Origin: Fidelibacterota bacterium
GTDB taxonomy: Bacteria > Fidelibacterota > Marinisomatia > Marinisomatales > TCS55
NCBI GenBank assembly: GCA_046861385.1
Contig: JBHHTW010000005.1
Span: 32,001-96,000 of the forward strand
Reading direction: 5' to 3'
DNA length: 64,000 bases
Shown here: positions 1 through 64,000 of the stretch, in pieces
Layout: every line of letters starts with the position of its first letter
How positions within the stretch are numbered: the stretch's first letter is position 1
The notes under the pieces: generated by a model
What the model saw: the letters and a program-made list of their open reading frames with translations, nothing else
What the model was told of the DNA's origin: nothing
The model's database searches: none
Made by a program: the position numbers and the translations under genes

Positions 1-1283
1 TTCGGACTTCCTTTTTCCTGCAGGTCATAGGTTACCCGAACGCTGGGATGGGAAATGGTTATTATTCTGCGTAAATCAATGGGGGTACCGATGATAACAA
101 GGTCACAATCCGTGCTGTTGATTGTATTTTCCAGATCACTAATCTGTTCAGATCCATATCCCATGGCGGGAAGCAGCGTTCCTATATTCGGATATTGAGC
201 AAATGTTTCGTTCAATTTTCCCGTGAGATAGGGTCGAGGATCAACCATTTCGGATGCACCAAATTGTTCAGCAGCGACCGTTCCTGCGCCAATTTTCATT
301 TCACCGTGGGTCAGCGTTGGACCATCTTCAACGACGAGAACTCTTTTCCCTGATATTAGCTCAGGGGCATCCACAGAAATGGGGGAATCGCCTTCTATCA
401 CTACTGCACCGGGATTGGCGATTTCAATATTGGTTTTCACCGTTTCAATACCTGCTTCACCTGCAGTGTCAATCTTATTAATCACAACAACATCTGCCAT
501 GAGCAAATTTGTTTCTCCGGGATAATAGGTTAATTCATGCCCAGGCCGATGGGGATCCGTTACAACAATTGATAAATCGGGTTTGTAAAAAGGCATATCA
601 TTATTTCCACCATCCCACAGAATAATATCTGCCTCTTTTTCTGCCTCTCGGACAATAGCCTCGTAATCTGCGCCGGCAAATACAACTGTTCCTTGAGTAA
701 TATGGGGTTCATATTCTTCCATTTCTTCAATGGTGCAATTGTGTTTTTTTAAATCATCAATGGAGGCAAATCTCTGGACATCTTGTTTTGTCAGATCACC
801 GTAAGGCATCGGATGGCGTATGGCAGCCACTTTTTTCCCTGCTTCTTTCAATATCTGGGCAACCTTACGTGTAGTTTGGCTTTTTCCGCATCCGGTCCTG
901 ACGGCGCAAACTGAAATCACCGGTTTGGTGGACTTGATCATCGTTGGTTCTCCGCCCAACAATTTAAAGTGTGCTCCGGCAGCTATGACTTTTGATGCTT
1001 TATGCATCACAGCTTCATGGGAAATATCCGAGTAAGAGAATACAACTTCCTCGATAGAATGTTCTTTAATTAATTCTTCAAGTCTGCTTTCATCAAAAAT
1101 TGGAATTCCATTTGGATATAGGGAACCTGATAATACTCCCGGATACATTCTACCTTCTATATCTGGTATCTGCGTGGCAGTAAAAGCCACTATTTTGTAG
1201 GAGTCATTATTTCGATAAACTACATTGAAATTATGAAAGTCACGTCCTGCGGCTCCCATAATAATTGTCTTAATTGGTTTCAT
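1..1283 (-). CDS. P-loop NTPase of the cyclic-2,3-diphosphoglycerate-synthetase-like / arginine synthetase (ArcE-like) family; 3' end runs off the window
   Basis: Not in the ORF track. Manual translation from ATG at 1283 gives MKPIRTIIMGAAGRDFHNFNVVYR...AFTATQIPDI...AVRTGCGKSQTTRKV (P-loop)...IRHPMPYGDL...WDGGNND...EDGPTLTHGEM. Confidence 0.85.
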   Translation of the reverse strand, partial: MKPIKTIIMGAAGRDFHNFNVVYRNNDSYKIVAFTATQIPDIEGRMYPGVLSGSLYPNGIPIFDESRLEELIKEHSIEEVVFSYSDISHEAVMHKASKVIAAGAHFKLLGGEPTMIKSTKPVISVCAVRTGCGKSQTTRKVAQILKEAGKKVAAIRHPMPYGDLTKQDVQRFASIDDLKKHNCTIEEMEEYEPHITQGTVVFAGADYEAIVREAEKEADIILWDGGNNDMPFYKPDLSIVVTDPHRPGHELTYYPGETNLLMADVVVINKIDTAGEAGIETVKTNIEIANPGAVVIEGDSPISVDAPELISGKRVLVVEDGPTLTHGEMKIGAGTVAAEQFGASEMVDPRPYLTGKLNETFAQYPNIGTLLPAMGYGSEQISDLENTINSTDCDLVIIGTPIDLRRIITISHPSVRVTYDLQEKGSP

Positions 1284-1460
1284 TTTTTAAATCCTTTTGC
1301 TTATTTGTTTTTCTAATTATTTTTTTTATGAAGAAGTACAAATATTAGGTAAAACCAAAAGTCTGTCTAAAGAAAAGAATATATTTTAAGAACTTGGTCA
1401 TTGATTGTTTCATAACCGTTATTATTTTACCGTCACTCACCTATTTATCTATCCAATATT

Positions 1461-3095
1461 TTATTCTTTTGCCATAAAAGGATAACGATAATCCTTAGGC
1501 GGATCGAAAGTTTCTTTTATCGTTCGCTGTGATACCCAGCGAATCAGGTTGAAAATAGAGCCTGCTTTATCATTTGTCCCGGAGGCACGACTTCCGCCAA
1601 AAGGCTGTTGCCCTACTACCGCACCAGTGGGTTTATCGTTAATATAAAAATTACCTGCAGCGTGGGTCAATCGCTTGGAGGCTATCTCCACCGCTTTTCT
1701 GTCCAGACCAAACACACACCCCGTAAGGGCATAAGGGGAAGTTTCATCTATCAGATTTAAAGTTTTTTCCCAATCATCCGGATCATACAAATAAATCGTT
1801 AATACAGGACCAAAAATTTCCTCACACATGGTACAATATTTTGGATCAGAAGTTAAGATAGTTGTTGGTTCGATAAAATATCCGATTGAATCATCGTAGT
1901 TCCCTCCCGTAATGATTTCTGCATTGGTATCCTTTTGGGCGTTGTCGATATATGAAGTAATTGTATCAAAAGCAGCCTGATCAATCACTGCATTCATGAA
2001 ATTGGTAAAATCCTCGGAATCCCCCATTTTTATCGTTTCTACTTGTGTAATATATTTTTCTTTCACGGTATCCCAAATGGTCGTTGGAATGTAGGCACGA
2101 GAAAGAGCAGAGCATTTTTGTCCTTGATACTCAAAAGCACCACGAACCATAGCGGTGACTAGTGCATCGATATCTGATGAATCGTGAGCAATGCAAAAAT
2201 CTTTTCCTCCTGTTTCACCCACAATCCGAGGGTAGGTTTTGTAACCCTTAATATTATTACCTATTTCCGACCACATACCCTGAAAAACCTTTGTCGATCC
2301 GGTAAAATGAACACCGGCTAGATTTTCATCCTTCATGACAATAGGACCCACAGTGGAACCAGAGCCGGGAATGAAATTAATAACACCATCAGGAATTCCC
2401 GCTCTACGAAAGAGATCCATAATATAATGGGCGCTATAAACTGCGCTGGATGCAGGTTTCCACAAAACGACATTTCCCATAAGGGCCGGTGACATGGGAA
2501 GATTACCCGCAATCGATGTAAAATTGAATGGCGTCACTGCAAAAACGAATCCTTCTAATGACCGATGCTCCAATCGATTCCACATCCCATCGGGAGAATA
2601 AGTGGGCTGCTGCTCATATAATTCCTGGGCATACCAACAGTTAAAATTTAGAAAGTCAATAAATTCGCAGGCAGAATCAATTTCAGCTTGATAGGCATTT
2701 TTACTTTGACCCAACATAGTAGCGGCATTGAGCGTTTGCTCTTCATGGCGTTGAAGGATGGAAGCCATTTTCTTAAATATAGCTGCCCGCGCTTCCCAAG
2801 GCGTTTTAGACCAAGAACTCCAAGCGTCCATAGACGCTTCGATGGCCAATTTTATTTCTTTTTCACCTGCTTGATGGAAATATCCCAAAATATGCTGATG
2901 GTTATGGGGAACTCTCATTTCACCCATATTTCCGGTCTTTATTTCTTGCCCTCCGATAATGAGAGGTACTTCAATTTCTTGTGATTTTAATTCTTCAATT
3001 CTTTTTTTTAGTGCAGCTTTTTCCAGTGAGCCGGGAGCATAGGAAAGGATGGGTTCGTTAAATGGTTTGGGTACGATGGCTTTTGCATTCTGCAT
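1461..3095 (-). CDS. pruA: Delta-1-pyrroline-5-carboxylate (glutamate gamma-semialdehyde) dehydrogenase
   Basis: 544 aa ALDH fold with PFNFT, FTGST, GETGGK, FEYQGQKCSA (catalytic Cys), EEIFGP and QPFGGSRASGTNDK. Confidence 0.95.
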   Translation of the reverse strand: MQNAKAIVPKPFNEPILSYAPGSLEKAALKKRIEELKSQEIEVPLIIGGQEIKTGNMGEMRVPHNHQHILGYFHQAGEKEIKLAIEASMDAWSSWSKTPWEARAAIFKKMASILQRHEEQTLNAATMLGQSKNAYQAEIDSACEFIDFLNFNCWYAQELYEQQPTYSPDGMWNRLEHRSLEGFVFAVTPFNFTSIAGNLPMSPALMGNVVLWKPASSAVYSAHYIMDLFRRAGIPDGVINFIPGSGSTVGPIVMKDENLAGVHFTGSTKVFQGMWSEIGNNIKGYKTYPRIVGETGGKDFCIAHDSSDIDALVTAMVRGAFEYQGQKCSALSRAYIPTTIWDTVKEKYITQVETIKMGDSEDFTNFMNAVIDQAAFDTITSYIDNAQKDTNAEIITGGNYDDSIGYFIEPTTILTSDPKYCTMCEEIFGPVLTIYLYDPDDWEKTLNLIDETSPYALTGCVFGLDRKAVEIASKRLTHAAGNFYINDKPTGAVVGQQPFGGSRASGTNDKAGSIFNLIRWVSQRTIKETFDPPKDYRYPFMAKE

Positions 3096-3196
3096 ATTAG
3101 ACCTGTTCTTAACTTCAATTATTTGTTAGAGAGTAGTAAACTAACTCAATATAACACTATACTTGTCGATAGCAAAATCATACATTTCAATAATTA

Positions 3197-3240
3197 TTTA
3201 AAACGTAAAACGTAAAAGAAATATATAATTACGTTTTAAA
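3197..3240. promoter_or_regulatory. 12-bp inverted repeat upstream of pruA, possible operator
   Basis: TTTAAAACGTAA (3197-3208), 20-nt spacer, TTACGTTTTAAA (3229-3240). Confidence 0.3.
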
Positions 3241-3533
3241 TAATTATGTTTTATGTATAACAGCGCTCCTAATTTTCTACCCATGTAAACTTATTAATTC
3301 TTAAACCGGCGAATAATCAGGTTAAAACTATTTAGTGAATTTTAGCCAAGGAATTTACCAAATTTACAGACTGCGAATCAAGGTAAGGAGTTGGGGAATT
3401 TATGGAATATGGAACATAGAAAATACTAGACCGCAGAACACATAGCATAGGCAGGGAAGATGGAGGGTGATGCATAACTAATTATTCTAATTATTGTACA
3501 GCCAATCATCCAATCTATCAATCTATCAATCAA

Positions 3534-4502
3534 TCATTCACCCATTTTTTCTTTCTCCAAAAGGTTCTTCATCTCATCTTTTCCTTGTGCTGTTACCAAT
3601 GACTGTCTGAGAGCGGCCGCCCCGGGGAAACCTTTTATATACCATCCGAAATGCTTTCTCATGAGATTACTGCCAATTTTTTCACCGCGGGATTCGATGA
3701 GTAATTCCAAATGCCGTATGCACATGTCCATACGATCTTGAATTCCGGGCGTAGAAGGAAGGGGAGTGCTGTATAAAAAGGCGCTAGCCTGTTTAAAAAA
3801 CCAGGGATTACCCATTGCACCCCGACCAATCATGACTGCGTCACAGTTGGTTTCTTGAAACATTTGAAGTACATCGTCCGGTTTTTTTATATCCCCATTT
3901 CCAATGACAGGAATGGAAACAGATCGTTTTAATTCTGCAATTAATTCCCAATTGGCATTTCCTTTATAGTTTTGTTTTGTGGTTCGAGGGTGGAGTGTAA
4001 TGGCTTTTATACCAATTTTTTCTAGTCGAATCCCTGCTTCATTTGCTATAATACTGGATGAATCCCAGCCGGCTCGCATTTTGACCGTGACAGGCAATTC
4101 CGGTACTGATTCTACAACTGCGGAAGTAATATCGTCCATAAGACATAAGTCTTTCAAAGCTGCTGATCCGGCACCTTTTTTGGTCACCTTGGGTACGGGA
4201 CAACCATAATTAATATCAATAATGTCAGGTTTGAATTTATCGGCGACCATTCGCGCTGCTTTGCCCATGACGTCTGGAGAATCACCAAAGATTTGAATGC
4301 CAATTGGTCGTTCAGCTTCAGTAAATCGAATCATATCCAATGTTTTTTCGTTTTCACGAATGATACCGTGGGCAGAAACAAATTCAGAATAGACCATTCC
4401 GGCGCCCATTTCCTTGCACAACATACGGAAAGAATAGTCGGTGACTCCGGCCATAGGAGCAAGGAAAACTGGTGTTTTAATATTTACATTGCCGATTTGC
4501 AT
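3534..4502 (-). CDS. dusB: tRNA-dihydrouridine synthase DusB
   Basis: LAPMAGVTD, DINYGCPVPKV, VTVKMRAGW, VIGNGDI, VMIGRGAMGNPW motifs. Confidence 0.95.
   Translation of the reverse strand: MQIGNVNIKTPVFLAPMAGVTDYSFRMLCKEMGAGMVYSEFVSAHGIIRENEKTLDMIRFTEAERPIGIQIFGDSPDVMGKAARMVADKFKPDIIDINYGCPVPKVTKKGAGSAALKDLCLMDDITSAVVESVPELPVTVKMRAGWDSSSIIANEAGIRLEKIGIKAITLHPRTTKQNYKGNANWELIAELKRSVSIPVIGNGDIKKPDDVLQMFQETNCDAVMIGRGAMGNPWFFKQASAFLYSTPLPSTPGIQDRMDMCIRHLELLIESRGEKIGSNLMRKHFGWYIKGFPGAAALRQSLVTAQGKDEMKNLLEKEKMGE
4378..4502 (-). repeat. Direct repeat copy 1: first 125 bp of intact dusB
   Basis: Matches 5764-5888 at 124 of 125 positions (4386 A vs 5772 G). Confidence 0.97.
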
Positions 4503-4527
4503 GATTGAATAATCAGGATTCGTGTTA

Positions 4528-5649
4528 TTATTTCAAGAAGTCATCCATATTATCAGGTGTAATTATTTGGCTGGTCCCGATATCGTATTCATTCATAAAT
4601 GTTTTTGGAAACCGTACGTTTTTTGTAGGATTCCACTTAAACTCAAATGCATGTAAAAGACCATCCCGTTCTTCAATATAATCAATTTCCTGTTGCTGGG
4701 TAGTTCGCCAATAAAAGCAATTCGACCATTTTTGTTTATAAGCGATTTGTTTTCGTCTTTCACCTAAAATAAAATTCTCCCACAATGCGCCTACATCGAG
4801 GCGTAATGCTAAAGGCTGGTATGCTGCAAGGATTGCATTCCGAATCCCATTATCAAAAAAGTATACTTTTCGTTTCGTGTTAATCTCATTTCGGATGTTT
4901 CTGGCGAATGGCTTAAGACGGTATACAATAAATGCTTTCTCGAGTAAATCCAAATAGTTCATAACTGTTTTTTTATCGACCTCTAACAATCTACCTAATT
5001 CACTAAAGGATACTTCATTTCCTATTTGCAGTGCAAGTGCTTGAAGTAACTTTTCCAGTAATTCCGGTTTTCGCAATCCTTTGTAGGATAAAATATCCTT
5101 GTATAGGAAACTGGAAGCTAATTGGGTTAGAATTTCATTTTCATTCCCTGGATGGTTTATCACATCGGGATACATTCCATAGATTAATCGTTGCTCCAAT
5201 TGCCCTTTGGCAGAAAGATAACCTATATCATTTGTTAATTCATTCCAACTAATAGGATAAAGCATGTATTCTAATTTTCTACCAGTGAGCGGTTCATTTA
5301 TATTAGAAGAAATTTCCAATGCTGACGACCCACTTACCATTACATTTATATCAGGAAAAGTGTCATGAATTAACTTTAAAAGCAAACCACTATTCTTTAC
5401 TCTTTGTATTTCATCAATAAAGACTCGTTTATGTTCTCCAAGGATCACACGGATTTGCTCGACAGACTTTAATTCTAAATTAATTCGAATATTAGGGTCA
5501 TCGCAATTCAACCAAAGGTGCGATCCTGTTTCTTGAGCTATCTGTTTCATCAAGGTCGTTTTACCTGTTTGGCGAGGTCCGAGGATAACAATGGTCTTTT
5601 TTGACCATTTATTGGTCATTAGTGTTTGATATATTTGTCTATTTATCAT
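4528..5649 (-). CDS. AAA+ ATPase (AAA_14 + DUF4143-type)
   Basis: Walker A GPRQTGKTT, Walker B FIDEIQ, SGSS, LTGR, KVYFFDNG and C-terminal YWRT...EIDYI...FEFKW. ATG at 5649; alternative GTG at 5670. Confidence 0.9.
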   Translation of the reverse strand: MINRQIYQTLMTNKWSKKTIVILGPRQTGKTTLMKQIAQETGSHLWLNCDDPNIRINLELKSVEQIRVILGEHKRVFIDEIQRVKNSGLLLKLIHDTFPDINVMVSGSSALEISSNINEPLTGRKLEYMLYPISWNELTNDIGYLSAKGQLEQRLIYGMYPDVINHPGNENEILTQLASSFLYKDILSYKGLRKPELLEKLLQALALQIGNEVSFSELGRLLEVDKKTVMNYLDLLEKAFIVYRLKPFARNIRNEINTKRKVYFFDNGIRNAILAAYQPLALRLDVGALWENFILGERRKQIAYKQKWSNCFYWRTTQQQEIDYIEERDGLLHAFEFKWNPTKNVRFPKTFMNEYDIGTSQIITPDNMDDFLK

Positions 5650-5741
5650 TTTTTTCACGATTGTATTCACCGAATATTATAATATATAGGGATTATAATC
5701 AATATTAAAAAAACGAATTCAAAATCGAATCCCTCACGAGT

Positions 5742-5888
5742 TCAAATGATACTATGTGAAGACACAAATTCGGAATAGACCATTCCGGCGCCCATTTCCT
5801 TGCACAACATACGGAAAGAATAGTCGGTGACTCCGGCCATAGGAGCAAGGAAAACTGGTGTTTTAATATTTACATTGCCGATTTGCAT
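5742..5888 (-). pseudogene. dusB: Truncated duplicate of the dusB 5' end (48 codons then TGA); direct repeat copy 2
   Basis: Encodes MQIGNVNIKTPVFLAPMAGVTDYSFRMLCKEMGAGMVYSEFVSSHSII*; near-identical to dusB over 5764-5888, then diverged. Confidence 0.93.
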
Positions 5889-6098
5889 ATGCGAATTTAT
5901 TATGAATCCTTTAAGAGGAAAAAATATTGAATATTCATCATTCTTCCAGAAATTATTCAGTGTTTAACGGATCCTTGACCAAACAGTCATTCAAACATGG
6001 AATCATTCATTCCTCACATTGAAAGATAGTAATTTGTAAGAATGAAATGTTGCATTAAATTCGCCGGCAAAATTATACAAAAATAGGAAGAATTTATT

Positions 6099-6335
6099 AT
6101 GAGTAGAATATGTGACGTCACCGGCAAAAAACCCATGTATGGGAATAACGTGAGTCATGCGCACAATAAAACGCGACGACGCTTTAATATTAATCTCCAG
6201 AGGAAGCGTTTTTGGCTTCCTGACGAGAAACGATATATAACGCTGAACGTATCAACGCAGGGTATGCGGTTAATTGATAAAAAGGGGATTACAAGAGTCG
6301 TAAGTGAAATGCGCATTCGAGGTGTAAAAGTTTAA
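6099..6335 (+). CDS. rpmB: 50S ribosomal protein L28
   Basis: [34 protein letters not shown]. Confidence 0.97.
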
Positions 6336-6360
6336 CAAACATTATTAATCATCTTTAATG

Positions 6361-6395
6361 AAAAACCCTTTGCCTTTCGGCAAAGGGTTTTTTTT
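6361..6395. terminator. Bidirectional rho-independent terminator between rpmB and ftsZ
   Basis: AAAAACCCTTTGCC-TTTC-GGCAAAGGGTTTTTTTT hairpin with A and T tracts. Confidence 0.9.
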
Positions 6396-6445
6396 AACTT
6401 AACTTGCTTGGCCAAACCCAAGAATTCTTACGTTTTTATTGTTTA

Positions 6446-6551
6446 GTCATTGCGAGGATTCCGATTTATCGGATGACGCGGTAATCTCCTTTCTTTGAAG
6501 AATGCGAGAAGATCGCTTCATCCCGCCATAAATGACGGGATTCGCGATGAC
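6446..6551. repeat. Palindromic intergenic element (GTCATTGCGA...TCGCGATGAC; REP/RPE-like)
   Basis: Terminal inverted repeats plus internal hairpins TCCGA-TTTA-TCGGA and ATCCCG...CGGGAT; related copy at 62938-63075. Confidence 0.65.
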
Positions 6552-6558
6552 ATTATTT

Positions 6559-7749
6559 TTACTCATGTTGGCGGCGAATAAAAGCCGGTATTTCAATATC
6601 GTCTCCATAGATCACCGGATTTGTATCATCAAAATGGAATTTTGAGATAGAGGGTCGTTCGCTTTTAGGCTCCGATACAACTTTCTGATTAAACAGAGGA
6701 ACGTTTTCCTGATCCGCAAGAATTCTTGCCTGCTTTTGTCTGGGGATTTCGTTAACTTGTTTTGTTTCTGTATTCACTTCCTTCGGAATCCTCTGATTAA
6801 ATCCGGTTGCGATCACCGTAACACGAATTTCTTCAGTCATCCTCGGATCGATTACAGCACCAAAAATAATATTAGCATCATCACCCGCTTCTTCGAAAAT
6901 GATAGATGTCGCTTCATCCACTTCCATTAATGTAAGGTCTGGTCCGCCGGTAATATTCACCAAGACACCCTGTGCTCCACTGATCGATGCACTATCCAAA
7001 AGTGGACTCGATATCGCTTGTTGTGCCGCTAATACAGCCCGTTCTTCACCGCCGGCCACACCGGTACCCATAATCGCCTCACCCATATTTTTCATAATGG
7101 TTTCCACATCAGCGAAGTCCAGATTAATTAACCCGTGTACATTGATTAAATCCGAAATTCCTTTTGCTGCTTGATGGAGTATGGAGTCAGCCAATTTGAA
7201 TGCTTCAAGAACAGTGGTATTACTGTCCACAATTGACATTAATTTCTGATTCGGTATTGAGATAACTGTGTCACATGATTTCCGTAAGTCGGAAAGACCT
7301 CCTAATCCACGATTCATGCGCTTGGGACCTTCAAAATTAAAGGGAAGAGTAATGATTCCAACGGTAAGAATTTCCATTTCCTTTGCCATTTGAGCAACGG
7401 CAGATGCTGCGCCGGTTCCTGTGCCACCACCCATTCCAGCCGTAATGAAAACCATATCAGCTCCTGTTAAAACACTCTCGACTGCTTCACGATCTGATTC
7501 AACTGCTTCTCTGCCAACATCCGACTTTGCTCCGGCACCGAGACCCTTGGTGAGATTTTTACCAATTTGTATTTTATGTTTGGCTGCATTGTTTTCCAGG
7601 TCTTGGGCGTCAGTATTGATTACAATAAAATCTACACCTTGCATTCCTGCTTGTATCATGCGGTTCACAGCGTTTCCGCCTGCTCCGCCTACTCCTATGA
7701 CTTTCAGTTTGGCTTTTTGTTCAGCAATACTATCAAATTCAAATAACAT
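6559..7749 (-). CDS. ftsZ: Cell division protein FtsZ
   Basis: GVGGAGGNAVN, GMGGGTGTG tubulin signature, NLDFAD, C-terminal IPAFIRR. Confidence 0.98.
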   Translation of the reverse strand: MLFEFDSIAEQKAKLKVIGVGGAGGNAVNRMIQAGMQGVDFIVINTDAQDLENNAAKHKIQIGKNLTKGLGAGAKSDVGREAVESDREAVESVLTGADMVFITAGMGGGTGTGAASAVAQMAKEMEILTVGIITLPFNFEGPKRMNRGLGGLSDLRKSCDTVISIPNQKLMSIVDSNTTVLEAFKLADSILHQAAKGISDLINVHGLINLDFADVETIMKNMGEAIMGTGVAGGEERAVLAAQQAISSPLLDSASISGAQGVLVNITGGPDLTLMEVDEATSIIFEEAGDDANIIFGAVIDPRMTEEIRVTVIATGFNQRIPKEVNTETKQVNEIPRQKQARILADQENVPLFNQKVVSEPKSERPSISKFHFDDTNPVIYGDDIEIPAFIRRQHE

Positions 7750-7791
7750 AGGTGTTCTCCTTTAGTTTGGTCGTTAAGTATGTGTTAATTA

Positions 7792-9066
7792 TCAATAGAA
7801 TCCTTTTATCCATTGCTTGAGCCATCCGACGGCTCGATCAAATGTTGGTTTCTCGGGCATGGATGTCGGAGATAGTTCACGTTTTAAATCCATCCAATGT
7901 GTCAGTCCGATGACGGTTGTGAACTCTGCTTCGGACACCATGTCAACGGCACCGCTAATATTTTTTGGAATACCTTTCCGAACTCTCATTTTTAAGATTT
8001 CCTCCGCTAATGGAGTAATATTCCGTAATTGAGAACCGCCACCGGTAAGGACGACTCCATAGGTTAATTGATCTCGAACATCAGCCCGATGTATTTCTCT
8101 CGCAATCAGTTGAAGAATTTCGACTGCCCGCGCTTCCACATATCTGGATAATTCATGTTCAGAAACTTTTCTTGCAAGACCGCCATTTTTTACAGGAAGA
8201 TCAAATTCCAATTCTGTAGATGACATGGAGGCTTTTGCAGACGCATATTTTCTTTTAATCTTTTCGGCTTCATCAATACCAATTTGAAGCATGACAGCAA
8301 TATCGTTTGTGATACTATTTGAACCAATTCCCAAAACAGCCGAGTGACGAATACCATCTTCATGATAGACCACTATTTCCGTTGTTCCGCCGCCAATATT
8401 CACAATGGCGACACCCAAATCTTTTTCATCGGTGTCTAAAGTTGTCAGGGCACAGGCCAATCCCTGGAATACAAGACCTTCCACTTTAATACCAAGTTCT
8501 TCTGTACAATTAACCAAATTTTTTGCCGCAGAGCTTGGAACAGTTATTAAATGAACCTTTGCTTCTAATCTTCGTCCTGACATTCCAACCGGATCTTTAA
8601 TTTTATCCATAGTGTCTATGACGTATTCCTGTGGAAGAACATGCATGATATCCCTATCGGCAGGAAGAGAGAGCGCCCTAGCCATTTCCATTACCCGGAA
8701 CACATCATATTCAGTAATCTCATTTTCCACTGGGATGGTTGAATGCTGATTTCGTTGAATGGCAATAGCTCCCTGCGTATTGATACCCCTGATATTTTCA
8801 CCCGAAATGCTTAATACAGCCTTTTCTACTTTTTGTCCCGACATGAGTTCGGTATCTTTTACCGCAGCTTCCATCGCATCCATCAATTTATCACGGTGAA
8901 TGACAGATCCGTTTTTCAGGCCAGCTGAAGGGGCTCGACCCAAGCCCAATAATTTCACTTCATTTGTTCCATGGGATTTATCAACAATGGCACATGTGAT
9001 ATATGATGAACCGACATCCAAGCCAATTCTGATTTGCTGAGGGATGTTTTTATGAATTGATTTCAC
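7792..9066 (-). CDS. ftsA: Cell division protein FtsA
   Basis: IGLDVGSS, IGGGTT, VLTGGGSQL actin-like motifs; immediately upstream of ftsZ. Confidence 0.95.
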   Translation of the reverse strand: MKSIHKNIPQQIRIGLDVGSSYITCAIVDKSHGTNEVKLLGLGRAPSAGLKNGSVIHRDKLMDAMEAAVKDTELMSGQKVEKAVLSISGENIRGINTQGAIAIQRNQHSTIPVENEITEYDVFRVMEMARALSLPADRDIMHVLPQEYVIDTMDKIKDPVGMSGRRLEAKVHLITVPSSAAKNLVNCTEELGIKVEGLVFQGLACALTTLDTDEKDLGVAIVNIGGGTTEIVVYHEDGIRHSAVLGIGSNSITNDIAVMLQIGIDEAEKIKRKYASAKASMSSTELEFDLPVKNGGLARKVSEHELSRYVEARAVEILQLIAREIHRADVRDQLTYGVVLTGGGSQLRNITPLAEEILKMRVRKGIPKNISGAVDMVSEAEFTTVIGLTHWMDLKRELSPTSMPEKPTFDRAVGWLKQWIKGFY

Positions 9067-9824
9067 GCTCTAACCTTTGCAATAACCTGGCGATTATAGC
9101 GCAAGTCTAATAATTTGAATTGATTTAATCCCCGATTATCCGGTAATGATTCTGAAAAGGATGTCAGTATTTGAATTTTATCCAAAAGGCGTTCCTTCCC
9201 CAAAATAACTCTTGTGGGATAATCGGAAAGTATGAGTACAAACTCATCATTTGAATTCAAAGTTATTTCAGAGAGGTTATTATACAAACTTGGAAAGTAT
9301 TCCATTATTTGATCAATAACTGATACTGATTCAAGAACTTTAAGTGATACAGTTTGATGTCCAATGGGATATAACTCACGAGCAGAATTAAAGCCGGACA
9401 TAATTGGTATTATTTTGTCTCCAACATAACCTAATTCAGGAAGAACCACTCCTTTATTATCAACATACAAAATGGGTCTCATATTCAAAAGGGCGATCGG
9501 TTCTCTCTCCGCAATTTCAACTTGGAGTGTGTTTGGAAATGTTCTGCTTACTCGAGCAGCTTGGACAAAAGGATGGCTTTCCAATAACATCCCCACCTCA
9601 CGTATGTCAATTTCATCTATTGAGACTCCCACTAATGACGAAAGGGACGCATAATATTCATTTTCAGGAATAATATTGGCACCCTGGATAAAAATATTTT
9701 TTACTAGATTAAATTTTGTATATGCTGACCAATTAATGGATAACCACGATAATACAATTAACATGGAAGTCAACATTGTTCCAATCATTAAACGCCAGTT
9801 CATTTGCTTCTTTTTCTTATTCAT
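9063..9824 (-). CDS. ftsQ: Cell division protein FtsQ/DivIB
   Basis: N-terminal TM, POTRA-like (HPFVQAARVSRTFPNTLQVEIAEREP), C-terminal DLRY; dcw position. Confidence 0.88.
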   Translation of the reverse strand: MNKKKKQMNWRLMIGTMLTSMLIVLSWLSINWSAYTKFNLVKNIFIQGANIIPENEYYASLSSLVGVSIDEIDIREVGMLLESHPFVQAARVSRTFPNTLQVEIAEREPIALLNMRPILYVDNKGVVLPELGYVGDKIIPIMSGFNSARELYPIGHQTVSLKVLESVSVIDQIMEYFPSLYNNLSEITLNSNDEFVLILSDYPTRVILGKERLLDKIQILTSFSESLPDNRGLNQFKLLDLRYNRQVIAKVRA

Positions 9825-10741
9825 AGTGAAAATACATCCTTTTTAAATCCCAACGTTTTTATTTCGAGATCCAACATAATATCAAATTTTTCATATACTT
9901 TTTTACGGGCAATGCGAATAAGGTCTATGATATCGCTGGCCTTTGCCTGCCCATGATTAATGAAAAAATTGCCATGTTGCTTAGAAATTTCAGAATCACC
10001 AATACGCTTACCTTTAAGACCTGCTTTATCGATCAAAAAGCCGGCTGCCAGATCAGGTTTGGGATTTTTAAATACACTCCCCGCAGACCGGAAACGAAGT
10101 GGTTGAGTATCCTTTCTTCCCAGGCTGGCCATTTCACGCTTTTTTGAAATCGTTTCAGTTGATGCTTCTTCCAGTTCAAATTCAGCACTTATTATTATTT
10201 CATTTTCTTTAATGGTAGAAAACCTGTAACTAAATTCAATGGCACTGACTTCTAATTCTTTAATAATTCCGGAAAAATTCATCACTCGTATATTTTTGAG
10301 ACAATTTGATATTTCGCTGCCAAATGCACCCGCATTCATCTTTAAGGCTCCACCGATAGTTCCAGGAACACCAATCATACTTTCCAATCCGGTTAAATGG
10401 TTTTTCATGCTCTCCTTCACCAAATGCCCAAGCATGACGCCCGATTCTGCAAAAATTTTATTTCCTGATATTCGAAGCTTCCTAAATGATTTACCCAAGG
10501 TTATTACAATACCGTTAATTCCTTCATCCGCTACAAGAAGATTGGATCCTGATCCGACAATGTATACAGGGATTGAGTATGAATCAGCAAATTGTAATAT
10601 TTCACTTATGTCATTTTCATCATTTGGCGTGATGAATGCCCATGCCGGACCACCAATCCCATAGGTTGTATGAGCAGACATCGATTCATTCTCCAAAAGT
10701 GTACCTTTGACTATTCGTTTCAATTCCGCCATTTTGTTCAC
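9821..10741 (-). CDS. murB: UDP-N-acetylenolpyruvoylglucosamine reductase
   Basis: HTTYGIGGPA, GSGSNLL, GVPGTIGGALKMNAGA, SAGSVFKNP. Confidence 0.96.
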   Translation of the reverse strand: MNKMAELKRIVKGTLLENESMSAHTTYGIGGPAWAFITPNDENDISEILQFADSYSIPVYIVGSGSNLLVADEGINGIVITLGKSFRKLRISGNKIFAESGVMLGHLVKESMKNHLTGLESMIGVPGTIGGALKMNAGAFGSEISNCLKNIRVMNFSGIIKELEVSAIEFSYRFSTIKENEIIISAEFELEEASTETISKKREMASLGRKDTQPLRFRSAGSVFKNPKPDLAAGFLIDKAGLKGKRIGDSEISKQHGNFFINHGQAKASDIIDLIRIARKKVYEKFDIMLDLEIKTLGFKKDVFSL

Positions 10742-10742
10742 C

Positions 10743-12131
10743 TTAAGCAGCAGCCTCCAGGTTTTTTAAATGTGCGAAATATTTTTCAGAATAACGCCAA
10801 ATGGTTCCAGCGCCGATCGTAATAACCATGTCACCAGGAAGAACGATTTTGTCTAAATGACTGTTTAAATCATCAAGATTCTGGACATAAAACACATGTT
10901 TATGTCCGGACTGGCGTGCTGCATTGGAAACCATGGCTCCACTAATACCCTTTATCGGCTTTTCCCGGGCAGGATAAACATCTGTAACAATAAGAATATC
11001 CGATTGTTGAAATGCTAAGGCAAAATCTTCATAAAAATCTCGGGTTCGAGTGTATAAATGTGGTTGAAATACGGATACAATTCTACGATCCCAACCCTGT
11101 TTTGCTGCATTCAAAGTCGCCTTGACTTCCGTCGGATGGTGGGCATAATCGTCGACTACCATTATATTGTTGGAAATCCCTTTGATTTCAAATCGTCTGC
11201 GAACACCAGTATATGCCTTCAACCCTTGGACGATGTGACCAATTTTTAGTCCCATTTCTTTTCCAACAGCAATCGCTGCGAGTGAATTCGATACATTATG
11301 CTCACCGGGAACATTTAAAGTTATGGTTCCATTATCGTGACCATTAGAGCAAAGTGTGTATACTGTTTGAGATTCATTAAAACATATATTATTGGCGCTA
11401 ATGTCCGCCTGGTCACTGAAACCGTAACCAATAATAGGGCGTTTTATGTCCGGGACTATTTCTTGAAGTGCCGGTGAATCAATACAAACGATTACAGCTC
11501 CATAAAAAGGTGAAGAATTAGCAAATTGTAAAAAAGCTTGCTGAAGATCATCGATATCCTTATAACAATCCGTATGCTCAAGTTCAATATTCGTTAAGAC
11601 ACTGATAGTGGGACGCAAGGCTAAAAAACTGCGATCATATTCATCAGCTTCCACTACAATTATTTCGCCCGATCCAAGCTTGGAATTTGAATCAATGGTT
11701 TTGACCAATCCCCCAACGACAAGTGTTGGATCTAAATTCCCTTCTGTTAAAATGGTTCCAATCATGGAAGATGTAGTAGTTTTTCCGTGAGTTCCGCCAA
11801 CACCGATACTCGTTTCTTTAACCGAAATAAGTTCTCCAAGCATTTCAGCCCGACGAATAACCGGAATGTTTTTTTGATGGGCAGCAATGATTTCAGGATT
11901 ATCTAAATGGACAGCGCTTGAATAAACCAATACATCTGCATCGGTAAGGTTGACTGCACTGTGTCCCATATGAATATCTGCACCAAGACTAATTAATTTT
12001 TCGACATTGACTGAGTGATTGATATCCGAACCACTTACATAAAACCCAAGGTTTAATAATAATTCAGCAATACCGCTCATTCCGATACCGCCAATGCCAA
12101 CGAAATGAACTTTCTTAACTTTTCTAAACAT
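10743..12131 (-). CDS. murC: UDP-N-acetylmuramate--L-alanine ligase
   Basis: HFVGIGGIGMSG, GTHGKTTT, EADEYD, DDYAHHPTE, FQPHLYTRT. Confidence 0.97.
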   Translation of the reverse strand: MFRKVKKVHFVGIGGIGMSGIAELLLNLGFYVSGSDINHSVNVEKLISLGADIHMGHSAVNLTDADVLVYSSAVHLDNPEIIAAHQKNIPVIRRAEMLGELISVKETSIGVGGTHGKTTTSSMIGTILTEGNLDPTLVVGGLVKTIDSNSKLGSGEIIVVEADEYDRSFLALRPTISVLTNIELEHTDCYKDIDDLQQAFLQFANSSPFYGAVIVCIDSPALQEIVPDIKRPIIGYGFSDQADISANNICFNESQTVYTLCSNGHDNGTITLNVPGEHNVSNSLAAIAVGKEMGLKIGHIVQGLKAYTGVRRRFEIKGISNNIMVVDDYAHHPTEVKATLNAAKQGWDRRIVSVFQPHLYTRTRDFYEDFALAFQQSDILIVTDVYPAREKPIKGISGAMVSNAARQSGHKHVFYVQNLDDLNSHLDKIVLPGDMVITIGAGTIWRYSEKYFAHLKNLEAAA

Positions 12132-13221
12132 CAGGTGCTGATCCTTTCCAAAATATGATCAGCAATAACCGAAACGGCATTCGGTTTCCCCAACGCTTTT
12201 GAGTTTTTTGACATTTTGTTTAATGCGTATTCGTCTTTGAATAATTGATTTATTAATATGGATAAATTATCAGGACTCAAATCAGCCTCAGGAATCATTT
12301 TAGCTGCGTCTCTTTTATCCATAGCTGCAGCGTTGTGAGTTTGGTGATCCTCAGCCGCAGAAGGAAGGGGGATCATAATACTCGCCACTCCGCAAGCGGT
12401 CAGTTCCGTGATGGTCATTGCGCCTGCTCTGGTCAAAGCCAGATCTGCCGCTGCATATGCACTTTTCATATCATTAATGAATGGTTTTACACGAACAGAA
12501 TTTGTTTCATGATGTTTATATTGTTCAAAATGGTTCATTCCTGTTTGCCAAAGAACTTGGACGTCTTTCAAGTCATCAATCATTTCAGAAACACATTGGT
12601 TGATTACTATTGAACCCTGACTACCGCCAAAAACAAAAAGTGTTTTATTTTGATCCACAAAATCAAATTTCTTGAGAGCGGTCACGCGATCCCCATTGGT
12701 AATATCTTTTCGAACTGGATTTCCGGTTGAAAAAACGTTTTTTTTTTAATGAAATTTTCTACTTCATTAAACGAAGTAAAAACTATCTCTGCACTTTCAG
12801 CAAAATATTTTGTTGTTATTCCCGGGAATGAATTTTGCTCTTGAATGAAATAGGGAATATTTTGTTGACGGGCGACGAAAAGCGGCAGAGCGGAAGCATA
12901 TCCCCCGGTTCCAATGACAGCATTGGGCTGCAGTTTTTTCATTAACGCATTCGTCTTCATCTTTGACCGTATCAATTGTCCCGGTAATTGTAAATTTTTT
13001 CCGAAAGATGACCATGAAGTTCCCCGCTGCAATCCTCGGATGGGTAATAATGTATACATTAAACTTCGTCCTGGTAATATTTTCGCTTCAATTCCGAATC
13101 TGGATCCCACATAATGAATATCTGCGCCTGTTCGATCGCGGAGCTCTTCACCAATTGCCAGGGCAGGAAATAAATGACCTCCCGTTCCACCACCGCTAAT
13201 TAGAAATTGTAATTTAGCCAT
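12131..13221 (-). CDS. murG: MurG glycosyltransferase, split into two frames by a 1-nt indel near 12730-12747
   Basis: N-half has GGGTGGHLFP, GTGGYAS, EQNSFPG. C-half in a shifted frame has TGNPVR, GGSQGS, RAGAMT, HQTHNA. Adding one base gives a 363-aa protein. Confidence 0.93.
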
Positions 13222-14368
13222 ATATCCGTTTCCTCCAGTTCGAATTCCCTGACACAGATCGTTTGGATTGGCTAATATTTAATAAAATACCTAGGCTGGC
13301 TAAGTGAACGACAACTCCTGATCCACCATAGGAAATGAGAGGCATTGCTAATCCAGTCGTGGGGACAAGATTTGTGACAACTGCTGCATTGATAAATGCA
13401 TAGAGAACAAAACTGTAGGAGATTCCAAGGGCAAGCATAATGCCGAATGGTTCTGAGTTCTCTTTGGCTATTTGTACACCTCGTTGGAAGATTACAATAA
13501 ATAACGTTAAAACAAAAAGTGTACCGATTAGACCAGTTTCTTCTCCAATTATGGCGAAAATAAAATCTGTATGGGGAGTCGGAAGGAAGAGATTTTTTCC
13601 TAAGCTGTTTCCAAGACCCATGCCCCATAAACCTCCGTTACCTAAACTGATCAGCGACTGTTTAATTTGATACACATTTTCAATCCCTACACTTTCCGGG
13701 TTCAAAAAAGTCATAATCCGCCGCCGCATATATTCCCAATTCAAAATGACCAGTGTAAAAGCAGATAGGGAAATGAGCGCGGTAGCAAACATATGCCGAA
13801 GCCTTGCTCCACCGAGGAATAACATGATAAATGAAATAAGTAAAATGACAAAAGCTGTACTGAGATCAGGCTGTAGTACGATTAAAACTACAATGAGTCC
13901 AATAGCGGTTATTATATTTAAATATCCATCATAAAATTCCTTAATATGTTCACGTTTGTTATGAATAAAAGCAGAAATATAAATAATCAGGGACAAACGC
14001 GCTATATCTGAAGTTTGAACTGAAACTTTACCCAAGTATAACCAGCGGGCTGGTGATGAATTCCCTTTAATAATGAATAAGAATTTTGTCAATACTAATA
14101 AAAAAATAGAAATTCCCAAAATGGGATACGCCCAATCTTTCATTCTACGATAATCAAATAACATAAAGAAGAACATGAATGAGACACCGACTAGTAGCCT
14201 TTTTAAATGTGCCAGTAAATAAAGCGTATCTGTTCTGCTGCCGGTTTCATCTAATGATAAATTTGAACTTGCGCTAAACAGCATGACCGTACCAAAAATA
14301 CAGAGAATAATGATACTTCCTAATAAATACTGATCATATTTTTTGACAATAATATTTAAATAACTCAT
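13214..14368 (-). CDS. ftsW: SEDS peptidoglycan polymerase FtsW
   Basis: Multi-TM; ARW, LQPDLST, LPTPHTDFIFAIIGEETG, PLISYGGS. Confidence 0.95.
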   Translation of the reverse strand: MSYLNIIVKKYDQYLLGSIIILCIFGTVMLFSASSNLSLDETGSRTDTLYLLAHLKRLLVGVSFMFFFMLFDYRRMKDWAYPILGISIFLLVLTKFLFIIKGNSSPARWLYLGKVSVQTSDIARLSLIIYISAFIHNKREHIKEFYDGYLNIITAIGLIVVLIVLQPDLSTAFVILLISFIMLFLGGARLRHMFATALISLSAFTLVILNWEYMRRRIMTFLNPESVGIENVYQIKQSLISLGNGGLWGMGLGNSLGKNLFLPTPHTDFIFAIIGEETGLIGTLFVLTLFIVIFQRGVQIAKENSEPFGIMLALGISYSFVLYAFINAAVVTNLVPTTGLAMPLISYGGSGVVVHLASLGILLNISQSKRSVSGNSNWRKRIYG

Positions 14369-15738
14369 CCATTTGCCTTCAATGATTGCACTAATTCCCT
14401 AAATGAATCTCCTCTTTCTTCAAAATTTGCGAATTGATCAAAACTTGCACAACCCGGAGATAATAAAACAATATCTCCAGGTTGCGCATTTGAATGAGCG
14501 ATCTCAACAGCATGACTGAGTGTATTACAACATTTGATTTTCACTTTTTCTTCCAACACAGTTGTGATCGCTTTTTCTGACTCACCAATGGTGAGTACTT
14601 CTTTCACCTTTTTGTGGGTATGTGGGTACAGTGAAAGAAAGTCTCCGCCTTTATCCCGACCGCCCAAAATAAGCAATATTGGTTGATCAAAACTGTCTAA
14701 AGCCACTTTTACTGCTTCAATATTTGTTGCTTTAGAATCATTGATATATATAACGCCATCGATTTTTCCAATGTGTTCAAGTCGATGTGGGACTCCACAA
14801 AACGTAGACATGACTTTAGCAATTCTGGATGATGCTATGCCCAACAGACTCGCCGAGGTAGAGGAACCGAGGTAGTTCGAAAGGTTATGCCTACCAGGCA
14901 AAGCAATTTCATCCAGAATGATCAGAGTGGCGTGCTTTTGATCATAAATTTTGGTTGCGTTTAAACGAAATAGTAGTCCTTTTGCATCTGAATTTAAACT
15001 ATAGGGTATTTTGATCGCTTTTGACGGCTCGATACATCTTGACACTAGTGGGTCATCAGCATTAAATACCAGATAATCATTTTCCGTCTGATTTGACCAC
15101 ATTTTCATTTTGGTTGCAACATAATCATCCATATCGTCATAACGATTTAAATGGTCCGGTGTCAGATTAAGAAATAGAGAAATATATGGTTTGAAATGAT
15201 GGATAAATTCCATTTGGAAGCTGGATATTTCCAGTACGTGAATTCGTTGGTCATCCGGTTTTAAACAATCACTGAGGACTACCTCCGAAAATGCTTTGCC
15301 AACATTCCCCGATAGTATAGGATGCAAATCATCCGTTTTACACATTTCAAACATCATATGAGCTGTGGTTGTTTTACCATTAGAGCCGGTAATGGCAATA
15401 ATCGGAGCACGGGTGAACCAACTGGCGAATTCAATTTCACCTACGATAGGAATATTTTTTAATTGCGCATTTCGAACAATAATTGAATCTTTTGGTATTC
15501 CCGGTGAAATAACCCACAAATCTGCATCATAGACGGAATCACTGTGACCATTGGTTTCCACCCGGATGCCTTCTTTTTTCAATTCGATAATGTCTTTAGT
15601 CCAACCTTTATCACTAATGAAAACATTTGCGCCTAAGTAATGAGCCAGTCTTGACGCTGCCAATCCGCTGCGACCAGCGCCAATAACCGTCACGTTTTTA
15701 TTTTTTAATTTGATTCTATCTAAGTGTGAAATATCCAT
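14365..15738 (-). CDS. murD: UDP-N-acetylmuramoyl-L-alanine--D-glutamate ligase
   Basis: ITGSNGKTTT, LEISSFQ, NDSKATN, LLSPGCASFDQF. Confidence 0.97.
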   Translation of the reverse strand: MDISHLDRIKLKNKNVTVIGAGRSGLAASRLAHYLGANVFISDKGWTKDIIELKKEGIRVETNGHSDSVYDADLWVISPGIPKDSIIVRNAQLKNIPIVGEIEFASWFTRAPIIAITGSNGKTTTAHMMFEMCKTDDLHPILSGNVGKAFSEVVLSDCLKPDDQRIHVLEISSFQMEFIHHFKPYISLFLNLTPDHLNRYDDMDDYVATKMKMWSNQTENDYLVFNADDPLVSRCIEPSKAIKIPYSLNSDAKGLLFRLNATKIYDQKHATLIILDEIALPGRHNLSNYLGSSTSASLLGIASSRIAKVMSTFCGVPHRLEHIGKIDGVIYINDSKATNIEAVKVALDSFDQPILLILGGRDKGGDFLSLYPHTHKKVKEVLTIGESEKAITTVLEEKVKIKCCNTLSHAVEIAHSNAQPGDIVLLSPGCASFDQFANFEERGDSFRELVQSLKANG

Positions 15739-16841
15739 TAGCGAATCTTAAAAGTGGTTAATGAAAATAATGCCAGCAATAAGCCGATAATCCAAAAGCG
15801 GATGACGACACGAGATTCGGGCCATCCTTTTAACTCAAAATGATGGTGAATCGGTGCCATTTTGAATAATCGCTGTCCGTCACCGAATTTTATTTTAGTC
15901 CATCGAAAATATACGACCTGTAAAATAACGGTAAGCGCTTCCCAAACAAAAACACCACCAATGATGAATAGGAGCAATTCTTTTTTTAGTAAAACCGCCA
16001 TTGTACCCAAAGCAGCGCCGGTAGATAAGGATCCAACATCACCCATAAATACTTCGGCGGGAGATGCATTGAACCATAAATATCCAATCAATGCACCAGT
16101 GATCGCGGCAGTAAAAATGGTAAGTTCTCCTGCTCCGGGTAAATAGAGGATGTTTAAATAACTGGAAAAATCAACGCGACCGCTCATATATGCAATGGCA
16201 GCAAAGACTGTAAAGCAAATGGCAAGCAAACCTGCAGCCAACCCATCCAAACCATCAGTCAGATTAACCGCATTGGATGACCCGGTGATAACCAATATAA
16301 TCACAAGTGGGTAAAGATATCCAAAATCCAGCTCAAGATTTTTAAAAAATGGTACATTCGTTACACTTTTAATATCCACAAATGCCGGATGGTTAAATAT
16401 CCACACACTAATGATGATTCCTAATAATATTTGACCAACAAGTTTATAGCGGGCAACCAACCCTTTTTTAAATTTTTTAATTACTTTTAAATAATCGTCC
16501 AAAAAACCAATACATCCCATCCAGACTAATGCCAACATCACAATTTGAACATACGTGTTAGATAAGTCGGCCAATAGCAGGGTCGGGATTAACACAGATC
16601 CGATAATCATTAATCCACCCATGGTCGGTGTTCCCTGTTTCTTCCGGTGGCTTTTAGGACCCTCAATCCTAATTTCCTCTCCAATTTGGTGTTTGTGTAA
16701 AAGTCGAATAATCCAAGGACCAATTATAAATGTCAATAATAGGGATAAAATGGCGGCCATAGCTGAGCGGAATGTGATGTATTGAAATACGTTGAAAGGT
16801 GAGAATACATCACGTAAAGGATAAAGTAACTTAAATAACAT
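15738..16841 (-). CDS. mraY: Phospho-N-acetylmuramoyl-pentapeptide transferase
   Basis: GTPTMGG, NAVNLTDGLDGL, FMGDVGS, MAPIHHHFE. Confidence 0.97.
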   Translation of the reverse strand: MLFKLLYPLRDVFSPFNVFQYITFRSAMAAILSLLLTFIIGPWIIRLLHKHQIGEEIRIEGPKSHRKKQGTPTMGGLMIIGSVLIPTLLLADLSNTYVQIVMLALVWMGCIGFLDDYLKVIKKFKKGLVARYKLVGQILLGIIISVWIFNHPAFVDIKSVTNVPFFKNLELDFGYLYPLVIILVITGSSNAVNLTDGLDGLAAGLLAICFTVFAAIAYMSGRVDFSSYLNILYLPGAGELTIFTAAITGALIGYLWFNASPAEVFMGDVGSLSTGAALGTMAVLLKKELLLFIIGGVFVWEALTVILQVVYFRWTKIKFGDGQRLFKMAPIHHHFELKGWPESRVVIRFWIIGLLLALFSLTTFKIR

Positions 16842-18196
16842 TATTTCGTTTCTAGATCTCTCAAAATGGTTTCCATTAACATACCCCGCGACCCTTTTAC
16901 CAGTATTTTGTCACCTTCTTGAATCCAGACCTTCAATTCTTCAGATAGGTCATGTTTTGAATCAAAATGTTTATGAAAAATACCCGAATTAATAGCCTCA
17001 TTCGTTTCTCGAGTATTATTTCCAATCGTAAAAACAGCGTCCAATTTCTTTTTCGAACAATGTTCCCCCACTTTTCGATGATGAGAAATTGATTCATTTC
17101 CCAATTCGAGCATATCTCCAAAAACAAAAATATTTCTTCCATTTCCACTGAATGCCTTCAGATAATCTATAGCCGCAACGGTTGACGAAAGGTTCGCATT
17201 ATAGGTATCGTCGATAATTGTGACTTGGTTCATCTGAGTGACTTCGCAGCGTCCTTTGGGAGCTTGAAATGATTGGACTTGATTTTCAAACGTTTTCCAG
17301 TCAATTCCAAAATGAGCACATACAGCCGAAGCAGCGATGACGTTCTTAATGAACGAAAGATTTTGGGAAGCAGTGGCAATTTCATACGAATCAATTGTTA
17401 GGGTAATCGAGCCGTCTTTCTCATGATGAATATCAGCAGGGTAGTCACAATCTGGTGTCAGTCCATAAGAAATTCCCTTACCCGGTAGGTTCATTTTACG
17501 AATTAGATCATCCGCTTTGTTTACAAATGCTATTCCATCAGCTAAAGCTTCGAATAGGGCTCCTTTAGTTTTTGCTATTTCATCAAGGGAACCAAATCCT
17601 TCCAGATGGGACGAGTTAATATTTGTGATCAAACCATGCGTTGGTTCTGATATCGAACATAAATATGCAATTTCGCCTGGTTGGCTTGCACCCATTTCTA
17701 ATATTGAAAATGTGTGATCATAAGATATTTGGAAAATGGTTAACGGTAAGCCAATAGACGTATTAAAATTTCCCGATGTTGCATGAACTTTTTCATCTAC
17801 AGATAAAATATGTTTCAATAATTCTTTTGTTGATGTTTTTCCATTTGATCCGGTTATACCTATTAATGGAATATTAAATAATCTTCGATAAGACCGTGCA
17901 AATGCACCCAATGTTTCCACCGGTTTTTCAACAATGAATAATTCCATTCCACTAATAACAGAAACTTCATGATCTGCCAAACATGCCACGGCACCATTTT
18001 CATTCGCCTGTAGTATAAACTTATGTCCATCAGTCCGCTCACCCCTAATGGCAATATATAAATCCCCCACCTGGCATTCGCGGCTATCCGTGGAAATCCC
18101 AGTGATCGGGGAGGATGGGGTCACACCCAGATGGGTCTTCAATACAGTCGTAAAAGCTTCAGGTTCAGCTATTTGAATTCGCACAAAATTTCTCAA
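16841..18196 (-). CDS. murF: UDP-MurNAc-tripeptide--D-Ala-D-Ala ligase
   Basis: ITGSNGKTSTK, LEMG, DDTYNAN, GDMLELG, LVKGSRG. Confidence 0.95.
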   Translation of the reverse strand: MRNFVRIQIAEPEAFTTVLKTHLGVTPSSPITGISTDSRECQVGDLYIAIRGERTDGHKFILQANENGAVACLADHEVSVISGMELFIVEKPVETLGAFARSYRRLFNIPLIGITGSNGKTSTKELLKHILSVDEKVHATSGNFNTSIGLPLTIFQISYDHTFSILEMGASQPGEIAYLCSISEPTHGLITNINSSHLEGFGSLDEIAKTKGALFEALADGIAFVNKADDLIRKMNLPGKGISYGLTPDCDYPADIHHEKDGSITLTIDSYEIATASQNLSFIKNVIAASAVCAHFGIDWKTFENQVQSFQAPKGRCEVTQMNQVTIIDDTYNANLSSTVAAIDYLKAFSGNGRNIFVFGDMLELGNESISHHRKVGEHCSKKKLDAVFTIGNNTRETNEAINSGIFHKHFDSKHDLSEELKVWIQEGDKILVKGSRGMLMETILRDLETK

Positions 18197-19628
18197 TGAT
18201 TTCTATATCTGAATAGGGGTGTCTAACACCTTCAATTTCTTGATAAGTCTCCCGACCCTTTCCTAAAACGACCAAAACGTCATTTTCCTCCAATTGGCTT
18301 AAAGCTTTCCTCAAAGCTATTCCCCGATTATTAACTATTTCATAACGATTTGATGACAAGCCGGTAGAAATATCTTTTACAATGTCATCCTGATTTTCAT
18401 ACCGTGGATTATCTGGTGTGATATAAAAGAAAGCCGCATATTGTTCAACTAATCTACCCATAAGAGGTCGGTTAGAAGCATCTCTGTTGCCTCCGCATCC
18501 AAAAAGTACGATCATTTTTCCGTCTGCTTTCACCAGTCCATAAATTGTACTCAATACTTTTTCATACGCATCCGGTGTATGGGCATAATCGACAATAATC
18601 TGAGCTCCATTCGCAGAAGTAAATTTTTCCATGCGTCCGGAAACGATTCTGCATTTATTGATACCATTTCTGATTGTACCCATAGGAAGTCCTATTGCAA
18701 TAGTCGCTCCAACCGCAGATAATATATTTTCTTTATTAAAATCCCCAATTAGGGATGAATCGATCTGAATTTTGTGGTGTCCTGCGGAAATTAACCCTTT
18801 AATCCCCTTTAAAGTAGATTGCACCTCTTTGAAATAAATATCAGATTTGTTTTCGGGAGAAAATTTCAGAACAGGTGCCGTACTCTTCTCTGATAGACGC
18901 AAACCATATTCATCATTTGTATTAATGATCGAAGTTGCCGAGAGCGGAAGGGAAGTAAATAATTTCGCCTTTGCGTAAAAATAATCTTCCATACTACCAT
19001 GATAATCAAGATGTTCAGGAGATAGATTGGTAAAAACAGTAACATCAAACTCAATATCTGCAACTCGATATTGATGAATGGCATGAGAAGAAACTTCCAT
19101 AACAATATGGGTAAAATTATCATCAGCGAGATCTCGCAAAAGTTTTTGCAAATTGATGGCATCCATTGTTGTGAGCGTTTTAGATTGCTCATGACCCGCA
19201 GCAATGACTCCCAATGTACCTAATTGAGCCGTTTTGCATCCTGCTTCATTCAATATGGATGTAATTAGAGTTGCGGTACTTGTTTTACCGTTTGTTCCGG
19301 TTATGCCAATCACAAACAATTCTTTTGAAGGATTTCCATAATATTCCGCTGCAACATAAGAAGCAGCCTTTCTCGGATTAGATACTTTGACTTGTGGAAC
19401 AGCGAGAACCCCGACATCCCGACCGTTAGTGATGACAGCTGATGCACCATTATCCAACGCTTCCGGAATGAAATCGTGACCGTCTGCGGAGGTTCCATAA
19501 ACAGCAATATAAAGGTCACCCGGCTTCACATCTTTGGAATGTAATCGTATTTTGTTTATCGGTGTTGCCGGGATATCTTCCGTTGACGCCATAATTCCTT
19601 TAACCAGTTGATTTAGAGGTATTCTCAT
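18165..19628 (-). CDS. murE: UDP-MurNAc-dipeptide--meso-diaminopimelate ligase
   Basis: ITGTNGKTS, MEVSSH, VDYAHTPD, DNPR (mDAP specificity). ATG at 19628 overlaps the ftsI stop (ATGA). Confidence 0.95.
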   Translation of the reverse strand: MRIPLNQLVKGIMASTEDIPATPINKIRLHSKDVKPGDLYIAVYGTSADGHDFIPEALDNGASAVITNGRDVGVLAVPQVKVSNPRKAASYVAAEYYGNPSKELFVIGITGTNGKTSTATLITSILNEAGCKTAQLGTLGVIAAGHEQSKTLTTMDAINLQKLLRDLADDNFTHIVMEVSSHAIHQYRVADIEFDVTVFTNLSPEHLDYHGSMEDYFYAKAKLFTSLPLSATSIINTNDEYGLRLSEKSTAPVLKFSPENKSDIYFKEVQSTLKGIKGLISAGHHKIQIDSSLIGDFNKENILSAVGATIAIGLPMGTIRNGINKCRIVSGRMEKFTSANGAQIIVDYAHTPDAYEKVLSTIYGLVKADGKMIVLFGCGGNRDASNRPLMGRLVEQYAAFFYITPDNPRYENQDDIVKDISTGLSSNRYEIVNNRGIALRKALSQLEENDVLVVLGKGRETYQEIEGVRHPYSDIEIIEKFCANSNS

Positions 19629-21622
19629 TTTAATCCTATACTGCATATAGAGCTATTAGCGACGATAGTTCCCGGCTTTGGGCTCTGCCACACCACTTTT
19701 CCTGACCCCGTGAAATTTGTATGCAATCCTAATTTCCTAAGTACGGTTCTTGCTTTTCTCAAGCTCATGCCTCGGACCTCAGGCATATAGAATTTTCCTT
19801 CTTTAGTTTGAGCGACTTTCATTATCTGCATTTGGTTGGATAAAGCCACTGGGCTGTTTACTGCATCACCCTGAGTATGTGGGAGGGGTAGACTTTCTTG
19901 AGCCCATTGCGGGTCTTTTGAGATCGTCCGCGGTTTAAAGCGGCGTATGGAATCGTCCATATTAATGATTCGTTCCATAACGCGGCGAAATACGGGTGCT
20001 GCTCCGTAACCACCCCAGTGGTATCCAATTTTTGGTTCGTCAAGTACGATTACACAAACGAGTTGAGGATTATCTGCCGGTAGAAATCCAGCAAAGTTGG
20101 AAATAAATTTTTTATTTGAATAATGGTCACCAATAAATTTTTGAGCTGTCCCGGTTTTTCCGGCTACAGGCCAACCATTAATCGCCGCATTCGTCCCGGT
20201 TCCGGTTTCAACTACTCTGCAAAGGATATCCACCATAGTGCCAAGTACATCCTTCGAAGATATTTTGCGAACGACCTCAGGTTTTTCAGAATAAATAATT
20301 TTACCATCAGATGAGATAATCTGATTTACCAACCTGGGTTTCATTAAAAAACCGCCGTTTGCAATCGCTGCGTAAGCCATGCCTAACTGTAAGGTTGTTA
20401 CACCTACTTCATGACCCAAAGAAATTTCAGCCAGAGATATATGGCTCCATTCATTGACACGCCTTAAAGTGCCTGGATTCTCACCATCAATCGAAATATT
20501 TGTCGGAGTCCCAAATCCAAAATTTCTACTGTATTTATAAAGTTTTGATGGTCCCAACGTTTCAGCAATTTTTATGACACCGACATTGCTGGAATTTTCA
20601 ATGATCTGTGGTAAAGTTAATAATCCGAAATTACCCCAGTCTTTGATTTTTTTCCCGGCAAATTCATAACTGCCGTTTTCACAATTGAATTCTTGCCATA
20701 GCGAAACAGTATTCTGGTCTAACGCACCTAAAGCAGTAACTATTTTATACGTTGAACCTGGTTCAAACTGGTCTGAAATCACTCTATTGCGCCGCCAGGA
20801 TAAATCAGATCTTCCAGGATAGTTTGGGTCAAAATCAGGAGCGGATGACATGGCTAAAATCGCTCCATTTTGAGGGTTAATTATGAGCCCCATAGCAGAT
20901 GAGGCTTCTGTTTTCTTTACTTGTGCATACAGTTCCTCTTGCAGAATAGCTTGGTACTCCAAATCCAGGGTTAATTGAATATTAGCGCCATCTATCGGTG
21001 GTTCCATCGGGAAATTCGTTTTAAATATAGATTTCCCTTTCCCACTCATTTGTTTTATCACCCAGCCGGGAGTACCTGTTAAGTATTTGTTAAATTTTTG
21101 CTCTAATCCGGCAATTCCCAAGTCATCAATATTGACAAATCCCAAAATTTGTGACGCGATATTCTCATGAGGGTAATAACGACGCGAGTCCCTTTCAATG
21201 ATAATACCATAAGGTTGATCGATCAAAATATCTTCACATTGCGATCGTTGGAGATTGCGTTCCAGATAGACAAAACTTTTATTGGAATCTAATTTTTTCA
21301 GATATTCTTTTGGATCTCTTCCGGTGCACGCGCTTATTTTATCCGCTAATTCTTGTTTGTTGTGAATTTTGAATGGATGAACGCCTAAAGAATAATGAAT
21401 AATATTCCGAGTTAATGAAATGTTATTGCGATCAAATATGTTTCCCCTCACGGGTCGCAATGGTTCTTGTACTCGCCCCTGCGCCAACCCTTTCATTCGA
21501 AGAGATTCACCATCAATGATTTGAATTTTGAACAATCGTATAGACAGGCCTATCCAACACAGGAAAATAATACCAGAAATAAATATTACACGGGACCGAT
21601 ATTTTAAATAGGTCTTAGTCAA
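19625..21622 (-). CDS. ftsI: Penicillin-binding protein FtsI/PBP3 with C-terminal PASTA domain
   Basis: RGNIFDRN, EPGSTYK (SxxK), SSN, KTGT; PASTA-like tail. Confidence 0.93.
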   Translation of the reverse strand: MTKTYLKYRSRVIFISGIIFLCWIGLSIRLFKIQIIDGESLRMKGLAQGRVQEPLRPVRGNIFDRNNISLTRNIIHYSLGVHPFKIHNKQELADKISACTGRDPKEYLKKLDSNKSFVYLERNLQRSQCEDILIDQPYGIIIERDSRRYYPHENIASQILGFVNIDDLGIAGLEQKFNKYLTGTPGWVIKQMSGKGKSIFKTNFPMEPPIDGANIQLTLDLEYQAILQEELYAQVKKTEASSAMGLIINPQNGAILAMSSAPDFDPNYPGRSDLSWRRNRVISDQFEPGSTYKIVTALGALDQNTVSLWQEFNCENGSYEFAGKKIKDWGNFGLLTLPQIIENSSNVGVIKIAETLGPSKLYKYSRNFGFGTPTNISIDGENPGTLRRVNEWSHISLAEISLGHEVGVTTLQLGMAYAAIANGGFLMKPRLVNQIISSDGKIIYSEKPEVVRKISSKDVLGTMVDILCRVVETGTGTNAAINGWPVAGKTGTAQKFIGDHYSNKKFISNFAGFLPADNPQLVCVIVLDEPKIGYHWGGYGAAPVFRRVMERIINMDDSIRRFKPRTISKDPQWAQESLPLPHTQGDAVNSPVALSNQMQIMKVAQTKEGKFYMPEVRGMSLRKARTVLRKLGLHTNFTGSGKVVWQSPKPGTIVANSSICSIGLK

Positions 21623-21953
21623 GAGAATTCTCCATTACAATTGGGTCAACAAACACAGAAATGGATTCAGGATCAGCAACAACCATCCCCAATTCATTTC
21701 TGGCTACTGTCGTAATTCGGTCAACACGATTTAACAGTTCAATCTTGCCTTTTAATTCTTTGACTGTATTATTTAATTCTGAAAAAGTGGATTTTTGAAT
21801 TTCGATTGCCATCATTGTTTCATCTATTTCAGTATATACCCATAAATAAATTATCAGGCCTCCAATCGAGAGAACTGTCACCAGAAAAAATGATAATGTT
21901 TGAAAAAAATCTCGGTACTTATTTTTCATTTTCGATTTACGTTTTTTGGTCAT
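21615..21953 (-). CDS. ftsL: Cell division protein FtsL-like
   Basis: Single TM plus coiled coil, VARNELGMV, located between rsmH and ftsI. Confidence 0.75.
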   Translation of the reverse strand: MTKKRKSKMKNKYRDFFQTLSFFLVTVLSIGGLIIYLWVYTEIDETMMAIEIQKSTFSELNNTVKELKGKIELLNRVDRITTVARNELGMVVADPESISVFVDPIVMENSLD

Positions 21954-22846
21954 TATATCCTTTCTGCTGCGCGCAGTTTTGCGCTTCTGGCGCGGGAATT
22001 ATCTGCTATCTCTTTATTGGTGGGTCGAAGAGGTTTTTTTGTTAAGATGGATACTACATTTTTATTGGACAGATCTTTGAATGAATGTTTCACTATTCTA
22101 TCTTCCAGTGAATGATAACTCAAAATGACGATTCTTCCTTTAGGTGCTAAATAATTGGCAAAATTTTCTAAGAATTTTTGTAAACGTGTTAATTCATCAT
22201 TAACAGCAATTCGCAGAGCCTGGAAAACTCTCGCCAATGAATTTTTTCGATGGTTCGGTGGAGTGCTTCTTCGTATCGCTTCTTTTAAATCGGACACTGT
22301 GTTCATTGAATCCATATTTTTTATAGATCTCGCTATTCTTCTGGATAGTCGCTCTTCTCCATAATTGTAAAGGATGTCTGCTAATTCTTTTTCCGTTTTA
22401 GAAAAAATGAGTTGGGCAGCTGTTTGCCCGTCAGAAGAATTAAAACGCATGTCCAAAGAACCATTAGACTTGAAACCAAAACCTCTGGAGGAGGAATCCA
22501 GCTGGAAGGAAGATAAACCCAAGTCAAGTAATATACCATTCACGACCGATATACCCTCGTCCTGAAGAATTTTAGGGAATAATTCGTACGAGGTATGGAG
22601 GCAGGAGAAGGCACGGCTGTCTGATAGTCGTTCTTTGCAAATTGCCAGAGCCTTCTCGTCGCGGTCAAGTCCGATTAACCTCCCTGAAGCTGAAAGGGCA
22701 TTCAGTATCTGTGCAGCGTGCCCGCCGAGACCTACTGTCCCGTCGAGATAAATTCCATTCCGGTTCGTGATGAGAAAATTCATCGCTTCGTGAATCATCA
22801 CCGGAATATGGAGCGACTTGGTTTCCGGCGTTGAATTTTTGTTCAT
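21953..22846 (-). CDS. rsmH: 16S rRNA m4C1402 methyltransferase
   Basis: HIPVM, DGTVGLGGH, DLGLSSFQLD, FQALRIAVN, HSLEDRIVK, RARSAKLR. Confidence 0.97.
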   Translation of the reverse strand: MNKNSTPETKSLHIPVMIHEAMNFLITNRNGIYLDGTVGLGGHAAQILNALSASGRLIGLDRDEKALAICKERLSDSRAFSCLHTSYELFPKILQDEGISVVNGILLDLGLSSFQLDSSSRGFGFKSNGSLDMRFNSSDGQTAAQLIFSKTEKELADILYNYGEERLSRRIARSIKNMDSMNTVSDLKEAIRRSTPPNHRKNSLARVFQALRIAVNDELTRLQKFLENFANYLAPKGRIVILSYHSLEDRIVKHSFKDLSNKNVVSILTKKPLRPTNKEIADNSRARSAKLRAAERI

Positions 22847-23310
22847 TATAAAATAATTTTTTCTGATAGTTCATCGTAAGCCGACGAGTCCAATTCTGTT
22901 GCTTGATTTTCAATTCTTGATAATTCCGCCGCATTCCATATTTCAATTTTATTGATCATTCCAATAATCAAGGCATCATTATCGATATTGGCATAATCCA
23001 TCAGTTGAGGCGAGAGAATGATTCGACCTTGTTTATCAAATTTAACAGGTGAAGCATACCGAGCTGTACTGCGGATAAATGATCTATTGATCGGTGAGAT
23101 AGCAGATAGTTCTTTCAAATTGTCTTCGATATACTGCCAACCCGTAAGAGGGTAAACCCAGATACAGGGATCCATTCCCCGGGTGATAACAAATGTGTTA
23201 TCGTTTTCCGGAGCAAGGCTCTGTCGAAATTTAGCAGGAATATTGACACGACCTTTCGCATCAATTGTATAGGAATACTCTCCTATAAATGTATCTTGAT
23301 TGATTGTCAT
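22846..23310 (-). CDS. mraZ: Transcriptional regulator MraZ
   Basis: FIGEY, DAKGRVNIP, DKQGRI, IEIW; first gene of the dcw cluster (ATG 23310, alternative GTG 23316). Confidence 0.95.
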   Translation of the reverse strand: MTINQDTFIGEYSYTIDAKGRVNIPAKFRQSLAPENDNTFVITRGMDPCIWVYPLTGWQYIEDNLKELSAISPINRSFIRSTARYASPVKFDKQGRIILSPQLMDYANIDNDALIIGMINKIEIWNAAELSRIENQATELDSSAYDELSEKIIL

Positions 23311-23380
23311 ACCCACTTAAGTTTGTTTTGAATTACCCACAATTACCCACAATATATTTCACTCTACCCACTTATGTCAA
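23310..23380 (-). promoter_or_regulatory. dcw promoter with MraZ-binding GTGGG repeats
   Basis: GTGGGTA (minus strand) at 23310-16, 23334-40, 23344-50 and 23365-71; TTGACA at 23375-80 with TATATT 18 nt downstream. Confidence 0.8.
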
Positions 23381-23426
23381 CTTATTTTATAAAGGTATTT
23401 AATAATTTTCTGTTTTTTTAGACGAG

Positions 23427-23452
23427 AAAAAGCTTCAACCGATAGTTGAAGT
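23427..23452 (-). terminator. Probable rho-independent terminator of the rodZ-like gene
   Basis: Minus strand CTTCAAC-TATCG-GTTGAAG followed by CTTTTT. Confidence 0.55.
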
Positions 23453-23480
23453 CAAGTGGGAAGTTAAAGTAATCTTTTAA

Positions 23481-24311
23481 CTATCTTTGGGGAATGTAGT
23501 GCTTAACGGTGACCGTGCTTGGGTCAGAAATGAATTCAATATCTGCAGGATGAGAGTAATCACCAAGCTCATCAACTTCAACACCATTTATATAAAGGGT
23601 AGTTCCCGCAGTTTGATTCAATCTTATATGAAATTTACTATCAAAGGGAAGACTGTATTCTTCGCCCGGAGGAAGAATACCTGATCGAGTAGTGGATGTA
23701 TCGATTTTAACACTGTACCAAATGCGTTCATCTGATATGATTTTCATTTTAAATGGAAAAGTGACAGTCATTGCAACAGTTTGAGATACTGCTTCTACGT
23801 AGTCATTTGTTAAAATATCATCGGTGATGATTGCCGGATTGTTCGTCAAAACAATTTCACCATTTTGGAGAGATGCTGCACTGTCTTCAGAATTGATTTT
23901 TTTTATAATGAATATGGCAAATAGAAAGATGATTAATAAAACAACACCTTTGATTAAATCCTCTCGAATTTTCGTTGGAGGTCTGGAGTGTGATGGTGGT
24001 TTCAATTTCGCATCTTTTTGATCATCTATCGATGCTTCTTTTGTAAAGACGGGTTTTTTTGGAATCCTTCTACCTTCTTTACTGGCTTGAAAAATATCCA
24101 ATTGGTGCAATGCTTCATCGGGATCACCACCCAGTTCAACAACATATGCCCTCAAAAATAAGCGTACGTAAGGCAATGGTAAGATTTCAAATTGACCTTC
24201 TTCAATCGCTGTTAAATAATCAATATTGATTTTTGTTCTGGAATGGATTTCTTCCAGCTCAATATTTTGCGACTGCCTTTTTTCTTTGAGGTCTTTAAAG
24301 AATTCGTTCAT
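23481..24311 (-). CDS. RodZ-like protein (HTH_25, TM, DUF4115-like)
   Basis: N-terminal HTH (RTKINIDYLTAIEEG...YVRLFLRAY), single TM, periplasmic beta domain. Confidence 0.8.
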   Translation of the reverse strand: MNEFFKDLKEKRQSQNIELEEIHSRTKINIDYLTAIEEGQFEILPLPYVRLFLRAYVVELGGDPDEALHQLDIFQASKEGRRIPKKPVFTKEASIDDQKDAKLKPPSHSRPPTKIREDLIKGVVLLIIFLFAIFIIKKINSEDSAASLQNGEIVLTNNPAIITDDILTNDYVEAVSQTVAMTVTFPFKMKIISDERIWYSVKIDTSTTRSGILPPGEEYSLPFDSKFHIRLNQTAGTTLYINGVEVDELGDYSHPADIEFISDPSTVTVKHYIPQR

Positions 24312-24373
24312 AATGATTCAATGAATAGGGGAGAAACTTAACCGACCGTATGCTTCGTTATCAATATAAATGT

Positions 24374-24961
24374 CTATTTATTTACAATATGTTTATAGTG
24401 TTTAAAAAATGCTGATAAGGGAAAACCCATTACGTTATAAAAACAACCATTTATTTTTTTTACATTAACCGAAAACCAATCCTGGATTCCATAACTTCCA
24501 GCTTTATCAAATGGTCTGTAAGTCTCAATATAATTAGATATAGTACTATCTGAAAGATTCATAAACGTTACCTTTGTTTTTTCAAAAAATGTACGACTGA
24601 TTTGATGGTTAATATGGTTTAATGACACTCCTGTGAAAACAGAATGTGTTCGGTCTGATAATGATTTTAACATAGCAAAACTTTCTTTTTTATCTTTAGG
24701 TTTGCCAAGAATTTTACCATCCAGCACGACAATAGTATCTGCACCGATTACTAAATAATTTTGGTTTTTACTAGCAATATCAAGAGATTTTTCTTTTGCA
24801 TAAAACTTGACAAATTCTTCAGGAGACAAACTGATATTAAAATCTTCGTGTATTTTGCTAGGGGCTACATCAAAGGTTAAATTGATCATTTCCAGAAGTT
24901 GTTTTCTTCTCGGAGAAGCAGAGGCGAGGATAATAGGGAACAGTTGCAAATTATTATTCAA
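24374..24961 (-). CDS. maf: Maf family nucleoside triphosphate pyrophosphatase
   Basis: IILASASPRR, IGADTIV, ILGKP, DKAGSYGIQ, NVMGFP; start uncertain (TTG 24961 chosen; ORF track gives 25045). Confidence 0.92.
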   Translation of the reverse strand: MNNNLQLFPIILASASPRRKQLLEMINLTFDVAPSKIHEDFNISLSPEEFVKFYAKEKSLDIASKNQNYLVIGADTIVVLDGKILGKPKDKKESFAMLKSLSDRTHSVFTGVSLNHINHQISRTFFEKTKVTFMNLSDSTISNYIETYRPFDKAGSYGIQDWFSVNVKKINGCFYNVMGFPLSAFFKHYKHIVNK

Positions 24962-24962
24962 A

Positions 24963-25136
24963 TTAGATTTGATTGTTATCCCAAAGTGCCGCGACATTTT
25001 TTGGTAAAATACACCAGGGTTTTTCATCTCGTCCCTCTTCAGCAAGCCGAAAACCTAATATTTTGTGGTACCGTTCTACGGCATCTTTAAAATTATGGGT
25101 ACTTAAGTTAAAATGATCCATTCGTGTAACACTCAT
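24963..25136 (-). pseudogene. Short VOC/glyoxalase-like fragment (57 aa)
   Basis: MSVTRMDHFNLSTHNFKDAVERYHKILGFRLAEEG resembles the first half of a VOC domain, then stops. Confidence 0.5.
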
Positions 25137-25149
25137 CTTAGAAATCGTA

Positions 25150-28100
25150 CTATTGGAATTTAGCAAGTTTCTTTATTACTGAAACTGTTTGATTACCATC
25201 ATTTGCTTTCAGACGATACAAATATACTCCGTTCGCTAAGCGCTCACCGTAGGCATCTCTGCCGTTCCAGTTAATATAATGATAACCTTCGGAAAATTGC
25301 TCTTCTGGAATGCTCATAATTCGTCGTCCACCAAGGGTGAAGATATCAATAGAAACGTTTGCATCGGATGTTAATTCAAAAGCGAATTGGGTTGTTGTCG
25401 AATAGGGGTTTGGAAAATTCAGGACATTAAATATATTTAAAGTTTGATTTTCAAACAGGTACAATGTGAATTCCTTTTCTGATGGATTATTCGCATTATC
25501 CCATGCTTTTATATGAAGAGAGAGAGGTGAATCTGTCCCATCATGGGGGAATTGTATCACTCCGGTTGTAATACTATTTTCATCATAAATGTATTGGGAG
25601 GACATATTTTTCTTCATGTCATCATTCAGATTTGATACTATAATCTCATGACCAACTTCACCGGTGAGGTTGATTCCGATCGGATCGGATATCCGAATAA
25701 TTATTTTTTCATCTTTCTGTAAATGATCATTATCCTGAAGCAGTCGCCCCGTTTCTGTTTCAAGTGAAATAATGGGTCCCTGTGTGTCAGAAATCGGTTT
25801 ACCGCTTTTTAGAAAAATATTATTCAGTATTCCCAAAGCTTCCGTTGGTGGTTCCGAATTTAACTGTACATACGAATTTAGGTGGGCAGGGGTGGTTGAG
25901 TAAGATATATCTTTTGGTATTCTTAACCGGGCGCTAAAATTATTTTCAGTAATTGAAAATTGTCCTTTAAATAATATTGGCCCCGGCAAAGTATAGGATA
26001 TTTCTTGTGTTTTTGAATTAATGATATATTGTCTGGTAACATCTCGATCTGCATCAGCAAGCCTAATTACTCCAACACCGGATGCACCTGTTGGTGATGT
26101 TAATCTTCCAAAAACTCGTGCTGTATCCAGGGAGCTCAATGTGTCCGGTACAATATGGGTCATGTTAATTTCTTTTTCTGGGATTGGTAGTGGCATACTG
26201 GGATCGCCAAAAAGATGAAATAATTCGCCACTACTATTCCCATCTTTTACCGATTGCAATACAACTCCAATTGGGGCATCTGTCACGCTGAGATCAGGGA
26301 ATATTGCTTTAAATAATTTTACGATATAAGCAGCATTTGATGAAACTGCAATTGGGCGGCTGGTCGTAATAATGGATGAGGCTCCTTCCATAGGTTGGCG
26401 AATTAATTCCTCAGCAAATGACTCTTTGTCTAGGAAATCAAAATGTCCCCATGAACATGTTCCGGCAATCCAAACCGGTAATTTCATATTGGTTTCAATT
26501 TGACCTATATCCCCTCGATCCTGAACAAGGAGTTTTTCCTGGGCCCACTGATGCTCGGATCCATGACCAATATAATTAATAATGGCTGTTCCTTCAGTTA
26601 AAATATCGAACAAAGCTTCAGTGGCATCCGGTTTAATAACGCCGTATGAAGATGCATCACTTACTTCCGGATATTCCAGCATATATAATTTTTGAACTTC
26701 AATTCTTGGTGAAATAAATTTGGAGGCGTTTTCAGAATTTAATGTATGGCTTTTTCCGGTTGAAATAGATCCATGAGGTCCATCATCTTCTGGCCGAGCG
26801 CCATCGTCGGCGACTAAGGTAACGCGCTGGCGCCAATAGCCCAATACTGGATGTGTTTCGTACTCAATGATTTTCTCAACATAATCCTGAACTTCGTCAA
26901 CATTTTTCGCAGGAAATCGTCCAATTGCCAGGTCGGGTATGCGACCGCTGAACGCGGCAAGACGATCGTCAACAGCTCTATTTCCGTATGCACCTTTAAT
27001 AATTGTCGGTACTTTTATACCAGACTCACCGGAAATGTTTCTATAATCATAATCTGCGTCTCCCATGAATAGAACGCTATATGGAATCGGGTTTGACCAT
27101 TGCTCATTAGTCCATTGCAAAAACCTGCGAATCGCAGTTGGGTCAGCGTTTCCACCGGAGAATTCGTCGTAAATGGTTTCGAGGGGTATGAATTTTGAAC
27201 TCCCTCGATGGTCTGCCAATGGTTGGGAAGCCGATTCATATTTTCCAGGACCAATAATCAGATGATCTACACCAGCATTATTATGGCGCAGCTGGGTGAA
27301 GGAATGACCACTTATTAAATCCATATTTGTAATTGGACTAACATCAGTATCTTTAAAGAGGATAAATCGCATTAGTGTATCAGATGGTAAATCGACATTC
27401 ATTGAATAATTGGAATTATTAAATGCTATATCCACCATTTTTGGCTGTGTCACATCAGTAATATCCCATACATTGGGTGCGAGTGTTCCTGAAAAATTAA
27501 ATGAAACGGAGTTACCTGTAATCGGGGCAAAAAATTCAAAAGGACTATTATCTATATTTAATTTTCTCCCATAACGAATTGTAGCGTAATCAAAATGGGG
27601 AAAGGAATAGCTACTGGAGGTTGATTTGTTGTCCAGATAAATAAGGTTAACACCTTCTTTTAAGTCGAATCCATTGACCGAAAATTTCCCCGATCTTTGA
27701 TTTGCTCCCGAAAAAGTAATCGTATCCTTTGCAATTCCTCTTTCGTTGAGATATACGAATATTGTATGGTTTTTACTAATTCCTGATGTATTCATCACGT
27801 AGTCTAAATCTGTAAAGCTACCTCTAATTGATACCTTGATCTCTGCACTTACAGATGGTTCCGGATCATTAATTTTAGGAACCACGGTGAAGCTGGATCC
27901 TCGTCCAAAACCTGATCCAGTCCAGATTAACCCACCAAGAAATGGGTTAATAACATCATTTTCAATATGGATATACGATGTTGCATAATCCAAAGATAGA
28001 CTAGTCGTTGACGGACTGGCGGCAGTTTTAATTCGTTTACCTCTTATATTACTGTCATCAGGAATTAATAGCCAATAATGATTATCTGTAAAGTAGAGGT

Positions 28101-28929
28101 TTTGATGATGTTTAATTGTCTCTCCGTTTTGGTCAAACCCATTGGCTCCGCGACCATAAAACTGGAACAAATCATCGTTGTCCAGTTTTTCATTATCTTC
28201 TCCCGTTACAAACATACTGATTTCAACCAGATTCTCTGGAATTTCAGAATAAGAAATAGTATTAATCACAGTACTGCTTCTGTCTCTTCCAAGAGCGGTT
28301 GATGTAAACAACATAAAGGAACGGGGATTCTCATTTTGCACAGTACCGCTAAGTGATATAAGGTCAGCACCGGAGAAGGAATACAATTTATCTTCCTTCA
28401 CCGAAAATTTCATCCATTTTCCTAAGGGTAATTCTGATTTTTTTTTGCGTGAATGTTTTTGGTCATAAAACCAATTTTTTGCGCTGTCCCAGTTCAGTAT
28501 TCGATTTTGTAGAAATAATGTTTGTGTCTTGTTTGCAGTAACCAGTCTATTGTGTGAAGGGAAAAATGAAATTTCAATCCAATAATTTTCATAGTAATAA
28601 TTATCGGAATTTGCTGGATTTATTTCAAGGGTAGCCGTTTCTAATGACCTCACTTTTTGCTGGTTGATCCAACGAACAGCCGGATGTTTGCCTTCAATGA
28701 AGAATGGGTTTTTTTGTTTATTTAATTCTCGAATGCTCAAAGTGGGTAATTCTTTATCTGGCAGACCGATCAGAAAGGTCAACGGTTCCAGGTCACTTTC
28801 TGTTTTAACGTCAAAATGGATCGAGATTACCAGTTTCTCATCAGTGGATTCATTTACTTCCCATTGCCTACCGGCAAAAATGAAAGTAATTAAAAACAAA
28901 AAATGAAAGTGTTTCCAAAATATTTTCAT
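25150..28929 (-). CDS. PorU-like C25 (gingipain-family) peptidase / type IX secretion sortase with C-terminal FlgD-Ig/CTD
   Basis: Signal peptide; IYDEFSGG..DPTAIR, GRFP, NYIGHG (His), AGTCSWG (Cys), LFGDP; NFPNP...WNGRD...GVYLYRL tail. Confidence 0.85.
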   Translation of the reverse strand: MKIFWKHFHFLFLITFIFAGRQWEVNESTDEKLVISIHFDVKTESDLEPLTFLIGLPDKELPTLSIRELNKQKNPFFIEGKHPAVRWINQQKVRSLETATLEINPANSDNYYYENYWIEISFFPSHNRLVTANKTQTLFLQNRILNWDSAKNWFYDQKHSRKKKSELPLGKWMKFSVKEDKLYSFSGADLISLSGTVQNENPRSFMLFTSTALGRDRSSTVINTISYSEIPENLVEISMFVTGEDNEKLDNDDLFQFYGRGANGFDQNGETIKHHQNLYFTDNHYWLLIPDDSNIRGKRIKTAASPSTTSLSLDYATSYIHIENDVINPFLGGLIWTGSGFGRGSSFTVVPKINDPEPSVSAEIKVSIRGSFTDLDYVMNTSGISKNHTIFVYLNERGIAKDTITFSGANQRSGKFSVNGFDLKEGVNLIYLDNKSTSSSYSFPHFDYATIRYGRKLNIDNSPFEFFAPITGNSVSFNFSGTLAPNVWDITDVTQPKMVDIAFNNSNYSMNVDLPSDTLMRFILFKDTDVSPITNMDLISGHSFTQLRHNNAGVDHLIIGPGKYESASQPLADHRGSSKFIPLETIYDEFSGGNADPTAIRRFLQWTNEQWSNPIPYSVLFMGDADYDYRNISGESGIKVPTIIKGAYGNRAVDDRLAAFSGRIPDLAIGRFPAKNVDEVQDYVEKIIEYETHPVLGYWRQRVTLVADDGARPEDDGPHGSISTGKSHTLNSENASKFISPRIEVQKLYMLEYPEVSDASSYGVIKPDATEALFDILTEGTAIINYIGHGSEHQWAQEKLLVQDRGDIGQIETNMKLPVWIAGTCSWGHFDFLDKESFAEELIRQPMEGASSIITTSRPIAVSSNAAYIVKLFKAIFPDLSVTDAPIGVVLQSVKDGNSSGELFHLFGDPSMPLPIPEKEINMTHIVPDTLSSLDTARVFGRLTSPTGASGVGVIRLADADRDVTRQYIINSKTQEISYTLPGPILFKGQFSITENNFSARLRIPKDISYSTTPAHLNSYVQLNSEPPTEALGILNNIFLKSGKPISDTQGPIISLETETGRLLQDNDHLQKDEKIIIRISDPIGINLTGEVGHEIIVSNLNDDMKKNMSSQYIYDENSITTGVIQFPHDGTDSPLSLHIKAWDNANNPSEKEFTLYLFENQTLNIFNVLNFPNPYSTTTQFAFELTSDANVSIDIFTLGGRRIMSIPEEQFSEGYHYINWNGRDAYGERLANGVYLYRLKANDGNQTVSVIKKLAKFQ

Positions 28930-29061
28930 TTGAATTTTATTAATTTATTCAGCATTGAAATTGAAATATGATTACGTAAATGTGTAAGTTTGTCTATCGA
29001 AATCGAACGTGAATATAGTAGTTCGGTTCCATCTTCTTTAATCTAATTATTAGGATTCCCT

Positions 29062-31329
29062 GTGTTTGATTTAGAAATGATTAATCATGTCTATAAGACC
29101 ATTGTAGATAATAGTTCACTAGCCCGAAACCTAATGGGCAGACCCTTGACACTTTCTGAAAAAATACTTTATTCTCATTTATTTGATAAAAACAGTGGGG
29201 AAAAATATACCCGAGGTAAGTCGTATGTTGAATTTGCTCCGGATCGAGTAGCCATGCAGGACGCAACGGCTCAAATGGCACTTTTACAATTTATGATGGC
29301 CGGCAAGGATAAAGTGGCTGTGCCATCCACAGTTCACTGTGATCATTTAATTCAGGCAAAAGACAACGCTAATCTTGATTTGTCTAATGCCAAAAATATT
29401 AATGGTGAGGTGTATGATTTTCTTGAATCTGTATCCAATAGATACGGAATTGGTTTCTGGAAACCGGGAGCAGGGATTATCCATCAAGTGGTTTTGGAAA
29501 ATTATGCATTCCCTGGCGGACTGATGATCGGGACCGATAGTCATACGGTAAATGCGGGTGGACTCGGTATGATTGCCATAGGTGTCGGCGGTGCTGATGC
29601 AGTGGATGTGATGGCAAATATGCCTTGGGAATTAAAATTTCCGAAAATGATTGGCATTCAATTGACTGGAGAACTGAGCGGGTGGACCTCTGCGAAAGAT
29701 GTAATACTCAAAGTAGCAGGAATTCTTACGGTGAAGGGCGGAACAGGCGCTATCGTTGAATATTTTGGACCAGGCGCTGAAAAATTGTCCTGTACCGGAA
29801 AAGGCACTATTTGCAACATGGGGGCTGAAATTGGTGCAACTACTTCTGTGTTTGCTTACGACAAACAAATGGCAGCGTATTTGCGAGCGACAGGTCGAAG
29901 TGCCGTAGCAGATCTCGCCGATGACATTGCCAATTGTTTACGGGCCGACGATGAAGTTTATGAGAATCCAGAGAAATATTATGATCAGATAATTGAAATA
30001 AATTTATCTGAGCTGGAACCCCATTTAAATGGTCCATTTACACCGGATCGCGCAACGCCTATTTCTGAAATGTCGAAGGCAGCCGCAGAAAATGGGTGGC
30101 CTACCAAAGTCGATGTAGGTTTAATTGGTTCCTGCACTAATTCATCTTATGAAGATATATCACGAGCAGCTTATATTGCAAAGCAGGCTGTTCAAATGGG
30201 ATTGAATACGAAAGCTGATTTTACAATTACTCCCGGATCGGAACAAGTAAGGTATACAATTGAAAGAGATGGTTTTATTCAAATATTTAACGAATTAGGT
30301 GCCCAGGTGTTTGCCAATGCATGCGGACCATGTATCGGTCAATGGGCTCGCCCGGGATCGGAGCAAAAAGAAAAAAATACAATTGTCCATTCATTTAATC
30401 GAAATTTTTCGAAAAGAGCCGATGGAAATCCTAATACACATGCATTTGTGGCATCTCCCGAGCTGGTAACCGCACTTGCGATTGCAGGCGATCTGACATT
30501 CAATCCATTAACAGACTCTCTCATCAATGAAAATGGAGAGTCTGTTATGTTGGAAATTCCCAAAGGTGATCAATTGCCTTCAAAAGGATTTGACGTAGAA
30601 GATTTAGGTTATCAAGAGCCATCGATTGATGGTTCCGGAAGTGAAATAACTGTTAATCCGGATTCGGAGCGATTGCAATTATTAACTCCATTCGAGCCAT
30701 GGGATGGACAAAATATCACTGGAATGAAACTGCTGATAAAAGCGAAGGGTAAATGTACAACAGATCATATCTCAATGGCTGGACCCTGGCTGAAATTCAG
30801 AGGTCATTTAGACAATATTTCAAATAATTTTCTGACTGGGGCCGAGAATTATTTTAATGAAAAAACGAATTGTGTAATAAACCAACTAACAGGAGAATAT
30901 GGCTCTGTTCCGGATGTACAAAGAGCTTATAATTCTGCCAATATTCCAACGATTGTCGTTGGGGATGAAAATTTTGGTGAAGGCTCATCACGAGAGCATG
31001 CTGCAATGGAACCAAGGCATTTGGGCGTCAGGGTCGTTTTGGTCCGTTCTTTTGCTCGAATCCACGAGACCAATTTGAAAAAGCAGGGGATGTTAGCCTT
31101 AACATTCGCAGATAAATCGGATTATGATAAAATTCAGGAAAACGACATTATGGACTTTATTGATCTGGACGAATTCACTCCAAATAAACCACTGACTTTA
31201 AGGGTTGTACATAAGGGAAATACTGATGATACAATTATGTGCAATCATAGTTATAATCATACACAAATTAGTTGGTACAAGGCCGGATCCGCTCTCAATT
31301 TAGTTCGAAGCCAATTAAAGGAAATATAA
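29062..31329 (+). CDS. Aconitate hydratase (mitochondrial-type)
   Basis: [52 protein letters not shown]. Confidence 0.96.
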
Positions 31330-32906
31330 TGACAAAAATACTTGTTTCTGACCCGGTTACAGATGCCGGAATGGCCATTCTGCAAGATGCAGGATTTGAA
31401 GTAAAATATTTACCTGACTCGCCTCCCGAAGATAAAGCAGAAGCATGTAAAGATGTTGCTGGTTGGGTCGTACGCAGCGGAACAAAAGTAACTGCTGAAA
31501 TGATAGAGTCAGCCAATCAGTTACGAGTTATTGGCCGGGCAGGTGTTGGTGTAGATAACATTGATATTCCCAAGGCCACGAGGAGAGGAATCCTGGTCAT
31601 GAACACGCCCAATGCAAGCACATATTCTGCTGCAGAGCATACGATGGCGATGATGTTGGCTCTTTCCAGAAATATACCCAAGGGTCATGGCGGTATTATG
31701 GATGGAAAATGGAATAGAAATGCGTTGGTTGGAACCGAATTACGGAATAAAACGTTGGGAGTTGTCGGTCTTGGAAAAATTGGTCGGGAGGTGATAAAGC
31801 GATGCCGTGCGTTTGATATGAATATTCTTGGTTTCGACCCTTATGTAAGTCAAGAAATGTTTACTGAGGAAGAAATTAAAATAGTAGATCTGGATAAACT
31901 AACACAAGTATCAGATTATATCACTGTTCATGTCCCATTGACAGATTCCACGCGGAGTCTATTTGATTATGAACGTCTATGCATCATGAAACCAACTGCA
32001 CGGATTATCAATGTTGCCAGGGGGGGAGTGATTGATGAAGTTGGACTTGCTCAAGCCCTGAATGAGGGAAAAATAGCTGGAGCAGCTATCGATGTCTTCT
32101 CATCAGAGCCGGTAGATAAATCCAATCCATTGCTCCGTGCAAAAAATATCGTTTTAACCCCTCACCTTGGCGCATCAACCAAAGAAGCTAAAGAAGGGGT
32201 TAGCCAAGCCGTTTGTGAACAGGTTCGTGATTATTTGCTCAAAGATAAGCCAATCAATGCTATAAATATGCCAATATCAAACTTGGCAAAACTAAAAGAA
32301 ATTCAGCCTCATTTAGATTTGGCTGAAATAATAGGAAAACTGCAGAGTCAGCTTGGATCCAATGAAGTAAAAAAAATATATATTGAATGTGCCGGAAAGA
32401 TGGATAAGGCAAAACCAACAGCTCTTGCATTTTTAAAGGGCTTTTTGGCAGACCGTGTTCAAGAAAATGTGAACTATATTAATGTCGAAACACTTGCTGG
32501 TAATCTTGGAATCAACATTGAATACAGTGTATCCACGGATAATGGAAACTACTCTAACGCTATAAAAACACTGGTAACTGATGAAAATCTGTCACATGAA
32601 ATTAATGGGAGTGTTTTTGAAGGAAATCAATTGAGATTAGTAAACATTTTGGGTTTTGAAATGGATATTATTCCATTCGGCACTATGTTATTTATCCGGA
32701 ATAAAGATTACCCCGGAGTCATCGGAAAAGTTGGAGCAACTTTAGGAGATGCAAACGTTAATATTGGTGCTTATTTGTTAAATAGGTCGTCGGAAAATGG
32801 TGAAGCGTTTGCAGTAATTCGAGTAGACAATCCTGTATCAAATAAAACCATTGAAAAACTTTTTGAATTTCCTGAAATCATATCGCTCCATCAAATCATT
32901 TGCTAA
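31329..32906 (+). CDS. serA: D-3-phosphoglycerate dehydrogenase with ASB and ACT domains
   Basis: GRAGVGVDNID, GLGKIG, INVARGG, TPHLGAST, C-terminal ACT (NKDYPGVIG); ATG at 31329 overlaps the aconitase stop. Confidence 0.95.
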   Translation: MTKILVSDPVTDAGMAILQDAGFEVKYLPDSPPEDKAEACKDVAGWVVRSGTKVTAEMIESANQLRVIGRAGVGVDNIDIPKATRRGILVMNTPNASTYSAAEHTMAMMLALSRNIPKGHGGIMDGKWNRNALVGTELRNKTLGVVGLGKIGREVIKRCRAFDMNILGFDPYVSQEMFTEEEIKIVDLDKLTQVSDYITVHVPLTDSTRSLFDYERLCIMKPTARIINVARGGVIDEVGLAQALNEGKIAGAAIDVFSSEPVDKSNPLLRAKNIVLTPHLGASTKEAKEGVSQAVCEQVRDYLLKDKPINAINMPISNLAKLKEIQPHLDLAEIIGKLQSQLGSNEVKKIYIECAGKMDKAKPTALAFLKGFLADRVQENVNYINVETLAGNLGINIEYSVSTDNGNYSNAIKTLVTDENLSHEINGSVFEGNQLRLVNILGFEMDIIPFGTMLFIRNKDYPGVIGKVGATLGDANVNIGAYLLNRSSENGEAFAVIRVDNPVSNKTIEKLFEFPEIISLHQIIC

Positions 32907-33985
32907 TATTGTTATCTTCGAGACAATCTGAACCACTTAATCCAATAAAAATCTCCGGAGCCGGCATCGCTGGTATGACGGCCGCTATTAATCTTAAAAA
33001 AGCGGGTAAAAATGTGGTTATCTTTGAGAAATATCCAGCAATTGGTTTAAGCAGGGATGGAGATTATGAAGGTTTGGAGAATTGGATTTTTGAAGAAAAT
33101 TTACATTCATTTTTTATTAATCATGGTTTCTTATTCGATTCAATCAAAACCCATCCCATATTTAATTTTACTGTTCACTTTGATGGTGTAGAGCCGTTTA
33201 ATGTGCATTCGGCTATTCCTTTTTTTTATTTAGTTAAGCGGGGGTCGGAGCGCGATTGTATTGACATGCAGCTTTATGAACAATGTGTTTCAACTGGTGT
33301 AGAATTTGAGTTTGGGAATAATGCACCGGATAAAATTACCATTGATGCTTCCGGTACAAAGAAAGCAGCAGGATTAATCCAGGGAATGAATTATAAAACA
33401 GACCTAAAAGATCAAATTCATTTGTTATTCGGACAAGAGTATGCACCAAAAGGGTATGCATATTTAATCGTTTTGGATGGGAAAGCTACTCTGGCGACAG
33501 CATTTAAGAAAAATAAAGATATATTAACAAATCCTTTGCAAAAATCAATCGACTATTTTAATCAAAAGGGGTTTATGATTCCGAAAGGCAGTGCATTTGG
33601 TAGTCGGGGGAGTTTTGATATTCCTTTGATGAAAGCATTAAAGCATCCTTACAGAATTGGAGAAGCAGGTGGGTATCAGGATTATTTGTTTGGTTTTGGA
33701 ATGCGTATGGCGATGACATCAGGATTGGCAATAGCAAAACACTTATCGGGAGAATCAGATGAGGCGAAAAGATTACTAAAATTATTAAACAGGAAATGTA
33801 AAATTTCTTTTGTAAATAGAATAATCTATGAACGTATAACAGATCATCAAAAGTTAAAAATAGCAAAATCAATGGCAGTTTCAGATCGACCATTAAATAT
33901 ATTATCCAGGAGTTATCAATGGAACTTTAATAAAATGAAACGTTGGATAACAATGAAAGCTCAATATGAAATTCGCCCTGTTTAG
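32900..33985 (+). CDS. FAD-dependent oxidoreductase, geranylgeranyl-reductase-like
   Basis: Rossmann GAGIAG, IDASG, IGEAGG...GFGMRMAMTSG. Confidence 0.75.
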   Translation: MLILLSSRQSEPLNPIKISGAGIAGMTAAINLKKAGKNVVIFEKYPAIGLSRDGDYEGLENWIFEENLHSFFINHGFLFDSIKTHPIFNFTVHFDGVEPFNVHSAIPFFYLVKRGSERDCIDMQLYEQCVSTGVEFEFGNNAPDKITIDASGTKKAAGLIQGMNYKTDLKDQIHLLFGQEYAPKGYAYLIVLDGKATLATAFKKNKDILTNPLQKSIDYFNQKGFMIPKGSAFGSRGSFDIPLMKALKHPYRIGEAGGYQDYLFGFGMRMAMTSGLAIAKHLSGESDEAKRLLKLLNRKCKISFVNRIIYERITDHQKLKIAKSMAVSDRPLNILSRSYQWNFNKMKRWITMKAQYEIRPV

Positions 33986-34133
33986 AAGTTTACAAGTTTT
34001 CGCCATGCTTTTAATATTATCCGGACTGTACGTTGGTATCAGGGATAATAATGTTTTCATTGAGTTGAATGCTTTGGTGATTGGAGCCGGGATTTTTTAT
34101 GGAGTAAATATGATCATTAAAAGAAGCAATTAA
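33966..34133 (+). CDS. Small membrane protein (55 aa, 2 hydrophobic segments), not in ORF track
   Basis: MKFALFRSLQVFAMLLILSGLYVGIRDNNVFIELNALVIGAGIFYGVNMIIKRSN*; overlaps the upstream stop and fills the gap. Confidence 0.6.
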   Translation: MKFALFRSLQVFAMLLILSGLYVGIRDNNVFIELNALVIGAGIFYGVNMIIKRSN

Positions 34134-34188
34134 TTGATTAACTTTATACACAATTATGAATGAATATTTTTATAAATAGAGGTTATTT

Positions 34189-34650
34189 ATGACACAAATA
34201 TGGGATGATTTAAAGAAAAATATGAAGGAATGGAGTTCTGTTGCTGTTGAAAAAGCAGAGGAGGTCAGCAAGATTGCTGTAGCAAAAACAGAAGAGCTCA
34301 CTAAAATCAGTAAAATCAAAATTGAAATACACCAGCTGCAGCGAGATAAGGCAAAAACCTTCGAGAATCTTGGCCGTCTGGTGGCTTACCATGCCAAAGA
34401 AGAAAACGTAGTCAATTTTACAGGGAATAAAGAATTTTACGGTTCCTTACAAAAATTAGAAGAAATTCAAGAAAAAATCAGTAGAAAAGAGAAAGAAATC
34501 GAGAAGGTTAAAGAAATATTAGATATTGAAGAAGAAGTCATAGACGCAATATCAACTGAAACCGAAAAAGAAGAAACCAGTATGGAAAATAATGGATCTG
34601 ATCAAGAACTGGATGAAGCAACGCCTGAGTCAGACTCCGAAAAGAATTGA
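34189..34650 (+). CDS. Hypothetical coiled-coil protein with acidic tail
   Basis: RBS GAGG, 153 aa, helical and charged composition. Confidence 0.8.
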   Translation: MTQIWDDLKKNMKEWSSVAVEKAEEVSKIAVAKTEELTKISKIKIEIHQLQRDKAKTFENLGRLVAYHAKEENVVNFTGNKEFYGSLQKLEEIQEKISRKEKEIEKVKEILDIEEEVIDAISTETEKEETSMENNGSDQELDEATPESDSEKN

Positions 34651-35486
34651 TAAAATCCTCTTTTTCTAAAGGGCGTAAAGCCCTTGAGCTTTATTTAAAC
34701 GAAATAAAAAAACTTGAACCTCTTACCCCCGAAGAGGAAGTCCAATATGCTAGACGCGCCCGGAATGGTGATAATGTAGCCTTCCAACAATTGGTGACAC
34801 ATAATTTGCGATTTGTTGTCGCAATGGCAAAGAAATTCCAAGGGCAGGGTGTTCCTTTTGAAGATCTGATTAATGAGGGAAACCTAGGTCTGATAAAAGC
34901 AGTAAATAAGTTTGATGAGACTCGAGGATTTAAATTTATTTCTTACGCTGTATGGTGGATCACCCAACATATTCGAAACGCGATTCAAAAAACTGGGCGT
35001 ACGATCAGACTTCCGGCGCATGTCACTGAGTCTATGGGGAAAATGTATCGTGCTTCCCTGGAATTAGAGCAGGAAATCGAACGTGAGCCATCAATGGAAG
35101 AACTCGCTGAAATATCTGATACCACTGTCAAATGGATTGAAAATCTTGTGAAAGCTTATAGTAGTTCAATTTCGCTGGAGGATAATAGTAGCATAAACAA
35201 ACCATTAATTGAATATCTGATTTCAAATGATTCCCGCCCCGAAATGCAACTCATGAAAGAATCACTAAAGAAGGAAATATTAAATATGATGAGTTTACTC
35301 AGAAAAAGAGATGCATATATATTAACAGAATATTATGGACTTGGAGATAATGAACCCAAAACCCTGGAACAGATAGGACAGAGTTTGAATTTATCCAGTG
35401 AACGGATTCGGCAGATAAAGGAAAGAACATTGCAGCATTTGCGAAAATCTACACAGTCACATCTGCTAAAATTGTACTTAGGTTAA
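34647..35486 (+). CDS. RNA polymerase sigma-70 factor, RpoD/SigA family (short form)
   Basis: NLRFVV, DLINEGNLGLIKA, RGFKFISYAVWWI, TLEQIG...SERIRQI. Confidence 0.93.
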   Translation: MIKSSFSKGRKALELYLNEIKKLEPLTPEEEVQYARRARNGDNVAFQQLVTHNLRFVVAMAKKFQGQGVPFEDLINEGNLGLIKAVNKFDETRGFKFISYAVWWITQHIRNAIQKTGRTIRLPAHVTESMGKMYRASLELEQEIEREPSMEELAEISDTTVKWIENLVKAYSSSISLEDNSSINKPLIEYLISNDSRPEMQLMKESLKKEILNMMSLLRKRDAYILTEYYGLGDNEPKTLEQIGQSLNLSSERIRQIKERTLQHLRKSTQSHLLKLYLG

Positions 35487-35545
35487 TATTTGGTTTTATA
35501 GGTTCAAACTCTTAAAATCATCGTACTAAAAGAGTACTATTATAC

Positions 35546-36472
35546 GTGTTTGGTTCGAAAAGGAAAAGTCAAAAACATTATATCATTATTTCCGCCGATG
35601 ACAAAGGAATGCATCAACGGAACGTTACCCGTCGCCGTGTTTTTACACTGTTAGCACTTGCCGTCGTGTTGTTATCAGGCATTTTTTTTATTAGTACCGA
35701 TGCGTTGACGGATATTTTGTATAAATCCAAAATTGAAAAAATTAAGCTGCATTATTTTACATTATCCACAACGTTAGTGGACTTACAAAACAAGATGGAA
35801 AATATATCATCCACGATGGAAACTATTGAGGAAAAGGATAAAGCCATTCGTGCATATGCCGATTTACCAATAGTAGATCATGATATAAATAAGCTGGGTA
35901 TCGGAGGAGTAAGACTTGCTGATAACATTAGCGATAAGAGCGAATTCACCGATAGATTAAAATCTTTGGAAATGGACGTAGATGCCCTTACCAGAAAAGT
36001 AAAATTAGAATTACACAGTTATTCTGATATATATGATAAAGTCACCGGTAATGTTGATGTTATTCACTCAATACCTTCCATTCGTCCAGTTAGAAATGGG
36101 TATTTAAACTCTAGCTTCGGATACCGTAAAGATCCAATGAATGGAAAGGTTCGCTTTCACTATGGCCAGGATATCACGGTGAATACAGGTGAAACAGTAT
36201 TCGCTCCTGCCGATGGAATCATTAAAGAAGCTCGTTATAAAGGTGGTTATGGCAAAGTAATCAAAATTGATCACGGATATGGCTACACTACGCTTTATGC
36301 CCACCTTTCGAAAATAAATGTAAAAAAGGGTCAAAAAATAAAGCGGGGTTCAATCCTTGGTTATTCGGGTAATACCGGACGATCAACCGCTCCCCATTTA
36401 CACTATGAAGTCCACCGCAACGGCACACCGCAAAACCCCCTGGATTATTTTTTCAGTGGGTATCTTAAATAA
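35546..36472 (+). CDS. M23 family metallopeptidase
   Basis: TM plus coiled coil; HYGQD (HxxxD), YAHL, STAPHLHYEV. Confidence 0.92.
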   Translation: MFGSKRKSQKHYIIISADDKGMHQRNVTRRRVFTLLALAVVLLSGIFFISTDALTDILYKSKIEKIKLHYFTLSTTLVDLQNKMENISSTMETIEEKDKAIRAYADLPIVDHDINKLGIGGVRLADNISDKSEFTDRLKSLEMDVDALTRKVKLELHSYSDIYDKVTGNVDVIHSIPSIRPVRNGYLNSSFGYRKDPMNGKVRFHYGQDITVNTGETVFAPADGIIKEARYKGGYGKVIKIDHGYGYTTLYAHLSKINVKKGQKIKRGSILGYSGNTGRSTAPHLHYEVHRNGTPQNPLDYFFSGYLK

Positions 36473-36507
36473 ACTGATTTTTCAGTTCCTTTCAGATATA
36501 ATCACGA

Positions 36508-37836
36508 ATGCTTAAAACCTATTTCATAGAGACCTATGGGTGTCAGATGAATGTTTCTGATTCTGAGTTGGTTGAGGGTTTATTGCAAAAAGAAGGCTTT
36601 ATTCAATCAGAAAAACTGAATGATGCTGATGCCATTTTTGTCAATACGTGTGCGATAAGAGATCATGCAGAAGAAAAAGTTCATTCACAGCTTGGTCGGT
36701 ATCACCGAATAAAAAAACAAAAACCGGAAACAATCATAGGGGTGTTAGGATGCATGGCTCAGCATTTAAAAAATGATATTCTTGAAAATAAACCATATGT
36801 CGATATCGTTCTTGGTCCTGACTCCTATAGAAAATTACCCGGAATCCTTAAGAATAGGATTAATACAAAAAATAATATCGTGGATACAAAATTATCTAAG
36901 TATGAAGTATATGATGGTTTATTCCCCAGCCGGAATGAAGGGATCAATGCTTGGATTTCCATTATGCGGGGATGTGATAAATTTTGCACATTTTGTATCG
37001 TACCGTTTACCCGGGGTCGTGAACGGAGCAGAAGCGTTGAAAGTATTGTCAGTGAGGTAAAACAAGCAATTGACGAAGGGTTTGTTGAAATAACACTCCT
37101 GGGCCAAAACGTTAATTCCTATATTTCTGAGAATATTAGATTCCCACAACTGCTTGAATGTATTGCATCAATCGATGGTGTAAAAAGAATCCGATATACC
37201 TCACCCCATCCTCAAGATATTACTGAAGAATTGTTGAATGTTATGGCCGCTCATGAGAATATTTGTCATTATGTTCATTTACCTCTACAGGCTGGGAATA
37301 ATCGAATTCTCAAACGAATGAACCGAACTTATTCAAAAGAGCATTTTATTGATCTCACTCAATTAATACGGAAAAAACTACCCAATACAGGAATCAGTAC
37401 AGATATAATCGTTGGTTTCCCCGGAGAAACCAACGTAGAATTTGAAGAAACACTCGAAGTGATGGAAAAAGTAAAATTCGATTCAGCATTTACATTTAAA
37501 TATTCTCCACGACCGGGAACCAAAGCAGCTGAATACAGTGATTTCTTACCAGAAGATATAAAACAAACGAGATTAGAAAAAGTAATTGAATTACAAAAAA
37601 AACATACACTTCTACGCAATTTAGATTTCGTGAGAAATGTGGAGACTGTTTTAGTTGAAAAAGAAAGTAAACTGTCTTCAAAGGAATGGGCAGGACGTAC
37701 TGATTCTAATAAATGGGTTATTTTTCAAAAAGGCGATGCAAAAATAAAAGACTTCGTTCCGGTATTGATTACAGCAGCAAAAGGCATTAGTTTACATGGA
37801 GAATTAATTCACAATGACAAAGATATAAATACATGA
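36508..37836 (+). CDS. miaB: tRNA-2-methylthio-N6-dimethylallyladenosine synthase
   Basis: TYGCQMN, NTCAIR, GCMAQ, radical SAM GCDKFCTFC, TRAM domain. Confidence 0.96.
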   Translation: MLKTYFIETYGCQMNVSDSELVEGLLQKEGFIQSEKLNDADAIFVNTCAIRDHAEEKVHSQLGRYHRIKKQKPETIIGVLGCMAQHLKNDILENKPYVDIVLGPDSYRKLPGILKNRINTKNNIVDTKLSKYEVYDGLFPSRNEGINAWISIMRGCDKFCTFCIVPFTRGRERSRSVESIVSEVKQAIDEGFVEITLLGQNVNSYISENIRFPQLLECIASIDGVKRIRYTSPHPQDITEELLNVMAAHENICHYVHLPLQAGNNRILKRMNRTYSKEHFIDLTQLIRKKLPNTGISTDIIVGFPGETNVEFEETLEVMEKVKFDSAFTFKYSPRPGTKAAEYSDFLPEDIKQTRLEKVIELQKKHTLLRNLDFVRNVETVLVEKESKLSSKEWAGRTDSNKWVIFQKGDAKIKDFVPVLITAAKGISLHGELIHNDKDINT

Positions 37837-38150
37837 AGCTATTAAAAATATTCATTGCATTTGCTTTATTGATATTGGTGCTCCTATTTTTATTGCAAAA
37901 TACTGAAGTTGTCAATATTGATTTAATATTTTCAAAATTTGAAAATGTTAAAGTAGCATTTATTATGGTCGGAGCCTTGTCAATCGGATTTTTAATCGGT
38001 TATGGAGTAGCTGTGGCGAGCATCTTGACAAATAAAGCAGATATTCGCTCACTGAGAACTAAAAATCGCAAATTATCCGATGAATTGAACGATTTGCGAA
38101 ATGTGGCTATTGATGAAGGGATCTACGATTTAGATGACGGAGAAGATTAG
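37833..38150 (+). CDS. lapA: LapA (lipopolysaccharide assembly protein A) family
   Basis: Two TMs with QN motif then coiled coil; precedes a TPR protein. Confidence 0.75.
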   Translation: MKLLKIFIAFALLILVLLFLLQNTEVVNIDLIFSKFENVKVAFIMVGALSIGFLIGYGVAVASILTNKADIRSLRTKNRKLSDELNDLRNVAIDEGIYDLDDGED

Positions 38151-38152
38151 AT

Positions 38153-39205
38153 TTGAATACATTTCTCCTTATTTTTATTATCGCCTTGGCAGTTGCAGGG
38201 ACTGCAGCTGCTATTTTTTACCGCCCCAAAAAACCACGTAAATTTGAATCAATTTATACAGATGCGCTGAATGCCATTGTCCATGGTGATACAAAAACGG
38301 CACTGAAGCTTCTCAGTGAAGTCGTAAAGAAAGATACCAATCACATCAACGCTTACCTCCAAATGGGGGAGATTCTTCGTGCGGAAGGGAACCCCCATCA
38401 AGCGGTAAAAATCCATCAATCACTCACGGTGCGTCCTAACTTGGATGACCAGCTTCAGATAGATATCCATCGATCTCTGGCTTTGGATTATCAACAAGTG
38501 AATCATTTTACGAAATCGAAAAATGAAGCAAAGATTATTCTTAAAATTGATAAGAAAAATATTTGGGCGTTAGAATTTTTATTGAATCTCGCAGAAGAGG
38601 AACATGATTGGGTCGAGGCAGCATCCCTGGCAAAAGAAATTCAAAGAATTACGCAGAAAAAAGATCCAACCAGTCTGGCAAAATTCCAGATGTTCGAAGG
38701 GCTGGATCAATTGGAAAAAAAAGAACGGGATCGTGCGAAAAAGTGTTTTATTAAGGCAATTGAAATTGATAATAATTATGGGCGGGCTCACGAATGTTTG
38801 GGAGATTTTTATTCTGAGGATCGCGATTTAATCAAAGCACTGGATCATTGGGAGAAATTTGCCCATTTAGACCTTGAAAATGCTTCTAATGTATTTTCCA
38901 AAATGGAAACAGCGTTATATGATTTAGGCAGGTATGGTGAAGTTGAAAAATTTTATAAAAGATTATTAGCTGAGGATCCAGGTCATTTGGACGCTCTTGC
39001 AAGGATGGCAAATGTACTTGAAGAAAAGGGGGAAAGACAGCAAGCCTTGGATTTATTGGAAACAGCGCTGAAGCAATTTGAGAATTCTGTACACACACGG
39101 CTCATGAAATTAAAATTAAGTTTGACCGATTCTCCCCCTCATGAATTATCGAGACAGATTGATAAAATTATTGATATTATAACGGAACATAAAAACGGAT
39201 CATAA
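38153..39205 (+). CDS. lapB: LapB/YciM-like TPR protein
   Basis: N-terminal TM, TPRs, AVKIHQSL..RP motif; no C-terminal CxxC rubredoxin. Confidence 0.7.
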   Translation: MNTFLLIFIIALAVAGTAAAIFYRPKKPRKFESIYTDALNAIVHGDTKTALKLLSEVVKKDTNHINAYLQMGEILRAEGNPHQAVKIHQSLTVRPNLDDQLQIDIHRSLALDYQQVNHFTKSKNEAKIILKIDKKNIWALEFLLNLAEEEHDWVEAASLAKEIQRITQKKDPTSLAKFQMFEGLDQLEKKERDRAKKCFIKAIEIDNNYGRAHECLGDFYSEDRDLIKALDHWEKFAHLDLENASNVFSKMETALYDLGRYGEVEKFYKRLLAEDPGHLDALARMANVLEEKGERQQALDLLETALKQFENSVHTRLMKLKLSLTDSPPHELSRQIDKIIDIITEHKNGS

Positions 39206-39210
39206 TTTGT

Positions 39211-40002
39211 ATGAAACTCTTTTGGTTTTTTTTTCTTTTTAGTTCTTTCACCATTGGGCAATCATTTGAGCCTTATTTTCAATTATTGGAAGATGGGAAT
39301 ATTAAAGCCGTTAAAGATCAACTCCCTGAATTAAAGTCAAAATATCCATACAATCCTACTCTGACTTATTTGCAGTTATTGATGAGTGACGATGGAGATT
39401 CAACAGTGGATCGTTTTAAATATTTTCTCAAACAGTATCCGGACAGTGAATATGCAGACGGCGCTGAAATGAAAATTGGTGAATACCTCTATTCTCGTGG
39501 ATTGTATGAACAATCCGGTCGACAGTTTAAAAAAATACCATTAATGTATCCAAAAAGCGAGCATATCCAGCGGGCAGTTGATCTGATGGTATTAAGTTTT
39601 AATGCCACAGGAGAATCAGACAGTGTACAATATTATCTCGCTAAGTATAAATGGAAATTTCCCCAATTAGAGGTGAAACAATACAATGTTAATTTGGAAA
39701 AAGCGGAATTAAAACAGGATAATCAATTCGATAAAAAAACGAAAACAGACGTAATAAATCCAGGCTCTCATCCTTGGGTAGTTCAATTAGGTGCTTTTGG
39801 AAAGTATTCTAATGCCAAAAGATTAAAGAACATCGTATCAGGGCTGGAATACCCCATTGAAATAGTTGAGGTGATGTCCAATGGGAAAAGATTACACGCA
39901 GTCAGGGTCGTTCGGTTTAAAACCAGGGAGGAAGCAGAACGTATCGGACGAGAAGTCAAAACGAAATACGGTGTAAATTTCAGGGTTCTTAAACGATCTT
40001 AA
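39211..40002 (+). CDS. Exported TPR/BamD-like + SPOR domain protein
   Basis: Signal peptide, YPDSEYA/YPKSEH repeats, C-terminal WVVQLGAF...RVVRFKTREEA. Confidence 0.85.
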   Translation: MKLFWFFFLFSSFTIGQSFEPYFQLLEDGNIKAVKDQLPELKSKYPYNPTLTYLQLLMSDDGDSTVDRFKYFLKQYPDSEYADGAEMKIGEYLYSRGLYEQSGRQFKKIPLMYPKSEHIQRAVDLMVLSFNATGESDSVQYYLAKYKWKFPQLEVKQYNVNLEKAELKQDNQFDKKTKTDVINPGSHPWVVQLGAFGKYSNAKRLKNIVSGLEYPIEIVEVMSNGKRLHAVRVVRFKTREEAERIGREVKTKYGVNFRVLKRS

Positions 40003-40008
40003 CACATT

Positions 40009-40101
40009 GGGAATGATTACGAGGCTGGTGTCCGTCGCGGTCTTCAAAACCGTTGTCCCCGCCATAAACGGGGAGCTGGGTTCGATTCCCAGGCGTTCCC
40101 G
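40009..40101 (+). tRNA. selC: tRNA-Sec (anticodon UCA)
   Basis: Acceptor GGGAATGA/GCGTTCCC, 4-nt TGGT D-loop, anticodon arm GCGGT-CTTCAAA-ACCGT, long variable arm TCCCCG/CGGGGA, T-arm CTGGG-TTCGATT-CCCAG, G discriminator. Confidence 0.93.
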
Positions 40102-40277
40102 CAAAACAGGGTTCCCTGCCTGCCGGCAGGGATTCTCACGCATTCCGCTAGTATTAATAAGTCTGTAAGTGCAGGTATACACAGGCATAGCGTTTTATAA
40201 TAATCATTATTGATCTAACCTGTAATTTTCAGTAAAATCGCCAAATGGTCTCAATTAGTCTGTTTTGATCTGTAATG

Positions 40278-40296
40278 TGGCACCAATATGGCACCA
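40278..40296. repeat. Tandem TGGCACCA direct repeat, integrase arm-site-like
   Basis: TGGCACCA at 40278-85 and 40289-96, about 175 bp downstream of selC. Confidence 0.45.
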
Positions 40297-40343
40297 CTTT
40301 TAGGGTGATTTATAATGAATAAATTTTGTTTTAATTCATACTT

Positions 40344-40360
40344 GTTCCCAAAATGGGAAC
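40344..40360. promoter_or_regulatory. Perfect palindrome upstream of higBA, probable autoregulatory operator
   Basis: GTTCCCA-AAA-TGGGAAC overlapping a TTGTTC...TAAATT promoter-like spacing. Confidence 0.65.
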
Positions 40361-40386
40361 TTGTGTAAATTATCGTTATAAAAATC

Positions 40387-40680
40387 ATGAGAATTATCGC
40401 AATTAGACCCTTAAGAAAATTTTGGAAAGAATATCATGACGCTGAGGTTCCCCTTAGAGCTTGGTATACAGAAGCAAAAGTCGCAAAATGGAGGAAACCG
40501 AATGATATTAAAGAGAAATATAGGTCAGTTAGCATCATTGCTAATAATAGGGCTGTATTTAACATTTCGGGGAATAAATACCGGTTAGTTGTTGCGATAA
40601 AATATGATTTCCAAATTGTATACATAAGGTTCATTGGGACTCATAAGCAATATGATACAATAAATGCGAAGGAGATTTAA
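40387..40680 (+). CDS. higB: Type II TA toxin HigB (mRNA interferase)
   Basis: MRIIA..LRKFW, VFNISGNKYRLVVAI, IRFIGTHKQYD. Confidence 0.93.
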   Translation: MRIIAIRPLRKFWKEYHDAEVPLRAWYTEAKVAKWRKPNDIKEKYRSVSIIANNRAVFNISGNKYRLVVAIKYDFQIVYIRFIGTHKQYDTINAKEI

Positions 40681-40683
40681 TAA

Positions 40684-41034
40684 ATGGTTATTAGACCCAT
40701 TAGAAATGAAAAAGATTATAAAGCAACATTGCAGCAAATCGAGAAACTTTGGAACTCGAGAATGGGATCACCTGAAGGAGATATTCTTGAAGTGCTAACA
40801 ATATTGGTTGCTGATTATGAAAAAGAGCATTATGACATTTTTCCTCCAGGACCTATAGGCGCTATCATGTTCCGTATGGAACAACTTGGTATGAAGCAAA
40901 AGGATTTGGGGGAATTGGTAGGTGGTTCGAATAGAGCCTCAGAATTGCTTCATGGTAAAAGAAAATTAACTGTGAAAATGATAAAAGTCATACATGAAGA
41001 ATTAAACATACCTGCTGAGTCATTATTAGGATAA
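40684..41034 (+). CDS. higA: Type II TA antitoxin HigA (HTH)
   Basis: PIRNEKDY, LVADYE, MEQLGMKQKDL...SELLHGKRKLT. Confidence 0.93.
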   Translation: MVIRPIRNEKDYKATLQQIEKLWNSRMGSPEGDILEVLTILVADYEKEHYDIFPPGPIGAIMFRMEQLGMKQKDLGELVGGSNRASELLHGKRKLTVKMIKVIHEELNIPAESLLG

Positions 41035-41206
41035 GAGTGCTAATGGGTGCAATACCAAATTTTTGGTGATCTCTGTCATATAAGTTATTTGGCTTAATAT
41101 AACAATATTGCAGTAAGCTATATACAAAAAGTATTCTTTAGTTATGTATTGTTCAATTTGTAATTAACTTTGAAGGTAGTGCAATGAGCAATAAATGGGA
41201 GTCAAT

Positions 41207-41566
41207 ATGAAAAATCCACCACTCTATCACTACCACGCTAAGGTAGTATCCGTTTATGATGGGGATACATGTACAGTCGATATTGATTTAGGGCTCAATG
41301 TTTGGGCTCGGGGAGAAAAAATTCGCCTGGCGCGCATAAATACTCCTGAACTTCGTAAAAAAGAAAGGCCAAAGGGATTAATATCGAGAGATTATCTCCG
41401 GAAGCGGATTTTGAATCAATCCATTGTTTTGGAGACGATAAAAGATAAAAAAGGGAAATATGGGCGCTATTTGGGTGAAATATGGGTTCAAACAAATAAT
41501 AAAAATTATACAAATATCAATGATGAGTTAGTGATGGCAGGAATGGCAGAATATAAATCCTATTAA
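41207..41566 (+). CDS. Thermonuclease (SNase-like) family protein
   Basis: VYDGDT, IRLARINTPE, GKYGRYLG, NDELV..GMA. Confidence 0.88.
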   Translation: MKNPPLYHYHAKVVSVYDGDTCTVDIDLGLNVWARGEKIRLARINTPELRKKERPKGLISRDYLRKRILNQSIVLETIKDKKGKYGRYLGEIWVQTNNKNYTNINDELVMAGMAEYKSY

Positions 41567-41703
41567 TGATTTCTTCTTCAGATTATAATAAAAAAAGTCT
41601 ATAAAATACCTGGTGTAAAACGGAACCCAAAATGAATAGAATAATATCTAATGAAATGGACTTCTGCCAAAATTATTTTTATAAATTAATAAAATATTTC
41701 TAT

Positions 41704-41768
41704 TATAGGATAATATTATCTTATATTCCACATAGTGATTCTACTATAAATATTAACAAAAGTAGAAT
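41704..41768. promoter_or_regulatory. Two inverted repeats upstream of the cytochrome cluster
   Basis: TATAGGATAATATTATCTTATA (41704-25, one mismatched pair) and ATTCTACT-N15-AGTAGAAT (41738-68). Confidence 0.4.
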
Positions 41769-41809
41769 TAGGAAAAAATTAGTATAATAACAAACGAGAG
41801 GAATACAAA

Positions 41810-42793
41810 ATGAATACCAAAAAAAGCTCGATATTACTATTGTTGATTATTGGGTTAATGATCACATCCTGTGAGGATGATAAAAATAAAGCTCCAATTA
41901 CCGACCTAACTGTTGCGACGGTTTCCAGCGCACCAACACTTGATGGCGTTGGCAGTGATGCCGCTTGGGATCAGGCCGATGAATTGGTCGTTACAGTTGG
42001 GCTAGATGCATCTCATGCAAATGCTTTTGGTGAAATAGACGTAAGTTTAGCCGCGGTAACTGATGGCGACAATTTATACATTAAAGCCACATGGGCAGAT
42101 GCTACAGAAAGCATTGATAAGAAACAATGGGAATATGAAAATGGTGCATGGTCACAGTCAGGGAACGAAGACAGAATGTTTTTCTTCTTTGATATGGGTG
42201 AGAATGGCTCTGATAAAGCAGATTGTGCAACCATGTGTCATGTAGCAGAAGGTAAAATGTGGACATCTACTGGCATTGTTGATCAGTGGCATTGGAAAGC
42301 CCATCGTACCGCGCCCATTCACCATGCTGATGATAAACATATTAATAACGATTATCAAGAATCAGATGGCACTCTCTACCATGACGGTGGACAACATGGC
42401 GATTCAAAAACAACAGGTTTGTACAATGATAACAAGGACGCAAATGGTCTTCCAATTTACTCTGGTCCAATTACAGACGGACATTATCTCATTTTGCCCG
42501 AGGGACAAACTGCAGATTCATATTTCACACCTTTTGATAGCAGCACCACATCCACCAGCTCTCTGATTCCGGGCTACTGGTTAAATGAAAATGCAGACGG
42601 CAGCAGGGCAGATGTGACTGCTTATTCTCAATATAGTAACGGTACTTGGACGGTTGAATTCAGCCGTGCTTTGAATACCGGGAATAGTGATGATGTTGTA
42701 TTTGGTAGTGGCGATATTCAAGTAGTAATTGCAATTACGGACAACTCAGGTGGTGATCATAGTGGATCAGCTCCTTTCCTAATTAAATTCTAA
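41810..42793 (+). CDS. Lipoprotein with ethylbenzene-dehydrogenase-gamma/DOMON-like heme-binding domain and a CX3CH motif
   Basis: Lipobox ITSC; APTLDG...W, LYIKATWAD, EDR, CATMCH, DQWHWKA, WTVEFSRALNTG..DD. Confidence 0.8.
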   Translation: MNTKKSSILLLLIIGLMITSCEDDKNKAPITDLTVATVSSAPTLDGVGSDAAWDQADELVVTVGLDASHANAFGEIDVSLAAVTDGDNLYIKATWADATESIDKKQWEYENGAWSQSGNEDRMFFFFDMGENGSDKADCATMCHVAEGKMWTSTGIVDQWHWKAHRTAPIHHADDKHINNDYQESDGTLYHDGGQHGDSKTTGLYNDNKDANGLPIYSGPITDGHYLILPEGQTADSYFTPFDSSTTSTSSLIPGYWLNENADGSRADVTAYSQYSNGTWTVEFSRALNTGNSDDVVFGSGDIQVVIAITDNSGGDHSGSAPFLIKF

Positions 42794-42804
42794 ACAAGAA
42801 TAAT

Positions 42805-42839
42805 AAAAATAGGGGTGATTTATTCACCCCTGTTTTTTT
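42805..42839 (+). terminator. Rho-independent terminator after the first cluster gene
   Basis: AGGGGTGA-TTTAT-TCACCCCT followed by GTTTTTTT. Confidence 0.75.
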
Positions 42840-42883
42840 ATATTATATCCAATTCTATAATTAATAAAGTAAAGGAGAACTCA

Positions 42884-43459
42884 GTGAAAAATATATTGAT
42901 AATGAGTATATGGGTAATGACAGCCTTGCTTTTTGGTGATGATAAAGCCGATAAGACAAATATATATGCCGGTGTGAAACGCTGTAAAGTATGTCATGAA
43001 ACAGAAGATATGGGGAATCAATATACCGTTTGGGAGCACTCCAAGCATGCCAAAGCATATGAAACTTTATTAACAGACGAATCTGCAGAAATTGCTAAAT
43101 CATGGGGACTCAGTCTCCCTGCGAATGAAGCACCGGAATGTTTAAAATGCCACGTAAGCGGGTATAATAATGAAAAAGCAGAATTCGGGAAAAAATTTAA
43201 CAAAGAAGATGGCGTCCAATGTGAAAGCTGTCACGGACCGGGTGAAGCATATCGAAAAGAGGAAATCATGTGTGACCGTGAATTATCCCTCGCAAATGGA
43301 CTGATTTTACCCAAACCGGAGGATTGTTTAACTTGCCATAATGAAGAAAGTCCCAAGTATAAAACATTTACTTATGAAGCCTATTATGCAAAAATGATTC
43401 ATAAGAAAAACCCTGACTATAACTGTCCTTCAGATGAAGAAGAAGATGAAGATTGGTAG
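42884..43459 (+). CDS. Tetraheme cytochrome c, c554-like (paralog 1)
   Basis: GTG after AAGGAG; signal peptide; CKVCH, CLKCH, CESCHGPG, CLTCH; acidic tail. Confidence 0.9.
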   Translation: MKNILIMSIWVMTALLFGDDKADKTNIYAGVKRCKVCHETEDMGNQYTVWEHSKHAKAYETLLTDESAEIAKSWGLSLPANEAPECLKCHVSGYNNEKAEFGKKFNKEDGVQCESCHGPGEAYRKEEIMCDRELSLANGLILPKPEDCLTCHNEESPKYKTFTYEAYYAKMIHKKNPDYNCPSDEEEDEDW

Positions 43460-43970
43460 TATGATGGTGAGAGGTTCTATAAATATAATTAATCATATAT
43501 TCATTTTATCCATAATGGGATTAATGATCGCCGGCTGCTCCAAAAAACCCATTAAGCAACCCATAGCCTACAACCACTCAATCCACGTTAATGATGCTGG
43601 ATTGGATTGTACCGATTGCCATTCTGGAGCGGTAAATAAAATTCGAGCCACGTTGCCTTCTATTAAAAAGTGCAAATCGTGCCATTCAGAAATGCAGGGA
43701 GAAAGCATCGCAGAAACACTGGTAGTTAAAGCGGTTAACAATAAAGAAGAAATCCCTTGGCAACGAATATATCAACTCAAAGACCACGTATTCTTCTCAC
43801 ACCGCCGACATGTAACAGCAGGAAATCTATCCTGTGAATTATGTCATGGAAATGTAGAAGAAATGGTGGTGCCACCTAAACAGCCATTGATTCCAATATC
43901 CATGGATAATTGCATTAAATGCCATGATAGTAAATCAATATCAACCGATTGTCTGAATTGTCATGTCTGA
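43434..43970 (+). CDS. Pentaheme cytochrome c, QrcA/ActA-like
   Basis: QPIAYNHSIH, CTDCH, CKSCH, IPWQRIY...HVFFSHRRHV, CELCH, CIKCH, CLNCH; possible lipobox IAGC; exact start uncertain. Confidence 0.9.
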   Translation: MKKKMKIGSMMVRGSINIINHIFILSIMGLMIAGCSKKPIKQPIAYNHSIHVNDAGLDCTDCHSGAVNKIRATLPSIKKCKSCHSEMQGESIAETLVVKAVNNKEEIPWQRIYQLKDHVFFSHRRHVTAGNLSCELCHGNVEEMVVPPKQPLIPISMDNCIKCHDSKSISTDCLNCHV

Positions 43971-46383
43971 AAAAAAAGTAATAAGTAGAAGAAAATTTTT
44001 AAAAATATCCGGTCTGGCTTCCGGAGGCGCTGCAATTGGTACTGCAGTTTTTTCACAAGCGCTGGGAGTATCAGAAAAAGCAATTAATGTTCTACAGAAT
44101 GGACCCGGAAAAGTATCTTGGCGAGCCACCGCATGCCGGCTATGTCCTGGCGGCTGCAGCCTGTCTGTAAAAAGGGTTGATGGAATTCCAATCGGTCTAA
44201 AAGGAAATGCTTTCTCGCCAATTAATAGAGGCGGTACGTGTCCTGCGGCATATGCTAACCTTGAATTACTTTACCATCCTGATCGATATACCGAACCCCT
44301 TGTTCGTCCCAATGGCGACAAGAACAAAGATGCGACTCCTGATTCTTGGAGGAACGTCTTTAATAAAATAACTAATTCTCTCAATTCTTTAGTTGAAAAT
44401 AACCAATCCCATAAAATTGCAATCATTAATAGTGATGATTCACCCATAATGGAAGAAGCATGGAGAAATTTTGCGAATTGGATTGGAACACCCCATTATT
44501 TTCAAGAAAAGCACTCCGGGGACTTTTCTAACTCTTCCTTTATTACACAAGGAATGTTTTGTTCGCCAAAATACGATTTAATGAATTCTGATTGTATCGT
44601 GAGTCTTGGTGCCAATTTTCTTGAGGAAGGCGCTCCTGTCCATTTTAACCAATTGTTGAGCCAATTTAAAGATGTAAATAATATTTCTCGTAATAAAATG
44701 GTTTATGTGGGGCCTAGAGCAAATGCCACGGCTGCCAGTGCCCATAAATGGATCCCAATAAATCCCGATACTTGGGGGACCCTTGCATTAGGACTTGTTC
44801 ATGTCCTCATTGATAAGCGTTATATCGACTTGGATTACTTTCGAACTCATACTCCTGATTTTTCTGATTGGGTTGATGAAAAAGGCCAAAAACATATTGG
44901 ATTTGAAAATATAATTCGTTCTGAATTTCATCCTAAACTTGTAGAAGAAATTACGGGCATTTCTGAGTCGCAAATTAATGAACTGGTCGAGTTAATTCAT
45001 AGCCGTGAAACACCGGTTGTTTTGTTTGGATCAGAAGCTCTAGAGTCACCCCGAGGAGAACTCCATGGCTGGGCTGTTCAAAGTTTGAATTATCTCATTG
45101 GTAGTATTCAGCGTACCGGGGGTTGTTTTTTTACGGATAATATTGATATAGAAAAATTGCATATACAGGATTATACTGGTCAGGATATTCAAAGTTTGTT
45201 TACCTCTGATAAAAGTCATGCCTTGAATAAAGCATCTTTAGATATTTTTGCTAAAAAGGTCGGAAATAATTCTCATAATGATATAGAATTATTAATTATT
45301 AATAAAGCAAATCCGGTTTATTATGGCGAGGACAGAGAGAAATGGGAATCATTATTGAAGCATATTCCAACTGTAATATTTATAGGAGATATTCCAAACG
45401 AAACCAGTTATCATGCAGATATAGTTCTTCCTGCCCATTCAGAATTTGAAAATTGGGATTTGGTTGAAGATATTCCCGGTGTAGCTGCTAAGGTTGCTGT
45501 CCTCCAAAGAGCAGTTATAAAACCAATGTATGGTACAAAAAGTAGTTATTCGATCCTTAAATCGTTCGCCGATGGAATGAATAACAAAACCAATTCGTTT
45601 TTAAAAGGTGTTGATTCAAAATCGATTGTAAAAGAAAGACTGAAGAAAATTTATCAGCCTAAACGAGGTCAATTATTTACATCCCAAACGACAGAGGAAT
45701 GGAAAGATTTATATAATAATCATAAAAAAATAAAAATTTCCGATTCAAGAAAAATTTTTATGAAGGGAATGTTGAAAACCGGCGGATGGTGGGATCCTTC
45801 CCTTGTGGGTCAGGCCGACCAAATAGAAATTGGCAAAAACAAGAAGGATCAATTCACTTTTCTAAAAAGAATCCTTGAATCATTTCAAGGTGAAGCATCA
45901 GATGAAGCTCAATTTCTGAAAGAACTTTTGGCTTCTAATACCTATCCAAAAAATTCAAAAAAATATAATGCATCTGAGTTATCAGGCTTCCCACTGACGT
46001 TAATGTCCGGATATCCCATTACCAATCCGTACGGCAGGACTGTCTCTTCTCCAACCATGGTGGAGACAATGGGAATTGTTCGGGAAATCTATTGGGAAAC
46101 CTGGGCAGAGATTAACCCTGAAACTGCAGAAAAATATCACATCGCAGATGGAATGATAATTCAATTAGATTCATCGGTGGGAAAAATTCAAGTTCGGGCA
46201 AGAGTCAGACCGATCATCCATCCGGATGTTGTCTATGTCCCCTTGGGACTCGGTCGTGATAATGTGGGAAGATTCACATCGAATAAGGGATCTGATCCTC
46301 GGAACTTAATGGTATCCCAACCAGAAATATATTCCGGAAATACAATTTTGTCCGGTACACCAATTAAAATAACGTTGATTTAG
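43963..46383 (+). CDS. Tat-exported molybdopterin-oxidoreductase-fold subunit, QrcB/ActB-like
   Basis: SRRKFLK Tat motif; CRLCPGGC...TCP Fe-S motif; YHPDR, ADIVLPA, EINPETA. Confidence 0.88.
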   Translation: MSEKKVISRRKFLKISGLASGGAAIGTAVFSQALGVSEKAINVLQNGPGKVSWRATACRLCPGGCSLSVKRVDGIPIGLKGNAFSPINRGGTCPAAYANLELLYHPDRYTEPLVRPNGDKNKDATPDSWRNVFNKITNSLNSLVENNQSHKIAIINSDDSPIMEEAWRNFANWIGTPHYFQEKHSGDFSNSSFITQGMFCSPKYDLMNSDCIVSLGANFLEEGAPVHFNQLLSQFKDVNNISRNKMVYVGPRANATAASAHKWIPINPDTWGTLALGLVHVLIDKRYIDLDYFRTHTPDFSDWVDEKGQKHIGFENIIRSEFHPKLVEEITGISESQINELVELIHSRETPVVLFGSEALESPRGELHGWAVQSLNYLIGSIQRTGGCFFTDNIDIEKLHIQDYTGQDIQSLFTSDKSHALNKASLDIFAKKVGNNSHNDIELLIINKANPVYYGEDREKWESLLKHIPTVIFIGDIPNETSYHADIVLPAHSEFENWDLVEDIPGVAAKVAVLQRAVIKPMYGTKSSYSILKSFADGMNNKTNSFLKGVDSKSIVKERLKKIYQPKRGQLFTSQTTEEWKDLYNNHKKIKISDSRKIFMKGMLKTGGWWDPSLVGQADQIEIGKNKKDQFTFLKRILESFQGEASDEAQFLKELLASNTYPKNSKKYNASELSGFPLTLMSGYPITNPYGRTVSSPTMVETMGIVREIYWETWAEINPETAEKYHIADGMIIQLDSSVGKIQVRARVRPIIHPDVVYVPLGLGRDNVGRFTSNKGSDPRNLMVSQPEIYSGNTILSGTPIKITLI

Positions 46384-46393
46384 GGAGTGAATT

Positions 46394-47080
46394 ATGGCTA
46401 AATGGGGAATGGTCATTGACTTGAATAAATGCACGGGATGTGGATCCTGTGTAAATTCATGTCGAATGGAAAATAATGTCCCCAATGTTGGCGATAAGGC
46501 TGCACAGGCAGGACGCGCCATGGATTGGATGCAAATCATTACTGAATATGAAGGTGAATATCCTAATATTCGAATAACTCATATACCGAGACCGTGCTTT
46601 CATTGTGAAAATCCTCCATGTACAAAGGTTTGCCCTGTACATGCCACATACCAGAATGATGACGGTTTGATTGGACAAATTTATTACCGTTGTATTGGAT
46701 GTCGGTTTTGTATGGCAGCTTGCCCATATTCCGCAAAAACATTTAATTATAGTAAACCAAATATTCCGGAAGCATATGAGGATAATTTGAACCCGGATGT
46801 TTCTCGTAGAATGAATGGTGTGGTTGAAAAATGCAGTTTCTGTTCCCATCGATTGATTAAAGCAAAAGATGAAGCTCGTTTTGAGGGGAGAGAAATGCGT
46901 GAAGAAGACTACCAGCCGGCATGTGTGGAATCTTGTCCAACTGATGCAATTACATTTGGTGATCTGGAGAATTCGGACCATCATGTTCATGAATTAAAAC
47001 ACTCAAACCGTGCATTTAGATTGGAAGAAGAATTGGGAACAGAACCTAAAGTCTATTATCTAACGAAGGAAGATAGATAA
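46394..47080 (+). CDS. Four-cluster Fe-S protein (NrfC/QrcC-like)
   Basis: 16 Cys: CTGCGSCVNSC, CFHCENPPCTKVCP, CIGCRFCMAACP, CSFC...PACVESCP. Confidence 0.93.
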   Translation: MAKWGMVIDLNKCTGCGSCVNSCRMENNVPNVGDKAAQAGRAMDWMQIITEYEGEYPNIRITHIPRPCFHCENPPCTKVCPVHATYQNDDGLIGQIYYRCIGCRFCMAACPYSAKTFNYSKPNIPEAYEDNLNPDVSRRMNGVVEKCSFCSHRLIKAKDEARFEGREMREEDYQPACVESCPTDAITFGDLENSDHHVHELKHSNRAFRLEEELGTEPKVYYLTKEDR

Positions 47081-48426
47081 TGAATGAGCTACGCAAAGAC
47101 CCGGATTATGCCCTTTACCGCCCTATATTAGTCAGTGACCGTCGATTTTATTGGGCGGTAGGCTTCTTATCTGTTGTGATTATTTGGGCATTGTATATGT
47201 ATATACAGCAATTGATAAACGGCCTTGAGGTCACCGGAATGAACAATACGGTAACTTGGGGATTTTATATTATCAATTTTGTTTTCTTTATCGGTATCAG
47301 CCATGCCGGGACACTGATTTCGGCCATACTAAGACTTTCCCAGGCAGAATGGCGTCGACCCATTACCAGAATGGCCGAGGTTATTACAGCTATTGTGTTG
47401 ATGATTGGCGGTTTACACCCAATCATTGACTTGGGTCGACCTGACCGCGTTTTAAATGTGTTTACGTTCGGAAGATTACAGTCTCCCTTATTATGGGATG
47501 TAACAGCCATTTCACTGTATTTTACCGCCAGCACGGTATATCTTTTTGTTCCCATGATCCCGGACATTGCTCTTCTTCGGGATCGGACCAATACAAAATT
47601 AAAATGGCTTTATACATTTTTAAGCTGGGGATATCAAGGAACCGAACGACAAAAACATATATTGGAAAGAGCCATTACGATTTTGATGGTTGCAGTAATA
47701 CCAATTGCCGTCAGTGTTCACACTGTTATTTCTTACATATTTTCAATGACACTCCAATCCGGTTGGCATAGCACCATTTTTGGCCCCTATTTTGTGACGG
47801 GCGCCATATTTTCCGGTACGGCTACCTTATTGGTCGTAATGATTTTTTTCCGAAAGTTTTTTCATCTGGAAAATTATTTAAAAGAAATTCATTTTCAATA
47901 CATGGGAATCCTGCTTCTGGTTTTCTCATTATTTTGGACTTATTTCACATTTAGTGAGTACCTCACAGGTGTTTATGGGAATGAACCCCAGGAAATGAAC
48001 GTTATTATGTTCAAATTTACGGGACCTTATGCCCCTTATTTCTGGGCAATGGTTATATGTAATTTTGTGGTTCCTGTGATAGTGCTATCTTTTAAGAAAT
48101 TAAAAAAGATCCCGGGCATTTTGTTTGCTTCAATTTGCGTCATCATCGGCATGTGGTTGGAACGCCTGACCATTATTGTTCCCTCCTTATCCAATCCGCG
48201 GTTACCGATCATTAGTGAGCCATACATTCCTTCGATGACCGAGTGGGCGTTATTTGCCGGTGGTATCGCTGTATTTTGTTTGTTTTTCCTATTATTTTCA
48301 AAAATTTTCCCAATAATATCAATCTGGGAAATAAGAGAAGGCCGTGCAGAAGGATTGGATGAAGCAAAAGAAAGGTTGGATTCTTACTTGCCCGATTCGG
48401 ATATGATCAACAAGGAGGTGATCTAA
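47080..48426 (+). CDS. NrfD-family quinone-interacting membrane subunit (ActC/QrcD-like)
   Basis: About 10 TMs; WGFYIINFVFFIGISHAGTLISA, DLGRPDR, SPLLWD, WHSTIFGPYF, GMWLER. Confidence 0.92.
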   Translation: MNELRKDPDYALYRPILVSDRRFYWAVGFLSVVIIWALYMYIQQLINGLEVTGMNNTVTWGFYIINFVFFIGISHAGTLISAILRLSQAEWRRPITRMAEVITAIVLMIGGLHPIIDLGRPDRVLNVFTFGRLQSPLLWDVTAISLYFTASTVYLFVPMIPDIALLRDRTNTKLKWLYTFLSWGYQGTERQKHILERAITILMVAVIPIAVSVHTVISYIFSMTLQSGWHSTIFGPYFVTGAIFSGTATLLVVMIFFRKFFHLENYLKEIHFQYMGILLLVFSLFWTYFTFSEYLTGVYGNEPQEMNVIMFKFTGPYAPYFWAMVICNFVVPVIVLSFKKLKKIPGILFASICVIIGMWLERLTIIVPSLSNPRLPIISEPYIPSMTEWALFAGGIAVFCLFFLLFSKIFPIISIWEIREGRAEGLDEAKERLDSYLPDSDMINKEVI

Positions 48427-48677
48427 TGGAAAAGAGAAAAAGAGTAACACCATTCTATATTTTATTTCTTCAAATTCTTAGCATCTTAATTATCTGGCTT
48501 CTATTTGTTGGGGTCAATTTTTGGATTTTTAATCTCATATCCTTATCGAGATATTTACAGGATGCACAAAATGCCACTTTGGTTATATCCCTTATTATTC
48601 TGCCTATATTTGGACTATTAGCATGTGTATTAACCTATGTATTTATAGGCTTGAGAAAAGGGAGAATTACTCATTAG
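48426..48677 (+). CDS. Small 2-TM membrane protein
   Basis: 83 aa, RBS AAGGAGG, start overlaps the NrfD stop, two hydrophobic helices. Confidence 0.8.
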   Translation: MEKRKRVTPFYILFLQILSILIIWLLFVGVNFWIFNLISLSRYLQDAQNATLVISLIILPIFGLLACVLTYVFIGLRKGRITH

Positions 48678-48696
48678 GCTTTTCAAGTCGAAATGG

Positions 48697-49935
48697 TTGC
48701 TGTTATTACTGCTGACCAGCCTTTCTTATGGCAGTAAGTTTTACGGATATTTTTCAACGAATACATATACATTCTCTCGCAAAAATCTAGACGATAGTAC
48801 ATTGGTTCATATACGCCTTTACCAGTCTGTTTGGCTTCAGGGGAGGGATGTTCTTATAAAAAAAAGCCGGTTAAATATCTCCGGTGTATTTTACATGGAC
48901 CCTGTAAACCCCTTTCACTATGGAGACGTAGAAAATTCAACTGATGGAGATTATGTATTCCAAATATATAATTTTAATTATTCCACATCTTGGTTTTCAG
49001 ATAGAATGAAGGTGAATATTGGTCGTCAATTTCAATATTCAGTTTCTGATGCAGGTCGATTGGACGGTATATCGACAGATTACACATTTCGGCAACTAAA
49101 ATTCAAAGGATTCGCTGGGTTATATGTTCCTGCATCCGGCATGACGGAAAATCCATCTGATGATCATTTTTATGGTGGTGAAATTTCCTGGAAAAAATCT
49201 AAATCGTTTGATTTGAAACTTGGTTATTCAGATAAATCACATTCCAGGGAAATTTATCATTCAAATGCGGTTTTCAAGGATGTGGAAGTTCCACCATCGA
49301 TTCGTCAGCGAGTTGGAATCCAAAGCAGTCTTAAAAGGGGGCACCTGACCTTTTATGCCAGAACCAGGCACCGCATTCGTGAATTTGAATTAGACGACGC
49401 CACATTCCAAACCACCTATCATGGAAATAGGGATCAACGGCTACAAAACGTTGTTTTTGAATATAATCTTCGAAAACCGCAAATACCTGATAATTCAATA
49501 TTTTCTGTTTTTGATTCTTATGCCTCTCAAGAGTTTTCGTTAAGAGGGCGCTTATCATTGGTGAAGAAAATATCCGGATGGTTTAATTTTCGACAGGTTC
49601 TGTTTAATAATGATCAATCCTCAATAATATTATTGGGAGTGGGAATGTCCGTGGTACGTGCAGAATTTGTTCGTCAGGATGGATATGGCGGCAGCTCAAA
49701 CCGAATGGTTGTCGGAGCTCGGAAAAAAATGGGGAAACTGAATTTATCCAGTCGTCTTTCTTTGGGGAATTACCGCTTAATCGAAGGAAAGTGGAATGAT
49801 TTATCTACTGTTACTTTTTCAGCATCTTATCCCATGTGGAAAAAATTTGAAATCAATTCTGAAATCCATGTATTGAAAAATAAATATTATTCAAATGATA
49901 CAAGATTACAGATGGGCATCAGGTACCGGTTATGA
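48697..49935 (+). CDS. Putative outer-membrane beta-barrel (porin)
   Basis: Signal-like N-terminus, alternating amphipathic strands, IGRQ..., GRLDG, C-terminal LQMGIRYRL; no CxxCH; start codon uncertain. Confidence 0.75.
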   Translation: MLLLLLTSLSYGSKFYGYFSTNTYTFSRKNLDDSTLVHIRLYQSVWLQGRDVLIKKSRLNISGVFYMDPVNPFHYGDVENSTDGDYVFQIYNFNYSTSWFSDRMKVNIGRQFQYSVSDAGRLDGISTDYTFRQLKFKGFAGLYVPASGMTENPSDDHFYGGEISWKKSKSFDLKLGYSDKSHSREIYHSNAVFKDVEVPPSIRQRVGIQSSLKRGHLTFYARTRHRIREFELDDATFQTTYHGNRDQRLQNVVFEYNLRKPQIPDNSIFSVFDSYASQEFSLRGRLSLVKKISGWFNFRQVLFNNDQSSIILLGVGMSVVRAEFVRQDGYGGSSNRMVVGARKKMGKLNLSSRLSLGNYRLIEGKWNDLSTVTFSASYPMWKKFEINSEIHVLKNKYYSNDTRLQMGIRYRL

Positions 49936-51098
49936 GAAATACTAAAGGATTTATAATCTATATTAGTATCATTGGCTGTGTAAACATTGTTCATAGTGCG
50001 ACATCGGATCCAATCATTCAATTTAGTCATGACCTTCATGTTGCTGATTTGGAAATAAAGTGTACAAAGTGTCATAATCCAAAAGTACTCAAAACGAGCA
50101 TGGGTTCAGATGACGTTATTCTACCCACGGAAAAACGCTGTATGAAATGTCATAAAGTGTGGAAGAAAAAAGGGGAATGTGAAAATTGTCATTTGAAAGA
50201 ACCTCCTTATGAAACTTTTCCTAAAGTAACCCGAATTTTTAAATTTCCACATAAAACTCATTGGGTTGATCAAAAAATTGAATGCAATGAATGTCATGGA
50301 AACATGGCTGGTGTTGATAATTTTCCTCCCATCCCGGTTATGGATGATTGTATGTCATGTCATGCAGAGAAACACGCACCTGAATATTGCTCTTCCTGCC
50401 ACGATAATGTCGCATATTTACGTCCTAAAGATCATTCGGAAGCCTGGCTCACTGATCATGATTTAGCTGCATTGTCCAATGCTTCTGATTGTCAAATTTG
50501 TCATTCCCAAAATACATGCGACAATTGCCATAGCGGCGGTCTACTCGGATTTGATGAATTACCAAAGATGAATCCGGTACCAGGTTATCGTCCCGGAGCA
50601 ATTGTCAATAAAATGTTATTAAATAGCAATCATGCCTTAGACTATGTTTACTCCCATGGGCTGGATGCAAGTACAAAAGCAAAAGATTGCAGTGTGTGTC
50701 ATGAATCGCCAGAATTTTGTACCGCTTGCCATCAGAACAAGGACGAACAGATTTTAAATAAGCCCGATTTTCATGGCGGATTGGACTGGGGAGCAGTTCT
50801 ATATAAAGAGGATACGGATTTTGCCAATGATATCACGGGCGGTGTCCATGCGGAAATGGCGAGGAAAGATATTGAACTTTGTCAATCTTGCCACGATGTG
50901 GAAGGGGCAGACCCCACTTGTATCAGGTGTCATGCGGACAGAGATGGAATTCAAAATACAGATCCAAAAACTCACGCAGCAGGATTTATGAAAAATGTCC
51001 AGGGCGATTGGTGTACAGAACCGGTCTCAATGTGTTTTGTGTGTCATACCCCGGAGGAAAGCAAGACAAACGGCTTTTGCGGATATTGCCATAATTGA
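49932..51098 (+). CDS. 14-heme cytochrome c (c3/c7-like repeats)
   Basis: Counted CxxCH: CTKCH, CMKCH, CENCH, CNECH, CMSCH, CSSCH, CQICH, CDNCH, CSVCH, CTACH, CQSCH, CIRCH, CFVCH, CGYCH. Confidence 0.93.
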   Translation: MRNTKGFIIYISIIGCVNIVHSATSDPIIQFSHDLHVADLEIKCTKCHNPKVLKTSMGSDDVILPTEKRCMKCHKVWKKKGECENCHLKEPPYETFPKVTRIFKFPHKTHWVDQKIECNECHGNMAGVDNFPPIPVMDDCMSCHAEKHAPEYCSSCHDNVAYLRPKDHSEAWLTDHDLAALSNASDCQICHSQNTCDNCHSGGLLGFDELPKMNPVPGYRPGAIVNKMLLNSNHALDYVYSHGLDASTKAKDCSVCHESPEFCTACHQNKDEQILNKPDFHGGLDWGAVLYKEDTDFANDITGGVHAEMARKDIELCQSCHDVEGADPTCIRCHADRDGIQNTDPKTHAAGFMKNVQGDWCTEPVSMCFVCHTPEESKTNGFCGYCHN

Positions 51099-51099
51099 T

Positions 51100-51483
51100 A
51101 TGAAAATAATCAACACATCAATCAGTATTTTTATCATTTCTTTGATTATAGGGTGTTCAGAATTAGATAAATCATTTAAAGAGCCTTTGCCAGATAGGGT
51201 AACATATAAATCCCATATTAAAGCTATTCTTGATAGAAGTTGTGTCCGGTGTCATGGAGGATCGGAACAAATTGTCCCAGATGTTAATTTTTCATCTTAT
51301 AGTGAAATTAAGCTGCTAATCGGGACAGATGTTTCATCCGATCTTATTGTGCCGGGGAATCAATCTTCCGGTTTGCTAAGAAAAACCAAACCTGGCGGAA
51401 GTATGAATCTGAACCTCAATGATAACAGAGATTACGATTTGCTTTATCAATGGATTGTCCTTGATAGTGTAGCACAAAACTAA
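51100..51483 (+). CDS. Monoheme cytochrome c lipoprotein
   Basis: ATG 51100; lipobox IIGC; VTYKSHIKAILDRSCVRCHG...GGSM...WI. Confidence 0.82.
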   Translation: MKIINTSISIFIISLIIGCSELDKSFKEPLPDRVTYKSHIKAILDRSCVRCHGGSEQIVPDVNFSSYSEIKLLIGTDVSSDLIVPGNQSSGLLRKTKPGGSMNLNLNDNRDYDLLYQWIVLDSVAQN

Positions 51484-51556
51484 AGCAAATACAGAGCAGA
51501 TCTGGTGCGCTTGCCACAACGGTATGTTTGACTTGACCGGCAAGAAAGGAATAAAC

Positions 51557-52147
51557 ATGATTAAATACGTAACAGGTTTTTTACTCCTCGGAAGTATTGT
51601 ATGGACTCAGCAACCAGAATATGTAGGAACGAATAAGTGTAAAGCTTGCCACTCCAGCAAGAAGAAAGGAGCCCAATACAAACTTTGGAAAGAAACGAAA
51701 CACGCCAAGGCATTTGACCTGCTTCTCACTGAAGAAGCAAAACAGATAGCGAAAGAGAGGGGTTTAGCAAATACACCGGATAAAGCTCCGGAATGTTTAG
51801 AGTGTCATACCGTTGGGTTTGGCTCCGGCGGATATGAAATAATGGATGGGGAATTCTGGTCTCCAGCTGAGGATGATCGGGATGGGAAGAAAGCCGTAAA
51901 ACGAATGGAAAATCTTAAAAATGTTGGGTGTGAAAATTGTCATGGCCCTGGCAGTGCTTATAAGAAAAAGAAAATTATGGAAGCAATTTTTGCAGGAACT
52001 GTATCAGGCGATGAATATGGTTTATCAAAAGCGACCGAAGTAACTTGTAAAAAATGTCATAACGAACGCAGTCCTTCCTATAAACCTTTTAATTTTGAAG
52101 AAAGAATAGCTGAAATTACTCACCCGTTTCCTGATAGTATGAAATAA
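51557..52147 (+). CDS. Tetraheme cytochrome c, c554-like (paralog 2)
   Basis: ATG after AAGGA; signal peptide; CKACH, CLECH, CENCHGPG, CKKCH. Confidence 0.9.
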   Translation: MIKYVTGFLLLGSIVWTQQPEYVGTNKCKACHSSKKKGAQYKLWKETKHAKAFDLLLTEEAKQIAKERGLANTPDKAPECLECHTVGFGSGGYEIMDGEFWSPAEDDRDGKKAVKRMENLKNVGCENCHGPGSAYKKKKIMEAIFAGTVSGDEYGLSKATEVTCKKCHNERSPSYKPFNFEERIAEITHPFPDSMK

Positions 52148-52557
52148 ATATTTAATCTATCCGCTAGAAATAATTGCAGTTAGAAATATGTAAAATGATA
52201 TTTCGACCGTGATCAGTGAAAAGAAATTGCTTTAATTCATCTTCTCTATTTATTTGACATACCACGGAACAGACTATCCCCAGCCAGCTGCAGCAAAGCA
52301 CGCGAATGGGTAAAAGAAACTGTAATTCCACCCATTTTAGTACCAATCAAAATTAGAGTTATGAACTCCATGTTAATTTATTCTCTATTCAAAAATATTT
52401 ATGTAATAACTGTAATCATTTACCAATAGTTAGTTAAATTTTCAACTGTAGTTAAGCCAATATTATTAAAAAGAGGCTGGCAAGTTTAAAATAAAACTAA
52501 ATGTTTATAATCTGCGCTAATAATTGCAATTTATGAATAATTTGAAAAAGGGAGACA

Positions 52558-54480
52558 ATGGGGAAATATAAAGGAATTAAATCTACTGCGGACGGCGCAG
52601 CAATGGTTGTATGGGTAGAAAGCCACATTACACAAGCTGCTTGTGCATACCCTATTACTTCTTCAACGACTATGGGCTCCGGTTATCAAGCTGTCATTGC
52701 GAATGGCGGCACCAATATTTGGGATGAATCAATGGTTTTCATTGAATCAGAGTCGGAGCATAGTTCTGCTTCTGCTTGTGAAGGATATTCCCTCGCCGGA
52801 GGACGTGTAACCAATTTCACATCCGGTCAAGGATTGGTTTTAATGAAAGAAGTGCTTTATACAATTTCAGGAAAAAGACTTCCAGTTGTCTTTCATATTG
52901 GCGCGAGGGCACTCACGTCTCATTCTTTAAATGTTCATGCAGGTCATGATGATGTCATGGCTGTGACTGATTGTGGTTGGGGAATGTTATTTGGCAGAAA
53001 TGCACAAGAAGCCGGTGACCTTGCATTAATTTCACGACGGGTAGCAGAAGACACACACACCCCGTTTTTTAATATTATGGATGGATTTTTAACAACCCAT
53101 ACAATTGAAAATGTCCTTTTACATGAGCCTGAAATGATGGAAGAATTCGTAGGGAAACCTCAAGATAAACTGGTAAATATGATGGATCCTTATCATCCCA
53201 TCATGTCCGGCGTTGTTCAAAATCAGGATTCCTACATGAAAGGAAAAATTGCACAACGGGTATACACTGACAAAATTGAAACATCCATCGTAAATACAAT
53301 GGATAAATTTTTTGAGCTGACCGGTCGAAGATATGGATTAATATCTCAATATAAAATGGATGATGCCGATTATGCTATCATTGGAATGGGATCTATGGCA
53401 GAAACGGCTGAAGCAGCTGCAGATTATTTAAGACAGGAAAAAAATATAAAAGTTGGAATTATTCACATTACATCTTTTCGGCCTTTTCCTGGAAAACAAG
53501 TCGTGAATGCGTTGAAAAATGTGAAAGCGATGACAGTTTTAGAAAGAATGGACAATCCGCTGGCAGAAAGTAATCCACTCACACTCGAGATAAAATCAGC
53601 ATTTGCAGACAACCTGATTTCCGACGAAAATGGAAATACGAAATTACCAACAATTTATTCAGGATCTGCAGGATTAGGGTCAAGAGACGTTCGACCTGAC
53701 GATATTATGGCTGTGGTTGATAACATGATTAAAAAAGACAAAAAATATTTTGCTATTGGTATTAAGCACGACTTATCTCTTGTAACCGGTGAATCCACAG
53801 ATATTCGAAATGAAGGAACATTCTCTATGCGCGGTCATTCTGTTGGAGGTTATGGATCGGTCACAACCAATAAAATTATTGCAACAATCGTTGCGGATCT
53901 TTTCGATATGTATGTGCAAGCTTATCCCAAATATGGATCCGAAAAGAAAGGACTTCCCACCACGTATTATTTAACGGTAAGTCCTGACCGGGTTAAAACC
54001 CATAACGAACTTGAATTTGTTGAGTTTGTACCGTTAAATGATATTAATGCATTTAATTTGGCAAATCCTCTAAAAGGACTGCAGACTGGAGGTATGTTAT
54101 TCGTCCAAAGTCCAAAAACAAAATCGGTTGACATTTGGTGTGACTTCCCAAAGTGGGCACAAAAAACTATTCAAGAAAGAAAGATTGTTGTTATGGCGCT
54201 TGACACAGTGAAAATAGCCAGAGAAGTATCATCAAAACCGGATTTAATCCAAAGAATGCAGGGAATTGTTTTATTGGGTATTTTTCTGAAAGCGACTCCA
54301 TTTTTGGAACAATCCGGAATTAGTGAAGATGAATTAATGCAAGGGGTAGAAAAGTCATTGAGGAAATATTTTGGAAAACGGGGTGAACAAGTTGTGCAAG
54401 ACAATTTAAATGCTGTAAAGCGCGGATTCACTGAAGTTTTTGAAGTTAAACAAGACGAAGGTGAGGAAGTATCAGCATGA
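52558..54480 (+). CDS. Pyruvate/2-oxoacid:ferredoxin oxidoreductase, N-terminal subunit (domains I-III)
   Basis: AYPITSST, ESEHS, FTSGQGL, GARAL, DGFLTTH, HSVGGYG, YGSEKKG. Confidence 0.92.
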   Translation: MGKYKGIKSTADGAAMVVWVESHITQAACAYPITSSTTMGSGYQAVIANGGTNIWDESMVFIESESEHSSASACEGYSLAGGRVTNFTSGQGLVLMKEVLYTISGKRLPVVFHIGARALTSHSLNVHAGHDDVMAVTDCGWGMLFGRNAQEAGDLALISRRVAEDTHTPFFNIMDGFLTTHTIENVLLHEPEMMEEFVGKPQDKLVNMMDPYHPIMSGVVQNQDSYMKGKIAQRVYTDKIETSIVNTMDKFFELTGRRYGLISQYKMDDADYAIIGMGSMAETAEAAADYLRQEKNIKVGIIHITSFRPFPGKQVVNALKNVKAMTVLERMDNPLAESNPLTLEIKSAFADNLISDENGNTKLPTIYSGSAGLGSRDVRPDDIMAVVDNMIKKDKKYFAIGIKHDLSLVTGESTDIRNEGTFSMRGHSVGGYGSVTTNKIIATIVADLFDMYVQAYPKYGSEKKGLPTTYYLTVSPDRVKTHNELEFVEFVPLNDINAFNLANPLKGLQTGGMLFVQSPKTKSVDIWCDFPKWAQKTIQERKIVVMALDTVKIAREVSSKPDLIQRMQGIVLLGIFLKATPFLEQSGISEDELMQGVEKSLRKYFGKRGEQVVQDNLNAVKRGFTEVFEVKQDEGEEVSA

Positions 54481-56060
54481 GTACCCAATTTTCAGAATTA
54501 AACAAGCAGAATGCATTTTCTATTTTAGATATAGAAGATTTTAACGAACGAATTGTCGGTGCCTATAATGACGGAATAGCAGAAGATAGTTTGCCCGCGG
54601 ACACTACGACAGCAAGAAGTTTAATACCAGCAGGAACGGCAGCGCTTCGCGATTTTAGTTATATTGCCCCGGATATTCCTGAATTTCTTTCAGATAACTG
54701 CGTGGCTTGCATGGAATGTGTCACTCAATGTCCCGATACAGCCATTCTCGGAAAAGCGATTCCAGAATCAAAATTGGGTGAAACGATTGATAAATTGGAT
54801 TCAGGTGAATTAAAAGGGTGGATTTCCGATCAATGGACTGATACAAATAAATTTTATAAAGTCCCGGCGAAACAGGGAAAAGAACCGGCAAAATTCGGAA
54901 TTTTTATTGATCCGACAAAATGTAAAGGCTGTGCCGAATGTGTGGACGCCTGCGGTGAGCACGAAGCACTCAGGATGATTACAAAAGAGGATAATACTAT
55001 TCCTACATATCAAAAAGCATTTGAATTTTTTAATCAACTTGGCGAAACACCTTCCGATTATATCAATGAACGGGTACTGGTAGATATGATGCTTGCCAGT
55101 GATTCCATGCTTTACACCGGAGGTGCCGGGTCCTGCATGGGGTGTGGAGAAGGAACTGCATTGAGAATGATGCTGGCCGCTACAGGATTTGTGTACGGAA
55201 AAGAAAGTGTAGGACTTGTGGCTGCAACTGGTTGTAATACGGTCTATGGATCGACTTATCCCTATAATCCATTTTTAGTACCATGGACAAATTCTCTCTT
55301 TGAAAATGTATCTGCAGATGCCATGGGAATTCGTGCCCGATGGGATCAAATGGGATGGCATGATAAAAAATTATGGGCTATTGGCGGTGATGGTGCCATG
55401 GTTGATATTGGATTTCAGGCACTATCACGTATGTTGGCTTCCGGCATGAACATAAATGTACTGATTTTAGATACGCAGGTCTATTCTAATACAGGAGGGC
55501 AGACATCCACGGCAACATTTGCAGGCCAGGATGCAAAAATGTCCATAGTTGGAAAATCAATAGGTGGTAAAACTGAGCGACGAAAAGAAATTGCTAATTT
55601 GTGTATGATGCACCCTGAAATTTTTGTCGCTCAAACGACATCTGCTCATACAAACCATTTTTATAAGGCAATTATGGCAGCAAATGAGTATTCCGGTCCA
55701 TCGGTTATTAATGTGTACACGACGTGTCAACCGGAACATGGAGTCGCAGATGATATGGCTATGCATCAGGCAAAGTTAGCCGCTGACTCCAGGGCATTTC
55801 CTGTATTTATTTATGACCCAACTAAAGGAGAAAAATTCTCGGAGCGTCTTTCCCTTCAGGGAAACCCGGCAAAAAATAATGATTGGTTTGTAAATCCAAA
55901 AACAAAAGAGCAAATTGATTTTGCCTATTTTGCCAAAACTGAAGGTAGATTTGCCAAACATTTTGATAAAGATGGCAATCCGGATAAAATGATACAGTTC
56001 ACTCAAAAAGAGAGACTTTCCAACTGGCATTTACTTCAAGAATTAGCGGGGATTATATAA
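54477..56060 (+). CDS. Pyruvate/2-oxoacid:ferredoxin oxidoreductase, ferredoxin + TPP-binding subunit
   Basis: CVACMECVTQCPD, CKGCAECVDAC, GSCMGCGE, ATGC, GGDG...DTQVYSNTGGQ. Confidence 0.92.
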   Translation: MSTQFSELNKQNAFSILDIEDFNERIVGAYNDGIAEDSLPADTTTARSLIPAGTAALRDFSYIAPDIPEFLSDNCVACMECVTQCPDTAILGKAIPESKLGETIDKLDSGELKGWISDQWTDTNKFYKVPAKQGKEPAKFGIFIDPTKCKGCAECVDACGEHEALRMITKEDNTIPTYQKAFEFFNQLGETPSDYINERVLVDMMLASDSMLYTGGAGSCMGCGEGTALRMMLAATGFVYGKESVGLVAATGCNTVYGSTYPYNPFLVPWTNSLFENVSADAMGIRARWDQMGWHDKKLWAIGGDGAMVDIGFQALSRMLASGMNINVLILDTQVYSNTGGQTSTATFAGQDAKMSIVGKSIGGKTERRKEIANLCMMHPEIFVAQTTSAHTNHFYKAIMAANEYSGPSVINVYTTCQPEHGVADDMAMHQAKLAADSRAFPVFIYDPTKGEKFSERLSLQGNPAKNNDWFVNPKTKEQIDFAYFAKTEGRFAKHFDKDGNPDKMIQFTQKERLSNWHLLQELAGII

Positions 56061-56666
56061 ATGAAAGATAAAACAATCCGTTTAAAAAATAAAATTATCA
56101 TCATCATTAGAGATTTAACCTCTAAGGATGTAAATAAATCTCATGAATTTTTCACAGCTATACCTGAATCCAAAAGAAGATTTTTTCGTAGTGATGTAAC
56201 CAGTAAAAAACATTTAAAAATGAGAGCAGAACAATCCGAGTCCGGTAAAATTATTCGACGGATTGCCCTAATGGATGAAAAAATTGTAGGAGATGCCTCG
56301 TTAGAAATAGATACAGATTCATGGAAAAGTGGTACAGCGTTTTTAAGACTCGTCATTGATCCGAGTCATTCAGGAAAAGGGTTACAATATGCTCTAGCAA
56401 AAGATATGTATGATATTGCCTATGATAAAAAAATCGAAAAAATTATTGCTAAGTTCATGAGACCACAGAAAGATTTATTGGATATCTACACGAACCTTGG
56501 GTTCAAAATGGAGGGAGTATTGCCTGATTACGTGCATGACCAAAAGGGAAAAGATCAGGATTTGGTCATAATGGTTGCTCCCTTAGAAGATCTTCGTTCA
56601 GCACATGACTTTATTGGATATTGGCTGGACAATGATCACAGTTCTGTCGGAGCAGGAGAGATGTAG
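56061..56666 (+). CDS. GNAT family N-acetyltransferase
   Basis: IVGDASL, VIDPSHSGKGL (acetyl-CoA motif A-like), LGFKMEGVL. Confidence 0.8.
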   Translation: MKDKTIRLKNKIIIIIRDLTSKDVNKSHEFFTAIPESKRRFFRSDVTSKKHLKMRAEQSESGKIIRRIALMDEKIVGDASLEIDTDSWKSGTAFLRLVIDPSHSGKGLQYALAKDMYDIAYDKKIEKIIAKFMRPQKDLLDIYTNLGFKMEGVLPDYVHDQKGKDQDLVIMVAPLEDLRSAHDFIGYWLDNDHSSVGAGEM

Positions 56667-56787
56667 ATTGTATTTGAATCGTTTTAATTACGCGTTTATC
56701 ATAAAAAATGTTTTGTGTTTCTAAACGGTACGGGGGATTATTTGATTGGAGGTTTTGCATAACCCTCCAATAGTATTGCATTTTATT

Positions 56788-58443
56788 ATGGAAAATTATA
56801 GCAATAAACCACCAGAAAGGATTTTGCCAAAAGGAACTGATTTATTACTCGATCCATTATATAATAAAGGAACAGCTTTTACAGAAAGGGAGCGAAAGCT
56901 ACTTAATCTGGAAGGGTTGCTTCCTCCTCATACATTAACCCTGGTTGAACAAAAAGCAAAAGTCCTGGAAACAGTACGATCCAAAAATACAGACATTGAA
57001 AAATATATTTATCTCATGTCATTGCAGGATCGAAATGAAACATTATTTTATCGTCTGATAACTGAAGAAATCGAAGAATTCTTACCTATTATTTATACAC
57101 CCACGGTTGGTCAGGCTTGCCAGGAGTATGGTATTGTTTTTCGACGCCCCAGGGGAATGTATATCAGCCTAAAAGAGAAAGGGTCCGTTAAAAAAGTCCT
57201 GAGAAACTGGCGAAGGGAAGATGTAGACGTCATTGTGATTACAGATGGAGAAAGAATTCTCGGATTGGGCGATCTTGGTGCCGACGGGATGGGGATACCT
57301 GTGGGGAAATTATCTTTATATACTGTGTGTTCTGGTATCCATCCTGGTCGTACCCTACCCGTTACAATTGATGTAGGTACCAATAATGAAGAATTGCTGA
57401 ATAATCCCTATTATTTTGGACTAAGAGAAAAGAGGACAACTGGTAAAGATTATGATGAATTAATAGATGAATTCATGGAAGCTGCATCGGAAATTTTCCC
57501 CAATGTTTTGATTCAATTTGAAGATTTTGCTAATCAAAATGCATATCGTTTGTTGGAAAAATACCGTAATAATTACTTTATGTTTAACGATGATATTCAA
57601 GGAACCGGCAGCGTTGTATTGGCCGGGCTTTTGACGGCAGTAAGTTCAATAAATTCTACGTTTCGTCAACAGCGTATCTTATTTTATGGTGCTGGTTCAG
57701 CAGCATTGGGTATTGCTGAAAATATCATCCAACGGATGGAAATGGCAGGCATATCCAATCTGGCAGCAAGGGAAAAAGTATTTTTATTTGATTCCCGTGG
57801 ACTAGTGGTTAAAGGAAGGGATCATTTAACACCAAATAAAGAGAAATATGCTCATCAAATGGATGAAGCAAACCATTTTTATCATGCAGTTAAACAAGTG
57901 AAGCCTACGATGATAATTGGCGTATCCGGACAGCCAAAAGTTTTTACAAAAGAAGTTGTGGAGGAAATGGCCAGATTAAATGAGCATCCTGTCATTTTCG
58001 CATTATCCAATCCAACAAATAAATCCGAATGCTCAGCTGAAGAGGCTTACAAATGGTCTGATGGAAACGCCATATTTGCCAGTGGCAGCCCCTTCGATCC
58101 AGTTGAGTATCGTGGAAAAACTTTTTATCCCGGGCAGGGGAACAATGCTTACATTTTCCCGGGAGTGGGGTTAGGTGTGGTGGCGTCTAAATCAGTACGT
58201 GTTACGGATGAAATGTTTATTATTGCTGCCCAAGAGTTAGCCAAAATGGTTACCCAAGAAGATATTAATAAAGGAAGAATGTATCCATCTCTTACAAATA
58301 TTCGTGAAATTTCACTCAATATTGCAATTGCCGTTGCAGAATATGCTTTTGAGAATAATCTAACGCAGGTTCCCATACCGGACAGTATTTCTAAAATGCT
58401 AAAAGATGTTATCTATGAACCGGAATATAAATCTTATATTTAG
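56788..58443 (+). CDS. NAD(P)-dependent malic enzyme (MaeA/eukaryote-type)
   Basis: YNKGTAF, IIYTPTVG, TDGERILGLGDLG, QFEDF, FNDDIQGT, ALSNPT, GQGNN. Confidence 0.95.
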   Translation: MENYSNKPPERILPKGTDLLLDPLYNKGTAFTERERKLLNLEGLLPPHTLTLVEQKAKVLETVRSKNTDIEKYIYLMSLQDRNETLFYRLITEEIEEFLPIIYTPTVGQACQEYGIVFRRPRGMYISLKEKGSVKKVLRNWRREDVDVIVITDGERILGLGDLGADGMGIPVGKLSLYTVCSGIHPGRTLPVTIDVGTNNEELLNNPYYFGLREKRTTGKDYDELIDEFMEAASEIFPNVLIQFEDFANQNAYRLLEKYRNNYFMFNDDIQGTGSVVLAGLLTAVSSINSTFRQQRILFYGAGSAALGIAENIIQRMEMAGISNLAAREKVFLFDSRGLVVKGRDHLTPNKEKYAHQMDEANHFYHAVKQVKPTMIIGVSGQPKVFTKEVVEEMARLNEHPVIFALSNPTNKSECSAEEAYKWSDGNAIFASGSPFDPVEYRGKTFYPGQGNNAYIFPGVGLGVVASKSVRVTDEMFIIAAQELAKMVTQEDINKGRMYPSLTNIREISLNIAIAVAEYAFENNLTQVPIPDSISKMLKDVIYEPEYKSYI

Positions 58444-58929
58444 CATGGATTGTGTTCAATAAAGCACGATTAGAATTTTATTCTCCCTAACAGTTGGGAA
58501 ATGTGTTATGCTGGTTTTTAAGCACTTAACATTCTACTTGCTGCAAATTTATTTAATTAGTTTTTCATATTAACTACTTAACCCCCCATTGCTTAAAAGC
58601 CCTTGTTATGCACCAGCGGTTTTTTTCTCATTTACTATGGAATCCACTCATTACACAATCTCTTTTACTCCTAAAACTTGTATATAAACTATCTGTATTC
58701 GAAAAGAGGAAAACATATCTATTCCCTTATCAGAAAAGGAGACAGCTTCAAAAATCGATGGAGATCATTCAAAGATATACGCATTTCATTCATAAGAATT
58801 AAAAAGGATATGTTCACTCGATCAGGTGAAATAAAAATATTGGTATAATTACAGTTAGCTATTGTAGGTTTTCATTGTATTTCATCCGTGAGATGGGGAA
58901 TCTCCCTTAATAAGCAACACACTTGAACT

Positions 58930-59205
58930 ATGACTGAAATAATCATTAATCAACTGTCCCAGGAAGAATTGGAATCCAAGGGAGTTTTTCAATGGCCCAT
59001 TTGGGAATGTGAAATTTCTGAGTTTCCTTGGACTTACCCTGAAAAAGAAACCTGTTACATTATCGAAGGAGAAATTGAAGTTAAAACGGATGACAACGTT
59101 GTTAATATTAAACCTGGAGATTTTGTCGTATTTTCCGCAGGATTAAGCTGCGTTTGGAATGTACTAGTTCCTGTGAAAAAACATTATAAGTTTGGGTCAA
59201 TATGA
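58930..59205 (+). CDS. Cupin domain protein (Cupin_3/DUF861-like)
   Basis: WPIWEC..SEFPWTY..KETCYIIEG...GDFVVF..GLSCVW...KHY. Confidence 0.88.
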   Translation: MTEIIINQLSQEELESKGVFQWPIWECEISEFPWTYPEKETCYIIEGEIEVKTDDNVVNIKPGDFVVFSAGLSCVWNVLVPVKKHYKFGSI

Positions 59206-59405
59206 TTATTGTCAATTGGCGTATATTACTATTTTTAGGAATTGGTATGCTAATCGGTTCCGGAATTCTCTTTTATTGGGGTTACCAATTAAAAATTACA
59301 GGAGAATCGTTTAACCATTTTTGGGTGTTAGCCCTTGGCTTTGCGTGGGTGGGCAGTGACTTAGTTAAAAAAGCTGTTGACAAAAAAACGAATCAAGACA
59401 AGTGA
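59202..59405 (+). CDS. Small 2-TM membrane protein
   Basis: 67 aa, overlaps and abuts its neighbours. Confidence 0.7.
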   Translation: MIIVNWRILLFLGIGMLIGSGILFYWGYQLKITGESFNHFWVLALGFAWVGSDLVKKAVDKKTNQDK

Positions 59406-60182
59406 TTGAAATATGTTAACCAAATTGCTAACATCATGAGAGAAGCTGTTTATAACTATCTAAATACATTTGAACCATTCAATATGTTTGGTACTGAATA
59501 TTTCTTGGGGAATATGATCTCTTTATTAGTCATAATCTTCTTACCTCTGTATGCAAAACGCCATCTGGATAGTAAAACCCAGCACACAGTGGGAAAAGTC
59601 ATTGGATGGATGGTTTTCAGTAATTATCTATTGTGGGTTATTTTGGAGATGATAGCCGGCACTTTTGATGTAAAACTCCATTTGCCTGTCCACCTTTGCC
59701 GACTTGCGAATATTATGATACCGCTCGTGTTGGTCTGGCGAAATTATTTTGTGTATGAGATATTATTCTTTTGGGGATTTTCAGGTATGCTTCAAGCTGC
59801 TATTACTCCGGATATCGCCGCTGGATTTCCTCATTTTCATTATTTCCGGTTTTGGGTTGGCCACCAGGGGATGATTTTGGGTTTGGTTTATGCGACTGTT
59901 ATTTACGAGATGCGACCAACCATGAAAAGTCTGGTGAAAGCGTTTATCGCGTTAAATATTATGCTGTTAATTGCTGCAGCTGTAAACCTTTCGATAGGAA
60001 CCAATTATTTATGGATTTGCGGAAAGCCAACCAACCATTTAGGTGAGCATCTTCCTACTATCATGGATTATTTTGGACCTTGGCCGTGGTATATTCTTAC
60101 AGCCGAAATATTTGCTATACTTCATTTTGGATTGGCGTACACACCAATCTATTTTCTCAATAAAAAAAAGGCTTCGCAATGA
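59406..60182 (+). CDS. YwaF/TIGR02206-like integral membrane protein
   Basis: LPVHLC, QAAITPD, FPHF.YF.FW..H, NYLWIC.KP, GPWPWY. Confidence 0.85.
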   Translation: MKYVNQIANIMREAVYNYLNTFEPFNMFGTEYFLGNMISLLVIIFLPLYAKRHLDSKTQHTVGKVIGWMVFSNYLLWVILEMIAGTFDVKLHLPVHLCRLANIMIPLVLVWRNYFVYEILFFWGFSGMLQAAITPDIAAGFPHFHYFRFWVGHQGMILGLVYATVIYEMRPTMKSLVKAFIALNIMLLIAAAVNLSIGTNYLWICGKPTNHLGEHLPTIMDYFGPWPWYILTAEIFAILHFGLAYTPIYFLNKKKASQ

Positions 60183-62338
60183 ATCGAATTGTGGGTTTGG
60201 TAATAACAATAGTGATGGCAATGATAATGATGGGAAATAATAAACCAAAAATGATGCAAACGAACATGCCTCCAATTGCAGAAAAAATACCTCACACGAC
60301 AAGTATCCATGGATATGAACGAGTAGATAACTACCATTGGATGCGCTTGACAGATGAGCAAAAATTGTCAAAAGATTCTGATGAACAAACCCAAAAGGTC
60401 TTGGATAATCTAAAAGCAGAAAATTCATACAAAGAAGCCATGCTAAAGCATACTGAAAAATTCCAGGATGATTTATTTAATGAAATTGTTGGACGAATTA
60501 AGAAAGATGACGAATCAGTACCTTACTTCGATAATGGTTATTGGTATTATTCCCGTTATGAAAAAGGAAAAGAATACCCCATATACTGCAGAAAAAAAGA
60601 AACACTGGAAGCCACTGAATCTATTATAATTGACGTAAATGAATGGGCAGAAGGGCATGATTATTATTCTTTAACTGGTTTGGAGGTCAGTCCCAATAAT
60701 CAATATTTAGCTTTTAGTGTAGATACGTTAAGCCGTCGAATATATACCATAAAAATTAAGGATTTAAAGACGGGCGAAATTCTTCCAGATGAAATTCACG
60801 GTACCGAAAGAGGGGTTGCCTGGGCAAATGATAACAAAACATTATTCTACACGACAAAAAATGAAGAGACACTCTTATCCGAACATATAGATAGACATAA
60901 ATTGGGAACACTTCAATCGGAAGATGTAAGAGTTTATACTGAAAATGATAATTCATTTTATATCGGTGTCTACCGTTCCAAGTCGGATAAATATATTATC
61001 ATTTATAATTCAAGTACCTTGGTGAGTGACTTCCAAATTTTAGAAACAAATAATCCTGAAGGAAAATTTCGGTCTTTTTCTCCCCGAGAAAGTGAACATG
61101 AATATTCTATCGAGCATTATAAAGATAAATTTTATATCATAACAAATTGGGATGCAGTCAACTTTCGTTTGATGGAAACGCCGGAAAACGCTACATCCAA
61201 AGAAAACTGGACTGAAGTGATTCCACATCGTAATAATGTACTTTTGAGTGATATTGAAGTATTTACCAATCATATGGTACTCAGTGAACGGAAGGACGGT
61301 TTACGGCAGCTGCGAGTCATAGATCAAAGAAACAGCAGCGAACATTACATTGATTTTGGAGAAGCGGTTTATGCTTCATATATATTGGTGAATTTAAGTT
61401 TTGATACGAATATACTTAGGGTTGGATTTACTTCAATGAAAACACCTTTTTCCACTTTAGACTATCAAATGGATACGCGAGAATCTACTCTTTTAAAACA
61501 AACTGAGGTCGTGGGTGGATATAATGCAGATAATTATGAAACCGAGCGCTTGTTTGCAACCGCTAGAGACGGTAAGCAAATTCCAATATCCATTATTTAC
61601 AAAAAAGGATTCAGAAAGAATGGTAAAGGGAATGTACTTGTCTACGGATATGGGTCATATGGTGCTACTATGGAACCGTCATTCAGCTCTACGCGATTAA
61701 GTTTATTGGATAGGGGATTTGCCTATGCCATTGCCCATATTCGAGGGAGTCAAACCTACGGTCGACCCTGGTACGATGACGGTAAAATGGAAAATAAAAT
61801 GAACACATTTACTGATTTTATTGATTGCAGCCAATATTTGATTGATAAAAAGTATACCGATAAGGATCATTTATTTGCCATGGGAGGAAGTGCCGGAGGA
61901 TTATTAATGGGAGCTATTGTCAATATAGCACCGGAATTATATAAAGGAATCGTAGCCGCCGTTCCATTTGTAGATGTGATTAACACCATGCTCGATGAAA
62001 CCATACCACTAACATCAAACGAATGGAATGAATGGGGAAATCCAAAAATTAAGGAAGAGTACGATTATATAATTAAATATTCACCATATGATAATGTTGA
62101 AGCAAAGGAATATCCTAATATGTTGGTAACCACCGGATATTTTGATTCACAGGTTCAATATTGGGAGCCCCAGAAATGGGTAGCCAAACTTCGAGATATG
62201 AAGAAAGACGATCATGTATTATTGATGCATGTTAATATGGAGGCCGGTCATGGTGGAAAATCAGGACGATTTCGTCGTTATCGTGAAGTGGCGCTTGAAT
62301 ATGCGTTTTTACTTGATTTGGTTGGGATTAACCAATGA
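60179..62338 (+). CDS. ptrB: Oligopeptidase B (S9A)
   Basis: DNYHWM, YGYGSYG, GGSAGG (Ser), DSQVQYWEP (Asp), AGHGG (His). Confidence 0.93.
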   Translation: MNRIVGLVITIVMAMIMMGNNKPKMMQTNMPPIAEKIPHTTSIHGYERVDNYHWMRLTDEQKLSKDSDEQTQKVLDNLKAENSYKEAMLKHTEKFQDDLFNEIVGRIKKDDESVPYFDNGYWYYSRYEKGKEYPIYCRKKETLEATESIIIDVNEWAEGHDYYSLTGLEVSPNNQYLAFSVDTLSRRIYTIKIKDLKTGEILPDEIHGTERGVAWANDNKTLFYTTKNEETLLSEHIDRHKLGTLQSEDVRVYTENDNSFYIGVYRSKSDKYIIIYNSSTLVSDFQILETNNPEGKFRSFSPRESEHEYSIEHYKDKFYIITNWDAVNFRLMETPENATSKENWTEVIPHRNNVLLSDIEVFTNHMVLSERKDGLRQLRVIDQRNSSEHYIDFGEAVYASYILVNLSFDTNILRVGFTSMKTPFSTLDYQMDTRESTLLKQTEVVGGYNADNYETERLFATARDGKQIPISIIYKKGFRKNGKGNVLVYGYGSYGATMEPSFSSTRLSLLDRGFAYAIAHIRGSQTYGRPWYDDGKMENKMNTFTDFIDCSQYLIDKKYTDKDHLFAMGGSAGGLLMGAIVNIAPELYKGIVAAVPFVDVINTMLDETIPLTSNEWNEWGNPKIKEEYDYIIKYSPYDNVEAKEYPNMLVTTGYFDSQVQYWEPQKWVAKLRDMKKDDHVLLMHVNMEAGHGGKSGRFRRYREVALEYAFLLDLVGINQ

Positions 62339-62925
62339 TTAATAGAATTCTTTCCAAACTCAGATTCCCCGGAATTTGTTTGGATTTATACACTAACTCC
62401 GCCATGAAGAGGGTTGGGCGAATGGGCGCTGTGCTCAACCTAATTTTCATCTTCATTCTGTTCCAGACTGGGGCTCATGCCCAACATCAAAATCGCTTAT
62501 TCTGGGATGGCGGTGACTGGAACCGCGTGAGCCAATTAGCTGCCGGAGACCGGCAAATGGAAATAAGAATTAAATCTGCATATCTGAATGGTGTGTTGGA
62601 TGGACGACTATTCTTCTATTTAAAAATCTGGTCAGTAGAACAAGGATTAGCCGATAGTGTATTCGCTGAAACAATTGACTACTTAAGCCCCAAAGAGATG
62701 GTTCGCTCATTGGATAATTTCTATTCAGATCCGCTAATGGTTTATGTACCGGTCCCATCTGCTATGATTGTTTCCAATATGTATGGTGAAAGGATCCCAT
62801 TAAAGATTATTGATGCCTATGTCCAACAAACAAAATTTTGGATCAATGACTTACAATTAAGATTGGAGGAACAAACGCCGACGGAATTACTTGAAGGTAA
62901 ACGTAAAAAACATTTAGAGAAGTAG
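62335..62925 (+). CDS. Hypothetical exported protein
   Basis: Signal-like hydrophobic segment; true start may be a downstream ATG. Confidence 0.7.
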   Translation: MINRILSKLRFPGICLDLYTNSAMKRVGRMGAVLNLIFIFILFQTGAHAQHQNRLFWDGGDWNRVSQLAAGDRQMEIRIKSAYLNGVLDGRLFFYLKIWSVEQGLADSVFAETIDYLSPKEMVRSLDNFYSDPLMVYVPVPSAMIVSNMYGERIPLKIIDAYVQQTKFWINDLQLRLEEQTPTELLEGKRKKHLEK

Positions 62926-62937
62926 CAGAGGAATTAT

Positions 62938-63075
62938 GTCATTGCGATTCGCCCAGTAGGCGGAGAATCAATCTTCTTGAGTGATAAAACCGAAGGACAT
63001 CAATAATTTCTGGTCTTTGACGTACCCATTGGGATCGCCACGCCTTTTCACTTCATATCAAAAATTCGCGATAAT
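62938..63075. repeat. Second, more degenerate GTCATTGCGA...TCGCGAT palindromic element
   Basis: Shares GTCATTGCGA, AATCT, GATCGC and TTCGCGAT blocks with 6446-6551; also between convergent genes. Confidence 0.5.
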
Positions 63076-63080
63076 TTACA

Positions 63081-63467
63081 CTAATCTACTCTGTAAAACC
63101 CGATTTTAGAATGATATGTATAAATGCGATAATCTCCGGTAAATGTGATTTTACTAATATTGAATTTGTAATCCGGAAGTGGTTTAACGAGATCTAATTT
63201 AATGATTTTTGATACAGTTCGATTGTTTTGTAAAGCAGGATCATTCGGCCCTATGATGATCATCCTCTTTTCTGACAATAACCCATCCGTACTATTAGAA
63301 AAAAACAAAAATCCTTCGAGATGATTGATCTTTCGTCCTGATTCATTGTCGATTTGCACCACTATACTAACTGTATTTTCATCTATTAACCGGGGGCGAA
63401 CATCGATCTTCAAGGATTGACCGGTCAGAAATCCTGCAACAATGATTAAGAAACACAGCTTTTTCAT
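63081..63467 (-). CDS. Hypothetical exported protein
   Basis: MKKLCFLIIVAGFLTG signal peptide from ATG 63467. Confidence 0.7.
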   Translation of the reverse strand: MKKLCFLIIVAGFLTGQSLKIDVRPRLIDENTVSIVVQIDNESGRKINHLEGFLFFSNSTDGLLSEKRMIIIGPNDPALQNNRTVSKIIKLDLVKPLPDYKFNISKITFTGDYRIYTYHSKIGFYRVD

Positions 63468-63549
63468 ACGTAAACTTCGGGAACGTTTTTGAAAGACAAA
63501 AGAAAAACTATGCAACAAATAAACTAATATTTTGTTCAATCTAAATCCG

Positions 63550-64000
63550 ATGAACCAAGATCAATTCCGACAAGCACTCGATAAATTAAATGATTCATTT
63601 TTATTGAAAAAGATTGGGCATTTTGACGGCACCTGGATTGCAAAGGGTCGATTAATGTCCGGATCAAATATCAAAAATGTAAAACGCACATTAAACAAAG
63701 AACCATTTGATTACGATGTTTCCTCCGAGAATGGTGAAATAATTATTAAGAGTAAGGGAAAAACTGCAGTTATTCTGCGAATTCCAAAGATTTCAAGATT
63801 GCACATGGGTCTGTTTGCTGCGACAGTGTTTACTACACTCCTCGCCGGGGCCATTATGGAAGGTGCGGATCTTGTTTCTCATCCGTTTGAAATCACAAGG
63901 GGAATTCCATTTTCATTTACACTATTATTGATTCTGGGATGCCATGAATTCGGGCATTACTATTATGCGGTGAAACATCATGTAGATGCAACGCTGCCGT
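63550..64000 (+). CDS. Site-2 protease (M50) family, truncated at window end
   Basis: Manual translation: ...LFAATVFTTLLAG...GIPFSFTLLLILGCHEFGHY...HVDATLP (HExxH). Confidence 0.88.
   Translation, partial: MNQDQFRQALDKLNDSFLLKKIGHFDGTWIAKGRLMSGSNIKNVKRTLNKEPFDYDVSSENGEIIIKSKGKTAVILRIPKISRLHMGLFAATVFTTLLAGAIMEGADLVSHPFEITRGIPFSFTLLLILGCHEFGHYYYAVKHHVDATLP

Follow-up and report, generated by a model that had tools for sequence, protein, structure and literature searches.

In a marine genome of the abundant ocean phylum Fidelibacterota (Marinimicrobia), a cluster of 11 genes appears to connect the membrane quinone pool with the cell surface by way of haem proteins and a barrel in the outer membrane. 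On balance, though with considerable reserve, we regard the cluster as an electron path that would cross the whole cell envelope and lead outward, from quinol to an extracellular acceptor. Its parts are of known kinds, and their combination has not yet been described for this phylum. This reading draws on computed folds, motifs for haem and FeS binding, a lost Mo ligand, co-conservation, and the predicted fit of a cytochrome to the barrel.

From these data we infer in which order the carriers act, where g01 and g10 are located, which way the electrons flow and what accepts them. At the inner membrane, a Qrc/ACIII-like complex (g03–g07) would trade electrons with the quinone pool, and two soluble c554-type tetrahaem cytochromes, g02 and g11, would ferry them through the periplasm. 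The cytochrome g09, inside the barrel g08, would pass them through the outer membrane to the surface, where they might arrive at the lipoproteins g10 (monohaem) and g01 (EB_dh fold). The putative extracellular acceptor would probably have a fairly high potential; a Mn(IV) or Fe(III) oxide, humic matter or a partner cell would be examples.

Extent and haem content of the cluster

The window, i.e., the whole stretch of 64,000 nucleotides analysed, carries the cluster on its forward strand at positions 41810–52147. As the first-pass annotation had stated, all 11 open reading frames (ORFs) are co-oriented; its gene labels agree with the family calls for g01–g11, and its haem motif count proved exact: 28 CxxCH (four in g02, five in g03, 14 in g09, one in g10 and four in g11) plus one CX3CH (CATMCH) in g01. 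Elsewhere in the window, 40 ORFs with 15,812 residues in total contain no CxxCH, and the concentration in the cluster is therefore far beyond chance; a six-frame search of the window finds 35 such motifs, 29 of them within the cluster region.

The genes had also been called mostly overlapping or abutting, but g01 (41810–42793) does not abut. The longest ORF of g02 begins at 42815, but its start is most likely GTG 42885 behind an AGGAG Shine-Dalgarno motif, since the homologues have 191 aa; g02 (42885–43459), a periplasmic c554-family tetrahaem cytochrome (PF13435, 3.2e-19), is therefore separated from g01 by a 91-bp spacer. Between the two genes lies a hairpin resembling an intrinsic terminator (42805–42837), with a 14-bp stem followed by T7. 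The second c554-family tetrahaem cytochrome, g11 (51524–52147; PF13435, 4.4e-16), closes the cluster.

The inner- and outer-membrane modules

Judging by family models and solved relatives, g03–g07 is a Qrc/ACIII-like complex, and family-model searches recover the subunit order and content of QrcABCD. The pentahaem lipoprotein g03 (43434–43970), which resembles ActA and QrcA, reaches 83.7 bits against the QrcA model NF041781 (cut-off 180) and matches ActA chains of ACIII (8k9e_A, 1.3e-22; 6f0k_A, 2.8e-20). The Tat-exported, QrcB/ActB1-like molybdopterin-fold subunit g04 (43963–46383) scores 238 bits against the QrcB model NF041783 (cut-off 440). The QrcC/ActB2-like FeS subunit g05 (46394–47080) scores 300 bits against the QrcC model NF041782 (cut-off 400) and matches the C-terminal half of ActB (6f0k_B, 3.9e-55); its 16 Cys, invariant in 15/15 sequences, are sufficient for four cubane clusters. 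The NrfD-family, putatively quinone-interacting membrane subunit g06 (47080–48426; PF03916, 2.2e-37) aligns with ActC chains of ACIII over residues 21–433, nearly its full length (3.3e-74 to 7.3e-70), and scores 254 bits against ActC, 119 against DsrP and only 40.8 against the QrcD model (cut-off 570). The 83-aa protein g07 (48426–48677), with two hydrophobic membrane spans, matched no family model and no solved relative; a homologue lies 3′ of the NrfD gene in all 16 loci having that region.

In the outer-membrane module, the earlier assignment of the 412-aa protein g08 (48697–49935) as a β-barrel is borne out by an AF2 model with 22 long strands (mean pLDDT 82.3, pTM 0.73), for which Foldseek found only outer-membrane barrels in the PDB (usher pores, AlgE, porins). 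No Pfam or NCBIfam model matches g08 even at E ≤ 10, and its family comprises 374 representative clusters, Ignavibacteriaceae among them. The true start may be ATT 48673, which overlaps the g07 stop and would give back a normal signal peptide. The following gene encodes the 14-haem cytochrome g09 (49932–51098), whose CxxCH motifs are all invariant in 14/14 sequences and whose nearest solved relative is the Geobacter dodecahaem cytochrome GSU1996 (3ov0, 6.4e-22). Prediction of a g08–g09 complex gave a score of 0.72 compared to 0.01 for the best of three controls; 116 of 157 solved complexes attain this mark, as do 2 of 215 mismatched pairs, although these counts apply only roughly here because our own alignments were used. 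At least 58% of the contacts agree between runs (partner pLDDT at least 66); they involve strands all round the barrel and pair the invariant g08 segment 261–275 with g09 residues 310–318, such that g09 is predicted to be threaded through the barrel. The structure of the porin-cytochrome complex MtrCAB has already been solved, and the high score may therefore partly reflect learned likeness.

The gene for the 127-aa lipoprotein cytochrome g10 (51100–51483) starts with an ATG one base past the g09 stop; an alternative start at 50995 was rejected in its favour. Its lipobox Cys19, the CxxCH at 48–52 and Met102 are invariant in 15/15 sequences, and the haem is probably ligated by His and Met. No family model matches g10, and its AF2 model (pLDDT 76.5) has no significant fold match in the PDB.

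Conservation was followed through 20 related loci, with counts taken over those in which the respective region could be evaluated. The 14-haem gene lies directly 3′ of the barrel gene in 19/19 loci, where its start usually overlaps the stop of the barrel gene, and is followed by the monohaem lipoprotein gene in 15/15. Qrc/ACIII-like genes lie directly 5′ of the barrel gene in 16 of 18 loci, and this synteny upholds the proposed co-conservation of the two modules. In the exceptions, L016 and L017, the cluster includes a Rieske/cytochrome b/9-haem set instead, which suggests that Qrc/ACIII-like complexes and Rieske/cytochrome b might be interchangeable quinol-oxidising feeders. Nine related loci have an extra Rieske/cytochrome b set 3′ of g10, and in seven (L002, L003, L006, L008, L015, L016, L017) g11 follows the Rieske/cytochrome b/9-haem set. 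SQR-like, DsrE-like and DsrC-like genes adjoin the cluster in L013 and L016.

The candidate cell-surface redox protein g01 (327 aa, with a lipobox) matches PF09459 EB_dh (6.6e-28), and the nearest folds to its Atlas model (pTM 0.82) are all EB_dh (TM 0.76–0.80). Its CX3CH motif (C-x-x-M-C-H) is invariant in 9/9 sequences. Met150 and His317 are also invariant, and an invariant Met lies in the EbdC ligand region. An acidic run follows the lipobox Cys in the window and in 8/8 homologues with complete N-termini, and an acidic residue stands at +3 after the lipid-anchor Cys of g10 in 14/15. In the inner-module lipoprotein g03, this Cys precedes neutral or basic residues, and acidic residues occur in only 1/11. 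Acidic residues past the lipid-anchor Cys signal surface export, a rule derived from Bacteroidota that may not be that of Fidelibacterota; by this rule, g01 and g10 would be located at the cell surface.

The association of g01 with the cluster is weaker, because it is set apart by a conserved terminator hairpin and missing in 6/14 loci. A strong hairpin (−18.8 to −34.3 kcal/mol) is retained directly 3′ of the EB_dh stop in 9/9 cases (the window and eight loci), even though the stem sequences differ. The slot 5′ of g02 holds EB_dh in 8/14 loci and a di-haem lipoprotein in three; in L009, it is taken by a 918-aa 16-haem cytochrome, an exported protein as judged by the sorting domain for type IX secretion at its C-terminus (PF18962, PF13860). 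EB_dh also accompanies the barrel in L016 and L017, both of which lack g02–g07. Given the terminator behind g01 and the Rieske/cytochrome b set added in nine loci, it is uncertain whether the chain is self-contained, as had been claimed.

Direction of electron flow and alternative readings

Outward flow, from quinol to the outside, is the more likely direction. Against it stands that Qrc, to which both the subunit content and three HMMs point as the closest complex, runs inward from cytochrome to menaquinone. Met ligation is typical of high-potential haems, and high potentials are suggested for g10, whose haem is probably His/Met-ligated, and for g01 with its Met-ligated haem pocket. Such potentials agree with electron uptake from Fe(II) no less than with reduction of a strong oxidant, and agree poorly with reduction of Fe(III) oxides. 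Identical hardware might carry electrons inward, from a donor outside the cell, be it Fe(II), reduced sulfur or minerals, a partner cell or a surface that acts like a cathode, via the barrel and 14-haem cytochrome and the c554 tetrahaems to quinone at the Qrc-like complex, a reading that we take seriously but consider rather unlikely. The invariant Met residues, the Qrc scores of three of the four inner-membrane subunits, the JGI name ‘menaquinone reductase’ on some homologues and the sulfur-related neighbours in L013 and L016 are in keeping with it, as is a model for syntrophic sulfate reducers that, in the available text, combines an outer-membrane cytochrome conduit with Qrc for electron uptake (bioRxiv 10.1101/2022.11.23.517749). 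However, all four Qrc models stay under their equivalog cut-offs, and at the quinone site g06 is far nearer to ActC of the quinol-oxidising ACIII than to QrcD. Moreover, Rieske/cytochrome b, normally a quinol oxidase, substitutes for the complex in L016 and L017, and the genes around the cluster in the window have a heterotrophic look (PFOR, malic enzyme, peptidases).

Other readings question the conduit itself. ACIII acceptors are normally periplasmic or in the membrane, and the cluster could be a periplasmic network that feeds reductases or oxidases encoded elsewhere, next to an ordinary porin or uptake channel. The generic fold matches of g08 would agree with this, as would family-model searches that found no MtrC/OmcB-type multihaem surface cytochrome in the window. 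We nevertheless hold this to be improbable, as the barrel gene adjoins the 14-haem gene throughout, the predicted complex places g09 inside the barrel, no porin family model matches g08, and neighbouring cytochromes in related loci bear surface-export signals. Still less credible is that g04–g06 form a working Psr/Phs/Arr-type molybdoenzyme for a soluble substrate (polysulfide, thiosulfate or arsenate), served by the cytochromes and barrel, with g01 in the role of the gamma subunit of a type II DMSO reductase. The haem subunits of type II enzymes do belong to the EB_dh family, and g04 can be aligned from end to end with ArrA (6cz7, 1.1e-43) and with PhsA and ArrA models and retains the Fe4S4, molybdopterin and dinucleotide-binding domains. 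Its Tat signal is kept and its FS0 Cys motif is invariant in 13/13 sequences, but the Mo-ligand Cys of ArrA falls opposite a gap with no other Cys conserved, and the surrounding segment is variable in 14 homologues, without a conserved Cys, Ser or Asp; g04 is therefore probably not catalytic. Catalytic-subunit models remain far under their cut-offs (ArrA, 181 of 1600 bits; PhsA, 160 of 694; type II alpha subunit, 74.6 of 985). Within the inner module, no subunit is less conserved than g04 (53–85% identity, compared to 74–95% for g05 and g06), and in L016 and L017 EB_dh remains with the barrel although both g04 and g05 are missing. This agrees with the earlier remark that no terminal catalytic subunit is evident.

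Relation to described systems

The pair of barrel and 14-haem cytochrome has a relative in the Pcc cluster of Ignavibacterium album. Contrary to the earlier proposal, the system is therefore not wholly undescribed; what seems new is the combination. In the accessible description, IALB_1837–1840 comprises a porin (IALB_1839), a 400-aa 14-haem cytochrome (IALB_1838) and an outer-membrane cytochrome (IALB_1837), and was assigned to moving electrons across the outer membrane by genomic prediction (Shi et al., 2014, PMC4245776). Compared by description, the module of barrel, 14-haem and small lipoprotein cytochrome agrees with it; that description, as available, mentions neither a Qrc/ACIII-like complex nor an EB_dh lipoprotein. 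Profile searches recovered homologues of the barrel (E 1.7e-59) and full-length 14-haem homologues of ~400 aa (33–38% identity) from Ignavibacteriota, i.e., Ignavibacteriaceae, Ignavibacterium sp. and Melioribacteraceae. In the literature, no description was found of such a pair joined with a Qrc/ACIII-like complex, of an EB_dh haem lipoprotein in such a cluster, or of either module in Fidelibacterota. Likewise, no paper was found that deals with extracellular electron transfer or with multihaem cytochromes in Marinimicrobia, in line with the earlier view of the lineage.

With Geobacter OmbB/OmaB/OmcB and Shewanella MtrCAB, the cluster shares the architecture of a cytochrome wire in a barrel plus an outer lipoprotein cytochrome, and its 22 strands and 14 haems fall within the ranges given for Pcc systems in the available text (18–22 strands, 5–14 haems; PMC4245776). 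The parts had been judged unlike Mtr proteins, and no Mtr family model matches them: g08 has no match to MtrB_PioB or any barrel model, and g09 none to decahaem MtrA/DmsE. Instead of a 10–12-haem outer partner, a monohaem and/or EB_dh-fold haem protein is found, and, unlike in Pcc/MtrCAB, the genes for the enzyme on the quinone side belong to the cluster as well.

The four subunits of Qrc from sulfate reducers are ordered as in the cluster, its Mo-fold subunit lacks a Mo ligand as g04 does, and its models are the best NCBIfam matches of g03, g04 and g05. The cluster differs from it by an ActC-like membrane subunit, an extra two-span protein and the tie to an outer-membrane conduit, in another phylum. 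In relation to ACIII (ActABCDEF; 6btm, 6f0k, 6lod, 8k9e), g06 corresponds to ActC, g05 to the FeS half of ActB and g03 to pentahaem ActA, whereas ActB is split over two genes; family-model search found no second NrfD subunit (ActF), no recognisable ActD or ActE is present in the cluster, and no oxidase adjoins it. As far as its available text goes, the inward chain for direct interspecies electron transfer (DIET) proposed for syntrophic sulfate reducers (Oet conduit, periplasmic c554/c3 cytochromes, Qrc; bioRxiv 10.1101/2022.11.23.517749) consists of parts that are, as far as tested, unrelated in sequence to those described here and dispersed in the genome rather than joined in one cluster, but it is likewise built in three tiers, with a cytochrome conduit in the outer membrane, shuttles of the c554 type and a complex of the Qrc type.

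The gene cluster and its outer-membrane module

The first-pass annotation proposed a haem-rich cluster of 11 genes, and this cluster is real: 11 plus-strand ORFs (g01 to g11, in order) with 28 CxxCH motifs and one CX3CH lie at 41810-52147. CxxCH motifs number four each in g02 and g11 (both c554-type tetrahaem cytochromes), five in g03 (pentahaem), 14 in g09 and one in g10 (a monohaem lipoprotein), while g01 (an EB_dh-fold lipoprotein) has none besides the CX3CH, and g04 (molybdopterin fold), g05 (iron-sulfur protein), g06 (NrfD protein), g07 (83 aa) and g08 (412-aa barrel) have none at all. Such a density is not due to chance: the motif does not occur once in the 15,812 residues of the window's remaining 40 ORFs of 140 aa or longer, and a six-frame count over the entire window places 29 of its 35 CxxCH within 41810-52147. 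The match of g02 and g11 to a “UshA-like selenoprotein” is restricted to the c554-like domain.

The start of g02 is probably GTG 42885, with AGGAG ahead of the start codon, which leaves a spacer of 91 bp after g01 (42794-42884) containing a terminator hairpin of canonical form (42805-42837; 14-bp stem and T7). g10 starts at ATG 51100 and encodes 127 aa. The longest ATG/GTG/TTG ORF of g08 gives a signal peptide of 12 residues from which the charged n-region is missing (48673-48699); read from the in-frame ATT 48673, which overlaps the g07 stop (ATTAG), the charged n-region is back and the signal peptide is normal, resembling those of the homologues, and this ATT is probably the start. A promoter scan yielded 52 sites vs. 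48.2 in shuffles, i.e., no excess.

The proposal that g08 is a β-barrel is backed by modeling: an alignment-based AlphaFold2 model (pLDDT 82.3, pTM 0.73) predicts a barrel with 22 long strands, and its top Foldseek matches in the PDB are all outer-membrane barrels (PapC/FimD pores, AlgE, porins). Searched with a maximal E of 10, at which HMMER filters still drop most matches above ~0.1, g08 had no match in Pfam and solely a chance-level one to mini-MOMP in NCBIfam (E 0.098). Just 16 word-indexed homologues were found, of which the named ones belong to Fidelibacterota and one FCB-group bacterium; a profile built from 14 of the homologues retrieved 374 representative clusters, 243 of them at E≤1e-10. 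Every one of ten clusters looked up is named “hypothetical”, and one originates from Ignavibacteriaceae (E 1.7e-59). The nearest structural clusters in the Atlas are unnamed Ignavibacteriota proteins of 421-433 aa, and feature-based neighbors also include Bacteroidota (TM 0.84-0.87).

In the 14-haem cytochrome g09, all 14 CxxCH, 11 further His and 2 Met are invariant across 14 sequences. Among solved structures it is closest to GSU1996, a dodecahaem wire of Geobacter (3ov0, 6.4e-22), and a profile search retrieved 109 proteins at E≤1e-5, 87 of them with 14 CxxCH; full-length homologues of ~400 aa with 33-38% identity come from organisms named as Ignavibacteriaceae, Ignavibacterium sp., Melioribacteraceae strain 4301-Me, and Bacteroidota. 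The comparison with MtrAB and PioAB suggested for this cluster showed that both proteins differ from those systems: g08 is not matched by the MtrB/PioB barrel models (PF11854, TIGR03509), and g09 has 14 haems and no match to the decahaem MtrA/DmsE model (TIGR03508), whose sub-threshold matches in the cluster are confined to g02, g03, and g11 (at most 35.7 bits vs. a cut-off of 192).

Complex prediction for g08 (residues 13-412) with g09 (residues 23-388) supports binding between the two: the score was 0.72 (runs 0.73, 0.72, 0.71), the best of three controls reached 0.01, and runs agreed in at least 58% of contacts with a partner pLDDT of at least 66. As a rough calibration, because the alignments were our own, 0.72 was attained by 116 of 157 solved complexes and by 2 of 215 mismatched pairs. 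The predicted contacts involve strands around the whole barrel and g09 residues 145-371, leaving the N-terminal third of g09 free; they include invariant g08 261-275 with invariant g09 310-318. Part of the score may reflect learned likeness, since MtrCAB has already been solved; sequence similarity of g08 or g09 to Mtr is not detectable.

Known porin-cytochrome (Pcc) systems offer a closer parallel. As far as the accessible text describes it, the pcc cluster of Ignavibacterium album comprises the porin IALB_1839, the periplasmic cytochrome IALB_1838 (400 residues, 14 haem motifs; the largest of its kind), the outer-membrane cytochrome IALB_1837, whose haem motif is atypical, and a further periplasmic cytochrome, IALB_1840 (Shi et al., 2014; PMC4245776). 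The same portion gives 18-22 strands for Pcc porins and 5-14 haems for their periplasmic cytochromes (PMC4245776), ranges that accommodate the 22 modeled strands of g08 and the 14 CxxCH of the adjacent, secreted g09. The likeness to the I. album and Geobacter systems (IALB_1839/1838, OmbB/OmaB) is one of description, and the homologues by sequence are those of Ignavibacteriaceae, Ignavibacterium sp., and Melioribacteraceae. Given these ~400-aa 14-haem homologues in Ignavibacteriota and the I. album cluster as far as it is described, the outer-membrane module appears to be a member of the I. album (FCB-type) Pcc, a type known from genomics alone. What appears to be new is an I. album-type conduit genetically fused to a Qrc/ACIII-like complex (ACIII, alternative complex III), with an EB_dh haem lipoprotein flanking it, in Fidelibacterota. 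As homologues of barrel and 14-haem cytochrome are present in cultured Ignavibacteriota, the outer-membrane part is genetically testable.

The open-access literature searched yielded no work joining Marinimicrobia with multihaem proteins and extracellular electron transfer (EET), and the accessible parts of open-access papers on Marinimicrobia and multihaems do not assign such genes to Marinimicrobia. A search combining Qrc, porin-cytochrome, NrfD, EET, and β-barrel returned unrelated work only, ethylbenzene dehydrogenase (EB_dh) was absent from the open-access EET literature searched, and a Lake Mendota preprint, a bioanode paper and an oil-structure paper contain no data on a Marinimicrobia conduit. 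One Melioribacter paper says nothing about porins or multihaems (PMC5492636), and another merely proposes a route from NrfCD via periplasmic multihaems to a hypothetical outer-membrane Fe(III) reductase (PMC3534657). The Marine Group A “psrABC” was rejected as the same system: in the accessible text (PMC3906813) its genes run psrBCA and include no cytochromes, and it has no Tat signal and a predicted cytoplasmic location.

The inner-membrane module and its conservation with the proposed conduit

The genes g03 to g07 form, judging by their sequences, a complex of the Qrc/ACIII family, as both the Qrc model matches and the matches to solved ACIII chains indicate; its subunit content is Qrc-like and its quinone subunit ActC-like, and it is a full member of neither group. 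Against NCBIfam, g03 scores 83.7 bits for QrcA (cut-off 180), g04 238.4 for QrcB (440), g05 300.1 for QrcC (400) and g06 40.8 for QrcD (570), so that no subunit from g03 to g06 attains the equivalog cut-off; g06, a NrfD protein by Pfam and NCBIfam class, scores 119 bits for DsrP. ACIII shares with this module the ActC-type NrfD subunit: g06 matches solved ActC from four organisms over residues 21-433 (E 3.3e-74 to 7.3e-70), g05 the FeS half of solved ActB (3.9e-55) and g03 ActA (1.3e-22). However, the fused ActB of ACIII corresponds here to separate genes for B1 (g04) and B2 (g05), and the second NrfD subunit ActF has no counterpart, as one NrfD-family ORF occurs among the 11. Neither g07 nor g10 matches the ActD or ActE chains. 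g07 has two hydrophobic spans, follows the NrfD gene in 16/16 loci and has no relatives in Pfam, NCBIfam, or the PDB. In g05, all 16 Cys are kept in 15/15 sequences.

The absence of a recognisable terminal catalytic subunit, as claimed from the sequence initially, agrees with the features of g04, a Tat-exported molybdopterin fold and the least conserved subunit of the inner module. Its best solved match is ArrA (1.1e-43; NCBIfam ArrA model 181 bits), that to ActB being merely 1e-13. The four cysteines of its FeS motif (FS0) are invariant in 13/13 sequences, whereas a gap is aligned to the ArrA residue that coordinates Mo (Cys at chain position 153), the flanking segment varies among 14 homologues, and Cys outside FS0 are not conserved (C200 in 2/14, C211 in 10/14, C388 in 2/14). 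g04 is therefore probably non-catalytic. A Mo-fold subunit devoid of the Mo-ligand residue is common to Qrc and g04, in contrast to catalytic CISM enzymes (Psr/Phs/Arr/Ttr), whose alpha subunit carries a conserved Mo-coordinating Cys/Sec/Ser/Asp; all scores of g04 against catalytic CISM alpha-subunit models are far below the cut-offs. Type II DMSO reductase differs as well (TIGR03479 alpha, 74.6 vs. 984.75; TIGR03478 beta, 82.9 vs. 480.7; TIGR03477 gamma, 25.7 vs. 169.85). The 24 g04 orthologues with at least 49% identity all come from organisms named Marinimicrobia, Fidelibacterota, FCB group, or, in one case, “Bacteroidetes”, and beyond these the identity falls to at most 34%.

When GTDB species representatives were scanned once, using the barrel alignment, 20 related loci (L001 to L020) were obtained, named Marinimicrobia/Neomarinimicrobiota/Fidelibacterota (nine), “FCB group” (three), “Bacteroidetes” (one) or “uncultured bacterium” (seven); the scan relied on two peptide patterns and thus would miss distant relatives, e.g., those in Ignavibacteriota. 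The 14-haem gene directly follows the barrel gene in all 19 loci where the DNA continues (in the window, g09 overlaps the barrel stop), and a monohaem lipoprotein of 115-130 aa comes next in 15/15. Co-conservation of the barrel and 14-haem genes with the Qrc-like genes had been named beforehand as a test of the proposed chain, and it holds in 16 of 18 loci, in which the Qrc/ACIII-like genes are immediately upstream of the barrel (partially in L005 and L010, on short contigs).

In the two others, L016 and L017, the Qrc/ACIII-like genes are absent and the order is EB_dh, barrel, 14-haem, monohaem, Rieske, cytochrome b, 9-haem, and g11-type tetrahaem. Rieske, cytochrome b and the 9-haem cytochrome, which is membrane-anchored via a C-terminal span, constitute a bc-type complex with a multihaem c subunit inside the conduit cluster. 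This set lies between g10 and g11 in L002 (12936-15726), L003, L006, L008, L015, L016, and L017; it follows g10 in L009 and L019, where no g11-type gene was detected, and within the DNA reached it was not found in the window, L001, L007, L012, L013, or L020. In L014, Rieske and cytochrome b genes are located upstream on the other strand. From this distribution, two quinol-oxidase-type complexes would feed one conserved outer-membrane module, alternatively or together.

Some loci carry further genes. Large cytochromes are encoded downstream in L002 (16713-19947), L006 (16993-18906), and L015 (16655-21165), among them 17-haem proteins with a NapC/NirT-type N-terminal anchor and an 836-aa 17-haem protein with a weakly cytochrome b561-like C-terminal part; L002 also encodes a lipoprotein with 6 haems whose lipobox is followed by a collagen-like Gly-X-X stretch. 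Regulators occur as well: in L006 (12760-13245, by Pfam), L007, L009, and L019 (by N-terminal likeness), the monohaem gene is followed by one of the Rrf2 family, and in L016 (8378-8830, by Pfam) and L013 (2624-3082, by N-terminal likeness), EB_dh is preceded by one of the MerR family whose C-terminal part is rich in Cys.

Candidate components at the cell surface

Porin-cytochrome systems usually have a variable, export-tagged outermost component. Candidates for the outward-facing lipoprotein cytochrome are g10, present in 15/15 loci, and g01. In g10, the single CxxCH and Met102 are both invariant, so its haem is probably His/Met ligated. A fold search with g10 gave nothing significant (best, Geobacter PccH, E 0.46, TM 0.31), and assignment to the PccH or PSCyt1 family was rejected, as the weak matches are confined to the haem-binding stretch; g10 is placed in no family.

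g01 has an EB_dh/DOMON fold (PF09459, 6.6e-28; Atlas model pTM 0.82, all neighbors EB_dh) and is distantly related to NxrC and EbdC. The candidate c-haem motif C-x-x-M-C-H, Met150, and His317 are invariant in 9/9 sequences; Met150 immediately precedes a WHWKA motif, the location of the EbdC Met ligand, and the position of the EbdC Lys ligand is Ala321. An acidic run (CEDD, CDDN, CEED, CESNDD, or similar) follows the lipid-anchor Cys of g01 in 8/8 complete N-termini, and position +3 of g10 is Glu or Asp in 14/15; in g03, the lipoprotein of the inner module, +2 or +3 is acidic in just 1 of 11 visible cases. In Bacteroidota, acidic residues after the lipoprotein Cys are a surface-export signal, and by analogy those of g01 and g10 are suggestive of a candidate signal of this kind.

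The slot upstream of g02, evaluable in 14 loci, is occupied by EB_dh in eight and by a di-haem lipoprotein of 257-278 aa with a class I cytochrome c domain in three (L006 and L015 by Pfam, L007 by likeness); nothing comparable was found there in L012 and L018. In L009 (806-3562, +) it holds a 918-aa cytochrome with 16 CxxCH, a T9SS sorting domain (PF18962), and FlgD_ig; multihaem cytochromes are unusual cargo for T9SS. A strong hairpin lies directly 3' of the EB_dh stop in 9/9 cases (window, L001, L002, L003, L008, L013, L014, L016, L017), with stem sequences that differ between loci and a clear T-run in some of them only. It may act in termination or in stabilising the mRNA, which would separate EB_dh expression from that of the downstream genes, and makes g01 a semi-independent transcription unit, whose link to the conduit is based on position alone. 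The EB_dh-fold haem lipoprotein is a possible non-multihaem surface component.

Electron flow and genomic setting

The best-supported reading is that the cluster would provide an electron path between the quinone pool and the cell surface, in either direction. The quinone-to-surface path of the earlier interpretation is thereby partly supported by computation, but the system is not wholly undescribed, as Pcc relatives are known. Mechanistically, a Qrc/ACIII-type complex would be hard-wired to a porin-cytochrome conduit and apparently be interchangeable with a Rieske/cytochrome b complex.

Outward flow is judged slightly better than an even bet, since the quinone subunit resembles ActC, the inner module interchanges with Rieske/cytochrome b, and the gene context is heterotrophic. 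The reverse, in which an extracellular donor would reduce quinone, is rather improbable in our estimate, and several observations speak for it: the Qrc likeness of the inner module; the uptake model of Oet, c554 and Qrc in syntrophic sulfate reducers, as far as the accessible part of that preprint sets it out (bioRxiv 10.1101/2022.11.23.517749); and the ligations of g10 and g01, which are probably high-potential. SQR-, DsrE-, and DsrC-like neighbors also point inward: immediately downstream of the cluster, on the opposite strand, L013 (12812-15577, -) and L016 (16277-19192, -) encode SQR-like (Pyr_redox_2), DUF1641, and DsrE-family proteins, with a DsrC-like protein in L013, which may be a link to sulfur metabolism or mere neighborhood. 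Met-ligated haems disfavor low-potential Fe(III) oxide as acceptor and favor stronger oxidants, e.g., Mn oxides, or uptake. The small remainder of probability falls to a network confined to the periplasm or to a molybdoenzyme with catalytic activity. A bolder version of outward flow, which we regard as unlikely, is that Fidelibacterota respire extracellular solids or particles (e.g., Mn/Fe oxides) via the conduit, the surface terminus being the EB_dh/DOMON haem lipoprotein with C-x-x-M-C-H and Met and His ligands, a new class of outward-facing electron-transfer protein that would be exchangeable with multihaem cytochromes exported by T9SS in sister lineages.

In the dark and oxygen-poor ocean, few uncultured bacteria are as abundant as Marinimicrobia/Fidelibacterota; they are widespread in the ocean interior and in oxygen-minimum zones, where, to our knowledge, little is known of their respiratory options. 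A functional conduit would open particulate or partner-borne electron acceptors or donors to them and make them an added player in marine Mn, Fe, and humic redox cycling.

The flanking window is ordinary chromosome (dcw/mur cluster, aconitase, PFOR, malic enzyme, peptidases). At a distance of 1.7 kb, the cluster is preceded by a tRNA-Sec gene at 40009-40102 (+; anticodon tca by ARAGORN; Rfam RF01852, 62.6 bits), which suggests that the organism makes selenoproteins; a 98-aa minus-strand ORF overlapping it (39892-40188) is probably spurious. A tRNA beside the cluster as an island sign was dismissed, as the tRNA-Sec gene is upstream in the window only and was found in 0 of the 14 related loci scanned over the fetched stretch. 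Between tRNA-Sec and cluster (40387-41566, +), a HigB toxin (PF09907, 3.3e-32), an HTH_3 antitoxin-like protein and a staphylococcal-nuclease fold (PF00565) are encoded; the same position elsewhere holds other genes, restriction-modification-like ones in L008 (by reading only), and the flank looks variable. MurG is seemingly split (12131-13221, -) into overlapping ORFs with the N-terminal (12682-13221) and C-terminal (12131-12685) parts of Glyco_transf_28; the cause could be a frameshift or a sequencing error, or the gene may genuinely be split. Finally, a 1259-aa C25 (gingipain-family) peptidase at 25150-28929 (-) carries FlgD_ig at its C-terminus, as T9SS cargo does, which is consistent with an FCB-type surface-export system in the source organism.
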